Source: a bacterium (lineage in GTDB: Bacteria > Bacteroidota > Ignavibacteria > UBA10030). Taken from it: a stretch of 64,000 nucleotides of DNA. The notes beneath the pieces are model-generated. The model was given only the letters and a program-made list of their open reading frames with translations, was not told the origin of the DNA and did not search any database. Position 1 is the first letter of the stretch. Each line of letters begins with the position of its first letter. Below, piece by piece: positions 1 to 64,000 of the stretch. The DNA lies in the NCBI GenBank assembly GCA_043803945.1, contig JAZDJN010000087.1:96001-160000 (forward strand). The letters are read 5' to 3'. The position numbers were made by a program, and so were the translations under genes.

Positions 1-269
1 TCTCTGATGAGCAGTCCGACAACTGTATGTATTGGCTCGGTGAAGCATACTTCGGCAAAAAAAACTATTCAGAAGCGATGAAACATTTTGAGAGTGTCTT
101 GACACTGAAGAAATCCGAAAAGAAAGGTGATGCTCAATACATGATTGGCCGTTGCCTTGAACACCAGGGCAAAAAAGCCGAAGCAAAAGCGGCGTATGAA
201 AGGGTCGTGAAAGAATATCCGATGAGCGATAATCTTGAACACGCCAAATTACGGTGGGGAAAGCTCTAA
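1..269 (+). CDS. TPR protein, CpoB/YbgF-like C-terminal part (5'-truncated by window edge)
   Basis: TPR motifs YWLGEAYF..NYSEA and DAQYMIGRC..AKAAYERVVKEYP; frame appears open to the window start. Confidence 0.75.
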   Translation, partial: SDEQSDNCMYWLGEAYFGKKNYSEAMKHFESVLTLKKSEKKGDAQYMIGRCLEHQGKKAEAKAAYERVVKEYPMSDNLEHAKLRWGKL

Positions 270-355
270 GAGACGAGAGAAGAAAGAAGTGAGAAGAGAG
301 AAGAGTAAATCTGATTGATTGAACGGCATCATTCCAAAAGAGCGGTTTTAATGAG

Positions 356-397
356 GCTTCTGACAGTTCTTCATTCTGAATGTCAGAAGTTTTTTTA
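356..397 (+). terminator. Rho-independent terminator-like hairpin
   Basis: GCTTCTGACA...TGTCAGAAGT inverted repeat followed by a T tract, downstream of the TPR gene. Confidence 0.55.
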
Positions 398-570
398 TTA
401 GTCCATTGAACAAACCATTGTTCATTAAGAATTGTTCACTCTCAGCCATCTACAACCCCTTCACTCAAAACTTTCACTCCAAGGCATCCTTCTTCATACT
501 TTATACTTCATCCTCATTGAATCTCACCTCCCCCCTCTGTATATTCCTGACGATGAACCATTACTGAAAA

Positions 571-1929
571 ATGTCAAAAGTCCTGACAAAATACGTTTGT
601 CAATCATGCGGTTATGTTTCTCCCCGCTGGGTGGGGAAATGCCCAAACTGCAATGAATGGAATACCTTTGTGGAAGAGGCTCCCTCCCCGTTAAAATTAC
701 GAAAGGCCACCGGTATCCCATCATCTCTGGAGCCCGTGCCGCTCGAAGACATTGACCGGGAGGAAAGCCCGCGTATCATGACGCATATAGCGGAGTTCGA
801 CCGTGTGCTCGGCGGCGGACTCGTACCCGGATCTCTTATCCTGCTCGGCGGTGATCCCGGCATTGGCAAGTCGACATTGATGATGCAGATTGCCCTGCAC
901 TTGAAGGATCAGATTATCCTATACGTGACAGGGGAAGAATCTGTACGGCAGATAAAATTGCGTGCAGAGCGGCTGCATTCTAAGGATGCAAAGAATATCC
1001 TCCTTCTTGCGGAAACAAATCTCGATTTGATTCTCGATGTCATCGAACGGGGAACCCCCGATCTGCTTATCATTGATTCCATTCAAACCATGTATCGGCC
1101 CGGTCTGGAAAGCGCGCCGGGAAGCGTGAGCCAGGTACGGGAATCGACTGCCTTGTTACTGCGCCTGGCAAAGATCCGCGGCATTCCGATCTTCGTGATC
1201 GGCCACGTAACCAAGGAGGGTGTCATTGCAGGGCCGCGCGTGATCGAACATATGGTCGACACCGTGCTCCAATTTGAGGGAGAAGCGCATTACTCGTACC
1301 GTATTCTCCGCGCGCTGAAAAACCGGTACGGTTCGACCAATGAGATCGGAATTTTTGAGATGCATGACAATGGGCTGCGCGAAGTGCAGAATCCTTCCGA
1401 AGTCTTTCTCTCTGAACGGCAGTACGGCACTTCCGGCTCAACAGTTGTAGCAAGCATCGAAGGGACACGCCCGATCCTGATTGAGGTGCAGGCACTCGTC
1501 ACCCCAACCAGTTACGGCATGCCGCAGCGCAATTCCACCGGGCTGGATTACAGGAGATTAGCGCTGCTTCTTGCAGTTCTCGAAAAGCGCGTCGGACTGC
1601 ACCTTGGCAGCATGGATGTTTTTGTCAATATCGCCGGCGGGGTCAAAATCGATGAGCCCGCTGTCGACCTCGGGATTGCAAGTTCCATTACCTCAAGCCT
1701 GCGTGATGTTCCCGTTGACTCGACTTCAGTTGCAGTGGGTGAAATCGGCCTCGGCGGAGAAATTCGCACTGTTGGCAATATTGAGAAGCGCGTACAGGAG
1801 GCGGCGAAACTGGGATTCAAGCGGATCATCCTTCCACGCAACAATCTTAAGAATGTAAAGTCGCAGAATGGCATCGAGATCGTGGCAGTTCAAACCGTCA
1901 ACGAGGCCATAAAGGAATTGATCAGTTGA
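571..1929 (+). CDS. radA: DNA repair protein RadA/Sms
   Basis: N-terminal CxxC-x10-CxxC zinc finger, Walker A GDPGIGKST, KNRYG motif, Lon-like C-terminal domain. Confidence 0.97.
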   Translation: MSKVLTKYVCQSCGYVSPRWVGKCPNCNEWNTFVEEAPSPLKLRKATGIPSSLEPVPLEDIDREESPRIMTHIAEFDRVLGGGLVPGSLILLGGDPGIGKSTLMMQIALHLKDQIILYVTGEESVRQIKLRAERLHSKDAKNILLLAETNLDLILDVIERGTPDLLIIDSIQTMYRPGLESAPGSVSQVRESTALLLRLAKIRGIPIFVIGHVTKEGVIAGPRVIEHMVDTVLQFEGEAHYSYRILRALKNRYGSTNEIGIFEMHDNGLREVQNPSEVFLSERQYGTSGSTVVASIEGTRPILIEVQALVTPTSYGMPQRNSTGLDYRRLALLLAVLEKRVGLHLGSMDVFVNIAGGVKIDEPAVDLGIASSITSSLRDVPVDSTSVAVGEIGLGGEIRTVGNIEKRVQEAAKLGFKRIILPRNNLKNVKSQNGIEIVAVQTVNEAIKELIS

Positions 1930-2417
1930 TGAGTGCAAACGAGAGCAGTAACCATGAACGGTGGATGCGGGAAGCAATTGAACTGTCGCTGAACAATGTC
2001 GAGAGCGGCAACGGCGGCCCTTTCGCTGCCCTTATCGTAAAAGAAGGAGTCGTGCTTGCGCGAGGAATCAATCGTGTAACGTCTTCAAACGATCCCACCG
2101 CCCATGCAGAGATCGTGGCCATTCGGGAGGCATGCCGGATTTTAAATAGTTTTCAGTTACAGGGTTGTGAAATTTATTCTTCATGCGAACCATGCCCGAT
2201 GTGCCTTGGCGCTATCTACTGGACCCGGCCGAAAGCATTGTATTTCGCGGGAACCCGTATCGACGCTGCCCGCGTTGGTTTTGATGACCACCTGATTTAC
2301 CAGGAGCTTACCGTACCGATTCAGGCAAGAACAATTCCCACACAGCAACTGCTCGGGGATGAGGCACAGTCAGCATTTATTGCATGGGAGAGAAAGAGCG
2401 ACAAAGTGCAATATTGA
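1929..2417 (+). CDS. guaD: Nucleoside/guanine deaminase (cytidine deaminase fold, GuaD-like)
   Basis: GGPF, NDPTAHAE and CEPCPMCLGAIYW motifs; GFDD motif typical of GuaD; ATG overlaps the radA stop. Confidence 0.8.
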   Translation: MSANESSNHERWMREAIELSLNNVESGNGGPFAALIVKEGVVLARGINRVTSSNDPTAHAEIVAIREACRILNSFQLQGCEIYSSCEPCPMCLGAIYWTRPKALYFAGTRIDAARVGFDDHLIYQELTVPIQARTIPTQQLLGDEAQSAFIAWERKSDKVQY

Positions 2418-2566
2418 GGAATACGGAAAGACGGGAATGTGGGAATGGGAAATGCGGGGAGTTAGAAGTTAGTAAAGAAGTAAGAAGTAAAAAGTAAGAT
2501 GGAGAAAGTATAAGAGGAGAGCGGTAACGGCAGCACGGGGTTTCGAAAAGAGGAGGAAGTGAAGGA

Positions 2567-2821
2567 ATGCAGATGATTGGATATGTTGGTCTTGTGGCCC
2601 TCGCTCTCTGTTGGATACCGCAGTCGATAGACACAATCAAGCGCGGAGAGTGCCTTGTGAATTTGCCGTTTCTTCTTCTCTCCTCCATTGGAAGTTTTTG
2701 CCTCGCGCTCTATGCGTTCAGCATTCAGGACACGGTTTTTACTATTCTGAATTCTCTCACCACGGTGGGTGCTGTGGTCAACATCTGCTATAAATTCTTT
2801 CCCAGAAAGTCTGCTGCATGA
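2567..2821 (+). CDS. Small PQ-loop / SemiSWEET-like membrane protein
   Basis: 84 aa, three hydrophobic segments, WIPQ motif after TM1. Confidence 0.65.
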   Translation: MQMIGYVGLVALALCWIPQSIDTIKRGECLVNLPFLLLSSIGSFCLALYAFSIQDTVFTILNSLTTVGAVVNICYKFFPRKSAA

Positions 2822-3408
2822 AGACAATCGTTCTTGCCACACGGAACAACAATAAAATTATTGAGATCAAAACGCTGCTCGAGGGACTGCCTCTTGAAAT
2901 TCGTACGCTGAATGATTTCCCTCAGTGCCCTGCACTGATTGAAGATGGGAATACCTTTAAGGAGAATTCTCTGAAGAAGGCAGAACAGGTGTTTCGCTTT
3001 ACCCATCTTCCTACCCTTGCAGATGATTCGGGATTGGAGGTATTCTACCTCAACGGACGGCCAGGGGTCATCTCTGCACGCTACGCCAGAGATCGGGCGA
3101 GCGATCAGGAGAATAACAAAAAATTATTACGTGAGATGAAAGGCGTTGCTCCCCGAAGAAGGCATGCCCAATTCCGCGCGGTGGTAACACTCTTCAGCGA
3201 TGCGATCCATGAGCAGACTCAAGGCATTTGTGAAGGGAGGCTGGGTGAAGTTCCGAACGGTACGAACGGTTTCGGTTATGACCCGCTATTTATCCCAAAA
3301 GGATTTTCACGCACGTACGCTCAACTCACCGCAGAGGAAAAGAATCAGATCAGCCACCGGGCGAAGGCGCTGGAGAAAATGAAAGAAAAACTTCAGAGGC
3401 TCCTGTAG
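2818..3408 (+). CDS. rdgB: Non-canonical purine NTP pyrophosphatase (RdgB/HAM1)
   Basis: ATRN..K, EDGNTFKENS..K, ADDSGL, GFGYDPLF and SHR motifs. Confidence 0.95.
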   Translation: MKTIVLATRNNNKIIEIKTLLEGLPLEIRTLNDFPQCPALIEDGNTFKENSLKKAEQVFRFTHLPTLADDSGLEVFYLNGRPGVISARYARDRASDQENNKKLLREMKGVAPRRRHAQFRAVVTLFSDAIHEQTQGICEGRLGEVPNGTNGFGYDPLFIPKGFSRTYAQLTAEEKNQISHRAKALEKMKEKLQRLL

Positions 3409-3481
3409 AAAAATTAGTTCCTACAAAGAGGATTGGGGCTACTCACGAAGGACGGGACGCCGTCCCGTCCTACAATAATCG

Positions 3482-4687
3482 TTATTTGAGCCTGCCTTCG
3501 ATCGTTGCGAGCAGCAACTCCAGATCGAACGGCTTCTGTAAAAAACTGTCAACGCCCATGCGCATGCCAGCCCGCACGACAAACTGATCGCTTACGCCGC
3601 TCATCAGCAGGAAGGGGATGTCCTGTAAATTGGTATGCTCACGCACTCTCTGATAAAACTCAAGGCCATTCAGCGATCCCTCCGGAAACAACAAATCGGA
3701 GAGAATCAGCGACGGCGGAGATTGTGCGATCACTTCCAGTGCCTGCTCGACCGTCTCGGCGGTTTTTACTTCATAGCCATGTTTTTTTAGCTGCGCTGCA
3801 AGCGTCAGCAGAATCGAGACTTCATCTTCGACGATAAGGATGGTCGCCTTGGTCGCGGCCGTATTCCTTGCCCAGAGAATTCTCGCCTCTGCGCTCATAT
3901 GCTCTTCCATCGAGATGTTGTACTTCTGCCGCATCATCTGAAGAACCTGGGCCTCGTTCTTCGAGATATTGCCATCACGCCAGGCAATCCGCAACGCCTC
4001 AACATAGGCATCGATCTTTACCTGTTTGATCATCTCCTCATGCTGTTCTTGTGTAATGCCGAACAGGTCGCGCACTTTCTGCAATTCCATCGATTCATCC
4101 TGGTTAATCTTGCCATCGAACAACATCTCCTTCAGCATCTCCTGATACAGGGTAAGGCTTGCTCTTCCAATTTCTCTCCCAACGGGTGCCTCCGGTACCG
4201 GCTCCGGCATTGTGGTTGCTTCCTGCGGTGGAGGAACTGCGTTTGCATAGGCAGTTGCAGATTCCGACGGACCGCCTTGCTCCATCAGGACTTCAATGCG
4301 ATCGGAATAGGAGCGCGCAAAATAATTTGTCGGATCGATTGCATACACTTTTGCTATTTCCTGCAGTGCTTTCGGATATTCTCGGGAATCGATAAAGAAC
4401 TCGGCCGTACGCAACGCTTCCGAGATGATCGCATCCCGTTTTTCCTCATCCATCGCCTCCGTTCGCAATTGCTTGACCGCCTGATCCTTGATGCGCTGCA
4501 TCTGTGTGCGGACACGCTCGAGAAACGAGCGCGCATAGTAGTTCTTCGGATCAAGCTTCAGGGCATTATCGATTTCCACAATTGCCTGCTCATAGTTTCC
4601 CTGTTTGGTCAGGCCATCTGCTGTTCGAAGATGTTTGGCTACTTTTTCTTTTAACGGATTGGTTTGAGGCTCAGATTTTCCGAGCAT
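3482..4687 (-). CDS. Response regulator with N-terminal TPRs, central TerB-like helical repeats and C-terminal receiver domain
   Basis: Start reassigned to ATG 4687 (preceded by AGGAG); TPR 'ALKLDPKN'; two 'DG.I...E...L..R..' repeats; receiver ILIVEDE/LILSD/QKPF. Confidence 0.8.
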   Translation of the reverse strand: MLGKSEPQTNPLKEKVAKHLRTADGLTKQGNYEQAIVEIDNALKLDPKNYYARSFLERVRTQMQRIKDQAVKQLRTEAMDEEKRDAIISEALRTAEFFIDSREYPKALQEIAKVYAIDPTNYFARSYSDRIEVLMEQGGPSESATAYANAVPPPQEATTMPEPVPEAPVGREIGRASLTLYQEMLKEMLFDGKINQDESMELQKVRDLFGITQEQHEEMIKQVKIDAYVEALRIAWRDGNISKNEAQVLQMMRQKYNISMEEHMSAEARILWARNTAATKATILIVEDEVSILLTLAAQLKKHGYEVKTAETVEQALEVIAQSPPSLILSDLLFPEGSLNGLEFYQRVREHTNLQDIPFLLMSGVSDQFVVRAGMRMGVDSFLQKPFDLELLLATIEGRLK

Positions 4688-4885
4688 AGATCTCCTGCAC
4701 AATTGGTTCCTAGAGAGGAAGGTCGTTGTCTCTTCCTGATACTGTTGAAAGCTATCGATTTGCCCTCTCAAAATCAAATCGGCTCTCCGGGCTTCTGATC
4801 GAAGATCGCTGCTCTCTTTCTGTGGTTGCTTCTCCTCACTTTTCTCGTATATTCCCATCTCATAACCATCATTGAGGGTGATCTC

Positions 4886-7483
4886 ATGAAACAATTGTTG
4901 CTCTGTCTTGTCCTTCTTCCACTGTTTCTCTTTTCCCAGTCTTCTCTTCAATCCCCCGAACAAGCCTTTGGATTTAAGGTCGGGACCGACCAGAAATTGA
5001 TCGATTGGACGCAAATTCATTCCTACTTTACCGCTGTCGATAAACAGTCCGGCCGGGTGATTGTTCAGGAGCTTGGAAAGACGACCCTGGGTAAACCCTT
5101 TATCATGGCGATCATCTCCTCCGAGGCAACGATTAAGAACCTCGATCACTATCAATCGCTGCAGCGGCAGCTGGCGAAACCGTACTCGCTCTCCGCGGAC
5201 GCTACCGCGAAAATGATTGAAGAAGGCAAATCGGTTGTCCTGGTCACCATGAATATCCATTCCACAGAAATTGCGTCAAGCCAGGAGTCGGTGGAGTTGC
5301 TCTACGAACTTGCGACTTCAACAACTCCAAAGATCAAAAAGATCCTCGACAATGTGATCATCCTGATGATCCCCTCATTAAATCCGGACGGCCAGCAAAT
5401 GGTTGCCGATTGGTACAAACAAACTGTGGGCACTCCGGCCGAAGGCACTGCTCCTCCTCAATTGTATCATCATTATGCTGGCCATGATAATAACCGCGAC
5501 TGGTTTATGTACAACCTCATAGAAAGCCGGCTCACGGCAAAGGTACTGTATCACGACTGGTTTCCAGAAATTGTTTATGATCAGCATCAAATGGGTTCAG
5601 GGGGCGCGCGCCTTTTTCTCCCTCCTTATACCGATCCTGTTAATCCCAATATCCCCCCTGCATTGAGTGCACAAACCAGTCTGCTTGGAAAATTCATGAC
5701 ATCGGCGATGCATGCCGAAGGATATAAAGGAGTACTCAATGGGGTCAGTTTCAATGCTTTTTTTGAAGGCACCATGTCGAAGACACCGTTGTGGCATAAC
5801 CGCATCGGCATCCTCTCCGAAATGGCAAGCGTGAATATTGCATCGCCTATTTTCTTCCCGAAGAGCAGTGTTCGAGTTGGCCAGCGATCGCCGGACACCA
5901 AAATCCAAAACGATTATCTCGCTCCCTGGGAAGGGGGCTGGTGGCGGCTGCGGGACATCATCGAGTACGAGAAAACGGCAACGTATGCATGCCTGGAATT
6001 TGCTGCATCGTTGAAGGAACAGGTAAAGACTACTTTCTATCGACTGAATCGCGAAGCTATCGACAAAGGAAAGAAGGAAGCACCATTCGGATATCTTTTC
6101 CCCATCGACCAGCATGATCCGAATGCCGCAGCGTTACTGATTAACCGCCTTATGATTTCGGGAGTCGATGCACAACAAACAAACGCACCGATAACAATTG
6201 CCGGACGCATAATTCCAAAGGGCTCTTTCTATATCTCTCTTGCGCAGCCTTGCAGGCCGTACATTAAAGATCTCATGGAAGCTCAGCGCTACCCGAATCT
6301 GTATCAATACCCTGGTGGACCACCCGAACGGCCCTATGATGTTACAGCATGGACTATGCCGATGCAGATGGGTGTTGAACTTGTTCCCTTGAAGCAGAAG
6401 ATCGAAATTGCAGCACACACCATCACAACTGCCGTTGTACCGATCCCGGCTCTTTCCGCTGCAAAGGCGTATCTGGTTGAGAGAAGGTTTTTAAACTCTT
6501 ATGGATTTGTCCATGCATTGTTAAAAAATAATATCCCTGTCTTCGAAACATTAGGGGAAGCTTATCATGATGGCCATCGATATCCGATCGGAACATTTTA
6601 TATTCCTTCGGAAAGCAAGGGCCGAGCCTCGCTGGAGAAGTTTGCCCGGGAGCGGGAAGTACCGATGATTCCAATCAACTCTGAGTTGAAAGGAGCCGAA
6701 CCCGGCAAAGAAATGAAACGCGAGATCCGCTGGGCACGCCTTGCTGTTTATCAACCACTAAACGGAAACATGGACGAGGGATGGACCCGCTGCATGCTCG
6801 ATCAATTTAAAATTGCTTATACATCGCTCCGGCCGGATGATTTTAAAAAGAAAGACTTCAAGCTTCACAACGAGTTCGATGTCATTCTCTTCCCGGAAAT
6901 GTCCTCTGCCGCTATTGTCAGTGGAGCCGGCGGTGGCCGCCCTGGTGAGGAAGAACCGGTGCTTGGTACACCTCAACGACCAAAAGAATATGCGGTCGGG
7001 ATCGGGCAGCAGGGTGTTGACATGGTGAAGGAATTTATCTCTTCCGGCGGAACGGTACTAACCCTCGGCAATGCTTCGGAGTTTGCCATCGAACGATTCC
7101 GCCTCCCCATCGTGAACGAACTGAAAAATGTGTCCAGCAAAGAGTTTTTTGCACCGGGCTCAATTTTTGAAACAATGGTGGATCTTTCACATCCATTGAC
7201 GTACGGGATGGAAGAGAAAGCATATATCTATTTTGATGGAAGTCCTGCGTTTCGCATGCGCCCTTATAATAGAGAAAGCTCGGTTGTATTATCGTACGGC
7301 GATTCCAATCCGCTTCGCAGCGGATGGCTGCTGGGAGCTGAGCTGCTGTATGACAAAGTCGCAATGGCCGAGATCCCTGTCGACAAAGGAAGGGTAATCC
7401 TCTATGGCTTCCGCGTCCAACACCGGGCGCAGACGACAGGAACATATAAATTATTGCTGAATGCACTGGTAATATCAAAATAG
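4886..7483 (+). CDS. M14 family zinc metallopeptidase, secreted
   Basis: Signal peptide from ATG 4886; IHSTE, LNPDG, DNNRD and DQHQM motifs; C-terminal glutamine-amidotransferase-like domain. Confidence 0.9.
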   Translation: MKQLLLCLVLLPLFLFSQSSLQSPEQAFGFKVGTDQKLIDWTQIHSYFTAVDKQSGRVIVQELGKTTLGKPFIMAIISSEATIKNLDHYQSLQRQLAKPYSLSADATAKMIEEGKSVVLVTMNIHSTEIASSQESVELLYELATSTTPKIKKILDNVIILMIPSLNPDGQQMVADWYKQTVGTPAEGTAPPQLYHHYAGHDNNRDWFMYNLIESRLTAKVLYHDWFPEIVYDQHQMGSGGARLFLPPYTDPVNPNIPPALSAQTSLLGKFMTSAMHAEGYKGVLNGVSFNAFFEGTMSKTPLWHNRIGILSEMASVNIASPIFFPKSSVRVGQRSPDTKIQNDYLAPWEGGWWRLRDIIEYEKTATYACLEFAASLKEQVKTTFYRLNREAIDKGKKEAPFGYLFPIDQHDPNAAALLINRLMISGVDAQQTNAPITIAGRIIPKGSFYISLAQPCRPYIKDLMEAQRYPNLYQYPGGPPERPYDVTAWTMPMQMGVELVPLKQKIEIAAHTITTAVVPIPALSAAKAYLVERRFLNSYGFVHALLKNNIPVFETLGEAYHDGHRYPIGTFYIPSESKGRASLEKFAREREVPMIPINSELKGAEPGKEMKREIRWARLAVYQPLNGNMDEGWTRCMLDQFKIAYTSLRPDDFKKKDFKLHNEFDVILFPEMSSAAIVSGAGGGRPGEEEPVLGTPQRPKEYAVGIGQQGVDMVKEFISSGGTVLTLGNASEFAIERFRLPIVNELKNVSSKEFFAPGSIFETMVDLSHPLTYGMEEKAYIYFDGSPAFRMRPYNRESSVVLSYGDSNPLRSGWLLGAELLYDKVAMAEIPVDKGRVILYGFRVQHRAQTTGTYKLLLNALVISK

Positions 7484-7634
7484 CAGGAATACGTCGTAGG
7501 GAACGAGAGCGTTTGAGGGTGGGGGAATATGAGAATGTGAGAGTATGAGAATATGAAAGTATGGGAGTATGAAGTGTACGAGAATAGTAGGGTAAGAAAA
7601 TATTTGATGATCGACGGATTGATCGGATGAAGCA

Positions 7635-8432
7635 ATGACGAAGGTTCAATATTCACCTAACACCAGAAATACAGCCAATGCCATCAAGTCTTCCAACAGC
7701 TTCTCTTTAACGGAAGCTGCTATCCAAGAGAGCAGAATAGAGCACTCTCTGCATTCCCTCTTTTTGATTCTTCTTGTTATATCCTCCCCGTCTCAGCTTT
7801 ATCCCTTTCAACTCAATAGGAGTGATACCTCCTCAGCCCTTGTGTGGAGGCTTGCCGATTTACCCTCCATTATAGTAGAGAGGGATTCACTGATCGGGAA
7901 CCCAGCGCAGATTGCTTCTCCTTTTGGCACTGCATTGCAATTTAATGGAGCTGGAGATGCAATTTTTCTTGATTGTAATCCTCTCAAGAACCTCTATCAA
8001 TTTACCATCGAAGTAATTTTTCAACCCGATAGCGGCGGAAAATCAGAGCAACGGTTTTTACACATTGGAGAAGTACGGGGTAAAAGAGTCTTGCTCGAAA
8101 CGCGACTGATCGATAACCGATGGTGTTTGGATGCATATGTTAAGTCTGGCGATTCTTTATGTACGCTCATTGATCGGAACCTACTTCACCCAACGGATCG
8201 ATGGTATCATGTTGCCTTGACTGTGGACAATGGCAGAATGACGACCTACATCAACGGCCGGAAAGAGTTAGAAGGAACAGTTCCATTTCAACCATTGACA
8301 TCGGGAAGGACCTCGATCGGGGTCCGGCAAAACCGGGTTGACTGGTTCAAGGGGGCGATCTACCTTATCAAGATCTCACCGACGGTAGTGACCCCTGATC
8401 GATTTATCAAACAACGAAATGAAAGAAAGTAA
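7635..8432 (+). CDS. LamG/concanavalin-like jelly-roll domain protein (start uncertain)
   Basis: ALQFNG..D, FTIEV, WYHVALT.D..M..YING and FKG.I motifs. Confidence 0.75.
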   Translation: MTKVQYSPNTRNTANAIKSSNSFSLTEAAIQESRIEHSLHSLFLILLVISSPSQLYPFQLNRSDTSSALVWRLADLPSIIVERDSLIGNPAQIASPFGTALQFNGAGDAIFLDCNPLKNLYQFTIEVIFQPDSGGKSEQRFLHIGEVRGKRVLLETRLIDNRWCLDAYVKSGDSLCTLIDRNLLHPTDRWYHVALTVDNGRMTTYINGRKELEGTVPFQPLTSGRTSIGVRQNRVDWFKGAIYLIKISPTVVTPDRFIKQRNERK

Positions 8433-8613
8433 TAAGACATTTTCCTAACCACCGATGGCACACCCGCCTGCGTGCCTTCGACGGGCAGGCAGATGATCAC
8501 CGAAAAAGAATGATTGACCTCTGGTATTAGAAAATAGCACCTGTGGTAATCGGTGTGTTATCGGTGGTGGATTAAGTGAGCGTTACAATTCTAGTTAGTA
8601 CGGGATAATTTCC

Positions 8614-10167
8614 ATGAACACTCTAAATTCCTCAGCACAGAAGCAATGGTTAGCAAGCCCGATTGTCGTGATCACCGGCTTTGCTCTTATTAAATTGATT
8701 CTGCACTTATTGACGAATGCCTTCGATACGTACGGCTACTTCCGGGATGAACTCTATTATGTTGTTTGCTCTGATAACCTCGCTCCGGGATACGTGGATC
8801 AGCCGCCGCTCTCCCTCTTCTTTCTCGCCGCAAACAGAATGCTGTTTGGCGATTCTCTCTTTGCCCTTCGATTGCTGCCGGCGTTTCTGGGAACACTCAC
8901 AGTGTTTCTCACCGGCCTGATGGCAAAGGAGCTTGGCGGCAAATTGTATGCCCTCTCGCTCGCCTGCCTCGCGTCAATCTTTTCACTTTCATTTCTTGCA
9001 TCGTGCTCCTATTACTCAATGAACAGCTTCGACCTCCTGTGCTGGTCCTTTACATCATACCTGCTTCTTAAGCTGATAAACACAGAGAAGAGTGTGTATT
9101 GGTTCCCTATCGGTATCACGCTTGGTTTTGGTCTTTTGAACAAGACTGGTGTGCTCTGGCTTGGATTTGGAATCTTCGCCGGTTTGATATTCACTCGTGA
9201 GCGCCGATGGCTCAAGACATCCTGGCCATGGGGAGCCGGATGCCTCGCGTTGCTGCTCTTTCTTCCTTATATCATCTGGAACTTCCAGCACGATTTTGCA
9301 CATCTGGAATTTATTCGCAACGCAACTGCGGGAAAATATTCATCTCAGAATGCCATGACGTTTCTCTCCGGCCAGATGCTCCAGCAAAATCCTGTCCTCT
9401 TTCCTCTCTGGCTTCTCGGACTTTGGTACCTCATGATGAAAGCAGATAAAAAATATCGGCTACTGTCGATCGTCTTCTGCTCTGCTGCAGCCATTCTCCT
9501 CATCAATGGACACAGCAAAGCCGAATATCTTTCTCCTGCCTACGCAGTACTCTTTGCCGCCGGAGCGGTTTTTCTCGAACAATTGTTTTCCTCTAAACGA
9601 ACGTTGTGGCTGCGCTATGCATTTGTTCTTCTCATTCTCCTCTCTGCAATGCTCTTTCCTGTCGTGCTGGCGGTCTTGCCCGTGGAATCATTTATTGCCT
9701 ATTCTGAACGCCTGGGTATCACCCCTTCATCAGCGGAAGGAAAAAGGCTTGAGAGCCTCCCGCAATTTTATGCCGACCGGTTTGGGTGGAAAGAAAAAGC
9801 GAAAGCGGTTGCCGATGTGTACCACGCGCTCTCACCGGAAGACCAGGCGAAGTGCGCCATTGTTGCCGATAATTACGGCCGCTGTGCAGCAATCGATTTC
9901 TTCGGGAAACAGTACAACATTCCAAAAACCATCGGAACGCACAACAACTATTGGATTTGGGGGCCGAGAAATTATACGGGAGAAATCCTAATTGTACTGG
10001 GTGGTGATCTTGAAGATAAACAGCAGAGCTTTCAGACTGTAGAAGTCGCCGGCACGGTAACAACACCGTATTGCATGCCCTACGAAAACAACCTGAGGAT
10101 CTATGTATGCCGGGGATTGAAAGGCAACATCGACGAGGCGTGGAGCAGAAAAAAGCACTACATTTGA
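8614..10167 (+). CDS. GT-C / glycosyltransferase family 39 (ArnT/PMT-like) membrane protein
   Basis: YGYFRDELYY, GYVDQPPL and GLLNK motifs; many TM helices. Confidence 0.88.
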   Translation: MNTLNSSAQKQWLASPIVVITGFALIKLILHLLTNAFDTYGYFRDELYYVVCSDNLAPGYVDQPPLSLFFLAANRMLFGDSLFALRLLPAFLGTLTVFLTGLMAKELGGKLYALSLACLASIFSLSFLASCSYYSMNSFDLLCWSFTSYLLLKLINTEKSVYWFPIGITLGFGLLNKTGVLWLGFGIFAGLIFTRERRWLKTSWPWGAGCLALLLFLPYIIWNFQHDFAHLEFIRNATAGKYSSQNAMTFLSGQMLQQNPVLFPLWLLGLWYLMMKADKKYRLLSIVFCSAAAILLINGHSKAEYLSPAYAVLFAAGAVFLEQLFSSKRTLWLRYAFVLLILLSAMLFPVVLAVLPVESFIAYSERLGITPSSAEGKRLESLPQFYADRFGWKEKAKAVADVYHALSPEDQAKCAIVADNYGRCAAIDFFGKQYNIPKTIGTHNNYWIWGPRNYTGEILIVLGGDLEDKQQSFQTVEVAGTVTTPYCMPYENNLRIYVCRGLKGNIDEAWSRKKHYI

Positions 10168-10174
10168 ATCGTCT

Positions 10175-10873
10175 TTACTCAACTGCAAAATAGTTGTGTA
10201 ATTTTTCGAGTGTTGATTCGTCGGTTTTCAAATCGTGAATGATAGAACCACGTTCCAAAATTGCAATACGCTCGCAGACTTCTGTAACATGGTTCAAATC
10301 GTGGCTTGAGATTAAAACAGTCGCTTGATGGTTTGTATGATATTCCTTAAGAATCTTCTTTAACCGGATGACGGACGATGGATCGAGGTGCGGAAACGGT
10401 TCATCGAGTACCAGCACCTCGGGCTTGCTCATCAATGCGGCAGCGATCCCGACCTTCTTTTGGTTTCCCTTCGATAAATCCCTGATGTATTTCTTTTTCT
10501 CCAGAATCTCTCCCTGAAAAAAATCTTCAAACCTCTCCAGGAATTCATTGTACTCCGACACTGTTACACCATAGAGCTTTCGAACAAAATCGAAGTATTC
10601 CTCTGGAGTCAGAAAATCGATGAGAAACCGCTCATCCAAGTAAGACCCTGTATAGCGTTTCCAATGCTCGCTCTGTTTCACATTCTCCTCTTTGGAGGTG
10701 ACCAGACCCTCTGTTGCTTCGATCAAGTCAAGAATCAGACTGAAGAACGTTGTCTTTCCTGCTCCATTATTCCCGACAAGTCCGAAACTTTCTCCCTTGC
10801 TTATGTTCAGGTCTGGAAGATTCAAAACGGTGGTTCCACCATATTATTTGACAAGTGACTGTGTCTGAATCAT
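10175..10873 (-). CDS. ABC transporter ATP-binding protein; natural start at 10873 is followed by an in-frame TAA at codon 10
   Basis: Walker A GNNGAGKT, LSKG signature, LDEP, SSH; 5' extension reads MIQTQSLVK*YGGTTVL with TAA at 10846-10844. Confidence 0.85.
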
Positions 10874-10910
10874 GCGAAGTTACTCCAGTACGTTACACAA
10901 TATTCGTTTC

Positions 10911-12809
10911 TCACATCTGACGGAACCCCGCCGCCATTTTATACTTTTGCTTGGAGAAGTATTTCAGAATAACGGTTAGGAGCGCCCTTTGGAAAATCAG
11001 GCCCAACACTCCAAGTATTCCAAAGATGAACAATGTCCACTCACCAAACCCCAAACGATTGAGCAGGAGGTAGACGACAACCGGGAGAATAAACATCGGT
11101 AGAATTGTCAAGAATTGACTGCTCCCTTTTCCCTGCGTGCTCACGATGCTGGCATTCAGATCTAAGCGTTTTCTTGCCAGCATCGACCAGCCGATCAGTG
11201 CAAACACATTCACGCCCGCGTTATAGAGCATAAGCGTAGCATTAATTGCCAGAAGTTTCCATGAGATAAATGCCGTAAAGCCATTGATGAGGAGACAGAT
11301 CACCCCAAAGATCTGCAGGAGAAGGAACTTCGCGTACAAGTAGTTCCAGAAGTTGACAGGTCGGCTGATGAGTAAGTCAAAATATGCGCTCTCCCAACTG
11401 AACATGAATTGTCCGTAAACGAGCATGAGAAAGCCGGTACTGAGTATTCCCATATAGACGACCATGATCATGACCATGGCGGGGATGCGGCCATCGCCCC
11501 ACCGCGGATTGAGGTTGACAATGGTTGTATCACTCAACACTTGCATCGATCGTATATCCTTCGATTTTCCATCCGGGAGTTTTATCTCATTTTCCCATGT
11601 GCCAAGCGTAAAGATGTAGCGGATTGTTGTTCCATGTTCAAAGGCCACCGATCGGCTCCAGCTTCCCGCCTTCGCACTCTGTGCTCCTGCGGGCGAGCCA
11701 TCGGCCTGGTGCATTAAGGGAAGAAAAGAAGGATTCCATTTCCCCAATGATTGGTGATCTCCCGTAACATAGACATGGGCAGAAGGTGGAATCTGAGAAG
11801 AGGAGACGATAAACGTTACAAGCCGCTGCGTTGATGAAGTTACCGCCAGTGCATTAATGGCCTCGGGAACCCGTTCAGGTACAGGATATTGGTCCAGATA
11901 ACGAACATAGATTCCGCTCATCAGAATAATGGCCGGGATCATGGCAAGGGCCATATACACGGTCGAACGGCTCCGTTTATTCCGGAGGAGAAGCTTCAGC
12001 TCCAGCGAAAGGTAATTTCCAACGTCACCGAATCGATCGAGATAACTTAATCGCGCTTTGCCGATAATTGATTGTGCGGGCGCGATCATCAACCGGTCGA
12101 GATAGAGCGCTCGAGACAAGCTCCGGATATTCAAGGTGTAAACCAATACAAGAATAGCAAGCGGCAGGAGCGAAGCGTACGGAACATCGAGAATCCATTG
12201 AAAGAACTGCTGCGAAACGGATGAGAGTTTGACGAAGACTTCAACGAAATTCATCAGCAGAGCAATCACCACAAGGAATAACACGAATACACGCCGTGGC
12301 TGCAGGAGGAGGGATTTTTCAAGATAGAATAATAAAAAATTAGAACTGAGAATTAAGCAGAGCAGGCTGAACAGCCAGAGCATTGCGGCAGAAAAGGAAG
12401 TGCGAGGAGCGATCAGGGTGAACGCCGCAGGAATAATCACCAGCAAAGGCAGCAGATTGAACATGGAAAAGGTTGATCGCCAGAGAAGAAACCGCACCAA
12501 CTGCTTTCGTGTAAGCGGCAATAGAAGATAGGGTTGGATGATCAGTGCCGGTGTTTTTTGGAACAGGATCCTGAGAACGAGATCAATCAGGAAGAAATAA
12601 GGAAGCAGCATGCCGTTAAACAGTGCCACGTGGTTCGCACCCGGCTGGAGCTGTTTAAGCAGTCCATCGATGAAGATCCCCAGCGACAGAAAATTCAAAG
12701 CAAGGAGAGCGAGAAGGGCACCGACAAAGATATTAGTCCCAAGCTCCCGCTTCCAGAGAATGGAGCGGACCGTGCTTTTCCAAAGATGCTGCGAAAGCAT
12801 GGTGTTCAT
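10911..12809 (-). CDS. DUF5687-like ABC permease with an inserted CBM20 (starch-binding) domain
   Basis: Multi-TM protein, LELKLLLRNKR and YGQFMFSWES motifs; internal VTFIV..VYVTGD..LGKWNP..W..Y.F..G.W segment typical of CBM20. Confidence 0.75.
   Translation of the reverse strand: MNTMLSQHLWKSTVRSILWKRELGTNIFVGALLALLALNFLSLGIFIDGLLKQLQPGANHVALFNGMLLPYFFLIDLVLRILFQKTPALIIQPYLLLPLTRKQLVRFLLWRSTFSMFNLLPLLVIIPAAFTLIAPRTSFSAAMLWLFSLLCLILSSNFLLFYLEKSLLLQPRRVFVLFLVVIALLMNFVEVFVKLSSVSQQFFQWILDVPYASLLPLAILVLVYTLNIRSLSRALYLDRLMIAPAQSIIGKARLSYLDRFGDVGNYLSLELKLLLRNKRSRSTVYMALAMIPAIILMSGIYVRYLDQYPVPERVPEAINALAVTSSTQRLVTFIVSSSQIPPSAHVYVTGDHQSLGKWNPSFLPLMHQADGSPAGAQSAKAGSWSRSVAFEHGTTIRYIFTLGTWENEIKLPDGKSKDIRSMQVLSDTTIVNLNPRWGDGRIPAMVMIMVVYMGILSTGFLMLVYGQFMFSWESAYFDLLISRPVNFWNYLYAKFLLLQIFGVICLLINGFTAFISWKLLAINATLMLYNAGVNVFALIGWSMLARKRLDLNASIVSTQGKGSSQFLTILPMFILPVVVYLLLNRLGFGEWTLFIFGILGVLGLIFQRALLTVILKYFSKQKYKMAAGFRQM
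11664..11696. repeat. 33-bp palindromic element apparently inserted in-frame in the CBM20 domain
   Basis: TCCCGCCTTCGCACTCTGTGCTCCTGCGGGCGA (CCCGC/GCGGG and GCAC/GTGC stems); encodes SPAGAQSAKAG between 'QADG' and 'SW'. Confidence 0.55.
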
Positions 12810-12939
12810 AGTCGATCTTCCTGTGGCCTCTCAGCGATAAAAAGATTGAACACTGATGACTCTGAAAAACACGAGATCACCACAGAAAGTATGGCGGTAC
12901 AGAGGAAAGGGTGTTCTTCAGAATTAAACATAATGCTTC

Positions 12940-13040
12940 ACCTGTGTCTATCAGTGCTTTTCTTGTGTTATCTGCCCGCCTTTCATAGGTCTACGAGGGC
13001 AGGCGGGTGTTCTATTCTTGGTTTTTCATGTGTATAAAAT
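12940..13040. repeat. Intergenic repeat (second copy at 38661-38729) carrying a 33-bp insertion at 12973-13005
   Basis: Flanks TTCTTGTGTTATC and GGTGTTCTATTCTTGG match the uninterrupted copy at 38682-38710. Confidence 0.8.
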
Positions 13041-13459
13041 GTCCTTATTTTAGCTGTTGCATTTTCTTTATCAACTCTCAATCATGTCCAATCGATAGTA
13101 GGGGATATTAAAGAAAAATTCAAACACCATTCCATGATCCTGGATTTACTTTGTCTTGCTACGAAAAGCTGCTGTGAAAGTTTTGCAGGCAATCGGCTGC
13201 ATAATCATCCGTAGCATGAATGGCGAAGATTACCCGATTCTCCTCCATAGAACCATTGAATTTCTCTTTTCTGCCAATCGTGTTTGTTCCGATAGCCCTT
13301 CATGGATATGCAGAATAACGCAACATTATTAGCTGAGAATTTATCACTCTGGATTTTACTATTCTCTAAAAGAAATTGTATCTTTTGCTCGTGCATACAA
13401 GCAACTGGTAAGGGTTCTCTCTACCATTCCTTCACCATCGTAACAAGAAAGGTCTTTCT

Positions 13460-15595
13460 ATGAAACGATTTCTTCACCAAATGACGCTGGTTTTCCTTGT
13501 CGGTTGTTTGGCGTTGATGGTTGGCTGTTCATCATCGCAGGCCGTACGACAGGATATCAGCACCGCACAGAAACTGGGTGTTGTCAAAGCCGGGCCGTTC
13601 GATACCGGCAAGATGTGGACGTTCGATTTTCCCCCCATGGAGTATTTTAAGAAAACGTATAATTTCAATCCCACAAAAGAATGGTTCGAGAAAGCCAGAA
13701 CCGCTGCAGTGCGCATTCCGGGCTGCTCCGGAGCCTTTGTCTCGGAAGACGGGCTCCTGATGACGAACCACCATTGCGCCCGCAGCGCTTTGGTAGCCGT
13801 CAAGAAACAGGGAGAGAAGCTCGAGGTCGATGGCTTCTATGCTCCAACGCTCGAAGAGGAACGGAAGGTTGCCAACAGCTACGTCGATCAATTGCTTGTG
13901 ATCGAAGACGTTACCAAAGAAGTGCTTGCCGCATTCGATAAGGGAACCACGGATAAGGAAAAAGATTCATTGCGTGCAGCGGCGATGAGCGCCATCCGGA
14001 CCCGGTACACCGAAGAGTACAAGAAGAAGAGCAGCGATAACATGATCTTCAACGTGCTCTCATTTTATAACGGCGGCCGCTATTCACTCTATGGCTATAA
14101 ACGCTACAACGATGTGCGTATTGTTTTTGCACCGGAAGAAGCTGTTGCATTCTTTGGCGGCGATCCGGATAATTATACCTATCCGCGCTATGATTTCGAT
14201 GTATCGTTCTTCCGCGTCTATGACAACGGCAAACCGTTGAAGACAACAAATTTCTATTTCCCCTTCAGCAAAGAGGGCGCCCAGGAGGGTGAAGCGGTAT
14301 TCGTTCTCGGCACACCCGGCAGGACCAATCGCCTCTTGACCATTGCCCAGTACGAAACGTTGCGCGATGTCTCCTATCCCGCCCAGATCGACGGTTACAA
14401 CAGCCAGGTGAATGCGATCAACGAATACCTGGAAAAAAATCCCGACAAGAAAGTCGATTACATCAATACGATTTTTGGAATCACCAACATGCAGAAACGA
14501 ATCATCGGGTATCAGGATGGTTTGGTCAATCCTCTGTATTGGGCAAAGAAGGAAGATTTCGAAAAGACCTTCAGAGAGGCGGTGCTTTCCAATACGCAGC
14601 TCAAGGCAAAATATGGCGATTTGTGGAAAGAGATCGGTCTTTACGAAAGCCAGATACGTGCACTAACACCTGAACTGAACGGCTTGACTGCAACAAGTCG
14701 GACACAGTACTTCAGCCTTGCCGCAAGTGCCGTCAACACGGCACGTGGTACTGGAAGAGCCGGAGGAGGCGGCAGGCCGGGAGGCGGTGGTGGTGGCGCC
14801 CGCACAGTTACTCCGGAGATTGAGAAACATATGCTTGTCGATCAACTGGAATTCATGAAAAAGAATCTCGGCAGTGAGTATCCGGCATTCAAAAAACTTC
14901 TCGCCGGGCGCTTGGTGCAGCAGGCCGCTGAGGAGTTTTCGAAAACAGCACTGACGGTTGACAGAGAAAAATTCAATGCGATGAAACCTGAAGATGTTCT
15001 GAAATCGACCGATCCGATTATTACTTTTGTTGCCGAGACGCAGCCTCGCATTACAGAAATCCAGAGGACCCTGACTGAACTGCGGGCAAAGCAGACACCG
15101 TTGATTCAGGCGCTTGGCCGGGCAATGTATGATGTGTACGGCACCAATATTCCTCCCGATGCCAGCGGCTCGCTGCGCATGTCCGACGGCGTGGTAAAAG
15201 GATTCAGCTATAACGGCACTATTGCTCCGCCGGCAACAACGTTCTATGGAATGTACGACCGGTACTACTCGTTCGGGAAGAAAGAACCGTTCTTCCTCCC
15301 GGAACGCTGGGCTAATCCACCGGCAGATTTCAAGATGAGCACACCAATGAATTTCTCATCCACGAACGATATCATCGGCGGCAACTCCGGCAGCTCGGTT
15401 GTGAACAGGAATCTGGAAGTAGTCGGATTGATCTTCGACAGCAACATCGAAGGCCTTGCCGGCAACTCGATTTTCGACACGGAGAAGAATCGGGCGGTCT
15501 CAGTTCACTCAGCCGGAATCGTTGAAGGCTTGGACAAGATTTACAGAGCTACCCGTATCGCGAATGAATTGCGGAGCAGGAAGATTATACAGTAG
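13460..15595 (+). CDS. S46 family dipeptidyl peptidase, lipoprotein (FDSN variant)
   Basis: GKMW, TNHHC, FGGDPDN.TYPR and TNDIIGGNSGS motifs; lipobox MVGC. Confidence 0.93.
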   Translation: MKRFLHQMTLVFLVGCLALMVGCSSSQAVRQDISTAQKLGVVKAGPFDTGKMWTFDFPPMEYFKKTYNFNPTKEWFEKARTAAVRIPGCSGAFVSEDGLLMTNHHCARSALVAVKKQGEKLEVDGFYAPTLEEERKVANSYVDQLLVIEDVTKEVLAAFDKGTTDKEKDSLRAAAMSAIRTRYTEEYKKKSSDNMIFNVLSFYNGGRYSLYGYKRYNDVRIVFAPEEAVAFFGGDPDNYTYPRYDFDVSFFRVYDNGKPLKTTNFYFPFSKEGAQEGEAVFVLGTPGRTNRLLTIAQYETLRDVSYPAQIDGYNSQVNAINEYLEKNPDKKVDYINTIFGITNMQKRIIGYQDGLVNPLYWAKKEDFEKTFREAVLSNTQLKAKYGDLWKEIGLYESQIRALTPELNGLTATSRTQYFSLAASAVNTARGTGRAGGGGRPGGGGGGARTVTPEIEKHMLVDQLEFMKKNLGSEYPAFKKLLAGRLVQQAAEEFSKTALTVDREKFNAMKPEDVLKSTDPIITFVAETQPRITEIQRTLTELRAKQTPLIQALGRAMYDVYGTNIPPDASGSLRMSDGVVKGFSYNGTIAPPATTFYGMYDRYYSFGKKEPFFLPERWANPPADFKMSTPMNFSSTNDIIGGNSGSSVVNRNLEVVGLIFDSNIEGLAGNSIFDTEKNRAVSVHSAGIVEGLDKIYRATRIANELRSRKIIQ

Positions 15596-15640
15596 ACTTT
15601 TTTAGTGAGAAGTAAGACGTTAGAGGTGAGATGATACATG

Positions 15641-15676
15641 AAACGGTCTCGGCGAAAGTCGGGACCGTTTTATTTT
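15641..15676 (+). terminator. Rho-independent terminator
   Basis: AAACGGTCTCGGC GAAA GTCGGGACCGTTT hairpin followed by a T-rich tail. Confidence 0.65.
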
Positions 15677-15840
15677 GGGAGTATGAGAATGTAGGAGTGT
15701 AGGAATGTGTGAGTGTAAGGGTGAATGAGAGCAGGAGTGGGAGAAACGGAGACGGGGAGAGGGGGGATGAAGATGAAAAGGAGAAGCAGTGGTTACACAA
15801 GGGATTATTCATTGATGACTATTGAAGAGAGGTTTATACG

Positions 15841-15888
15841 CTGGGAGGTTGAAAAACTCGCCTGTGGCGAGGAGCTCCAACTCCCGAC
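15841..15888. repeat. CTGGGAG...CCCGAC palindromic repeat family (related copies near 19000, 56097 and, reverse-complemented, 61861-61909)
   Basis: Shared CTGGGAG start, internal hairpin and (GGACAAGTC..)CCCGAC end, seen by eye. Confidence 0.55.
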
Positions 15889-15938
15889 CAATAAGTGCAA
15901 GTGAGATGGGAGATGAATAAACCTCAAGTCACTCCAGT

Positions 15939-16001
15939 GATCCCCGAATGCTTCTATCGGCCTGCCTGCGTGCCGAAGCAACTTCGGCAGGCAGGGGATC
16001 T
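15939..16001. repeat. REP/RPE-like palindrome with a nested 35-bp CCTGCC...GGCAGG element
   Basis: GATCCCCGA-ATGCTTCTA-TCGG[15961-15995]GGATC. Confidence 0.65.
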
Positions 16002-16346
16002 ACAATGCGGAATAATTCAATCCACCTTCAAATTTCTTCTACAAACATTTTGCGTTCAAGCTCTCAAATTCCATATGTAACCAACCCTCACCCTGTCGAT
16101 GATAAATCGCAGGTGGGGTTGACCAAAATGTAGGACGAGTTGACAACTCGTCCACGTTGAGCTAGTGAAAGTATTTAATAATGCACAATCTTGATGTATG
16201 GTATACACCAATAAGTACTTTTTGGACAACCTCATTAAGGGGTGGTGATCACAACAATGGCTGAGCACTATACTATCCCCGCATTTATTCCTATCTTAGA
16301 GACATAACGACTGAATTCAAACTAACACATTATCATTGGACTATTT

Positions 16347-16532
16347 ATGGAAGAAGAACAAAAAGAACCCCAACCCGAGCTGAGTGAATTCAAGGGAAAC
16401 CCTGTGTTAAGAATTCCTCTTGTCAACAATCCTTCGCCGGATGTCACCTGGCATTGGCTTGCGTTTGGTAAAGCCAAAGCAAAGGCTATTGTAAAATATT
16501 TTGAAGCGATTAAAAAGTTTGCGGAAGAATAG
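16347..16532 (+). CDS. Small hypothetical protein (61 aa)
   Basis: Protein-like composition (SEFKGNPVL..., FGKAKAKAIV..IKKF), upstream GGA, sits alone in an AT-rich intergenic region. Confidence 0.65.
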   Translation: MEEEQKEPQPELSEFKGNPVLRIPLVNNPSPDVTWHWLAFGKAKAKAIVKYFEAIKKFAEE

Positions 16533-16805
16533 ACCGCTGATGTCGCAGATTATGGGATTGCACTGAGTGAAAGCTCTATAAAAATTAATTCGGTGAAATC
16601 ACTTAATCAGTGTAAATCAGCGGTAAAGATTCGTATCTTTAAAGGCGTTTGATGGAGTGAGATCTCTGAAGTTGCTGCAGTTTCACTTCTGTCGTATGGA
16701 TCACGGTCTATCGGGTTCCATACCACTGAAGCCGTCCTGCAATAAAACCCCAGAACACAATATTACTCCGTACTACTATCATTCACTTTAAGAAAGGTGA
16801 TCCGT

Positions 16806-18926
16806 ATGAAACATGTTGTCTCAAAGCTTTGGTTGGTTGTTGCGCTGAGCGCAATGATCTTCCTGATCGGCTGCTCGTCGCAACAGGCCGTAAAACCCGA
16901 AGTCGGCAAAGGGTTAGTCAACGTCAAAGCCGGTGAGTTCGATACCGGTAAGATGTGGACCTTCGATTTTCCGCCGATGGACTATTTTAAAAAGACCTAC
17001 AATTTCAATCCGACAAAAGAATGGTTTGAGAAAGCCCGGCTCTCCGCGCTGCGCTTGCCCGGCTGTACAGCCGCCTTTGTTTCGGAGGATGGCCTCGTCA
17101 TGACAAACCATCACTGCGCTCGCGGTGATCTCCAGGCGGCAAATAAAGAGGGTGAACAGTTGCACATCAACGGTTTCTATGCTCCGACGCTGGACGATGA
17201 GAGAAAGACAAGAAGTTATGTCGATCAGTTGATCGTCACTGATGACGTTACCATGGAAATTCAGAAGGCGTTCGACAGTGGTACCACCGAAGCGGAAAAA
17301 GCGAGCCTCCGCGGCCAGAAAATGACTGAAATCATCAGCCGCTATACAATGAAGTATAAGGAATCCACCAAAGACTCCATGACATTCCAGATCGTTACTT
17401 TCTACAACGGGGGACGTTACTCTCTCTACGGGTACAAACGCTATACCGATATCCGCCTTGTCTTTGCCCCTGAAGAAGTGATGGCGTTCTTCGGCGGTGA
17501 TCCCGATAACTTTACCTACCCGCGTTATGACATGGACATCAGTATTTACCGTGTGTATGAAAACGGCAAACCGGTGAAGACTTCGAACTTCTTCAAGTTC
17601 AGCAAAGAGGGAGCAAAAGAAGGCGAAGCCGTGTTTGTGCTCGGCAATCCGGGAGGCACGGGTCGACTGCTTCCTATTTCACAGCTTGAAACCCTGCGCG
17701 ATATTACTTATCCTGCCAACATTAACTTTTTAGAAACTCAGGTCAACGCGTATACTCAGTACATTGAGAAGAACCCTGACAAGAAGTCGCAATACCTCAA
17801 CACTCTCTTCGGTATGGCGAATAGCAGGAAAGCGATCACCGGATATCTTACCGGATTGACCGACCCTGTATTCTGGGCAAAGAAACTCGACTTCGAAAAG
17901 AATTTCCGGAACACCGTCGTGAACAATCCAGGGCTCAAAGCAAAGTATGGCGACCCCTGGAGCCAGATGGCACTTTACGAAGCTGAGCTTCAATCGCTGC
18001 TTCCTGAAGCGAATGCATTAAATGTTTCACGCCGAAGCCAGTATTTCAGCCTGGCGATCAATGCGGTCGCTTATGCCGACTCAGTGAAAGCCGGAAAGAA
18101 TAAGCCGAAGCCGCGATACATGCGGATGTCGCCGATCGAAGTTGATAATATTGCAACCATCGACCTCCTCGCGTTCATGCAGAAGTCACTCGGAACCGAT
18201 TATCCTGCGCTGAAAGCATTGATGAAGAACCGGACTCCGGTTGAGGTAGTTGAGGACTTCGTAAAAAATTCTGCCGCTGCATCAAAAGAGAAATTTGAAA
18301 CGCTGGTGAACGGTTCGCCGGATGCCATCCTGGGCTCCACCGATCCTCTTGTTGCTTTTGTCGTGCAGACTCGTGGACGCCTTGCGCAGCTTCAATTCAA
18401 GATCGGAGATCTGCGGGCAAAACAAGCACCATTGATCCAACTGCTTGGCCGCGCGATGTACGATGTCAATGGCACAAAGATCCCGCCCGATGCTACCTTT
18501 ACTCTGCGAATGGCAGATGGTGTTGTAAAGGGATATGAGTACAATGGAACTATTGCTCCGCCCGTGACAACGTTCTACGGGTTGTATGACCGCTATTATT
18601 CGTTCAGCAAGAAAGATCCATGGGAATTGCCTCAGCGCTGGGTCAATACACCTGCAGATTTTAATCTGAGTACACCAATGAACTTTGTCTCCACCAACGA
18701 TATCATCGGCGGCAACTCGGGCAGTTCTGTTGTAAATAAGAACCTTGAAGTTGTCGGTTTGATCTTCGATGGGAACATCGAAAGCCTGCCGGGATATGTT
18801 ATTTTTGATGAAACGAAGAACCGCAGCGTCTCCGTGCATTCTGCCGGTATTCTTGAGGCACTGGAAAAGATGTACCGTGCCGACCGGATCGTCAAAGAAC
18901 TCCGTCAGGGAAAGATGGCTCAATAA
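16806..18926 (+). CDS. S46 family dipeptidyl peptidase, lipoprotein (FDGN variant, DPP7-like)
   Basis: Same S46 motifs as 13460-15595; lipobox LIGC; AAAGGTG SD upstream. Confidence 0.93.
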   Translation: MKHVVSKLWLVVALSAMIFLIGCSSQQAVKPEVGKGLVNVKAGEFDTGKMWTFDFPPMDYFKKTYNFNPTKEWFEKARLSALRLPGCTAAFVSEDGLVMTNHHCARGDLQAANKEGEQLHINGFYAPTLDDERKTRSYVDQLIVTDDVTMEIQKAFDSGTTEAEKASLRGQKMTEIISRYTMKYKESTKDSMTFQIVTFYNGGRYSLYGYKRYTDIRLVFAPEEVMAFFGGDPDNFTYPRYDMDISIYRVYENGKPVKTSNFFKFSKEGAKEGEAVFVLGNPGGTGRLLPISQLETLRDITYPANINFLETQVNAYTQYIEKNPDKKSQYLNTLFGMANSRKAITGYLTGLTDPVFWAKKLDFEKNFRNTVVNNPGLKAKYGDPWSQMALYEAELQSLLPEANALNVSRRSQYFSLAINAVAYADSVKAGKNKPKPRYMRMSPIEVDNIATIDLLAFMQKSLGTDYPALKALMKNRTPVEVVEDFVKNSAAASKEKFETLVNGSPDAILGSTDPLVAFVVQTRGRLAQLQFKIGDLRAKQAPLIQLLGRAMYDVNGTKIPPDATFTLRMADGVVKGYEYNGTIAPPVTTFYGLYDRYYSFSKKDPWELPQRWVNTPADFNLSTPMNFVSTNDIIGGNSGSSVVNKNLEVVGLIFDGNIESLPGYVIFDETKNRSVSVHSAGILEALEKMYRADRIVKELRQGKMAQ

Positions 18927-18961
18927 CGACCACAGATTACACTGATTACACTGATTATGTA

Positions 18962-19000
18962 AAAGAAAGAGGGGCTCTAAAAAGCCCCTTTTTTCTTTTC
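18962..19000 (+). terminator. Rho-independent (possibly bidirectional) terminator
   Basis: AAAGAAAGAGGGGCT...AGCCCCTTTTTTCTTTT. Confidence 0.7.
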
Positions 19001-19144
19001 TGGGAGGGAGCTCCCGCCAATCCGCCAAAAAAGATGGAGGACGCAATAAGCGTAATAACAACCTGAGGTCGTCCAAAAAGAAAAAATACCAGGGCGTCAC
19101 GAACCACTTCGTGACGCAAAATGCGAAAAACATTCAGATTTAAT

Positions 19145-19170
19145 GTGTCACGGTGTGGACCGTGACACCC
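19145..19170. repeat. GTGTCACGGT-N-ACCGTGACAC palindrome (second copy at 24957-25005)
   Basis: Perfect 10-bp inverted repeat followed by CC in both copies. Confidence 0.7.
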
Positions 19171-19287
19171 TTGGCGTACTTTTTAGTCAGTCTCGGGATA
19201 GGTCTGCACCCGACCACCCTTTCACTTGCTATTCAACCCCTCTTTTAATAATATGGAACACCAAAACATTTACAATCTCACAGGCAT

Positions 19288-19446
19288 ATGAATACCTTGA
19301 AACGTTACTGGTACGAAAAGCCGATACAGATCACGCTGCTGATTCTCTTCATCGGCTCGATTGTTCACGGCATCATGGCCGGCGAACTCACGCTCGTACA
19401 AATTGAGAGCTCGACGCTCTGACTCGATTGTATCGGAATCGGGTGA
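19288..19446 (+). CDS. Small membrane selenoprotein, CD1871A-like with UxxC motif (52 aa; absent from the ORF track)
   Basis: MNTLKRYWYEKPIQITLLILFIGSIVHGIMAGELTLVQIESSTL-U-LDCIGIG*; TGA 19420-19422 sits at the first Cys of the family's C-terminal 'CL.CIG.G' motif; followed by a 4Fe-4S protein. Confidence 0.85.
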
Positions 19447-19452
19447 TTCCGA
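19433..19452 (+). promoter_or_regulatory. SECIS-like hairpin
   Basis: TCGGAATC-GGGT-GATTCCGA, perfect 8-bp stem starting at +11 after the TGA. Confidence 0.8.
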
Positions 19453-19458
19453 AAACAT

Positions 19459-20355
19459 ATGGAACAACAAGAAAAACGAAAATCCTACCGCATCCTTCGA
19501 ACCATCCGCTCAACGGTTGCATTCTCGCTCGGCGGAATCCTTGCTAATAGTTACTTCAAAGTCTTCTCCACAAAGCAAATCTATGACGGCCCATTAAAGC
19601 AGGCATGCGTTCCCGGATTGAATTGTCATGCGTGTCCAACAGCATACATGTCCTGCCCGATCGGGATTATTCAGGCCGGTGCGGCGCAAGGGTGGATTCC
19701 CTTTTCAGTGATCGGATATCTGGGAACGATCGGTATGATTTTCGGCCGCTCGGTGTGCGGGTGGCTGTGTCCCTTCGGATGGTTGCAGGATCAGATGTTT
19801 AAAATAAAAAGTAAGAAGGTTAAGATTCCGGCCTTCCTCAAAAATGGTAACTATGTTTCCCTGGTTGTTCTTGCCATCATTCTTCCTGCGTTGACAGAAG
19901 CGCATTGGTTTTCGCGTATCTGCCCATGGGGAACAATGATTGCAGGCATCCCATGGGTGATATGGAATCCGGTCAATCCGATGATGGCCATGCCGGTCAT
20001 TGAACCGGGAATGGTCGGATGGCTGTATGCGATGAAGATTGTGATTCTGATGTTCTTCCTCATCATGTTTGTTTTGACCAAGCGGCCATTCTGCCGAACG
20101 CTTTGCCCGCTCGGCGCCATCTATGCGCAGTTCAACCGTGTAAGTTATATGAGAATGCAGGTTGAGGGACGCTGTGTCGGTTGCGATCTTTGCGTTGAGG
20201 TTTGTCCCGTTGATATCAAAATTTCTGACGATCCAAATTCTCCCGATTGTATTCGCTGTCTTAAATGTACTGTTTGTAAAAACGTTCACGTTCGATGGGG
20301 GCTAGGCCATGACCCAAGACCCGAAGTCTGTGCTCCAGCAGCTTCCCAAAGTTGA
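19459..20355 (+). CDS. Membrane 4Fe-4S binding protein (NapH/YccM-like)
   Basis: CVPGLNCHACP, GRSVCGWLCPFG, RPFCRTLCPLG, CxxCxxCxxxCP and CIRCLKC motifs; TM helices. Confidence 0.9.
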   Translation: MEQQEKRKSYRILRTIRSTVAFSLGGILANSYFKVFSTKQIYDGPLKQACVPGLNCHACPTAYMSCPIGIIQAGAAQGWIPFSVIGYLGTIGMIFGRSVCGWLCPFGWLQDQMFKIKSKKVKIPAFLKNGNYVSLVVLAIILPALTEAHWFSRICPWGTMIAGIPWVIWNPVNPMMAMPVIEPGMVGWLYAMKIVILMFFLIMFVLTKRPFCRTLCPLGAIYAQFNRVSYMRMQVEGRCVGCDLCVEVCPVDIKISDDPNSPDCIRCLKCTVCKNVHVRWGLGHDPRPEVCAPAASQS

Positions 20356-21727
20356 TAAGCTGCTGGAAGATTCTCGAATTGCCACACTCTTAGAGCACCA
20401 TTCTCGATCAAGAGTGGTGGAGGAAATTCGGAGCTATCTCGATAGCCTCCGATCGGAAATCCTCTCTGCATCAAGGACAACGCTCCCTGAATACGATGCG
20501 TTAGTGGAGCGATTCGTCCGGGATGCAGAGAAGAAACTCCTTCCCGGTTTGCGGCGCAGCATCAACGGAGCCGGCATTATTTTACACACCGCACTTGGCC
20601 GCGCACCGCTTGCATCCGTTGCACAACAAGCGCTGATGATCGCCGTTGACCATTACTCCACGCTTGCGATCAATCTCGAAACGGGAAAGAGGGGCGATCG
20701 CAATGCGGCAGTGGAGAAACTGCTCAAGGCCATCACCGGAGCAGAAGCGGCAGTCGTTGTCAACAATAACGCCGCGGCAACACTGTTGATCCTCAACACG
20801 CTGGCAGAAGGGAAAGAGGTGATCGTCTCCCGCGGTGAACTGGTCGAAATCGGTGGATCGTTTCGCATTCCCGATGTCATGAAGCGGAGTGGAGCAAAAC
20901 TTGTAGAGGTGGGCACAACTAATCGCACGCACCTGAAGGATTACAAAAATGCGATTACTCCAGAGGCCGGCATCATACTTAAAGTACACCAGAGTAATTA
21001 TCGCATCATCGGATTCACCAGTCAGGTTGAAGTCGGCGACCTTGCATCGCTTGCACATCAGCATAATCTCAAGGTTGTCGACGATATCGGCAGCGGAGCT
21101 CTTGTAGACTTCAGCCGCTGGGGATTGCCGAAAGAACCTGTGGTGCAGGAATCTGTTGCCGCCGGTGCCGACGTTACATGTTTTAGCGGCGACAAGCTCC
21201 TGGGTGGCCCACAGTGCGGCATTATCGTAGGCAAAAAGGAGGTAATCGAAAAAATTAAGGGCAACCAATTGATGCGAGCACTGCGCTGCGATAAACTCAC
21301 GTTTGCCGTGCTCGAGGCAACATTGCTGCTCTTTCTCGATGAGGCCAAACTGCTGAAGCGTCATCCCGTCATGAAAATGCTTACGATGCCGCAGGAGGAA
21401 ATCAAACGACGCTGTACCCGCCTCAAGCAGAAACTTGCCAGAGTTATCGGTGAACAAGCGACGATGTCGGTTCAGCAGGATTCTTCCGAAGTCGGCAGCG
21501 GCTCGCTGGCCGCAATGAACTTACCGACGTGGGTACTCTCTCTTGAATTTCATACGCTCTCTGCCGATCTGCTGGCAAAAAAACTCCGGCAATGCACCAT
21601 TCCCATCATCGGCAGAATCAAAGAGAACAAATTTTTGCTCGATGGAAGAACGATTCGTGACGATGAGTTCGAGTTGATCATGCAATCATTTCGTGAACTG
21701 GCAACTACGCTGCTCCCCCATGCCTGA
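20309..21727 (+). CDS. selA: L-seryl-tRNA(Sec) selenium transferase
   Basis: [37 protein letters not shown] and [11 protein letters not shown] (PLP lysine) motifs. Confidence 0.97.
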
Positions 21728-23618
21728 AGCAGGAAACCGACATATCGTTCTCGGCATGGCGGGCCACATTGACCACGGGAAAACAGCACTTGTCAAAGCA
21801 TTGACCGGCACCGACACCGACCGCTTGAAGGAAGAAAAGGAACGAGGGATGACAACCGACCTCGGCTTCGCGTTCTTCGGCGACACCATGACGATTATCG
21901 ATGTGCCGGGCCATGAGAAATTCGTCAAGACCATGGTTGCCGGCGTCAATACTGTGGATATCGCCATGCTCGTCATCGCTGCTGATGACGGTATTATGCC
22001 GCAAACACGCGAACATCTCGAGATCCTTCGCCTGTTGCAGATTTCAAAGGGGCTTGTCGTTCTCAATAAAATCGACATCGTTGAACAAGAGTGGCTCGAC
22101 CTCATCACCGCCGATATCAGGGCATTGCTGAAAGGGAGTTTTCTGGAACATGCCCCCCTTGTATCCGTCAGTGCGCTGACGGGAAAAGGGATACAGAACC
22201 TTAAACGCGAACTTAATACGCTCGCAGGTTCTATTCAGGCAAGGAGAGACAAGGGAATCTTTCGTCTTCCTATTGACCGCGTATTCACTATTAAAGGTTT
22301 CGGCACTATCGTGGCCGGGACAGTCATATCCGGCAGCGTTCACGTCGACGATTCGGTGGAACTTCTCCCGCAGGGAAAAACTCTGAGAGTGCGCGGATTA
22401 CAGATCCACGAGCAGAATGTGTCAGAGAGCCGGATCGGTTTTCGTACGGCAATCAATCTGATGGGAATAGAAAAAGAATCCATTGAGCGGGGCGACGTAA
22501 TCGCGGCACCCGGTTTTTTCAAACCGACGTACATGATCGACGTACAATTTTCCTATCTGGCAGGGGCATTGCACGCACTTGAAAACCGTACACGTGTGCG
22601 CGTCCATATCGGCACCAGTGAAGTTATTGCCCGCATTATCTTACTGGATCGGGAAGCCTTTGAACCGGGCGCAGAGGGATTTGTACAAATCCATTTTGAG
22701 CAGCCAATTGTCGCAGATGCCGGCGATCGATTTGTCGTCCGAAGTTACTCTCTGCTGCAGACCATTGGCGGCGGTTCCGTTCTGGACACTCATCCGGAAA
22801 AACATAAACGATTCAAGGAGGAGGTCCAACACCGGCTGCAAACCATTGCACAGGGCGATACGGAACAGCACATCCTTGAGCATCTCATCCGGCTTGACAA
22901 TGCACTCGTCGATGGCAGCACATTGTCGAAAAACGCAAGCATCCCAATTGACACCTGTCTTCTCCATCTGCAAACCCTGGTGGAAAAGCAACAGGCCATC
23001 CGGTTTGGAGCGGAACAGTGGTATGCCGTTGCCAACCTTTCGATGCTGCGGAACCGTGTCTCGGAGATCCTGAAAAAATTCCACCGTGAACAGTCATTAC
23101 GAACCGGCATGCTGGTTGGAGAATTGCATTCACGAATCAAACCTCCCATTGAAAAGAAATTGTTCGATGCCGTTTGCCGTGCACTGCAGGCGGAGGGTAT
23201 GGTGCAATTTATCGGTGACCGTATTGCGCTCGCGGAATTTTCTATTCAACTGACACCTGAACAGAAGGAACTGAGGAAGAGGATCGAAAAAGAATTTGCT
23301 AAAACACCGCTTATGCCCCCAAATCCGGATGATCTTCTCCCTGGCCTTGGCAAAGAGAGCCAGCACATTTTTCAACTGATGATCGACGAGGGAGAGCTTG
23401 TCCGTCTTGACGAGGGGATTGTGATGCATAGAGAAGGGATTGAGTACGCGAAGAAAGAGATTACCACTTTTCTGAGCCAGAAGGACGCAGCGGCATTGGG
23501 CGAGATCAGGCAGCATCTGGGCATCACCAGAAAATATGCTCTTCCCCTGTTGCTCCATCTTGATACTTTGGGTATTACTGAGCGTGATGGGGATGTCCGA
23601 CGGCTTAAACAACGATAA
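21720..23618 (+). CDS. selB: Selenocysteine-specific elongation factor
   Basis: [30 protein letters not shown]; C-terminal winged helix with [11 protein letters not shown]...T.R.GD.R; ATG 21720 overlaps the end of selA. Confidence 0.97.
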
Positions 23619-23655
23619 CACTATGCTCTGCTCCAGGAAAGGACGATTCATCAAC

Positions 23656-24927
23656 GTGGATCAAACATATCAGGGTTTGTTAAAGGAGATCGGCGTTAAT
23701 CTTGAGTTGCACGATCAGCTCATCGAGTACAACAATCGCAATCACGAACGCACGCACCGTTCGGCTAAGAACCGTCCGAATGAAATGGCATACTTTGATG
23801 AATCGTTTCATGCTTCGCATGGCAGCCGTGTTGCCGAAATCTATGAATACCGGAAACGGGGGGGCAAGTCGATTGGAACATTTTGCATCTATGTGCCTGA
23901 TGAAATTGCACTCGCGGCAAATGTTCTGCCGATCCCGTTGTGCGGCGGAAGCCACTGGTCTGTCGATTATGCCGATAAGATGCTGCCGCGGGATATTTGT
24001 CCACTGATTCGCTCCACGTTTGGTATGGCATTCAGCGGTACCTGCCCTTACAAGAAACTTAAGGATGGCGTGGTTGGAGAAACAACATGCGATGCGAAGA
24101 AGAAAACCTGGGACCTGATGAAGTTTGAGGTTATGGAAGTTCCTCAGAAAAAAAATGAGCGGGACAGGGAGTTATGGCGGGCAGAGGTTCGTGACTTCAC
24201 AACCTATGTCGAAAATCTTTCCGGTGTGAAAGTGACGCCGGAGCGCCTGAAAGAAACCATCGCTCTTGTGAACAGCAAACGGACAGCACTCCAGCGTGTC
24301 AATGAATACCGGAAGCTCCCCCATCCCCCGATTTCAGGACTCGATGCACTGCTTGTCTCACAGGTCGCATTGAATCAGGATATCAAGACGTTTGTCGATG
24401 GCTGCGAACGGCTGCTGGAAGAACTTCACGAACGGGTTGAGAAGGGAATATCGGCATTCTCGAACAGCGGGCCGCGAATTCTGCTTGCGGGGACACCTTC
24501 TCCCATGGGCAATGCAAAGGTACACTATGCCATTGAATCTTCCGGCATGCGAATTGTTGCCGATGAATCGTGCACCGGTATGCGGTACTTCAGAAACATC
24601 GTCGATGATACGCATGACAATCTCGACGACATGCTGGACGCAGTTGCCGACCGCTATTTCAATATCGATTGTTACTGTTTCTCGCCCAATAAAGAGCGGG
24701 TGGACAATATTCAGACGCTGGTTGAGGAGTACAGCGTCGACGGAGTGGTACAAAATATTCTTTCCTTCTGCCAGGGGTATAATGTTGAGGCAAAGGTGAT
24801 TGAAACGGCATTGGTGCAGAGGAAGATTCCATCGATTAAGATTGTCACCGACTATTCGTATGAAGACGTGGAGCAGTTAAGAGTGCGGCTTGAGTCTTTC
24901 CGCGAGATGATGGAGAGTAATTGTTGA
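23656..24927 (+). CDS. Double-cubane-cluster-type anaerobic reductase (HgdB/FldB-like family)
   Basis: GTFCIYVP.E, LCGG, LPRDICPLI, CPY, GETTCD.KKK, ESCTG.RY, C.CFSPN and FCQ motifs; GTG start 23656 after AAAGGA. Confidence 0.8.
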   Translation: MDQTYQGLLKEIGVNLELHDQLIEYNNRNHERTHRSAKNRPNEMAYFDESFHASHGSRVAEIYEYRKRGGKSIGTFCIYVPDEIALAANVLPIPLCGGSHWSVDYADKMLPRDICPLIRSTFGMAFSGTCPYKKLKDGVVGETTCDAKKKTWDLMKFEVMEVPQKKNERDRELWRAEVRDFTTYVENLSGVKVTPERLKETIALVNSKRTALQRVNEYRKLPHPPISGLDALLVSQVALNQDIKTFVDGCERLLEELHERVEKGISAFSNSGPRILLAGTPSPMGNAKVHYAIESSGMRIVADESCTGMRYFRNIVDDTHDNLDDMLDAVADRYFNIDCYCFSPNKERVDNIQTLVEEYSVDGVVQNILSFCQGYNVEAKVIETALVQRKIPSIKIVTDYSYEDVEQLRVRLESFREMMESNC

Positions 24928-25107
24928 AACCATCCGGAGGTGACAATAAAGTTGAAGTGTCACGGTATGCCCGCCCCGTGTTTTTTTCGGGGGACCGTGA
25001 CACCCATAGGATAGCCAACACTCGGCAACACACTGGCAAAACGTGTCTCACCCGCGTAAGCGGGTGTCCAGTGCCTTACCTTCTATTTTGAACTTTCAAG
25101 AAAGGCT

Positions 25108-25160
25108 CTGGATTCCCCCGATACAAAGCATCGGGGCAGGCCGCGTTCGCGGGAATGACA
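25108..25160. repeat. dRS3/REP-like element (CTGGATTCCC...GCGGGAATGAC) with a nested GGCAGGC-ended insertion
   Basis: ATTCCC...GGGAAT ends interrupted by CGATACAAAGCATCGGGGCAGGC. Confidence 0.55.
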
Positions 25161-25218
25161 ATCTTTCTTTTCCCTCCTTATGAAGGGGAGGGATTTATTC
25201 ATCAACATAAACACTCTC

Positions 25219-26316
25219 ATGACACAAGAACAAGACAACACAGCGTCGAAGCCAAGTGGGCGGCAAATTCGCCTGATGAGCTTCAGCGCATGCGCCGGTT
25301 GAGCCGGCAAAGTGAGCCCGGCCAGGTTGGCCGGAATCCTTGACAAATTGCCGCGCGTCAAGTCGCCCGATCTTCTGGTCGACATGGAAACCATGGACGA
25401 CGCCGGTGTGCTACGCCTTTCTTCAGAACTGGCATTGGTGCAAACGCTCGATTTCTTCGAACCGATTGTCCATGATCCGAAAAGCTTCGGACGCATCGTG
25501 GCTGCCAACAGCCTTTCCGACATCTGGGCAATGGGGGGCACTGCATTGACAGCAATGAATATTCTTGCTTACCCCTCGAAGAAAATTTCCATCGATGTGA
25601 TCGAGGAACTGCTCATCGGCGCGTGCGAAAAACTGCAGGAGGCGAATGTCATTCTTGTCGGCGGACACACCATGGAGATGCAGGAGATTTTCTATGGCAT
25701 GAGCGTTACCGGCACAATCCATCCCGATCGTGTGCTCACCAATGCAAAAGCCCGGATTGGCGACAAGCTTCTTCTGACAAAACCGCTCGGTGTTGCCGTC
25801 TATTGCGAAGCGCTTCGCAACGACGGCCTGACGGGCGAACAATACAACGAAGTGATCGGAAGCATGGAGCGATTAAACCTCTATGCCTCACAGGTGCTGC
25901 AACGGTTCGATATCAGCGCTATGACCGATGTCACCGGCTTTGGATTACTCGGCCATGCACTGCCGATCGCCCGCAATGCAGGCGTTACGCTGGCAATAGC
26001 TGTCCATGATATACCTCATCTCTCCTCATTCTTTGATCTCATGCAGCAGTTTCTTCCAACACAAACATGGAAGAGCCATGAATATGTCAAGCCCTTTACA
26101 TGGAGAGATGAGCATATTTCAACAGATCAATATGCACTGCTGGGAGAAGCTCAGACATCAGGAGGATTGCTCGCGGCAATCAATCCCAAGCAAGCAAACG
26201 AAGCGCTGAGCGCATTACACGCTGCGGGAGATACAGCGGCAACGGTGATTGGAGAAGTAGTTGGACTTGTTAATACTTCAGAGGGACATCCGGTTTTTCT
26301 TCAGATTCTCCCCTAA
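25219..26316 (+). CDS. selD: Selenide, water dikinase (selenophosphate synthetase), Sec-containing
   Basis: ATG 25219 reads ...RLMSFSACAG-U-AGKVSP into the 25312 ORF; TGA 25300-25302 is at the catalytic C/U-x-x-K position; DDAGV, QTLDFF, AANSLSDIWAMGG, GGHT, TDVTGFGLLGH and QTSGGLL motifs. Confidence 0.95.
25318..25334 (+). promoter_or_regulatory. SECIS-like hairpin of selD
   Basis: CCGGCC-AGGTT-GGCCGG at +16 to +32 after the TGA. Confidence 0.75.
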
Positions 26317-26483
26317 GCATTGCCCTGTCACTTACCTTCCTCCTTTCCTGTCGCCATTTTTCCTGACTGATCTCCCGGCATTGAATTAACATAGACAACC
26401 AAGTTCGTATTCATAGTGCGGTCTTAACGTAACGGGAGTACAGTTACTTTCTCTCATCATCACACCTATTAAAGGAGATCACC

Positions 26484-27290
26484 TTGAAACAACTCAAGAA
26501 CATTACACTGAAGAATGTACAGGAGGTGTACAACGGAGCAGAAGGAGATCTTTGGGAGCTCGTTATGGGAGAACAAATCCATATCGGCGGATTCAGTTCT
26601 TCGATGGCGCTGGCAGAGAAAGCCGGAATTGGCGGCGGAATGCAGGGAGTCGATCTCTGCTGCTGCAATGGCGCAGGGATGCGTTTCCTTGTACGCTTCC
26701 GCGGTGTCGAAAAAATGACGGGTGTGGACGCAACCGAAACTGTTGTTAATCGGGGACGGATGCGCTGTGAGAAAGAGGGATTCACGGAGAAAATTCAATT
26801 CAATCTGGCTGACGTGACCGCCAGCGGTTTACCAAACGAATCGGCAGATTTTATCTGGGGTGAAGATGCCTGGTGCTATGTTGAAGACAAACCGAAATTG
26901 ATTTCCGAGGCTGCGCGTATTGTTAAACGAGGCGGCACTCTCGCGTTCACCGACTGGGTGGAAGGCCCGACCGGATTGACCGATGACGAAGCAAATCGAT
27001 TCCTGACGTTCATGAAGTTCCCAACACTTCCTTCCATTCAGGAATATGCCGATCTCTTGAAGAGTAATGGCTGCCAGGTGCTTGTTGCCGAAGATACCGG
27101 CCAATTTGCTCCCCATGTTGATCTGTATCTGGATATGCTCAACAAACAATTAACCTATGATGCTCTCAAAATCATTGGGTTCAATGTGAATCTGATGCAG
27201 GCGATGGGAGGAGAGATGATCTTTATGCAGGGATTAGCCCGTGCCGGGAAGATTGCCCAGGGCAGGTTTATCGCGAAAAAGAACTTTTGA
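26484..27290 (+). CDS. Class I SAM-dependent methyltransferase with a Cys-Cys-Cys motif I
   Basis: VDLCCCNG.G in place of DLGCG.G; TGVD; ADFIW.EDAW; EAARIVKRGG; strong AAAGGAG SD before TTG. Confidence 0.85.
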   Translation: MKQLKNITLKNVQEVYNGAEGDLWELVMGEQIHIGGFSSSMALAEKAGIGGGMQGVDLCCCNGAGMRFLVRFRGVEKMTGVDATETVVNRGRMRCEKEGFTEKIQFNLADVTASGLPNESADFIWGEDAWCYVEDKPKLISEAARIVKRGGTLAFTDWVEGPTGLTDDEANRFLTFMKFPTLPSIQEYADLLKSNGCQVLVAEDTGQFAPHVDLYLDMLNKQLTYDALKIIGFNVNLMQAMGGEMIFMQGLARAGKIAQGRFIAKKNF

Positions 27291-27297
27291 CCATCCT

Positions 27298-28275
27298 ATG
27301 AAAAAAAATCTCTACACAAGCCCTTTTATTCCTGCCGAATGGATTGCCGCACATGGCTTGCAGCCCTGCCGTGTCATCCCGGATTTCCAGGAGAACGAGG
27401 AGGAGTGTAATCCATCGCAAGGGATCTGCCGCCATATGTGGCAGTCAGTGCAGCAGGTCAACCGCGACACCGAAGCTGCCGGTTCAATTTTCACGACGAT
27501 CTGCGATCAGATGCGCCGCGCTCCGGAATGCCTCGATGCTTCCGCCTCCTCCCGTTCCTTTCTCTTCCACGTTCCAAAAACATGGCAATCATCTTCGTCA
27601 TTTGAATGGTACGTTGCCGAACTTCGGCGATTGGGTTCCTATCTGATCCAGCGTGGCGGCATCGAACCATCCGCAGATTACTTAAAGAACATTCTGCAGT
27701 CCTATGATAAAAACCGCAGGATACTTTTGTCTGTCAGGCCATACATGCCTGCGACCGCATACGCCGAACTTCTCTATCGTTTTTACACAACAGGAATAGT
27801 CGATTCTCCTCCGATCGACCGAGCTTATCGAGAGTTCGGAATTCCACTTGCACTGATCGGCGGACCCTTGGCACGAATCAACTGGTCGCTCATCAATGAA
27901 GTGGAAACTGCGGGTGGCACCATTGTTCTCGATGGCACTGAAAACGGTGAACGGACATTTCCCGCGCCGTTCGATCAAGCTCGATTATCGGAAAATCCAT
28001 TCCTCGAAATGGCGCATGCGTACTTCGATTTCATTCCCGATATTTTCCGCAGACCTAATGATGGCTTCTTCCACTGGCTTCACCGCGCTCTGTCAGCCCG
28101 GTCCATTCGCGGGGTCATTCTCATTCGAAACGTTTGGTGCGACCTCTGGCATGCAGAAGTGCAAAGGATCCGTGAGAGTATCCGGGAGCCTCTTCTTGAT
28201 CTCGACGTCGATGGCGGAGATGCATTCGCAAGAAACCAGACAAGAATTCAAGCCTTTCTTGAGTCCCTCCAATGA
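27298..28275 (+). CDS. 2-hydroxyacyl-CoA dehydratase subunit-like (HgdB/FldB family) protein
   Basis: SPFIPAEWIAA.G, GIC, TTICDQMRR, WCDLW and TRIQAFLE motifs. Confidence 0.8.
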   Translation: MKKNLYTSPFIPAEWIAAHGLQPCRVIPDFQENEEECNPSQGICRHMWQSVQQVNRDTEAAGSIFTTICDQMRRAPECLDASASSRSFLFHVPKTWQSSSSFEWYVAELRRLGSYLIQRGGIEPSADYLKNILQSYDKNRRILLSVRPYMPATAYAELLYRFYTTGIVDSPPIDRAYREFGIPLALIGGPLARINWSLINEVETAGGTIVLDGTENGERTFPAPFDQARLSENPFLEMAHAYFDFIPDIFRRPNDGFFHWLHRALSARSIRGVILIRNVWCDLWHAEVQRIRESIREPLLDLDVDGGDAFARNQTRIQAFLESLQ

Positions 28276-29684
28276 CCGAGCCTCCACAACAACTTACACT
28301 CCATCAGTGGGATTCCCGGTATGTTGAACTGACAGCCTTCGGGTGGTCTCCACGCTGGTACGACGGCCCGCTTTGCCGCCATGCCGAGGGGGGCGATACA
28401 CGCCTTCTCCGCCTCAGGTTCGATAATTCCACGGAAGCATTAACGCTCTGGAATTTTTTACTCACCGAGGAAGACCGGCTGAAACATTTTCGTGAACAGG
28501 GTGCTATTCTGATTGGGACGATGAAAGACCTTGGCACTGTACCGGTGATGGCATTTGCACTTCCGAATGTCGTTGCCTTCTACCCTGATGGTGCCTGGTG
28601 GATACCATGTGTTATGGAGATGTCAACGGGGCTTTTGGAGATTGCCGACTCTCTGGGAATCGATGAATCGTTCTGCCCCGTCCGTGCCATGCTCGGTGCG
28701 TTTGTTACACAGAAGCATTTTCCAATTCCGGATCAGCTCATTTGCAGTGTTGGCGCAACGTGTGATGATTTTTCTGCCATCGCACAGCGTCTGGAAGCCA
28801 TGGGGCATCCCATTATGTGGTGGGAAATTCCACATCGCAATCCGCCGCAAGAAGGAGAAGAAGCCGTTACACTTCCCGGAGGATTTCAAGCATCGCCGCC
28901 ACAATTGTCCTTCGTTAAACACGAGTTAGAAAGAGTCAAAGGTATTTTGGAATCCGCATCGGGATCTGTCCTTGACGATGAAATGCTCTCAGCCGGAATT
29001 CAACGGGCAAATACCGTACGGCGCTGTTTGAAAGAGTTGCGACATCTCACGTTTACTGCGCCGCTCTGTCCTATGCCCGCTCTCGAGATGCTCATCGCCG
29101 AGATGCTCGCCATTCATTTCTGTTCCGACAGAGATGAATCCCTGTTCGTTCTTGAGGGATTGTTGAACCGGGTCCGCCAGCGGATTGCTGATCGACAGGG
29201 ATATTTTGGCGAAGATGCTGCACGGATCTTTTGGGTTAATCCAGTTGCAGACCTTCGGGCGATGAACATTCTTGAACGGTGCGGGGGTCGCCTCTGCGGT
29301 ACGGAATATCTCTTCAGCCACGCATTGGATGAGATTCCAACCGGCATTGCCCCTCTTGAGGCATTAGCACAGATGGCTCTTGCGGATCCAATGGTTGGTT
29401 CAACGGCTGATCGAGCCGATCGCATTATCCGCGACATACAACTGTATGGCGCCGAGGGGCTCATCATTTCGCGGATTCCCGGTGCGAGCCATTGCGCCCT
29501 TGAAGGAAAGATTATTGCCCGGCAGGTTCAGGAAGCACTCAATCTTCCCGTTTTGGAAATAGAGGTGCCACCATTATCCGATGCATTTCGCCTGGCACTC
29601 AATACTCGTATTTCCGCACTGGTCGAAGTGATTCACGGCCGGAGGGCAAAGGAACTTTCGCTCCAATCTCGTTCTCTATCATGA
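28272..29684 (+). CDS. 2-hydroxyacyl-CoA dehydratase subunit-like (HgdB/FldB family) protein
   Basis: FCPVRAMLG, GATCDD, SHCA and TRISALVE motifs; ATGA overlap with the previous gene. Confidence 0.78.
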   Translation: MTEPPQQLTLHQWDSRYVELTAFGWSPRWYDGPLCRHAEGGDTRLLRLRFDNSTEALTLWNFLLTEEDRLKHFREQGAILIGTMKDLGTVPVMAFALPNVVAFYPDGAWWIPCVMEMSTGLLEIADSLGIDESFCPVRAMLGAFVTQKHFPIPDQLICSVGATCDDFSAIAQRLEAMGHPIMWWEIPHRNPPQEGEEAVTLPGGFQASPPQLSFVKHELERVKGILESASGSVLDDEMLSAGIQRANTVRRCLKELRHLTFTAPLCPMPALEMLIAEMLAIHFCSDRDESLFVLEGLLNRVRQRIADRQGYFGEDAARIFWVNPVADLRAMNILERCGGRLCGTEYLFSHALDEIPTGIAPLEALAQMALADPMVGSTADRADRIIRDIQLYGAEGLIISRIPGASHCALEGKIIARQVQEALNLPVLEIEVPPLSDAFRLALNTRISALVEVIHGRRAKELSLQSRSLS

Positions 29685-29790
29685 AGTCCATAGCAATGGC
29701 ACGACCGGCGGGAAAATGGCAAAGAGCAGCAGCTTAGAGAACGAATGCCATTATCGGGTGAGGTCGTATACGGTGAGCTCTTATTCTCGC

Positions 29791-32349
29791 CTACTCCGGT
29801 TGACGCAACTTCTTATAGTGTCCATAGAGCTCGTTCATGCAGTCGGGACAAATCCCGTGGCTGAATTCTGCTTCTGAGTGTTCATGAATATATGCTTCCA
29901 ACTGGCTCCAGTACCCTTTATCGTCGCGGATCTTTTTACACTTTGCACAGATCGGAATCAAGCCATGTAAGGTCTTAATTTTTGCTATCGCTTCATTGAC
30001 CCTGGTTTGTAATTCTTCCTCCCTCCTTTTTAAAACCATAACACGAGCCCTGTAGATTCCCCCAACTGTTGCAAGAACAACCACTACGCAAAGGAGAGAG
30101 AACCACGTTGTCTGATAGAAATAGGGTTCCAATTCAATCTGAAGGGAAGCACCTTGTTCATTCCAATAGCCGTCAGAATTCCGTGCCTGAACCCTGAATG
30201 TGTACTCGCCGGGAGGAATATTGGTAAAGTACGCTGCACGCCGCATACCGACCTCCTTCCATTCTTTATTAAATCCTTCCAATTTAAATTTGAAGAGAAT
30301 TTTTTCCGAGACGATAAAGCTCAGGCCGGTATAATGAATTTCCAGATAACTGTAACCCGGTAAGACAAGAATTTTCTGTGTCAGGGGTATCCGCTGATTG
30401 TCGATGCTGATGGATTCGATCTTCACCGGCGGCGGCACAGAATTCAGCGGAATGTCGTCGGGGTTTAGAATCGCTACACCGTTGGTTGTCGGGAACCACA
30501 TCTTTCCATCACTCGCCCTAATCCCTGCCGGTTGAGAATTCCCGTTGCATTCACTGCTTCGCATTCCATCCGCTGTGCCATAGCCAATGCAGATAATCTC
30601 GGGTGTATTTTTATCGGCAAACTCATTTAACGATTTACGTGAGATGCGGAAAACACCTTTGTTTGAACTCATCCACAGATGCCGATCGTCATCTTCAAGG
30701 ATTTGATAGATCGTGTCATCAAACAATCCATCTTGTGATGTATAGCGGAAAATCTTGTCCCCCTTGAGCCGGAATAATCCATCACCAAAGGTGCCAAGCC
30801 AGACTGTCCGGTCGTCGTCTTCGTAGATGGCAAACACGTCGGAGGGGATGCCGTTTCTTGCATCATAGAGTGTGGTTTTACCTTTCTGCCATCGAGCTAA
30901 TCCTGAGGAGTACCCTGCCCACATAGTATTATCCCGCCCACGATACACCACTCGAATCCTTGTCGCAGGGATTCCCTCCTTTTCCAGGTTCTCAAATCTC
31001 CCGTTGCGCAAACGATCGATTCCACCTTCAGCGTACGCCACCCATAAATTCCCCTCAAAATCCTCCGTCAATCCGCGTACATATTCATAGGTAAGGCTAT
31101 TCTGAGTGGTGTAGTTCTTAAATGTCCGGCCGTTAAATTGTGATAGTCCTTTTCTCATACCAATCCAGAGCTTGCCGCGTGAATCGACATAGACTGAACG
31201 GATCTGATTGTTGAGCAATCCATCCTGTGTTGTATAGTTGGTGATCACACCATTTTTCCAGTGTGACAGCCCCGTCTCAGTTCCAATCCAAAAAGATCCT
31301 CCGCGACCTTCGAAAATCGACCAAACCTGGGGACCGGCAAGACCTTCTGGAGTTGAGTACGATTCAAATTTCCCACGCCATAATTTATTGACGCCATGAT
31401 AATACGTACCGGCCCAGATATTCCCTTCATGATCTTCCATCAGCGAAAGAATATGAACCGCTGAGAGCCCTTCTCGTGAAGATAAATTTTCCAGAGATCC
31501 ATCCATGAACCGATATAATCCGTTCTTCTCTGTACCGATCCACACACTTCCGGTTCTATCTGTATAGAGTGAATGAATTAACGATGATGATATCTCCGAA
31601 AGTTTTTCACACTGTCGATTTTTAGAGTTCCTGAGAAAGTATAATCCTTCAGCCGTTCCAACCCAGAGTGTTTGGTCTTTGCCCAGACAGAGAGCATAAA
31701 TGATAATGGATCGGGGAAAACCCTGAATGGGAACATCGTGTAGTTCCCCCCCTCTCAAGACCTTAAGGCCTACATTCGTTCCAACCCATAGTGTTCCTTG
31801 TTGATCCTCAGTCAGAGCAGTGACAGTCAGATCCTTGAGGTTTTGATGTGCAGGACTGACTGCTACCATTCCATTGCGAACAGTAAGGAGCCCCACTCTG
31901 GAACCTATCAAGAGGTTTCCGTTATGATCGAGAAAGAGAGTGTTACATATGAATACACCAATGGATGGATCAGCGGGAACCGGTGTAAACACTCCATGAA
32001 AATACTTTACCAAACCGCGAATCGTGCCAATCCACAGAATCCCAGTGCTGTCTTCAACTATTGAGATAATCTCGTTGTGGGTAAATGCGGGTGTGTTTTT
32101 TTGATCGAACGTCTCAAAACGGACACCGTCAAAACGAACCAGGCCTTCCTGTGTTCCAAACCAGACATACCCATCTCTTGTCTGGCACATTGTCTTAATC
32201 TTATTATTTGGAAGCCCGTCTTTCGTTGACCAACTGACCAGATTGTATTGTGCCAGCGGGACAGCAGGTTTGACCTGGGAATGCGAGAGGTGGATTCCTA
32301 TTACAGGGAACAATGAGAGGAGAAAAATTCTTACGGGATGTGAAACCAT
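29791..32349 (-). CDS. Two-component-regulator propeller + Y_Y_Y membrane sensor with a C-terminal Cys4 tail (no kinase domain)
   Basis: DGL.N..I...D..G.LW.GT repeats, Y_Y_Y domain, TM helix, then GLIPICAKCKKIRDD...SHGICPDC. Confidence 0.85.
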   Translation of the reverse strand: MVSHPVRIFLLSLFPVIGIHLSHSQVKPAVPLAQYNLVSWSTKDGLPNNKIKTMCQTRDGYVWFGTQEGLVRFDGVRFETFDQKNTPAFTHNEIISIVEDSTGILWIGTIRGLVKYFHGVFTPVPADPSIGVFICNTLFLDHNGNLLIGSRVGLLTVRNGMVAVSPAHQNLKDLTVTALTEDQQGTLWVGTNVGLKVLRGGELHDVPIQGFPRSIIIYALCLGKDQTLWVGTAEGLYFLRNSKNRQCEKLSEISSSLIHSLYTDRTGSVWIGTEKNGLYRFMDGSLENLSSREGLSAVHILSLMEDHEGNIWAGTYYHGVNKLWRGKFESYSTPEGLAGPQVWSIFEGRGGSFWIGTETGLSHWKNGVITNYTTQDGLLNNQIRSVYVDSRGKLWIGMRKGLSQFNGRTFKNYTTQNSLTYEYVRGLTEDFEGNLWVAYAEGGIDRLRNGRFENLEKEGIPATRIRVVYRGRDNTMWAGYSSGLARWQKGKTTLYDARNGIPSDVFAIYEDDDRTVWLGTFGDGLFRLKGDKIFRYTSQDGLFDDTIYQILEDDDRHLWMSSNKGVFRISRKSLNEFADKNTPEIICIGYGTADGMRSSECNGNSQPAGIRASDGKMWFPTTNGVAILNPDDIPLNSVPPPVKIESISIDNQRIPLTQKILVLPGYSYLEIHYTGLSFIVSEKILFKFKLEGFNKEWKEVGMRRAAYFTNIPPGEYTFRVQARNSDGYWNEQGASLQIELEPYFYQTTWFSLLCVVVVLATVGGIYRARVMVLKRREEELQTRVNEAIAKIKTLHGLIPICAKCKKIRDDKGYWSQLEAYIHEHSEAEFSHGICPDCMNELYGHYKKLRQPE

Positions 32350-32495
32350 ACGCTGATACCGTTTCTGCAACAAGCCGGGGGGCGACAAATTGATGCCCTG
32401 GGAGTCGTTCGCCTAAAAGTAGAGAAACGATGAGAAGAAAGCAAATAGATGGAGCGCTACTGCAGCATTCGAGAAAATCTGTGAGAAGAATCGAA

Positions 32496-33221
32496 TCATT
32501 TCTTCTTCATTTCATCCAAAAGAGAATCATGGTTCCTATCTGTCAAGGTGCTCTTCAAGAATCTTTCTTTTCGCCACTGCGAAATCTGATACCAACCGAG
32601 CCCTCCGTAGAACAGAAATCCCCAGGTGATCGAATCGATCATCGGTGTTTCGCTGCTCGTCTCTACACCTCCCCGAGTGAGGAGATCTTTATAGTATGAA
32701 TTGACCTCATCGGTAATACCAAGCTGCGGCATCGGGATAAAGCCGGTAACAAGCCCGCCGCCGATGAACAGTGCGGCAGAGAGCACCAATCGTTCAAACA
32801 CCTTTTCCTTTTCCGGGCCCTGAGCAGGAAGGTAATACATGGTATGAGCGACTTGTGCCAGGTTCCGGATCCAGTACACAACCATGATCCAGGTCGTACC
32901 AATCTGGTATGCCACCACAGAGCCAAGGAGTGCATAGAGGCTGCAATGAAGAAAGAAGATTCTATTCTGTCTCCCTCTGCTCATGGATTTTTCACGAAGC
33001 GAGAGTGCTGCACCCGTCAGAACGATGATGAAAAATTCAAGCAGGATAAATGCAAGGGAGCTGAGAATATATTCATCGCTGAATCTTGATGGAGCAATCC
33101 AGATCGCGAGATAGGATACAGCCATCGCGAGATCGGCATAGGCCTGTGAGAGAAAATAATAGTTGCCAAGCCAGGTGCGGCTTTGTGTCAGGACCCATCC
33201 TTCTCTTGAATTACTCTTCAT
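32496..33221 (-). CDS. Hypothetical multi-pass membrane protein
   Basis: 241-aa ORF with about six hydrophobic segments. Confidence 0.65.
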   Translation of the reverse strand: MKSNSREGWVLTQSRTWLGNYYFLSQAYADLAMAVSYLAIWIAPSRFSDEYILSSLAFILLEFFIIVLTGAALSLREKSMSRGRQNRIFFLHCSLYALLGSVVAYQIGTTWIMVVYWIRNLAQVAHTMYYLPAQGPEKEKVFERLVLSAALFIGGGLVTGFIPMPQLGITDEVNSYYKDLLTRGGVETSSETPMIDSITWGFLFYGGLGWYQISQWRKERFLKSTLTDRNHDSLLDEMKKK

Positions 33222-33547
33222 ACCACTATAGAAAGAGGCACTGTGGACGTGATCGTTACTTACTCGAAATTACGGTCGTTCAAATAAGAATCTTGCTCAA
33301 TGTGATAGAGGAACACAGGGATCATTGTACCAAAGTACATTATCAATTCCCACAAAAAAGAACCGTCATTGAATATTCAATTTCTCGAGAAAAGATGTCA
33401 ACACCAATGGGAACATTTGCTTCTTCGGCTTATCTGTTGCAGACAACATTAATAGATGCTATATTCTTTCGAGTTGAATCTTGCTCTGCGGGATTACCTG
33501 CAGATTAACATCATAACCAATGCAGTAATATACCGATGTTGTTCTCC

Positions 33548-33643
33548 GGGGATGAATGAGGACCTGGTGGCCTTCGCGGACTTCAAATCCGTTGTCCCGC
33601 CCCGAGAGGGGTGGGAGGTGGGTTCGATTCCTACCCGTCCCCG
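33548..33643 (+). tRNA. selC: tRNA-Sec (anticodon TCA)
   Basis: GGGGATGA/CCGTCCCC extended acceptor stem; anticodon arm GCGGA-CTTCAAA-TCCGT (TCA at 33583-33585); long variable arm TCCCGCCCC..GGGGTGGGA; T-arm GTGGG-TTCGATT-CCTAC; discriminator G; CCA not encoded. Confidence 0.95.
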
Positions 33644-33870
33644 CTAAGATTACTCTGCGATGGGACGAGGCTCGTCCGCCGAAGGCGAGACGGCCCGTCC
33701 CCGCTAAAAGAATCGCCGCCAAGTTCGCCAAGAACTAAGAGAGTGGAAGAGTGGAGGGTGCACACGATATACAAGCGTATTCTGTTAGAATCGTGAGACT
33801 TTACAATAGCTCTTTTATTTCTTTGTGTTCTTGGCGCCTTGGCGGCACACTATAGAGGAGGAACCAATCG

Positions 33871-34398
33871 ATGAAACAATATCATCTCTTGTTTATCGCT
33901 CTCCTGTTCCTTCTGCCTGCCTGTTCAAGCGAGCCTGAACACCCCGATCTGGAACAGGCAGCAAAGGCAGTCGAGTACCTCGTCGCACCATTCAGTGCCC
34001 CGAAGGTCTCCTTTTTTGCGGTACTGCCGAATGGCACTCCCAAACAATTTGTCAGTTGGTTTTTCTCTTCCATGGGGAGCGCCGATTGGCCGCCGATAGA
34101 GGGAACGTCTGAATTTTCACCGGATGAGCTTGCCTCCATGCGGCAAATCGGCATTCCGCTGCGGCCGAAGGATGTGTTCTACCGGCATACGCAGCCTGAT
34201 CCAAACATTCAGAAACAGATCGTTCTGAAATGGAACGACACCGAAGGGACGGTGATTCTTGAAGGGTATATTGATCCCAAACAATCCGCCGTCTTGACAC
34301 GATCGTTCAAACTCCCCAAAGGAGTGATCCCCAACGAGATGGCACGGCTTGTGGTACAATCGAACCTCGAAAGCGGGATGCGGTATCAATCGTTTTGA
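33871..34398 (+). CDS. Hypothetical lipoprotein
   Basis: GAGGAGG SD, signal peptide with lipobox LPAC. Confidence 0.75.
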   Translation: MKQYHLLFIALLFLLPACSSEPEHPDLEQAAKAVEYLVAPFSAPKVSFFAVLPNGTPKQFVSWFFSSMGSADWPPIEGTSEFSPDELASMRQIGIPLRPKDVFYRHTQPDPNIQKQIVLKWNDTEGTVILEGYIDPKQSAVLTRSFKLPKGVIPNEMARLVVQSNLESGMRYQSF

Positions 34399-34439
34399 TT
34401 TCTAAAATCGCCCTCATCAACCACACGCACATCAAGACC

Positions 34440-37400
34440 ATGAAAGCGTGCGATATTCATCCCCTAGGCACTATTCGCTTCCGGCTCATTCTCCTTCTCC
34501 AACTGACAGTTGCACTTCTGCATGCTCAACAGTATCTCTTCAAGACATACAACCGCGCCTCGGGCCTTCCCAGCGATTATATTCTCTGCATCTACCAAGA
34601 TCGGGATGGGTTTTTCTGGTTTGGGACAGACCGCGGCGCATGCCGGTATGATGGTAAAACATATATCATCTATACCACGACGGATGGGCTGGGAAGCAAT
34701 TTTGTGATATCGATTTTTCAGGACCATAGCGGTGCGATGTGGTTCGGACTGTACGAAGGAGGCGTGACGAAACTCGATCGGCATGGATGTGTGACATTCA
34801 ATAAGAACCATGGATTTCCGGGAAAAAGCGTGATCAACATTCTTCAGGACAGCTTTGAACGCCTCTACTTCGATACGGACGAAGGAATTTGCGTGTTGCA
34901 TCATGATACTGTTACGTGTCTCCCTTTTCACAGCCAAAGCCGATTGCTTGCTCTGGTGAAAGACGGAAGCGTTTTGATTGAAGACTCATTGTCATTCTCC
35001 CTTATTCAACCATCGGCTGACTGTACTCTCCGGCTGAAAAGCGTTCAATTACCTTCTCATGTAAGGGATTTTTTTAAACTGAGATTTGGTCCTCGACATG
35101 CCATACTGCGGAAAAATGGAAATGTCTGCCTTGTGGGTATTCCCGGCTTAATCGAGCTCACAGGCATAACGAGCCGCTATCCATCGGCGGTAACAGAACT
35201 CTCCAATATTTCAATCGAATCCATCGTTGAGGACAGCGAGGAGACTATCTGGTGTGGAACGGAGCTTTCCGGCATCATCAAGATTGCGGCGAGGGGGAAG
35301 ACTTCTTATATGACCGTCAAGGGCGTTACACAAAAAAGAATCAGCGCTACCCTTTGTGACTATGAGGGAAATCTCTGGTTCGGTACGATGGGAGAAGGAG
35401 TACACAAATTGCTCGGCACACATGTTCTTGCATACGACGCTCAAAGCGGACTCCCTTCTTCCGATGTCACAACGATCTTTCAAGATTCCCAACACAATAC
35501 CTGGTTTGGAACCCGCGTCGGCATTGCGATCATCAACAATAATCGACCGCTGAAGCTCCCCCCGTATTATGCAACAATGAAAGAGGTCCGGGCTATCGGG
35601 GAAAGTGCGGCTGGATATTACATCGGCACATTCGAGCAACTCATTGGGCCGCAAACTCTCTCCAACCTGAGATCATTTTCGCCTCCTCCCTTTCGATGGG
35701 TCGGCTACGGCACATCATCACTCTATATTGATCAATCACACTCTCCTTCGGTCGTATGGCTTTCCACTTATGGCGGCGGCACGTTTCGCTTTTCCGAACA
35801 TGATACAATGCAGTACTTCGAGAGGAATGACAAGTTCTTTGTCAAAGGCAATATTGTCAGCGAGATGATTGAAGGGATCGTTCCGGGATATAACTCGCTG
35901 TGGTTCCTTTCGCGTAACCTTGGCGCAAGCAGGTACAAAAACGGATCGTTTGAAAATTATTCAACGCTGAATGGCCTTCCCTCCAACGCGGTATATTCTG
36001 TCTATGAACAGGAAGATGGTGTACTGTGGTTTGGAACCGATGCGGGCGTTGCCCGTTTGACTCCTCATGGGACACAACTGTTTTCAAGTAAGGAGGGCTT
36101 AAAGGGGAAGTATGTTTTGGCAATCATACCCGTGCAGGCGGGGAAGGCGTTCACCGATTCGAAGGGTGAGTACTGGATCGTCAGTGATCAATCGCTCCAT
36201 AAATATACTCGAGGAACACTGAAGAGTTACGGCAGTTATCATATCCTGCCATCTCCTGAAGCGAGTATGAACAGTGTGTGCCCCGTGAACGGAGGCTCCA
36301 CACTCTGGCTCGCGACAACCGAGGGAGGTATGAAAGTGGATCTCTCGAAAATTCATGACCGGTCAATTCCGCCCCGAATTTCAATTACAAGCGCACACCA
36401 CGACAGCGTTCCCTTTTTCAGTACAATACCGGGCTCTGTCGCGCACGATAACGGCACTCCTATCACACTTGCCTCAGACCAAAACCGTGTCTCAATTTCA
36501 TTTTCAGGATTGAGCTTTTATAATGAAAAATATGTGTCGTATGCTTACAAGCTCTCCGGCTTAACCGAGAATTGGTCCAGACCGATCGAAGAACGCATTG
36601 TCAGATTTCACAACCTTGATCCGGGCCAGTATGAGTTTGCCGTTGTGGCGATCAATCCGGATGGTGTTCGTTCTTTGGAACCGGCGAGAATCGCTTTTGT
36701 CATCACACCCCCATTCTGGAGCAAAGCATGGTTTTTTGCACTTCTTTCGCTGGCCTTTCTTGGAATGCTTTCCGGTTCAGTTCGTTATCTTTCCACCCAA
36801 AAATTGCGGAAGAAAGTTGTACGGCTGGAGCGAGAACGAGAGCTCCAACTTGAACGGGAGCGGACACGGTCGCACATTGCACGCGATCTCCATGACGACA
36901 TCTCGTCAACGCTGGGAAGCATTGCCCTCTATTCAGAATCGCTAAAACGGCAATCCCATCAGCTCTCAGAACGGCAGCGTTCCATGCTTGAACGAATCGG
37001 CTCTCTCGCTTCGGAAGCCGTCGATCATATGGGTGATATTGTCTGGTCGGTGGATCCGGGGCATGATACCTTCAATGATTTATTGTCACGCATGCGCAAC
37101 CTCGCTGTGGAACTGTGCAGCATTAATAAGATGGAATACGAGATTGACGTGCAAGCCGCTCCTACAGATTTTTCACTGGCGGAAGATGTCCGGAGAAATA
37201 TCTATCTCACATTTAAAGAAGCATTGAACAACATTATCAAACACTCCCGTGCATCCAGGGTAACCATTTCTGCCCATCTGCACGAAGGACTTTTTGAGAT
37301 GATGATCGAGGACGACGGGAATGGATTCAGGCTGACAGACACAGCCAGCCCCGCAAAACGGGGAGCGAAACAGGTACGGCCGGGGCATGGATTGCGCAAT

Positions 37401-37496
37401 CTAAAACAGCGAGCGGCAGAAATTGGTGCAAACCTCGAAATCAATTCGGTACCTGGTAAGGGAACAACAATCACCTTCAGAAAAAGAATGACATAG
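34440..37496 (+). CDS. Propeller/Y_Y_Y sensor histidine kinase (HisKA_3 type)
   Basis: Regulator propeller repeats, TM helix, IARDLHDD H-box, EALNNI.KH, DDGNGF and G.GL.N motifs; start uncertain. Confidence 0.92.
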   Translation: MKACDIHPLGTIRFRLILLLQLTVALLHAQQYLFKTYNRASGLPSDYILCIYQDRDGFFWFGTDRGACRYDGKTYIIYTTTDGLGSNFVISIFQDHSGAMWFGLYEGGVTKLDRHGCVTFNKNHGFPGKSVINILQDSFERLYFDTDEGICVLHHDTVTCLPFHSQSRLLALVKDGSVLIEDSLSFSLIQPSADCTLRLKSVQLPSHVRDFFKLRFGPRHAILRKNGNVCLVGIPGLIELTGITSRYPSAVTELSNISIESIVEDSEETIWCGTELSGIIKIAARGKTSYMTVKGVTQKRISATLCDYEGNLWFGTMGEGVHKLLGTHVLAYDAQSGLPSSDVTTIFQDSQHNTWFGTRVGIAIINNNRPLKLPPYYATMKEVRAIGESAAGYYIGTFEQLIGPQTLSNLRSFSPPPFRWVGYGTSSLYIDQSHSPSVVWLSTYGGGTFRFSEHDTMQYFERNDKFFVKGNIVSEMIEGIVPGYNSLWFLSRNLGASRYKNGSFENYSTLNGLPSNAVYSVYEQEDGVLWFGTDAGVARLTPHGTQLFSSKEGLKGKYVLAIIPVQAGKAFTDSKGEYWIVSDQSLHKYTRGTLKSYGSYHILPSPEASMNSVCPVNGGSTLWLATTEGGMKVDLSKIHDRSIPPRISITSAHHDSVPFFSTIPGSVAHDNGTPITLASDQNRVSISFSGLSFYNEKYVSYAYKLSGLTENWSRPIEERIVRFHNLDPGQYEFAVVAINPDGVRSLEPARIAFVITPPFWSKAWFFALLSLAFLGMLSGSVRYLSTQKLRKKVVRLERERELQLERERTRSHIARDLHDDISSTLGSIALYSESLKRQSHQLSERQRSMLERIGSLASEAVDHMGDIVWSVDPGHDTFNDLLSRMRNLAVELCSINKMEYEIDVQAAPTDFSLAEDVRRNIYLTFKEALNNIIKHSRASRVTISAHLHEGLFEMMIEDDGNGFRLTDTASPAKRGAKQVRPGHGLRNLKQRAAEIGANLEINSVPGKGTTITFRKRMT

Positions 37497-37540
37497 ATAT
37501 GTCATTGAAAAAATGAACTCCTCTGTTCATCTTCTCTTGA

Positions 37541-38191
37541 GTGATTGATAGGAGCGACCTGGTGCCGATACATGTGATCATAGTCGAAGACCACGAAGAC
37601 TTCCGTGAAGGGCTGTATCACATGCTGCAAAGCACGGAAGGGTTTCGTTGCACCGGCAGATTCGATTCCATGGAAGATGCACTGCAGAGACTTCCTCAGG
37701 CAGATGTCGTCCTGCTCGACATTGGACTGCCCGGGAAATCCGGCATTCAGGGTATCCCTGAAATACGGAAGCGGCTTCCGAAAACCCAGATTGTCATGCT
37801 CACCGGTCGTGATGACGACAAGCTTGTGTTCCAGTCTATTCTCGCCGGTGCAAATGGGTATCTGCTGAAGAAAACGCCTCCTGCCCGCCTGTTGCATGCA
37901 ATCGAAGATGCCGCTTCGGGCGGTATGCCGATGACGCCGGTAATCGCTAAGAAAGCCTTTGAAATGTTCAAGAAATGGGTTCCTTTGCCTACCGAGCAGA
38001 TCACGCTCACGCAGCGGGAAGAAGAAATCCTCGCTCTCCTTGCCGAGGGAATGAACTACAATATGATCGGTGAGAAGCTCTACATCAGTCTCGATACCGT
38101 CCGCAACCACATCCGGCATATCTACGAGAAACTCCATGTCCATTCCAAATCCGAAGCCGTCGCCAAAGCACTGAGGCAGGGATTGATCTAA
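37541..38191 (+). CDS. NarL/LuxR family response regulator
   Basis: VEDH, LLDIGLPG, GYLLK, LTQREEEIL..L..G and TVRNHI..IY.KL motifs; start may lie slightly downstream. Confidence 0.93.
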   Translation: MIDRSDLVPIHVIIVEDHEDFREGLYHMLQSTEGFRCTGRFDSMEDALQRLPQADVVLLDIGLPGKSGIQGIPEIRKRLPKTQIVMLTGRDDDKLVFQSILAGANGYLLKKTPPARLLHAIEDAASGGMPMTPVIAKKAFEMFKKWVPLPTEQITLTQREEEILALLAEGMNYNMIGEKLYISLDTVRNHIRHIYEKLHVHSKSEAVAKALRQGLI

Positions 38192-38365
38192 CCCTAATAT
38201 AATTCTCTCGTTGTCTTGTTCCACACCGTTTTTCTTTCGTCATCTCTTGCGTCCATAGCCAAGATGACATTCCTATGTCATTGTTACTCTTCATGGAAGT
38301 GAATAGTTTTGTTCAGAAAAAATTCTTTTCGGATGCGAATCCATATGTGATTACTTGGAGTATCT

Positions 38366-38620
38366 ATGAAAACAAACGAACAACGTTATGTGGAGCCCTC
38401 TTGATCGCCACGGTGATGGTATCAACCAGTATGGTGTATTCTCAAACCGCCTTTTGGAAACAAATCAATGTGCCAGGCAGCAGTGATGTAAATGCTCTTG
38501 CGGTGAATTCCAAAATGGATTTACAAGTATGAATGTTACAGCGCTTGCAGTGAATAAGAGCGGTGTCTTATTGGCAGGGACATTTGCCACTAGGGTATTC
38601 CGTTCAATGGACAATGGTTT
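38366..38620 (+). pseudogene. Degraded remnant of a secreted BNR/beta-propeller gene
   Basis: Signal-peptide-like segment and blade fragments (DVNALAVN; NVTALAVNKSGVLLAGT..VFRSMDNG) spread over different frames. Confidence 0.55.
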
Positions 38621-38773
38621 TACGAGTAAAGAATGGTCTTCAGAATTATTCATCATACTTCATCTGTGACTATCAGTGCGTTTCTTGTGTTATCGGTGTT
38701 CTATTCTTGGTTTTTCGTATGTATAAAATTGCTATCTGAGTTACCAATAAACTTTAAGTATATAGAGGTGGAT

Positions 38774-40840
38774 ATGAAAAAGTTATTCTTCCTCTCGTTG
38801 ATAATCACACAAACCGTATTTGCTCAATGGTTCTGGCAAAATCCCCTTCCGTTAAGTCATATACTCCAAAGTGTCCACTTCACCGATGCCAATACAGGAA
38901 CGGCTGTGGGGTTTGGCGGCTCAATTCTACGTACTACGAATGGAGGTATAAGCTGGACGATTCAGTTTTTCAACAATGAGCTTATTTTCAATAGCGTCTT
39001 CTTCATAGATGCAAATAATGGAACAGCAGTGGGAGTTCCTGGTGTCATTTATCGTACCACCAATGGCGGTGCAAAGTGGACGAGCCAAACCAGCGGAACG
39101 ACAAATAACCTCAATGGTGTCTTCTTCACCGATCCCAACACGGGAACAGCGGTGGGAGATGGCGATAAAATTCTCCGCACGACCAATGGTGGTGCAACCT
39201 GGACGAGTCAAACGAGCGGAATAACAAGCGCTCTCAGAAGTGTTTTCTTCACTGATGCCAATACTGGGACAGTGGTTGGAAATAGTGGAACCATTCTTCG
39301 CACTACGAATGGTGGAGCGACCTGGGTGAGCCAAACAAGTGGAACAACGACTGGCTTTTCAAATATCTTCTTCACCAACGCCAATGTTGGAACAGCCGTT
39401 GGCGGTGGTGGAAAAATTCTCCGCACTACTGATGCCGGTGCCACCTGGACGAGCCAAACAAGCGGAACAACCAGACCACTTATGTGCGTCTTCTTCACCG
39501 ATACTAACACAGGAACGGCGGTGGGAGAAAGTGGCACAATTCTTCGGACCACCAATGGAGGTGCCGCATGGACAAGTCAATCAAGCGGTACAATTTATAC
39601 ACTCTATGGTGCCTTCTTCACTAATGCGAACACTGGAATAGTGGTCGGAATGTACGGTACGATTCTTCGCACCACTGACAGTGGTGCAAGTTGGGTGAAC
39701 CAATTATCTGGAAATTCAAGCCAGATCTTTGGTGTCGCCTTCACCAGTGCCACGACAGGAACAGCGGTGGGAGCAGGGACAATTCTTCGTACCACCACTG
39801 GCGGCGCAAGCTGGACAAGCCAATCTGTCGGAGTAACTGTCGGACTCAATGGTGTATCGTTCACCGACGCCAATATAGGAACAGCGGTGGGAACAGGCGG
39901 TGCAATATTTCGCACTACCAATGGGGGAACAACATGGACGCTCCAGACAAGTGGAACAAAGACTGATCTCAATAGTGTCTCCTTTACCGATGCTAATAGA
40001 GGAACAGCGGTGGGATGGTATGGCACAATCCTTCGCACAAACGATGGTGGTGCAACCTGGACGAGCCAGACTAGCGGAATCACAACCACGCTCTATGGCG
40101 TCTTTTTCACCGATGCCAACATAGGAACCGCAGTTGGAGATGGCACGGCAATATTACGCACAACAAATGGCGGAGCAAGCTGGACAAAACAGTCAATGAT
40201 GTACAATCTCCGGGGCGTTTATTTTAGCGATACCAATACAGGAACTGTGGTAGGAGAAAGTGGCAGAATTTTTCGTACTACCGATGGCGGCACAACATGG
40301 ACAAGGCAAACAAGTGGAACGGTATTTAATCTTTATGGCGTCTCCTTCATCGGTACCAACATAGGAGTTGCAGTAGGAACCTGGGGCACAATTCTACGCA
40401 CTACCAATGGTGGTTCAAGTTGGACAATCCAATCAAGCGGAACGACGAATGGGCTGCGCGCTGTCTCTTTCACCGATGCGAATACAGGAACAGCGGTTGG
40501 AGAAATCGGGACAATTCTTCGCACCACCAATGGCGGGATTACTGCGGTTGAAGAGTCTGTCGGTACGACAATCCCTGCAGGTTTTTCGTTACTGCAGAAC
40601 TACCCGAACCCATTTAATCCGAGTACAATAATCAGTTATCAGTTGCCGGTTCAAAGTTTTGTTAATTTAAAGGTGTTCGATGTGATTGGTCGAGAAGTGG
40701 AAACTCTTGTGAACGAAAGTCAATCTCCAGGTTTCTATCAAGTCCCATGGCAACCGAAATTTCTTTGTAGCGGGATATACTTTTATCGCATGACCACCGA
40801 TCGGTATTCACTTGTTAGGAAGATGATACTTCAGAGATAA
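38774..40840 (+). CDS. YCF48-like/BNR repeat protein (14 ~41-aa repeats) with T9SS C-terminal domain
   Basis: ATG 38774 after GAGGTG; repeats 'L..V.F.D.N.G.AVG..G.ILRTT.GG.TW'; LLQNYPNPFNP...SGIYFY..KM. Confidence 0.9.
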   Translation: MKKLFFLSLIITQTVFAQWFWQNPLPLSHILQSVHFTDANTGTAVGFGGSILRTTNGGISWTIQFFNNELIFNSVFFIDANNGTAVGVPGVIYRTTNGGAKWTSQTSGTTNNLNGVFFTDPNTGTAVGDGDKILRTTNGGATWTSQTSGITSALRSVFFTDANTGTVVGNSGTILRTTNGGATWVSQTSGTTTGFSNIFFTNANVGTAVGGGGKILRTTDAGATWTSQTSGTTRPLMCVFFTDTNTGTAVGESGTILRTTNGGAAWTSQSSGTIYTLYGAFFTNANTGIVVGMYGTILRTTDSGASWVNQLSGNSSQIFGVAFTSATTGTAVGAGTILRTTTGGASWTSQSVGVTVGLNGVSFTDANIGTAVGTGGAIFRTTNGGTTWTLQTSGTKTDLNSVSFTDANRGTAVGWYGTILRTNDGGATWTSQTSGITTTLYGVFFTDANIGTAVGDGTAILRTTNGGASWTKQSMMYNLRGVYFSDTNTGTVVGESGRIFRTTDGGTTWTRQTSGTVFNLYGVSFIGTNIGVAVGTWGTILRTTNGGSSWTIQSSGTTNGLRAVSFTDANTGTAVGEIGTILRTTNGGITAVEESVGTTIPAGFSLLQNYPNPFNPSTIISYQLPVQSFVNLKVFDVIGREVETLVNESQSPGFYQVPWQPKFLCSGIYFYRMTTDRYSLVRKMILQR

Positions 40841-40933
40841 CTGGATTGTTAACGAAATGGATGATGTAGTAGTACGACAGATTTCTAGAAAGAATAGTTC
40901 ATGTTAATTCGGTTTTCGATAAGGGGAACCTAT

Positions 40934-42280
40934 ATGAAAAAGTTTTTCTCTTGCCTGCTACCGTTGATCATAACTGCATTAGCTTTGGTTGGAGAGACTT
41001 CACCTCTCAAAGCGCAAACCCCAGGCTGGAGTGTTTCGCTCTGTAAGGTATGTTTCACCCCACAACAAAAAGAAGGGTATTGTGTAGGATGTAAAGAGTA
41101 CAAGAGCTTAACAAATGAAGAAGCTAAAATATGTACACATTGTTATGTAAAAACTGATATGTATATAAAGAATTGTTGTTATGTATGTTCAAGTAACGCT
41201 GGAAGAGGCGGTTTTGCACGATTATGCCGAAGTTGTGCTAAAAAAAATCAATGTATTGATTGCAGAAAATATTTAGGCAGCGGTAATGCTCCTGACGAAA
41301 CAGGAGACACTCGAAAAGTGATAGAACGGTACACCGTGAGAATTACAATCCCTGGTCAAAAAGAAATATTCATGAGTAGCTTCAATAAAGGAGTTGAAGC
41401 TCTCGGGAACAAAGAATACGAAGAAGCGATAAAATATTTCGATATAGAAATTAAGGAGGATCCTGACTACTACGAAGCCTATTATCAAAAGGCATCAACT
41501 CTGATTTCATTAAAGAGAGAGGAAGAAGCTGGACCCTTCCTAAAAAAAGCGATTGATCTTAACGTTCCTTATAGTAATTCCTATCTAGTCTATGCCGGCA
41601 TTTGTGAATTATATCATAAAGATTATGAGCAGGCAATAAAATACTATGAACTGGGATTCGAGCTTAAACCAGAGGAAACTGGTTTTAGAGGGAATCTTAT
41701 CGGTCTTTATCAACAATTAGGCAAACTTGATGATGCATTAAAGCATGCCAACATATTGTGCACTCTTTTGCCTAATAGTGCTGAAGCGTTATCTCAAAAA
41801 GCGGAGTTGCTATTTAACTCTAAGAAGTGGAATGAGGCGATACCGATCTATGAGCAAATAATATCAATGGATCCGGACCATGCAATTGGTGCTTACTATT
41901 ACTTGGGACTTTCTCTATATCAGGTGGATCAATTTGAAAACGCCAGAGAGAATTGGAAAAAGTTTGCTGAGATTGACGAAAAGAAAAGATCCGATCCTTA
42001 TGCTTTACTTGCCGTTTGTGAAATGAAATTAAATAATCCTATTGAAGCAGAAAAGTACTGTGAAACAACTCTTGAGCTATTGAAGGATGAGAATCCGTCT
42101 GTTTTTTACAACCTTGCATGTGCCTATTCGTTGTTAAACAAAGTTGATAAAGGCTTAGAACTTTTAGAAAAAGCGTTGAAGACCGGACAAGTAAATATTC
42201 CTTATATGGAATCGGATAAGGATTTAATAAATGTAAGACAAACCGAGGGCTACAAAGAGCTGATATCTAAATATAAATAG
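40934..42280 (+). CDS. Secreted protein with a six-CxxC zinc domain (PHF5-like) followed by TPRs
   Basis: Signal peptide; CKVC/CVGC/CTHC/CYVC/CRSC/CIDC; multiple TPRs ending YNLAC.YS...D.DL. Confidence 0.85.
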   Translation: MKKFFSCLLPLIITALALVGETSPLKAQTPGWSVSLCKVCFTPQQKEGYCVGCKEYKSLTNEEAKICTHCYVKTDMYIKNCCYVCSSNAGRGGFARLCRSCAKKNQCIDCRKYLGSGNAPDETGDTRKVIERYTVRITIPGQKEIFMSSFNKGVEALGNKEYEEAIKYFDIEIKEDPDYYEAYYQKASTLISLKREEEAGPFLKKAIDLNVPYSNSYLVYAGICELYHKDYEQAIKYYELGFELKPEETGFRGNLIGLYQQLGKLDDALKHANILCTLLPNSAEALSQKAELLFNSKKWNEAIPIYEQIISMDPDHAIGAYYYLGLSLYQVDQFENARENWKKFAEIDEKKRSDPYALLAVCEMKLNNPIEAEKYCETTLELLKDENPSVFYNLACAYSLLNKVDKGLELLEKALKTGQVNIPYMESDKDLINVRQTEGYKELISKYK

Positions 42281-42363
42281 CACTTGGTTATAGAGAAAAT
42301 AATGTGAGCGAATGAATCTAACCCTAAGATGTCTATCAACAATACCATAAAGGAGTGACCACA

Positions 42364-43131
42364 ATGAGAAAGCTATCACTCATTATTCTCATGCTGCTGC
42401 CATTCATGATTTCGACAGCACAGTATCAGGATGAATTTTACAACAACGGGACTGCCATCGGTGTCTGTTATACTTCTATTGGACATAATATGACTCCAGT
42501 CAGAGGAAAAGTCACTACGAGCGATGGAGAGAGACCCTATAAATCAAGCGGAAGCATGTTTGGCTTCACACTGTTTACCGAATGGAATCAAACAGGTGCA
42601 TGGAAGTATAATTGGAGTTACAAATCGCACTTTATCGATGATTTCGTTGCCATCCTGCAAGCTATCAAGAATATGAACGACGCTAACAAAGAGGCATCGC
42701 CATGGTTCTATTGTTTTCTTGAAGCCAATAACGGGCTGAATGTGTATTACGATCGATCAACAAGGGTTGCTGCCGGTTTATCGTTCAACATTTTTCAGCT
42801 CGAATTTTGGGCAAGCAATGGAGAGTATAATGCCCAGCGCGGCCTCTATTTTAATTTCGGACCCTATGTGAACGGTGACTATATGCTCTCGAATGACCTT
42901 CTCTTGAAAATGGGGTTTTCGACCACCTTTCCTGTGAGCGGCGTCAAGGGTGCAAAAAAACCGGTCTTTATAAACTTTACGCCCGGAATTATGATGAATA
43001 ACGGGCTGTACTTCGGCATCGATTACACCATCATCAGCGGGTTGGAAGATTCTGCACCGGGTAAAACCGGCACAAGCTTAAGCGGCTCTCGATTTGAATT
43101 AAAGTTCGCTCTGTTTACCGATATTCTGTAA
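42364..43131 (+). CDS. Hypothetical exported protein, probable outer-membrane beta-barrel
   Basis: Signal peptide, alternating aromatic beta-strand pattern; AAAGGAG SD. Confidence 0.65.
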   Translation: MRKLSLIILMLLPFMISTAQYQDEFYNNGTAIGVCYTSIGHNMTPVRGKVTTSDGERPYKSSGSMFGFTLFTEWNQTGAWKYNWSYKSHFIDDFVAILQAIKNMNDANKEASPWFYCFLEANNGLNVYYDRSTRVAAGLSFNIFQLEFWASNGEYNAQRGLYFNFGPYVNGDYMLSNDLLLKMGFSTTFPVSGVKGAKKPVFINFTPGIMMNNGLYFGIDYTIISGLEDSAPGKTGTSLSGSRFELKFALFTDIL

Positions 43132-43193
43132 CTACTTCAGCAATCGAAGCATGACCCAACCCACGAACCATTATTACGCAGGAGGATCTATTC

Positions 43194-45656
43194 ATGAAAC
43201 CCAGATTGATTGTTCTTTCGCTGTTCCTCGTCATCGTTACCATCTCAGCCCAACAAGTACCCAAGTGGGCGCTTGAATTAGACGATCCGATAGAAGGTTA
43301 TAGTTTTTTGCGTGATGGAAATTTCCTTTTTCTCAGGGCTGCAGAAAATGCCTACCTTTATGATGCGACTTCCGGTCAGAAAGTGTATGCCCTCAATGTC
43401 GATGGGTATGAAGCAAAAGGTGTACACGAGCTTGTCGGAGAGAAGTATCTTGTAAGCACGAGCGATAATCTTCGATGCTATGATGCAATGATAGGCAAAT
43501 TGCTCTGGGAAAAAGAATACAAGGATATCGATCAGGATGAATTCACAGAGCTTCGGTTTATCGGGGATATCTGTGTTTTGCGTTATGGGTTGAATCACGT
43601 TGCCATTAACCTGACTGCCGGAAACGAGATCTGGCGCCAGCGCCTTTCGTACAACAAAGACGTATCCGATAAAGGCGGTTGGAACATCCTGTCGCTCGAT
43701 AAGCAAAAGAAGCTATTGGTATTACTCGATTCAGATGCACTCGGGCTGTATAATTATTCAGATGGAAAAGAAACGTTATATCAAAAAGATATTGAAATAG
43801 ACGGAGACCTTGTTGAGAAGAAGCAACAATGGTGTTACATCTCGCAGGATCAACGCTATGTTCTCTTCACTCTCGATGGCGCTGTGGCTATTATTGATGT
43901 CCAGGGGAATAAGGAAATATTCAGAAAGAAAACCTCGTTCGACGATGAAAAGGGGGCAGTTTTTCCTACGGAGAGCGGGTGCGCTGTGCTCGGCAAGGAA
44001 GCGGTGGTGTTCCTCGATCAAAATACCGGAAAGGTCGCAGAAGTTGATGTATCGATAGATGATTTTCGAACATTTGAAATTATGAAGGTCGGCAACCAGG
44101 AAATTCTCTTTGCCGGCCTGAAACATGAAATGTTTGCTGTCGACCTTGCAGCAGGAATAGTTCTCTGGAGATCGAAGAAAGATGATCCTCAGTTCAAGGG
44201 ATATGCCCATCGGTACATTAAGATGGATGGCAACGCTCTGATCGTTACCTATACCTGGACTGGTGGTAACGGTTGTGATCTCTTTCTCATGAGTATCGAT
44301 GCTCTCACAGGAAAAGTAAATTACCGAACACCGTCATTAAGCAACTGTCCCTATGCAACTGCAGATTGGGCACGATCGATTTTTGGCGGGCTGTCAAAAT
44401 TCCTCGGCGCAAAAGACGTTGCCCGATCCCTGGGATGGGATAATATCGGGTACAATTACATTGTGGAAGAGTTTGAGGGAAATCTCGTGTTCGGTGTTCT
44501 TTCTATAAGTCCGCTGCGGAATCCTCAGACCGAAGAATCGGCTGGCGACGGCATTGCCATTATTAATCCCAAGACCGGTGAAGTAGTGTTCAAAGATTAC
44601 CTGCGCTTGAGTGATTACTCCCTTTTGTCTGTTGGTGCAATACGCTATGCCGATATGATGCCCTACATCGATGGCAACATTGCCTATCTGATAGGAGATG
44701 AAAATATCGCAGCGTACGATCTCAAAGCAAAGAAGCGACTGTGGCTGAACAAGGAAACCATCAAAGCGATCCCGAGAGAGGCCATGGTGGTTGATGGTGT
44801 TCTGTTTGTTAAATTCGGAGAATACAAATTCAATGTCTCTGTCACCGAGCCAGCCATACCGCCATTTGATTCCCCCTCGATGACGATACAGGATAAATGG
44901 GACAAAGATCCCTATGGCTTTGCTGCCTACGATGCATCGACCGGGGCACTGCTCTGGCGCATTGAAACAGAAGTCGATCCCAGCTTTTTGACGCCAAACT
45001 TTTCATTGAAGAACAATTACGATCCGGCGACAAAACGGTTGTACTACGGTGATGAGGAAAATATTTATGCATTACAGATGCGGCGCGATGGAGGGAAGTT
45101 CGACTACACTTTCAATTTGAGTAAGAATAATCTTGGAGAAATGTCTTTCAAAAAAACCTATGCAATCTCAGAATGGCCCATCGGCAGCGTGCGATATGGA
45201 TTCTATGATACCTATACGGAAGTAACCACCACGGTTGGGGGAAAAGAATTTGGCAGATTCATTTCAGCAGCAGAAGAAGCAGATGCGACAACAAGTTATT
45301 CTTTCTTCTTTACGGTGTGGGGCGTCGCAGCAAAGAAATGTCTCAGGGTCGTGTATGATCAGAATGCAATCTTCACCATGGCAAAGGAAGGAATTGCTCT
45401 CATTAATGCTGCGGATGGTAAACCCCGGTGGGTCCATCCATGGGAGTACGATCAGGATAATGTTCAATATTCCCCGGTAATCATCGGCGATAAACTCGTG
45501 TATTGTATTGAACGACAGCTCACATCTGTTGATATGAAAACCGGAAAGACTCTCTGGCAGTCAAAGGAATCAAAACGACCAATCGTCCTGATATCACCGA
45601 ATGAGAAATATATCTATACGATCGATAAAGAACTGATCAAAGGATATCAACTCTAA
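43194..45656 (+). CDS. PQQ-like beta-propeller repeat protein
   Basis: Repeated 'A.D..TG..(L/V)W' motifs; signal peptide; AGGAGG SD. Confidence 0.8.
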   Translation: MKPRLIVLSLFLVIVTISAQQVPKWALELDDPIEGYSFLRDGNFLFLRAAENAYLYDATSGQKVYALNVDGYEAKGVHELVGEKYLVSTSDNLRCYDAMIGKLLWEKEYKDIDQDEFTELRFIGDICVLRYGLNHVAINLTAGNEIWRQRLSYNKDVSDKGGWNILSLDKQKKLLVLLDSDALGLYNYSDGKETLYQKDIEIDGDLVEKKQQWCYISQDQRYVLFTLDGAVAIIDVQGNKEIFRKKTSFDDEKGAVFPTESGCAVLGKEAVVFLDQNTGKVAEVDVSIDDFRTFEIMKVGNQEILFAGLKHEMFAVDLAAGIVLWRSKKDDPQFKGYAHRYIKMDGNALIVTYTWTGGNGCDLFLMSIDALTGKVNYRTPSLSNCPYATADWARSIFGGLSKFLGAKDVARSLGWDNIGYNYIVEEFEGNLVFGVLSISPLRNPQTEESAGDGIAIINPKTGEVVFKDYLRLSDYSLLSVGAIRYADMMPYIDGNIAYLIGDENIAAYDLKAKKRLWLNKETIKAIPREAMVVDGVLFVKFGEYKFNVSVTEPAIPPFDSPSMTIQDKWDKDPYGFAAYDASTGALLWRIETEVDPSFLTPNFSLKNNYDPATKRLYYGDEENIYALQMRRDGGKFDYTFNLSKNNLGEMSFKKTYAISEWPIGSVRYGFYDTYTEVTTTVGGKEFGRFISAAEEADATTSYSFFFTVWGVAAKKCLRVVYDQNAIFTMAKEGIALINAADGKPRWVHPWEYDQDNVQYSPVIIGDKLVYCIERQLTSVDMKTGKTLWQSKESKRPIVLISPNEKYIYTIDKELIKGYQL

Positions 45657-45766
45657 TCAGCGATAGTATGTTGAGCAGTAAACTTCTTCTGTTAGAATTG
45701 ATCTGACACAGAATGGGGACAATTCAATTCTCTTGAAATTGTTCCCCCATAGAGAGGGGATTATCT

Positions 45767-48700
45767 ATGCGTTCACTCCTTCGAATATTCACGTTTATCC
45801 TTACTACAGCTGTTACCCTTGCACAGGTTCCAACCATTACATCATTCTCACCTCGCTCTGGTCCTATGGAAACCATGGTAACAATACAAGGCACAAATTT
45901 CAGCACAGTACCAAGCGAGAATATCGTCTACTTTGGCGGCGTGCGGGCAACCGTAACTTCGGCAACTTCGACATCCCTCGGAGTTGCCGTTCCGCCAGGT
46001 GCGATGCTCGCACCTGTGACAGTCACTGTCGGCGGTCTCACTGCTGCCTCAACGTTGCCATTTATCACAACATTCGCAGGCAGTCAAAGCATTGACAATT
46101 CCTCCTTTGCTCCAAAGGCCGACTTTTCAACGCAGGTACCTTCTGAGATCGTTCACACTGCCGATCTGAATAGTGATGGCAAACTTGACATCATTACAAG
46201 CTATAATATTCTGCGTAACACCAGCTCAACCGCCCTCTCGTTCGCCGCAGGTGTTCCACATACGTTGGGACTGGGGGCTTTTGGTACCGATATGGCTGCC
46301 GACGACTTTGATGGCGATGGCAAACTTGACTTATGGGGGTACTCTCAAAGCAGCGGATTTCTTTACATCGCTCGAAATACATCCTCAGGCGATGGTATTT
46401 CTTTTACCACTCCAATCAGCATATTAATATCTTCTATTCGATCTCTTTCCATAGGGGATCTCGATTTCGATGGGAAACCTGATATTCTTGTTTGTGCTGG
46501 CATAACAATTGGAGTCTATCGCAATACCAGCACGAAAGGATCTATCTCCTTTGCGCCGCTTACTACAATCAGCACATGGATTACCTCGTTTCCATCAAGC
46601 GCTGTGCTTTCCGATCTTGACAATGACGGTAAGAATGAGGTGGTCGTTTCTAGTGGTGATAATTCAATGGTGGTCTTTAAGAATTCAAGCACGCCGGGAA
46701 ACTTCTCCTTCCCATCGCCCACAACGATCCCTGTGAATGCGACAGGATTTCGGATGACCTCCGCTGATCTGGATAATGACGGGACAATTGATCTGATGCT
46801 CGAACGAAATAATGTGATCTCGGTACTCCGGAATACGACAACGCCCGGCTCGTTCTCGTTCGCTGCACCATTCACTCTACAACTCAACTCGACCGCAGTG
46901 CAGAATTATGACCTTGGAGATCTGAATGGCGACGGCAAGATCGATCTTGTCATCGTCAATCAAAACGATGTACGGATCATTCTCAATAAAAGCACCTCAG
47001 GAAATCTCTCATTCTCGCCTGTTGTCAACATTGAACTTGGTGTTCAATTATGGCCTTTTGGGGTTGCAGTCGGTGATTTCGATAATGATGGACGTTCGGA
47101 TATCGCATCTGCAAATAAGTACTCTATGTCCACATCAGTATTTCGCAACGTGGTAACACCACCGCCTCAAAATGTCCTCACAATCACATCGGTAAGCCCG
47201 TTGTCGGGTCCCATCGGAACCACGGTGACAATTACAGGCAGCAATTTCAATGTAACTCCTTTGAACAATGTCGTCTACTTTGGCGCGACTCGTGCAACTG
47301 TGGTTACCGCCTCCTCTGTTTCCCTGACAGTAACCGTTCCTCTGGGTGCGACCCATGAACCGATTACTCTAGTGACTAATGGCATGATGACGCATTCGGC
47401 TTCGGAATTCAACGTAACCTTTCCGAGTCAGAATGTAATCCACACCGGCGCATTCTTCCGTAACATCGATATACCAACCGCAAAGAAGCCTATCGATATG
47501 GTCGTTAACGATTTTGATAACAACGGAAAATCTGATATCGCTTTGATCGGACGGGCAGATACGATGATTCAGATATTCAGGAATACAAGCGATTACGGCA
47601 CGCCGCCCTTCACGAAACATCTGGAACTGCCAGCCATACGTTCGGGAAAGGGATTAACAGATTTCTTCATCTACAGCCTTTGCGGCGGTGATGTCAACAG
47701 CGATGGCAAATTGGATCTCATAGCAATCTGCTACGACACAATTGTGGTTTATCCAAACACCAGCACGGCTGGATCAATATCCTTTGGCACCAAGGTGAGC
47801 TTTCCGGCGGAGGGGATCCAGTGGGGTGATGCTGCACTTGGCGATCTGGATGCCGATGGAAAGCTTGATCTTGCCGTGATAAAAACCGATGCAACACTCT
47901 CCATCATGCGCAATCTCAGCTCAGGCTCAACCATTCTCTTTGGATCACCCAGTCCAGTCGCAGCAGCGGTTGCCCACGACATTAAGGTCATCGACCTTGA
48001 TGCGGATGGACGACCTGAAATCATCGTACGCGGCGGTGAAACCAACATTCAGGTTTTCCGCAATACGAGCACACCAGGTGCAATTTCATTTGCCTCGCCA
48101 CTTATATTCACAACAGATCTGAACGCTACCTCGCTCGACATCGCCGATATCAACAACGATGGGAAACAGGATATCGTTGTTGCCTGTTGGGGCGGATTTT
48201 CGGTTTTCCTGAACTCCAGCAGTGCTGGCACATTGTCGTTAGCTCCAAAACAAACGATTACGCCTGCCATGGGAATCGAAGTTCAAGCATTAGCCTTCAG
48301 TGATATTGACGGTGATGGAAAACCCGATATGGTCGTAACCTGGTACAGCGTTCAAGGCTATGGCTCCTTCTTCAAAGTACTGAAGAACACCAGCTCCGGC
48401 AGCACAGTATCGTTTTCTTCTGCAGTGAATTTCATGACCCCGGATCGCTGCAACCCATTTTTCGTTGCCGATCTGGACAATGATTCGAAGCCCGATATTC
48501 TTATCCCCAATCCAGCGAAGAATACATTCTCGCTCTATTGGAACACCGTCTGGCCGCCGCAAATCAGCAAGCCGGTGATTCAATCCATCTCGCCCACAAC
48601 CGGTCAAATGGGAACAAAATTTACAATCACCGGCTCTGGCTTCGATCCAACACCAACGAAAAACAATGTCTATTTCGGTGGTGCGCGGGCAGAGATTCTC

Positions 48701-50266
48701 ACCGCATCACCATCAACGCTGTATATGCGAGTGCCGGCTGGTGCATTCAGTGGACCGGTTACCGTGACCCAGTATGGATTGACTGCAAAATCCAGCACAC
48801 CATTTCAGATCCTTCTGCCGGGCAGTCATGGATTCGACTCCACCTCATTTAATTTTGCCGCCAACCTTACGGTGACGTATAACAATGTCAGTTATCCCTA
48901 TACTACGGAATCCATCAAAGTTGCCGATTTCAATTGCGATGGAAAGCTCGAAGTAATGGCTTCACTCACCACCACACAAACACACCAGCTCATCACCTGG
49001 CTCAATGCAGGTATAAAAGATTCACTCAAATTCTCTATAAGTGGAAGCGGGGGCATGGCCGGTATGATTTCCATTAATGATTATGATGGAGATGGAAGAT
49101 TAGATATTGCCACGGGGGGGCTTGATGTGTGTCAGAATATCTCGCAGGGGCAGGAATCGGTCTTTGGCTATGTTAGCTATTTGACAGGGAATGCTCCAAA
49201 GGGAGTTGCCTCTGGAGATTTTGACGACGATGGGAAACCCGATATCGCTACGGTTGATAATACCGCGAATATACTCTCCGTTTTTCGAAATACCAGCATC
49301 CCAGGCACTATCTCTTTCGAGAAGAAAATTGATTATGCCACGGGCAGTGGCCCTTACTGCGTCGCCGTGGGCGATCTTACCGGTGACGGGAAACTCGATA
49401 TTGCCGTGACAAACCGAATGGCGAGCACCGTCTCACTCTATCGTAATACAAGTTCATCAGGAACAATTTCCTTCGCCTCGAAAGTAGACCTTGCTGCAGG
49501 AACATCCCCATGGGGTGTTGAAATAGCTGACATCAACAATGATGGAATTCCCGATCTGGTCGTAGCATGCACCTCCGATCGAGTGGTAACCATTTACCGC
49601 AATCTTGGTTCAGGCAGTACATTCAGCTTTGCTCCCAGGGTATCTTTCACTGCCGGCACCAGCACCAGCGGTCCTTTGGGACTCTCTCTTGCTGACCTTG
49701 ACGGCGACGGAAAACTCGATATCGGTGTGGCAATCAGTATTTACAATGTCAAGATGTTTTCACTGTTTCGAAATATCAGTACATTATCAGAGATTAAATT
49801 CGAATCTCGTCTCGATTTTTCGATGTCGACCTCGATCAACGCTTACGAAATTGCACTGGCAGACGTTGACCTCGACGGCAAGGTCGATGTTCTCTATGGC
49901 GGGTACGGCACCGGAGGAATCTCAATTTTCAAGAACATGCTTCCAGTCGTTGTTGGTGTGGAACAGGAACAAACCGGTATGCCGGCTGAATTTCGACTCG
50001 AACAGAATTACCCGAACCCCTTTAATCCTGCGACCTTCATTCGTTATCAACTTCCGGCAGCGTCAAGGGTTTCCATTAAAATTTTTAATGTGCTCGGCCA
50101 GGAAGTGGCTACGCTTGTGAACGGGGAACAGGATGCCGGTTCATATTCCATACAATGGAATGCAACCGCACCAAGCGGAATCTACTTCTGCCAAATGAGA
50201 GCATGGCCTGCTACAGGACAGAGGTCGGGGTTTGTCAAAACAAACAAAATGGTTTTACTCCATTAA
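45767..50266 (+). CDS. IPT/TIG + FG-GAP (VCBS) repeat surface protein with T9SS C-terminal domain
   Basis: Three 'P.I.S.SP..G..GT.(V)TI.G..F...P..N.VYFG' domains, many D.D.DGK.D repeats, LEQNYPNPFNP. Confidence 0.9.
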   Translation: MRSLLRIFTFILTTAVTLAQVPTITSFSPRSGPMETMVTIQGTNFSTVPSENIVYFGGVRATVTSATSTSLGVAVPPGAMLAPVTVTVGGLTAASTLPFITTFAGSQSIDNSSFAPKADFSTQVPSEIVHTADLNSDGKLDIITSYNILRNTSSTALSFAAGVPHTLGLGAFGTDMAADDFDGDGKLDLWGYSQSSGFLYIARNTSSGDGISFTTPISILISSIRSLSIGDLDFDGKPDILVCAGITIGVYRNTSTKGSISFAPLTTISTWITSFPSSAVLSDLDNDGKNEVVVSSGDNSMVVFKNSSTPGNFSFPSPTTIPVNATGFRMTSADLDNDGTIDLMLERNNVISVLRNTTTPGSFSFAAPFTLQLNSTAVQNYDLGDLNGDGKIDLVIVNQNDVRIILNKSTSGNLSFSPVVNIELGVQLWPFGVAVGDFDNDGRSDIASANKYSMSTSVFRNVVTPPPQNVLTITSVSPLSGPIGTTVTITGSNFNVTPLNNVVYFGATRATVVTASSVSLTVTVPLGATHEPITLVTNGMMTHSASEFNVTFPSQNVIHTGAFFRNIDIPTAKKPIDMVVNDFDNNGKSDIALIGRADTMIQIFRNTSDYGTPPFTKHLELPAIRSGKGLTDFFIYSLCGGDVNSDGKLDLIAICYDTIVVYPNTSTAGSISFGTKVSFPAEGIQWGDAALGDLDADGKLDLAVIKTDATLSIMRNLSSGSTILFGSPSPVAAAVAHDIKVIDLDADGRPEIIVRGGETNIQVFRNTSTPGAISFASPLIFTTDLNATSLDIADINNDGKQDIVVACWGGFSVFLNSSSAGTLSLAPKQTITPAMGIEVQALAFSDIDGDGKPDMVVTWYSVQGYGSFFKVLKNTSSGSTVSFSSAVNFMTPDRCNPFFVADLDNDSKPDILIPNPAKNTFSLYWNTVWPPQISKPVIQSISPTTGQMGTKFTITGSGFDPTPTKNNVYFGGARAEILTASPSTLYMRVPAGAFSGPVTVTQYGLTAKSSTPFQILLPGSHGFDSTSFNFAANLTVTYNNVSYPYTTESIKVADFNCDGKLEVMASLTTTQTHQLITWLNAGIKDSLKFSISGSGGMAGMISINDYDGDGRLDIATGGLDVCQNISQGQESVFGYVSYLTGNAPKGVASGDFDDDGKPDIATVDNTANILSVFRNTSIPGTISFEKKIDYATGSGPYCVAVGDLTGDGKLDIAVTNRMASTVSLYRNTSSSGTISFASKVDLAAGTSPWGVEIADINNDGIPDLVVACTSDRVVTIYRNLGSGSTFSFAPRVSFTAGTSTSGPLGLSLADLDGDGKLDIGVAISIYNVKMFSLFRNISTLSEIKFESRLDFSMSTSINAYEIALADVDLDGKVDVLYGGYGTGGISIFKNMLPVVVGVEQEQTGMPAEFRLEQNYPNPFNPATFIRYQLPAASRVSIKIFNVLGQEVATLVNGEQDAGSYSIQWNATAPSGIYFCQMRAWPATGQRSGFVKTNKMVLLH

Positions 50267-50354
50267 GGCTCGACCATAGACGACCGTATCTCCATCGTCA
50301 TGGCCGTTTATTGAAGTGCGCCGTATTACAAACCCCCTTCCAGCACACCGAAAC

Positions 50355-50402
50355 GGGGACAAGCTCAAACGCTTGAATTTGTCCCCTTCTTTTTGTTCTT
50401 TT
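50355..50402 (+). terminator. Rho-independent terminator
   Basis: GGGGACAAG...TTTGTCCCC followed by a T-rich tail. Confidence 0.6.
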
Positions 50403-50436
50403 ATACAGAACAAGTTGGTTATTCCTCTCTCCCTCA

Positions 50437-50667
50437 ATGAAAAACAAACTCATCGATACCGTTCTTGTCCTTGTCTACATTACTGCCCTCTTCTCTATAG
50501 GTTTTTCTTTTTCGAGTTGTGTCTCTTCCGAACTTGCTCTCCAAATGGAAACCTCGGTCAACTGTCCGTTAATGAAGAATCTTCAGGACAACGACGAAGA
50601 TCTCTTTCAAATTGAAGACGGCATTGGCGCCGTTGGGGAGGCCTCAGCCTGCCCCACGTGAGGGTAG
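50437..50667 (+). CDS. Small lipoprotein selenoprotein ending CPT-U-G (DUF4266-like)
   Basis: Lipobox FSSC; ...GIGAVGEASA-C-P-T-TGA(50659-50661)-GGG-TAG; CxxU motif and downstream SECIS-like hairpin. Confidence 0.8.
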
Positions 50668-50671
50668 GTCC

Positions 50672-50691
50672 TATGTTTCAGGTGAAACATA
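50672..50691 (+). promoter_or_regulatory. SECIS-like hairpin
   Basis: TATGTTTC-AGGT-GAAACATA, perfect 8-bp stem at +11 after the TGA; same geometry as 19433-19452. Confidence 0.8.
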
Positions 50692-51707
50692 CGAATACTA
50701 TCTCTCGAGTTCGCATCCTCTTCGGAGTGCTGGTTGCGGCTATACTGTTCTCTCCCTCACCTGTTACTGCGCAAGGATATGACGATGCTTTCGAAATGAG
50801 AAGCAAGCTCAAGGTAGAGGTACAATATGCCGACTATGGGGAGTACGAATACCCTGAGCCAATCCTTTACCAGTATGGTCTCTCACCCTATCAACAACGT
50901 TATCCTTACATCGTCAATTTTCCTGAGCGGCGGGGACTCATCAAATTCAGCAGATTGGTGAGTAGTGAGACGGTTCTTGGATTCAAATATCAATTCTCCG
51001 ATCTCCGTGAAGATGTCAAGCAGCATCTCTTCGAAACAAAACTGACGAAAACACTGGATATCGGAATTATCGGTATAGCTGCGGCACAGCTTCTTCGTGA
51101 TTCCCGGGGATTTTCTGCGGTTCAATACGGAACAGGAATAAGCTGGGAGCCAAACGCAATCACATTGTTCCAGGGAGACATCCAGTATTATTATCGAGGA
51201 GATGCTGCTAGTAGTGTGGGCGGAAGATTAGGAACTGCCAATGCACGTTTGAAGTTCAGACAAGTCTTAACGCTTTCAACCGCCCTGCAAGCCGAGTATA
51301 GTTTCTATAACGCAGCGGGCAACTCGTTGAAGTTCAACTCGCAGAGCCTGGCACTGTGGCTCAGCCAATTTTTCAAGACACAAACAGCTATTCATGTCAA
51401 TGGCCGGTTCTATACAAACACGATGGGCATTCAATCCTTCTCCCCCTCTCTGGAAATTGCTCAATATATCGACTGGGCGACCGTTCTCTGGCTGAAGTTC
51501 CGGTACTATACAAACGAGAGCAGGAATGTCTCCTTCGGTGAGCAGGGTGTCTATATCCCCAACGGTTTAAGATCGACCTCGGTGAGCGCGCAGGTAAATC
51601 ATGAACTAACTCCCTCTCTGCTGGTTTACGGGAAATATCGGTACTACAAGAGTAACCTAAACATCCAGATGAATACCTATCTCACTGGATTGGTCTATTC
51701 CTTTTAG
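50673..51707 (+). CDS. Outer-membrane beta-barrel protein (DUF3570-like by context)
   Basis: Signal peptide, amphipathic beta-strands rich in Y/R, C-terminal ..GLVYSF. Confidence 0.75.
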   Translation: MFQVKHTNTISRVRILFGVLVAAILFSPSPVTAQGYDDAFEMRSKLKVEVQYADYGEYEYPEPILYQYGLSPYQQRYPYIVNFPERRGLIKFSRLVSSETVLGFKYQFSDLREDVKQHLFETKLTKTLDIGIIGIAAAQLLRDSRGFSAVQYGTGISWEPNAITLFQGDIQYYYRGDAASSVGGRLGTANARLKFRQVLTLSTALQAEYSFYNAAGNSLKFNSQSLALWLSQFFKTQTAIHVNGRFYTNTMGIQSFSPSLEIAQYIDWATVLWLKFRYYTNESRNVSFGEQGVYIPNGLRSTSVSAQVNHELTPSLLVYGKYRYYKSNLNIQMNTYLTGLVYSF

Positions 51708-51836
51708 ACCACTGATTATCGCTGATTAACACTGATTATCACTGAGAAAAGTAAGTAGGTTGAGATCTTGTTCGAAGAAATAGCAAATAGAATCTTTGTC
51801 TGCGTTCGGGGCTGACTAAAAAGAGAACTCGCGGAC

Positions 51837-51985
51837 TGTCATTCCGGCAATCTTCTAGCCGCCTGCCTGACGAAGTGTTCGTCACGCAGGCAGGGAATCC
51901 AGACAAAGGCTAAATCAATACACTGGACACCGGATTGAAGTTCCGCTGTACGGGATGCCGTAAAGCGGCACATTCCGGTGTGACG
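51837..51985. repeat. REP/RPE-like composite palindrome with a nested 33-bp CCTGCC...GGCAGG element (51862-51894)
   Basis: GTCATTCCGGC..GCCG[insert]GAATCCAG....CTGGACACCGG...CCGGTGTGAC. Confidence 0.65.
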
Positions 51986-52051
51986 CGTCATTTCTTTTTA
52001 GACGACCCCAAATTGGCGTGCCATCGGTGGAGAATTTACTTAATTACAGCA

Positions 52052-52825
52052 ATGAACAGAACTCGCGCTATAGGATTGTTGCTCTTTCTTCTCTCCTGGT
52101 TCTTGCTGCAGCAGTGCGGCGAGGCTCCTCCGACAATTCCGGAACTGTTTACCGGATCGCTTAAAATAACGGCATCTGATCCGGCAATCAAATCTCTGGC
52201 AATCGACCTTGACGACATAAAGCTTGGTCTCTTTCCGAATCCGGCATTGGTATCAGATCTTACAATCGGCACTCATAAACTTCTGGTCACCGGAGACAAT
52301 AAGGCTTCATCAGTACTACTCGTAACCATCGCACGAAATCAGCAAACCAATATTGTTCTCGAATTGCTGGCCGAAGGTGCGTTTCTAGGACAGAAAGCTC
52401 CAGATTTTGCTGTGACGACTATCCTGAATGAGCGATTCTCCCTTGAGTCGCAGAAAGGCAAAGTGGTGCTTCTTGCCTTTTTTGAACATACCTGACTGGA
52501 GTGCATTCAGGCGGAGTTGCCGTCTGTGCAATGGGTTGTCGGAGCAGCATTCTCGCCCGAGCAGTTGACGATATTGGGCGTGAATACTACATCCTCAACT
52601 GAGTGGTTGTTGAATTATCGCACCCAGTCGGGTATCACATTCCCATTCGCGTACGATCAGAAGAGCGAATTGTTTACCAAGTACAAAATCGGCGGAACGT
52701 ATGGATACTATCCGCCGACGTATATCATCATCGATCAGAACGGTATTGTCCGGTACAGAATTGACAACACCTTTAAACGAGCAGTGGAAATGGCAACTTG
52801 CATAAAAGGATTACTCACAAACTAA
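52052..52825 (+). CDS. TlpA/peroxiredoxin-like thioredoxin-fold selenoprotein (UxxC) with N-terminal PEGA-like domain, probable lipoprotein
   Basis: G.KAPDF...GKVVLLAFFEHT-TGA(52493-52495)-LECIQAELP joins ORFs 51935 and 52517 in one frame; later YPPTYIIIDQNG.VRY. Confidence 0.9.
52502..52530 (+). promoter_or_regulatory. SECIS-like hairpin
   Basis: TGCA..CAGGCGG-AGTTG-CCGTCTG.TGCA. Confidence 0.7.
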
Positions 52826-52851
52826 CCAAGGCAAACCTTGATGGAGGCGCT

Positions 52852-55161
52852 ATGAAAACGAAAGTGAGTATTATAATTCTGCTGATCCCGGTGATGATTG
52901 TGTCACAGAGCAAATCTTGGGAAGCGATGGGTCCAGAGGGGGGAAGAATTGCTGCGTTCGCCCAGGATCCTCAAAACGGCGCCATCTTGTACACAACAAC
53001 CTATGGATATCCCAGCAAAATCTTTAAGTCTTCAACTCACGGACAACAATGGAACGTGGTTGGATCGATCAACGATTATATCAGTGGATTTGCTATTGAT
53101 CCACGTATAAGCGCAATCATCTATGTGTTCTCCTCGAGCCGGCTCTATCGAAGCACAAATGGCGGGCAGATCTGGTCATCGATTCCGTTGCCGGCGAATT
53201 ATTACCTCTATGACATTTGCCTCGATCCGATAAAATCCAACACGATTCATGCAAGCGGCTATCATTACGTCTCCGGCACAACATACCAGTCGTACGTCGC
53301 TTATCTGAACAGCACGAACGCCGGTGCATCCTGGACAACAAACGATATTCTGCTGACGTTGAGCTACAATGAGGGATATGGGCGAGCCATCGCTGTCGAT
53401 AGTTCTGATAATCAAACAATCCTCATTGGGGGTTACGTCTATGTACTCTCTGGCAGTTTGTACAACGGATATGGCAAACTCCTTCGCAGCACAAACAGCG
53501 GCGTTAGTTTTTCCGACGTGACACCATCGGGTTCAGGGTATTTCTACGATGTTGCTATCGATCCGAAAAATTCCGGGAAGGCCTACGCAGCATCGTCGGG
53601 TGGTGTCTATCGAACAACAGACAAGGGATTAACCTGGCTGCGGAATAATGGTTTTGTGGGCATCTGTTACTATCTTTCCCTCGATAAGGCGAATCCCAAT
53701 AACCTTCTCGCTCAATCATACGGCCAACTCTACCGGAGCACTGACGCTGGAATCAACTGGCTTCAATCACTTACGACCGGGTCGGGGTATTCGGGGATCA
53801 TCATGGAGAACTCTCCATCGCAGTACATGTTTTATGCCAACGACGCCGGCATTTTCCAATCCAGCAACCGCGGCAACACCTGGGAACCCTGCAATCGCGG
53901 TATTACCTCTGCAAATATCACCTCACTGTATACTCCATCTTCCTCGATGCCAATCCTGTATGCAGGATTCCAATACAATACAGTATTCAAAACCACGGCT
54001 GCAACTAACCCGTCGGTATCGTGGCAGATGCTGGATCGATTTTACACATGCACCAATATCAACGCAATACTCTCATTGCCGGAAGATCCGAACAAGCTTT
54101 ATGCTCTGGAGGGCGGCGGCTGAGGTAACTCTGGGCTCTATATGAGCACAAACGGCGGCGCCGCTTGGAAACAACTCAACCAGACGCTTGATGAAGGATA
54201 CGCAGTTGTCACTGTCCCCGGAAGTGTTTTTACCGGAGGATGTCTTGTCGATAGTGCGCTTTCAAAGATGGCTGTTATCAAACTCACCATTGATGGTACG
54301 CTAACCAACACATCGATCCTGAGTTCTGAAGCCGGTGAGGTGAAGGCCATGGCTGTCCATCCCATAAATTCTTCTATCGTGTATGCGGGTGGAACCTATC
54401 GTGATATTTCATACTATAACTGCAGTCGATTATATAAAACGATAAATGGCGGAAGCAGTTGGTTTGAAATCGGTAAAACTAGTTTCAACATCAAAAACGA
54501 TGGAGTGTACGGTCTCTGTGTCGATCCATCGAATCCGGCTAAACTTCTTGCCGCAACAAACCTTGGTGTTCTTGTCAGTGAAAACGAGGGTACGACATGG
54601 AGCTCGGCAGCGCAGAAATTAAATTGCACCTCGCTTCTCCCCGACCCTTTAACGCCCAACCGGTATTTTCTCGGAACAAGAACCGGCGTCTATATCAGCA
54701 TTGATGGCGGGAAGTCCTGGCAGCAACTCGGGGGCCAATTAACTGCAACACCGGTTCTCTCGCTCGCTTATGATAAAATAGCAAAGGTCCTTTATGCCGG
54801 GACAGAAGGGCAGGGTGTTTACCGCTATAGCCTCTCGACAACAAATGTTGCTTCAGCACCCTTTGATGTGCCCGACGAATTTGCGCTGTACCAGAATTAT
54901 CCCAACCCGTTTAATCCATTGACAATAATCGATTTTCAATTGCCGATTACCACAATGGTGACACTTAGTGTTTTTGACCTTCTCGGCCGCGAGGTGGCAA
55001 TACTGGTGAATGAAGAAAAAACGGCGGGAAGGTACTCCGTTTCATGGAATGCATCGAACACTCCGAGCGGTATTTATTTTTACAGACTGTTGACCGGCGA
55101 CGCCAACCATGAACCAAGGGCAAGTCTCTGTCAGACAAAAAGAATGATCATCCTGAGATAA
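52852..55161 (+). CDS. BNR/VPS10-type beta-propeller selenoprotein with T9SS C-terminal domain (769 aa, Sec424)
   Basis: Signal peptide, W..MGPEGG start, S.N.G..W Asp-box repeats; YALEGGG-TGA(54121-54123)-GNSGLYMSTNGG joins ORFs 52798 and 54142 in frame; LYQNYPNPFNP. Confidence 0.8.
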
Positions 55162-55211
55162 TTTTTCGAATCTACTGTCTCTTCAAGCAGGACTATTATC
55201 GGACGGAAAGT

Positions 55212-56084
55212 TTGAGTACCTTGCTTTTATCCTATCACTTTGCAGCGACAATGATCCTTGCCCCAATGACTCCCTTACTGGCACAGCGACTCTGTGCTGC
55301 ACTTCACTGCAGCCTCCCCACAAAAAAAATGGTCGACGATATTTATCGGGCTGCACCAGTAAAACTTGCACCGCAGCCTATCCCCCCCAGCGGTGCCATG
55401 ATAACGGTGCCCGTGTTTGCCGCTCATAATGATTCGGTGCGACAATAACGCTCTGCTTCATTATCACAATTTCCCCTGGGTGTTCTGATAGGCGGAACAA
55501 AGAAGGATGTAATTATCTCAAACAGAATTTATACCAACCTAAAAATAAATGTCCCCAAGCCGGTCGTGATTTATGGATGGCATAAGCTCGATGGAACACC
55601 GATACAACCCGTCTATAACGGCCACGAGCAGACCTACGCCGATTACAGCCATGGCATTCGCCTTGTGAAGGATACCGTGCTGGTTGATGGTATCCCGAGA
55701 TTTCTCTCTTCGGTGCTTGCTGATCCGGTGTATCATCTTCTCTTGAGCGACGAAGGAATCATTTCCATTCCCTATTACACTTTATCTACCCATGTATTAC
55801 CCGAAGAGGTTCCACCGCCCTATCAATTTCAACTCCATCAAAACTATCCAAATCCATTCAACCCAATTACAACAATCTGTTTTACTGTGTCATCTTCTGG
55901 TAAGTATCAGCTCAGGGTGTACACCTTAACAGGAAAGGAAGTTAGCGTACTTGAATATCAGGAGTTGTATGCGGGTAATCAGACGGTTCGGTATGATGCT
56001 CGTGATCTGCCCTCGGGAACATATTTCTACAAATTAGAGAGCAAGAACGGTGCACTCATCAGAAAAATGACGCTGGTGAAATGA
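55212..56084 (+). pseudogene. 5'-truncated T9SS-domain protein gene with an internal TAA
   Basis: PMTPLLAQR...HNDSVRQ-TAA(55446-55448)-RS...GGTKKDV..VVIYGWH..YADYSHGIRLV..QNYPNPFNP in one frame; no signal peptide or credible start. Confidence 0.75.
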
Positions 56085-56420
56085 AAGATCCTGAGATGGG
56101 AGAGAGTTCCGCCAATCCGCCAAAAAGATGGCGGACAAGTCCACCCCCGACATTAAAGCGTTGAACTGCCGGTCATCCGCCTGAATAGACCTAATCGTTC
56201 GCTGCTCAGCGAAATCTGATAGAAAGCGAATGAACTTTCACGGCGAGATTACTCTCTCTTTCGTTGCCGAAAGATATGGTTCGGGTATTTATCATTACCA
56301 CATTTAAAAGGTGAGCAGCATTTTCACGCGCAGAGTATTTTTTTGAAAGACCATTTTCCCAAACCATGTGATGGTTGCCTTTCACCTGAAACTCGTGTAG
56401 CTTTAATTCACTGAGGGTTG

Positions 56421-56452
56421 AATCCCCCGCTGCTTGCGGCGGGGAGCTTCAT
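56421..56452. mobile_element. Possible isolated IS200/IS605-type end hairpin (no transposase)
   Basis: AATCCCCCGCTGCTTGCGGCGGGGAGCTTCAT, imperfect GC-rich hairpin resembling IS605-family ends. Confidence 0.35.
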
Positions 56453-56500
56453 TTTTATCACTGTTCTTTTTTTATCATCTGCCTGAAAGCTCCTGCCGAT

Positions 56501-58933
56501 ATGCCAAGAATAATGCTGCTTGTTTTTCTCCTTGCTGCGTCTACACTCCAGGCTCAGGTGGCGCTGGATACTCTTTCTTCGTTCCCTGTGGCACCCGGTG
56601 TAATCCATACCACCATCGTTGCCCCGTCTGTTCCATGGACAATCAACCTGCTCCAGATCGACCTTACCAATCCCCTCATTAGCGTCAAAACGGTCAAAGC
56701 GAACGACCGCATGGCGGGTCTGGAACGAACAAGCTCCATGGCGGCACGGAATAGCCGCGAAGGTCACCTGGTTGCAGCCGCAGTTAATGGAGATGCTTAT
56801 GCGGCCGGTGGTATTCCCACCAACATGCAACTGGTCGACGGTGAGCCTGTTCACAAAGAGGTCGACAACGTCTGTATCGGGCTCGACCTGACCAAGAAAC
56901 CGATGATGAAGATGGTGAATTTCGACGGCGAAGTCCGGACCGCAAAGGAGGTCTATCATTTTTCCAGCATCAATCAGGCACGAGGATCCGATCAGCTTGT
57001 GCTCTTCAACCGCTTCTACGGAAACTCAACAGGTACCGATGCCAACGGTGCAGAGGCGCTTTTGACGCCTCTGTCGGAATGGTATGCCAATGGCCTCGTG
57101 GCATGCCGGGTCGATACAATTGTCAACGGCGCAGGGAACACGTCATTTCCCTCTTCAAAAGTTATCCTTTCAGGTCATGGCGCCGCTCGAACATTTCTAA
57201 CATCACGAATACAACAAGGTGACACGCTCCATCTCTTTCTCGGCCTGTCGCCCTCTCTAAAAAAAATGAAACAGATGATTGGGGGATTTTCTATCCTCGT
57301 GTCCGAGGGAAAAGTTAATACTACGCGTATCACGGTCCGTGAGCCGCGCACCATTGCAGGTTTCTCTGCCGACAGCACAAAACTCTATCTTGCGACCATC
57401 GATGGACGGTCGGCATCGAGTCTCGGGATGACTTACTTTGAGCTTGCCGATTTTATGCTCCAGATGGGGATGGCTTTCGGCATTAACCTGGACGGCGGCG
57501 GATCGACCACAATGGTCGTCCGGGATCAAATAACCAACCGCCCGTCAGACGGCCAGGAGCGAATGGTAGGCAATTCCATCGTCGTCGTTTCCACCGCGCC
57601 GAAAGGTCAGTTGACAAAGATTCAGATACTGCCGAATCGGGCAAAAGTTTTTATCGGAGATACGTTTCAGTTCTCGGCGCAGGGTGTTGATGAATATTTT
57701 AATCCGTATCAGCTCGATCCTTCCCTAATCACTTTTTCCGTTCATCCCTCCCTGGGAACGATATCCCCGACGGGACTTTTCAAACCGAGCGGGTTAAAAG
57801 AAAGCGGATTTGTCTACATCTCTTATGGATCGCTTATCGATTCCGCAGCAGTGTTGCTCCGAACGATCCGGCGAATAGCGATAACACCGAAATTTGCTGT
57901 CACCGATCTTTCCCGCCCAATTCCTTTTTCGCTGAATGGATTTGACGAGGACGGTATGGCACATAAACCCGGCCTTTATCAAATTCAATGGAGGCTCACG
58001 AATCCTTCGCTTGGACAGATTTCGCCGGAAGGCGTTTTTACTCCACAGGCCAGGGGAATCTCGCTTCTTATTGCCTCCATGAACAATACGGCAGCAGACA
58101 CAGCGCTGATCCGGGTGGAGACAGGAAGCGGAACGCTCGTGATCGATTCATTGGAATCGAGAGGGAACTGGAAAATCTCTATGTTGAATATCGAACAGGC
58201 CGCCGTGAGTATTGCTCCAACTGTCAGTTCATTAGGCCGGTTTTCTCTGCAAATCGATTATTCATACCGGTATGATTCAAGCGTCCCCTCGTACATCTAC
58301 ATCGATTCTTTGTTTTCGTTATACGGTGTACCGGATTCACTCTCGGTTGACTGCCGCGCCGATAGTGCACGGTACCGTCTCTATTTCATTGTCGAGGATG
58401 ACAACAGGGAATTATTCCGTTTCTTCGGGCATACATTTGCTGATCAGCCAAACATCTTCAAACAGATTCGGGCATCGACTGCTACTCCTCAGATGGTTGG
58501 CACCTCGGGAGTTTTCAATTTTCCTATCACGCTGAAACGTATCGAAATACAGTTGATGGGAACGGGAAAATTTTCAGGGACTCATTACAATGGTACGTTG
58601 TATCTGGATAATCTCACCGTTCATTATCCGGGAATTCCCACCGTTGCAGAACGGGAGATCTCTCCTCCTCGAACTTTTTCTCTTCTGCAAAACTTCCCCA
58701 ATCCCTTCAATCCGACAACGACCATCCGGTTTACGGTTCCTCACAATGGCCTATACCGCTTGACCGTTCATAACCTGCTGGGTCAGGAAGTGATTATGGT
58801 ACTGCACAAGACTCTTTCAGCAGGGTATTATTCGGTACTGTTCGATGCAGAGCAGTTAAGCTCGGGTATGTACGTTTACAAGCTCGAAGGGGGTGCGTTA
58901 ACCCTTACGAAGAAAATGCTGATCGTGAAGTAA
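56501..58933 (+). CDS. Phosphodiester glycosidase (NAGPA-like) protein with Ig-like domains and T9SS C-terminal domain
   Basis: AAVNGD, EPRT..G, TIDGR, GMT..ELA, NLDGGGSTT and NRPSDG.ER motifs; LLQNFPNPFNP. Confidence 0.9.
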   Translation: MPRIMLLVFLLAASTLQAQVALDTLSSFPVAPGVIHTTIVAPSVPWTINLLQIDLTNPLISVKTVKANDRMAGLERTSSMAARNSREGHLVAAAVNGDAYAAGGIPTNMQLVDGEPVHKEVDNVCIGLDLTKKPMMKMVNFDGEVRTAKEVYHFSSINQARGSDQLVLFNRFYGNSTGTDANGAEALLTPLSEWYANGLVACRVDTIVNGAGNTSFPSSKVILSGHGAARTFLTSRIQQGDTLHLFLGLSPSLKKMKQMIGGFSILVSEGKVNTTRITVREPRTIAGFSADSTKLYLATIDGRSASSLGMTYFELADFMLQMGMAFGINLDGGGSTTMVVRDQITNRPSDGQERMVGNSIVVVSTAPKGQLTKIQILPNRAKVFIGDTFQFSAQGVDEYFNPYQLDPSLITFSVHPSLGTISPTGLFKPSGLKESGFVYISYGSLIDSAAVLLRTIRRIAITPKFAVTDLSRPIPFSLNGFDEDGMAHKPGLYQIQWRLTNPSLGQISPEGVFTPQARGISLLIASMNNTAADTALIRVETGSGTLVIDSLESRGNWKISMLNIEQAAVSIAPTVSSLGRFSLQIDYSYRYDSSVPSYIYIDSLFSLYGVPDSLSVDCRADSARYRLYFIVEDDNRELFRFFGHTFADQPNIFKQIRASTATPQMVGTSGVFNFPITLKRIEIQLMGTGKFSGTHYNGTLYLDNLTVHYPGIPTVAEREISPPRTFSLLQNFPNPFNPTTTIRFTVPHNGLYRLTVHNLLGQEVIMVLHKTLSAGYYSVLFDAEQLSSGMYVYKLEGGALTLTKKMLIVK

Positions 58934-59007
58934 CGGATGATTCTTTTAGAGAAATTGGTTATCATTAGACCAGAGCTTAAGAAAGCGATTGCCAGAAAGA
59001 ATCCAGC

Positions 59008-59514
59008 ATGGTCCGTCCAAATATCAGAACTCTAGCAACCCTGTTTATTCTTTTCGTTGTACCATCGTTGATCTCCCATGCACAGGAAGGCCTCAAAGCA
59101 GGAATGAAAGCACCAGACTTCGAGCTCTCCGACATTAACGGAAACAAGGTTTCTCTCTCTTCCTTCCTCAATAAAAACATCGTCGTCATTCACTTCTGGA
59201 AATCGAAGTGAAGAGAATGCCAGGCGGAGTTTCCGTCTCTCATCGATCTGCAGGAAGAAATTAAAGAAGTAAAAGTCCTCTCCATCAACACCATTGACAT
59301 GGCGAGAAGGGTACAGTCCGATGCCAGAGCTTTCGGCCTCCCCTTCGATGTCCTTGTCGGCAGGGATTCGAACATCCTTACCGTTTACAAAGTCACAAAA
59401 CTCCCCCGGGTGCTTATTGTCGGAAAGAAGGGGACTGTTGTCTTCACCGAAAAGTTTGCCTCCTATGAAAAGCTCAAAGAAGAAGTTGAAAAAGCATTGA
59501 AGAAGGGATTATAG
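59008..59514 (+). CDS. Exported TlpA-like thioredoxin-fold selenoprotein (UxxC, 168 aa)
   Basis: G.KAPDFEL.D.NG.KVSLS...VVIHFWKSK-TGA(59209-59211)-RECQAEFP; open frame to 59514 including LPRVLIVGKKG. Confidence 0.92.
59222..59238 (+). promoter_or_regulatory. SECIS-like hairpin
   Basis: AGGCGG-AGTTT-CCGTCT; shares CAGGCGGAGTT.CCGTCT with the 52508 hairpin. Confidence 0.7.
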
Positions 59515-59815
59515 CAATATCATACTCAGCCAATAAGTGCCACAAAGAAAAAAGAAAACTATAAAGAGTTCTTTCTTCGTGTAGCTTCGTGCCTCCTTCG
59601 TGCTCTTCGTGTAACGCTATTAAAAACTTTACACTAAGTGACACGAAGGAAAAGAGAAGACACAGAGGCGTAAAATAACGAGTGTTAATAATTGTCGTAA
59701 AGCAAGATAGAATAGAATCCATACATTAAGTCATCATAATCCTGTAAGTGTTTCACTTGGTGCCTTATAGACTTCGTGGCACATTTTTCGTCGAGAACTA
59801 AGTAAGGAGAATCAC

Positions 59816-61852
59816 ATGAATCTCATCACCAGAAGAATTTCAGGGTGCATCGTTTTGATGTTCCTGTTTTGCGGGCTCCTTTTCTGTCAGAAAGCTCAAT
59901 GGGAGTCTCTCGGTCCCGACGGCGGTATGATTCAAAGCCTCCTCAAAGATCCGGGTAATGGTAACATTCTTTACTGTGCCGCTCAGGGGAAACCATACCG
60001 CATCTTCCGCTCGACAGACGGAGGGAACCACTGGTCGCAGGTTTCGAAGATCGACGATCAAGTGCTCGCCTTTGGGAATCATCCCACAGTGAAATCGATG
60101 CTCTATGTGCTCGCCTACAAAGTGAGCACAGACAATACACGACCGACACGGGAGAACACACTCTACATCAGCACGGATGGCGGAACAAGCTGGCTGACTA
60201 AAGAGCTTCCGGAGCAGACATTTATTTCAAAGATTGCTCTTGATCCGGTAAGCCCGACAATTATCCACGCAATGGGATTGCTGCAGCCGGATTATAAGCG
60301 GGCATACTTTAAAAGCACGGATGAGGGAAAGAGCTGGACTCAAACCATCATTGCATCGGGGCGTGGTTCTGCAAGCGTCCTTGGAATCGATCCAAAGAAT
60401 CCCAACATCATCTATGTCGGCGGTTATACCCTGAATGATTCCAACAAACTCGTGCCCGCATTCTATAAGAGTGTCGATGGCGGAGCACATTTCGAGCAGA
60501 TGTCCCTGAAGATCACCACTCCCGCAGTTGCCATCATTTCAGATATTGCCATCGACCCCACGGCCTCCGGCAGGCTCTTCATTTCAATTTCCAATGCCGT
60601 CTATCGAAGCACCAACGGCGGCGAATCATGGGAAAAGAACAGCAGTACAATCCTCGCAGTGCAGCGGCTCTGGCTCGACCCGAATGATTCGAACCATCTC
60701 TTTGCCGCAACTTCTCCGGGGATTATCGAGAGCAAGGATGGCGGCGTAACGTGGAAATCGCTCACCGGCAAATATCCCGGCCGAACAACGAATGGTCTCA
60801 TGTTCAAGTCAAAGCCAATGCCCACGGTGCTTGTTACCAACTCCTCCGGTATCTGGCGAACGGTGGATGGAGGAAAAACATGGAAGTCAAGCCACAGTGG
60901 CATTCTCGGTACAACGGTCACGGCGTTAAGTATCGCCCCATCGTCACCGAACATTTTATATTCCGATGTAAAGTTCAATGCGCTCTATAAAACAACAGTC
61001 GCTGCAAAACCAACTGTTGTATGGAAACAGCTTCCGGTTTTCTATACGTGTACAGAGTTAAGCAGCCTGATGATCTCGGAGAAAGATCCCGATAAAATCA
61101 TCGCCCTCGAAGGCGGTGGCTGAGGAAACTCAGGGCTCTTTGTGAGCACAGACGGCGGCGCCGTTTGGAACGAACAGGATAAGACACTTGATGACGGATT
61201 TGCACTTGCATTGGGATCGGCCCTCTATCAGGCGGGCAGTTGGAAACCGGATCCGAAGAATACGCTGATTCGAATGGCGGTCTTTAAGAGTTCTGACAAG
61301 GGCGAAACCTGGCAGCATAAAACACTCAGCGACAGCGCAGGGGTGGTCAAGGCGCTGGTGGTTCACCCTACAAACAAGAACATTCTCTTTGCCGGCGGGA
61401 CAGTCTGGTGGAACCGGTTTATGAAAAACGCTGTCACTAAAAGCGTTCTCTACGCTACTCAGGACGCTGGAGAAACCTGGATAGAAATCGAAGGATTGAA
61501 CGGCAAGTCGGATTGTATTAACGGCCTTGTCTTTGAACCAGGCAATCCTAATCGACTGCTTGCTGCCATGAACAATGGTGTTGCCATCAGCGAAGATGGA
61601 GGAAAGATATGGAAGCTGCCATCGCAGCAGGTAGCGGCACTTTGTATTGTTGCCGACCAGCTTCAAAAAGGGCGCTTTTTCATTGGCGGCCCGAAGGGTG
61701 CCTGGAGGAGCGATGACGGCGGAATCACGTGGAAAGAACTCAATGAGGGCTTGACCATTCGCTCGATTCTCTGTCTGACATATGATTCGAAAAATTCGAT
61801 ACTGTATGCCGGCACTGAAAGCGGCGGCACAGTACGGTTGCACCTGAAATAA
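59816..61852 (+). CDS. BNR/VPS10-type beta-propeller selenoprotein, no T9SS domain (678 aa, Sec436)
   Basis: TAAGGAG SD; WESLGPDGG; S.DGG..W repeats; IALEGGG-TGA(61121-61123)-GNSGLFVSTDGG joins ORFs 59816 and 61142. Confidence 0.8.
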
Positions 61853-62134
61853 CCCGATATGGTCGGGAGCAGACTTGTCCCGACGTTTTTGTCGGGAGCT
61901 CCCTCCCAGATACCGAACCGTTCTCTCCTTCCGGTGTTCATAGAGAAGGGAACGGTTCGTTTCGTACTATCGCTTTACAGTAATCAAGAGACTTCGTACA
62001 TTGTACTTGCCTGCCGGGAGAATGTGGGGAAGGTTCGGGCTGCGCGATGTGTAACGCACATCGCGCGATCATCAACACGTTCAGGACATCGTTCTCACAT
62101 GTTTATTCCACACAGCACAATCAGAGAGGTACAA

Positions 62135-63769
62135 ATGAAACCGTTCATTGTTGCTCTTGCTCTTCTTTTTGCGTTCTCCCTCCGCGCACAGGAAACGATC
62201 ATCACCGGCACACTGCTTGGTTATGACGGCAAACCGATGCAGATGACAAACATTCATCTTCAAAAACCGGGACAAAAACCAAAAGAAACTGTCCGGGCAG
62301 AGAAGGATGGTTCGTTCAAACTGATCGTTAAGGATACCGGCATTGTTCTTATCAAGTTTGCCGGACTCTTTCATCTGTCGGAAGATATTCCCTTTCTCAT
62401 CAAGCAACCGTCTACCATCAAGCTTTCGCTTCAGTTAGGGACATACCATTGCAATAAAAAACCACTAGACCCAAAGATTCTTGGAAGTTTTAATAATTGG
62501 AACTTATCGAAGCCTTTCGACCTGAAAGAAGAAAAGGATGGGACATATTCCGCGGAATTTGAAACAGCAGAAAAGGAATTTTCCTATCAGGTTCAGGGTT
62601 TTGAATCAACCGGTCGAACCGTTAACGGTACGCTTTCCGAACGGTATGAATACGACGGCGACGGTGATTATCGATCGATTGTGACACCAAAGGATGGAAA
62701 GATAAAAATTGTTTTTGATCCCTCTAAGGTTCTTGTCTCTTCCGCCCTGCCAAAACTCCAATTCGACGATCCCGGAAGCCGTGCGGCTCGCTATAGCACT
62801 TACCGCTTCGATGTCCTACGGTTGATACGGGAACGCTCATGGGCTCTCCTCGACTTTATTAACTCCGGAGGTGAGTCTAAAGACTTCAAGTTCGACAAGG
62901 ATTATTCGTCTGAGATGACCGCCTGCGCACAAGAAATAAAGAAGGAGAGTGATCCGCTGCTTCGTGATTTACTCTTTTTAAAATATTTTTACTACCCGCC
63001 TGAGAAAGGAGATATTGAAATTGCCAGACTCTACTTGAAGGTACTTCCCGACTTAATGAAACATCAACCTAGCGCGGGTGAGATCTCAGTTTTCTCTTCA
63101 CTTCTCTCGATCGGTAAAATGATGCAGTATAACGATGAATACATGAGCTCCTTTTTCGAGATCATTGATAATTCCAAAAGTGCAATTCTAAATTACAATT
63201 TGATCAATAATGTAATGAGAAATTTGAAGACACAGAACGATGCTGCGGCAGTAAAAGCATTCTACACGAAAGCGTTGGAAAAACTGGAAGGCACATCGTG
63301 GCTAAGGTCTTTCAAACAGCAATATGCTCCGAAAGCAGTAATTGCCGCAGGCGAAGCGGTTCCCTCTTTCTTAGTCAAGTCGCTGGAAGACAATACAAAA
63401 ATCTACACCAATCAAACAATGAAAGGCAAAGTGTACCTGGTACACTTCTGGGCGTCATGGTCCGAACCATCGTTGAAAGAGATGGAGAATCTTCACAAAA
63501 CGTATGAACAGTACAAAACAAAGAACTTTGAAATTCTCAGTCTCTCAGTTGATGCTTCACCGGAAGAGGGAACAGCGTTTCGTAAAAAGAAATGGGCGAT
63601 GCCCTGGCTCCATGCCTTTGCATCGACGGAGAAGAATTTGTTGGCCGACTTTGGGGTGCTTGCACCGCCAAAATTGATACTGATCGATACAAAGGGGATT
63701 GTCGTCGCAATGGACGCAGAGCTTCAGGGTGCAGCGTTGGGACAAACGCTTGCTCGTATTCTAAAATGA
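62135..63769 (+). CDS. Exported multidomain protein with a C-terminal TlpA-like domain whose CxxC is replaced by SxxS
   Basis: ATG 62135 after GAGGT; carboxypeptidase-regulatory-like N-terminus; GKVYLVHFWASWSEPSLKEM; PP..ILID.KG.VV. Confidence 0.85.
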   Translation: MKPFIVALALLFAFSLRAQETIITGTLLGYDGKPMQMTNIHLQKPGQKPKETVRAEKDGSFKLIVKDTGIVLIKFAGLFHLSEDIPFLIKQPSTIKLSLQLGTYHCNKKPLDPKILGSFNNWNLSKPFDLKEEKDGTYSAEFETAEKEFSYQVQGFESTGRTVNGTLSERYEYDGDGDYRSIVTPKDGKIKIVFDPSKVLVSSALPKLQFDDPGSRAARYSTYRFDVLRLIRERSWALLDFINSGGESKDFKFDKDYSSEMTACAQEIKKESDPLLRDLLFLKYFYYPPEKGDIEIARLYLKVLPDLMKHQPSAGEISVFSSLLSIGKMMQYNDEYMSSFFEIIDNSKSAILNYNLINNVMRNLKTQNDAAAVKAFYTKALEKLEGTSWLRSFKQQYAPKAVIAAGEAVPSFLVKSLEDNTKIYTNQTMKGKVYLVHFWASWSEPSLKEMENLHKTYEQYKTKNFEILSLSVDASPEEGTAFRKKKWAMPWLHAFASTEKNLLADFGVLAPPKLILIDTKGIVVAMDAELQGAALGQTLARILK

Positions 63770-63840
63770 TTATTGATTAATGCTCTCTAGAGAATGATAT
63801 TGAACTTGTTATTCACTCACTACTATGTGGAGGTGACTCA

Positions 63841-64000
63841 ATGAACCTTAACTCACGTATGATCTTCCCGGCGATTGTGCTGCTTCTCCTTCTGCCGCTG
63901 CTGCTGGCCGGGCAAACCCGCCTGCCATTGAAGACCACTTCAAGCGGGCAGGGCGGAACGTGGGAGCCAATTGGACCTGAAGGAGGAAGTATGACTGCAC
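63841..64000 (+). CDS. N-terminus of a third BNR/VPS10 propeller paralog (3'-truncated by window edge)
   Basis: GGAGG SD; MNLNSRMIFPAIVLLLLLPLLLAGQ...TWEPIGPEGGSMTA matches WEAMGPEGG and WESLGPDGG of the two Sec propellers. Confidence 0.75.
   Translation, partial: MNLNSRMIFPAIVLLLLLPLLLAGQTRLPLKTTSSGQGGTWEPIGPEGGSMTA

Follow-up and report, generated by a model that had tools for sequence, protein, structure and literature searches.

The prototype of the bacterial selenoproteins that are decoded by SelB and a SECIS is FdhF of E. coli. Selenoproteins of this kind have an in-frame UGA, a hairpin within about 50 nt downstream of it, the sel gene set and Cys homologues, and the locus described here has the same features, with hairpins that are candidates for a SECIS. 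To our knowledge, the catalogued bacterial selenoproteins are nearly all redox enzymes of the cytoplasm or periplasm, and they have a thioredoxin-like fold or a metal cofactor. Meanwhile, cargo of the T9SS type A carries a signal peptide and a C-terminal sorting domain (CTD) of 70-80 residues; SprA, together with PorV, exports it, and PorU processes it. The product of the gene studied here has such a CTD and a predicted signal peptide. In E. coli, UGA recoding is reported to amount to 30-40% and to depend on selenium (PMC4513850). In addition, the 2026 review PMC13188914 lists several extracytoplasmic selenoproteins, which are precedents for Sec outside the cytoplasmic membrane, namely a TonB-dependent receptor (FCYXU type), an MtrB/PioB-like barrel, an ExtKL cytochrome and a selenobacteriocin. 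These have other folds and other export routes, and there is no propeller and no T9SS cargo among them.

We analysed a whole stretch of 64,000 nt (the window), in which one gene joins a predicted selenocysteine (Sec) codon to a T9SS sorting domain. Its frame (52798-55161) is open when TGA is read as U, and the single odd codon is U442 of that frame. ATG 52852 is the likely start, and an upstream TTG (52798) is also in frame. The features of this gene, hereafter paralog 1, are as follows.

52852..55161, forward strand: paralog 1, a double-propeller protein of 769 aa from ATG 52852 (by translation), predicted to be a secreted selenoprotein
52852..52911, forward strand: predicted Sec-pathway signal peptide MKTKVSIIILLIPVMIVSQS, from an n-h-c pattern judged by eye
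54049..54051, forward strand: Cys of an FYTC stretch, located 24 residues ahead of the Sec position and conserved in the paralogs, metagenomic segments and Cys homologues
54121..54123, forward strand: in-frame TGA in an EGGG-U-GNSG loop, shared with paralogs and orthologues
54135..54167, forward strand: candidate SECIS, with hairpin 1 at 54135-54147 and hairpin 2 (7 bp, G-rich loop) at 54149-54167, supported by covariation
54898..55104, forward strand: T9SS type A CTD, found with Pfam, NCBIfam and a whole-genome scan

The residues around the odd codon read ALEGGG-U-GNSGLYMSTNGGAAWK. Pfam matched both Sortilin-Vps10/BNR and Por_Secre_tail in the protein. Furthermore, the region of the signal peptide forms an N-terminal helix (residues 2-16) in the AF2 model.

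Two further paralogs lie downstream, with the same in-frame TGA.

59816..61852, forward strand: paralog 2, with a signal peptide judged by eye and without a CTD; TGA (U436) at 61121-61123
63841..64000, forward strand: start of paralog 3, which continues beyond the window end (L033:841-2898); TGA in GGGUGNSGL, without a CTD

The TGA-bearing paralogs are 36-38% identical to paralog 1, and the stretch ALEGGG-U-GNSGL is common to all three, in frame on both sides of the TGA. In metagenomic data, TGA occupied the Sec column in 17 of the 57 segments spanning it, the highest-scoring ones among them, and these 17 represent distinct DNA contexts. The occurrence of TGA at one column in three paralogs and 17 metagenomic sequences is therefore not chance. 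For this locus search, six closer sequences served as seeds; the 18-sequence alignment had no sufficiently conserved stretch. A scan of genome contigs for related loci gave only two. In addition, among the best 150 matches of a search against 1.84 billion proteins, 14 representatives, including that of the window itself, have their last residue at profile position 432-433, and they finish in EGGG, EGGT, EGGQ, EGYG or EGFG.

Such entries could also be taken at face value. The TGA would then be a true stop in a split or decaying gene. One half would be an N-terminal propeller with the signal peptide, and the C-terminal half with its CTD would be separate or untranslated. Gene callers read the TGA as a stop, database records exist for each half as a protein of its own (P0126, 423 aa; P0150, 339 aa), and an ATG comes 18 nt downstream of the TGA. 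However, the codon is kept in the three paralogs, in the 17 metagenomic contexts above and in at least 13 further clusters that end there; between TGA and ATG, the reading frame is preserved along with the peptide GNSGL. Moreover, either half is an incomplete piece of what the AF2 model presents as a single two-propeller fold, and the Cys homologues are continuous proteins. We therefore regard a true stop as very improbable. An independent C-terminal gene starting at ATG 54142 was likewise rejected, because only 5 of the 19 aligned family members have a start-like codon at this place. Against the original prediction stood the possibility that the C-terminal half is produced on its own; this is unlikely, since P0150 has no signal peptide and the ATG is so rarely kept. 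Reassignment of the codon as in code 4/25 was also considered. TGA terminates 954 of the 2761 ORFs of at least 250 aa in this genome (35%) and is therefore an ordinary stop in it, so this candidate was rejected.

The homologues with Cys instead of Sec are informative as well. At the Sec column, Cys is found in P0197 (VNICGAD), P0268 (AGGCGYD) and P0226 (DYTCGDK); the column was aligned by eye and with the consensus xGxGCGxxxLY. The Cys located 24 residues upstream is invariant across the three paralogs. Of the 17 Sec-bearing metagenomic segments, 16 have it, as do two of the Cys homologues, P0197 and P0268. The invariant Cys and the Sec probably form a redox-active selenylsulfide pair. Numbered from ATG 52852, the two residues are C400 and U424.

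The window also contains the machinery for Sec, 20-30 kb upstream of paralog 1.

20309-21727, forward strand: selA, 593.6 bits, above the curated cut-off
21693-23618, forward strand: selB, 377 bits, above the curated cut-off
about 25270-26316, forward strand: selD, 324.4 bits, above the curated cut-off, itself carrying one in-frame TGA
33548..33644, forward strand: tRNA-Sec (anticodon TCA), found with ARAGORN and with Rfam RF01852 (62.9 bits, gathering score 47)

Downstream of the TGA, conserved hairpins with compensatory changes lie within 48 nt. Their cells were paired in 88.8% of cases, versus 28-43% in slid controls, a contrast that is inflated because the sequences in which pairs were counted had also served to derive the structure. 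Fourteen compensatory cells were counted in the hairpins, a number reached by none of 500 shuffles, and helix 2 was recovered independently by RNAalifold. From the TGA onward, 41 of 51 nt are identical in the three paralogs, versus 19-23 of about 50 in upstream windows. Furthermore, the third codon positions after the TGA are conserved in 12 of 16 codons, on par with the first two positions. When the 70-100 nt downstream of the UGA were folded as single sequences, the z-scores were modest (-1 to -2.5). Rfam gave no match to a SECIS family at the TGA site, where only chance-level snoRNA or viral matches were obtained. The better-supported hairpin has its apical loop about 36-40 nt from the UGA. 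This distance is at the far end of the bacterial SECIS range.

Ordinary readthrough can be stimulated as well by a stem-loop that follows a stop codon, so the UGA might be read by near-cognate Trp or Cys suppression or through a local recoding signal, and not as Sec. Nevertheless, a complete Sec machinery stands in the same window, and in two unrelated contigs (L034 and L066) the propeller gene adjoins selA. Homologues with Cys at the column and the upstream Cys represent the classic Sec/Cys signature. In addition, among 151 sampled genomes of the class, selA was found in only 2, and the single genome with the propeller family is one of those two. The search for relatives across the class used the paralog without a CTD, as the full-protein query was swamped by CTD matches. 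Non-Sec readthrough is, in our estimate, very improbable. The original prediction that the TGA encodes Sec thus holds up on the machinery in the window, the conservation in paralogs and orthologues, the Cys homologues and the covarying hairpin. TGA 54121-54123 is almost certainly a selenocysteine codon.

The CTD of paralog 1 is well defined. Pfam Por_Secre_tail (PF18962) matched residues 701-768 (E = 1.7e-8, 35.1 bits, cut-off 27) and NCBIfam TIGR04183 matched residues 701-769 (E = 3.2e-8, 33.4 bits, cut-off 23); the whole-genome scan found it again with 37.4 bits. The domain had been predicted about 260 codons after the TGA, and we located it 259 codons after it, above both cut-offs. That paralog 2 has no such domain, as also claimed, was confirmed, for neither Pfam nor NCBIfam matched a CTD there, and its reading frame terminates directly after the last propeller blade.

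Of the T9SS components that the original prediction calls for, one part was found in the genome. SprA (746.6 bits), PorV (307.4 bits) and PorU (1001.5 bits) were all above their cut-offs, and porU and porV are adjacent. At least 150 CTD loci were found, and all 150 scored TIGR04183 matches were above the cut-off. The other part, PorK/L/M/N (GldK-N), went undetected with models trained on Bacteroidia: GldK gave a weak match in the genome (80.6 bits versus a cut-off of 350), and GldL, GldM and GldN gave none. Nor was GldM detected in any of 19 genomes sampled from the class, although it was above the cut-off in 19 of 81 genomes of a phylum sample. Since GldM is missed in every sampled genome of the class, divergence from the models is a plausible cause of the missing GldK-N matches. 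The components detected in this genome are therefore short of a complete T9SS.

These results bear on the possibility that Sec is inserted while the CTD does not drive T9SS export here, being an Ig-like (FlgD_ig-type) module or another surface-anchoring signal. In the known T9SS, GldK/L/M/N supply the energy, and their lack of detection would fit this possibility, as would the FlgD_ig scores, which equal or exceed those of Por_Secre_tail in several orthologues. Among 12 read-through metagenomic orthologues, Por_Secre_tail was above its cut-off in six and below it in three, and one had the overlapping FlgD_ig alone. However, the training set of the GldM model came from a different class of the phylum, and the genome has SprA, PorV and also PorU, which is the signal peptidase/sortase for the CTD. 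A dedicated export route would also be the easiest explanation for at least 150 C-terminal CTD loci. We consider a CTD without a role in T9SS export improbable. The layout of Sec followed by a CTD recurs among the predicted orthologues. Three of the 13 complete Sec orthologues (L034, L066 and L051) have no CTD. Together with the two sister paralogs without it, they indicate that surface export is therefore not essential to the family.

Taken together, we think it likely that paralog 1 is a single Sec-containing polypeptide and T9SS cargo whose CTD lies behind the UGA. It would consist of a Sec-pathway signal peptide, two Asp-box beta-propellers arranged as in GH74, and the CTD of T9SS type A. 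The UGA at 54121 would be decoded by SelB and tRNA-Sec, guided by the stem-loop in the next 48 nt. The Sec would sit in the EGGG-U-GNSG loop at the start of the second propeller, where a selenylsulfide with the upstream Cys is probable. The precursor would cross the inner membrane through the Sec translocon and fold in the periplasm, and the CTD would then hand it over to SprA/PorV/PorU for delivery to the cell surface. When selenium is short, and probably in some fraction of ribosomes at all times, termination at the UGA would give a 423-residue product (signal peptide included) without the CTD. The CTD is encoded 3' of the UGA, and this product therefore could not use the T9SS. To judge from signal peptides assessed by eye, the truncated fragment and the sister paralogs would be periplasmic. 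The original prediction was that secretion may depend on selenium. On the predicted arrangement this follows logically, as a corollary of any C-terminal signal placed behind a Sec codon, and is no evidence of a regulatory device.

The neighbouring genes are as follows.

50658..51707, forward strand: first cassette gene, a porin-like outer-membrane beta-barrel of 349 aa ending in YSF, from a structure model
51935..52825, forward strand: TlpA/ResA-like redoxin upstream of paralog 1, with an in-frame TGA at 52493-52495 (T-U-L-E-C)
61859..63769, forward strand: TlpA-like thioredoxin-fold protein between paralogs 2 and 3, with SxxS replacing CxxC

The product of the first gene matched no Pfam or NCBIfam family. 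Its AF2 model is all-beta with low confidence (pLDDT 60.5), and the top Foldseek matches are all outer-membrane porins. Its syntenic orthologues in two other loci (L040 and L093) are 56-59% identical. The redoxin has a hydrophobic N-terminal anchor, an AhpC-TSA/Redoxin match and a hairpin after its TGA; against ResA it scored 51.6 bits, below the cut-off of that model. Its orthologues (41% identity) occupy the same position in the same two loci. Thus, a three-gene cassette is conserved, comprising the putative porin-like barrel, the TlpA-like redoxin, predicted to contain Sec and to be periplasmic, and, last, the propeller. Meanwhile, a homologue of the thioredoxin-fold protein lies directly upstream of the Sec propeller in L034. 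The content of the cassette points to a thiol/selenol redox function in the envelope or at the surface.

A bolder view is that the cassette and selA/selB/selD/tRNA-Sec form a horizontally spread 'selenium island' for a T9SS-exported surface selenol catalyst, with the CTD behind the UGA as a quality gate. We hold this view to be doubtful. If it were true, only the selenium-loaded enzyme would be displayed, and the surface of starved cells would be free of inactive protein. Possible substrates of the catalyst are sulfur, selenium or disulfide compounds outside the cell, and no earlier selenoenzyme would be extracellular, delivered by the T9SS and built on a glycosidase-type scaffold. For the likely reading of paralog 1 as a Sec-containing T9SS cargo, a beta-propeller selenoprotein with a T9SS tag would bring the use of selenium to the surface of bacterial cells and into one of the major secretion systems of Bacteroidota. 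A Sec TGA would also explain many of the "truncated" database entries of 420-440 residues in the propeller family, and the family could be a handle on the coupling between recoding efficiency and secretion. Furthermore, the Sec machinery travels beside propeller genes, and this may explain the retention of the Sec trait in a lineage that is almost without it.

Finally, the fold of paralog 1 can be compared with known proteins. The AF2 model (pLDDT 86.7) had GH74 two-propeller enzymes as its best Foldseek matches (E = 5.6e-26, TMq 0.57); it aligned with many GH74 structures at TMq 0.55-0.58 and shows the two-propeller cleft. GH74 was also the best match among PDB profiles (6.3e-51), with an identity of 15-18%. 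These profile alignments are out of register owing to the repeats and are uninformative on the GH74 catalytic Asp pair. Against NF045728 (F510_1955 family glycosylhydrolase; cut-off 175), paralog 1 scored 135.4 bits, below the cut-off, and paralog 2 scored 179 bits, a sum over seven repeated stretches of the 246-position model.

In Table 1 of PMC13188914 (119 families), we found no propeller, BNR or sortilin-type entry, and other catalogues may list the family. A full-text literature search found no paper joining selenoproteins with T9SS cargo. Thus, a GH74-like double-propeller selenoprotein family has apparently been undescribed before.

Among the known systems, the GH74 xyloglucanases (6p2o, 5jwz and 2cn3) resemble paralog 1 in having two seven-bladed propellers; in contrast to them, it has a conserved Cys/Sec pair and neighbours with a thioredoxin fold, which suggest that its chemistry is redox and not glycoside hydrolysis. 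PorZ (5m11), a surface component of the T9SS, has the same domain order as paralog 1, two propellers followed by a CTD. However, it is a weaker fit than GH74 (Foldseek rank 27, E = 2.2e-19, TMq 0.47), and its sequence similarity to paralog 1 is confined to the C-terminal part (residues 583-741). We know of no Sec or Cys pair in PorZ. Unlike other T9SS type A cargo, paralog 1 has a predicted Sec upstream of its CTD. Compared with other selenoproteins, it is predicted to be a GH74-like double Asp-box propeller and not a thioredoxin-like or metal-cofactor enzyme, and it bears the motif C-x23-GGG-U-G, whereas UxxC or CxxU is found elsewhere.

The frame 52798-55161 is open when TGA is read as selenocysteine (Sec, U), and its translation contains a single odd codon, U442 (54121-54123). 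The likely start of this gene, paralog 1, is ATG 52852 (the upstream gene ends 27 nt before it), and the N-terminus from this ATG, MKTKVSIIILLIPVMIVSQS, looks by eye like a typical signal peptide of the Sec pathway. The original prediction placed a type IX secretion system (T9SS) sorting signal downstream of the TGA in paralog 1 and held that the paralog at 59816 has none, and both statements were borne out. In paralog 1, Por_Secre_tail of Pfam matched residues 701-768 (E = 1.7e-8, 35.1 bits against a cut-off of 27), and TIGR04183 of NCBIfam, the T9SS type A sorting domain, matched residues 701-769 (33.4 bits against a cut-off of 23). Thus, the C-terminal sorting domain (CTD) starts 259 codons past the TGA. 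The search for a CTD in paralog 2 with Pfam and NCBIfam gave no match. The three paralogs are as follows.

52852-55161, forward strand: paralog 1, GH74-like double propeller with in-frame TGA and CTD
59816-61852, forward strand: paralog 2, in-frame TGA at 61121-61123; stops directly after the last propeller blade
63841 to beyond the window end, forward strand: paralog 3, TGA present, CTD absent

Paralogs 2 and 3 share just 36-38% identity with paralog 1. ALEGGG-U-GNSGL is common to all three, and the Cys in FYTC, 24 residues upstream of Sec, is invariant among them.

The whole Sec machinery is present within the window, including selA (593.6 bits, cut-off 267.9), selB (377 bits, cut-off 242.25), selD (324.4 bits, cut-off 125), which has one in-frame TGA of its own, and a tRNA-Sec at 33548-33644 (ARAGORN; 62.9 bits in Rfam against a gathering score of 47). 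A reassigned genetic code was excluded because TGA serves as an ordinary stop here, terminating 954 of the genome's 2761 ORFs of at least 250 aa. In addition, selA, selB, the Sec-type selD and tRNA-Sec are clustered at 20309-33644. Since selA was present in only 2 of the 151 sampled genomes of the class, this whole region appears to be an acquired selenium island. Among the same 151, only the window's genome had the propeller family (E up to 1e-40). Furthermore, a Sec propeller adjoins selA in two unrelated contigs (L034, 2247-8645; L066, 3324-7621), and the machinery and its clients look like a co-travelling island. The gene order of L034 is Trx-like protein, propeller, Fer4 membrane protein, selA and selB, and the Fer4-selA-selB order is also seen in the window at 19459-23618.

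From the TGA on, 41 of 51 nt are identical in the three paralogs; for three windows upstream of it, the figure is 19-23 of about 50. Conservation after the TGA is as high at third codon positions (12/16) as at first and second positions (13/16 each), which argues for selection on the RNA itself. RNAalifold on 19 family members predicted a hairpin at alignment columns 44-62, with compensatory changes in two pairs. The candidate SECIS includes two hairpins.

54135-54147, forward strand: first hairpin of the candidate SECIS
54149-54167, forward strand: second hairpin of the candidate SECIS

For this structure, which was derived from the same sequences, 88.8% of cells are paired against 27.7-42.7% when it is slid by 1-3 columns, and none of 500 shuffles reached its 14 compensatory cells. 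The Asp-box residues overlapping the stem covary among the paralogs as N/A, D/V and S/T (AAC/GCU, GAC/GUU and AGU/ACU). With D/V and with S/T, compensatory changes preserve both base pairs in that stem part; in paralog 1 (N/A), one of the two is retained and the other is an A·C mismatch. The Rfam SECIS families gave no match at the TGA site.

Using a profile of the three paralogs, a HMMER search of 1.84 billion representatives found 104,731 proteins (E up to 0.001). Of the 150 best, 14 were single-stretch matches of 416-439 residues ending at profile position 432-433, one of them the window's own fragment. Their C-termini are ...EGGG, EGGT, EGGQ, EGYG or EGFG, and they represent N-terminal halves that gene callers cut at the same codon. 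A scan of metagenome contigs gave 615 matched stretches and 489 relatives, of which 78 loci were retained, and these loci plus one MAG locus yielded 84 propeller segments. Fifty-seven segments span the Sec column, the aligned position of the in-frame TGA. TGA occupies it in 17, nearly all top scorers among them, in 17 distinct contexts at the DNA level, and the upstream Cys is present in 16 of them. The remaining 40 have other residues at the column and come from subfamilies that score lower. Three uninterrupted homologues have Cys at the Sec column (P0197, P0268 and P0226); in the first two, the upstream Cys is present as well. P0192 has Ser at the Sec column and retains the upstream Cys, and both Cys are absent in others, for instance P0214 and P0264. 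This distribution is the classical Sec/Cys pattern. Two metagenomic contigs (L044:3372-8125 and L045:3462-8059) carry tandem pairs of Sec propellers, every one of which has a TGA and a CTD of its own, and in L044:5561-8125 U-C-D replaces U-G-N and the upstream Cys is absent.

The CTD was also sought in 12 full-length read-through metagenomic orthologues. Por_Secre_tail reached its cut-off of 27 bits in six (L039, L040, both genes of L044, L045 at 3462-5750, and L093) and stayed under it in three (L042, 22.5 bits; L064 at 3333-5690, 23.7; L045 at 5750-8059, 19.8). One had only an overlapping FlgD_ig match (L064 at 3-3329), and two had other C-terminal extensions (L066 and L051). The Sec propeller of L034 showed no CTD. 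The CTD is frequent in non-Sec relatives too (e.g. P0139, P0141, P0149, P0167, P0205 and P0241). The Sec-then-CTD layout is a family trait.

The AF2 model of paralog 1 (30-sequence alignment; pLDDT 86.7, pTM 0.78) is ordered as signal helix, two propellers, disordered linker 663-685 and beta-sandwich CTD, with the propellers forming a single body. Numbered from ATG 52852, Cys400 lies ahead of strand 403-409, and Sec424 lies in loop 421-428 between strands 412-420 and 429-432 of the same blade. From general propeller topology, we take both loops to be on the same face, so a Cys400-Sec424 selenylsulfide is plausible. A separately initiated C-terminal half was considered and rejected. The position of ATG 54142 is ATG, GTG or TTG in just 5 of 19 family members and AAG, AGG or ACG in the other 14. 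Furthermore, the 339-residue product, P0150, begins MSTNGGAAWKQ... and has no hydrophobic leader, so it would be unable to enter the periplasm, and the modelled single body also speaks against such a product.

The original prediction also called for T9SS components in the genome, and this held in part. SprA (746.6 + 226.5 bits within one 2285-aa frame, cut-off 200), PorV (307.4 bits, cut-off 250) and the adjoining PorU (1001.5 bits, cut-off 420) were found. TIGR04183 marks at least 150 loci (150 scored among 185 candidates, every one above the cut-off), and the neighbouring genes 55566-56084 and 56501-58933 carry CTDs. However, GldK reached 80.6 bits, under its cut-off of 350, and TIGRFAM and Pfam models of GldL, GldM and GldN found no match in the genome. 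The genome is not devoid of a T9SS, but the components found fall short of the complete canonical system. The GldM model was above its cut-off in 19 of 81 genomes of the phylum sample and in none of 19 sampled genomes of the class, this one included. Thus, the motor is divergent in the class or absent, and the class may use a divergent or different one. Several T9SS cargo genes lie in a row at 38.6-50.3 kb. Among their products are a 1499-aa FG-GAP/TIG protein and a further Asp-box (PSII_BNR-type) propeller (38633-40840, 735 aa), which carries a T9SS CTD and lacks an in-frame TGA.

Paralog 1 is the third and last gene of a three-gene cassette. The first gene (50658-51707, 349 aa) had no family match in Pfam or NCBIfam; its model is all-beta with low confidence (pLDDT 60.5), and its structural matches are outer-membrane porins only. 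The second (51935-52825) encodes a TlpA/ResA-like redoxin. It has an in-frame TGA of its own within FFEHT-U-LEC (UxxC), and a strong hairpin follows this codon at a distance of about 15-40 nt. L040 and L093 have the same three genes in the same order (barrel 56-59% identical, redoxin 41%), and TUxxC is preserved in their redoxins upstream of the propeller. Between paralogs 2 and 3, 61859-63769 encodes a protein of 636 aa whose C-terminal TlpA-like thioredoxin domain has S-E-P-S (WASWSEPS) instead of CxxC; the L034 homologue has A-G-P-C there. This protein may serve the CTD-less propellers as a redox-inactive or single-Cys partner. About 6-9 kb past the window end, the same strand encodes a tandem pair of paralogous membrane proteins, each of about 497 aa (L033:9968-11464 and L033:11477-12967), with no match in Pfam or NCBIfam. 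Close to the N-terminus, both have an in-frame TGA within C(A/S)GGG-U-G(A/S)S, a motif that shares the GGGUG core of the propellers, and a hairpin follows each TGA. The pair may represent a further selenoprotein family that is not yet listed; alternatively, local SECIS/SelB preference may shape the motif.

Taken jointly, we consider it likely that paralog 1 is both decoded with Sec and carried as T9SS cargo. SelB/SECIS-dependent insertion of Sec at the UGA would be followed by export via the Sec translocon and folding in the periplasm, where the co-encoded Sec-redoxin would be the probable partner of the Cys/Sec pair. The CTD would then direct export of the protein through SprA/PorV/PorU. If translation ended at the UGA, the product would have 423 residues and no CTD. 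For E. coli, PMC4513850 reports UGA-SECIS recoding as 30-40% efficient and selenium-dependent. The predicted selenium dependence of secretion follows as a corollary of the layout and is not a demonstrated regulatory design. A redox function of the Cys/Sec propeller is inferred.

In Foldseek, the best PDB matches to the paralog 1 model are GH74 xyloglucanases (E 5.6e-26, TMq 0.57, 15-18% identity), and PorZ (5m11) ranks 27. Table 1 of a 2026 review (PMC13188914) contains 119 prokaryotic selenoprotein families or subfamilies, and no propeller, BNR, sortilin or GH74-type entry was found in it. The terms "propeller", "BNR" and "secret..." were not found in this review, BSepDB or deep-Sep. A full-text literature search for selenoproteins or selenocysteine with T9SS, C-terminal sorting domain or beta-propeller found nothing relevant. 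Compared with these catalogues, the propellers apparently represent a new selenoprotein family, built on a non-redox scaffold and also serving as T9SS cargo.
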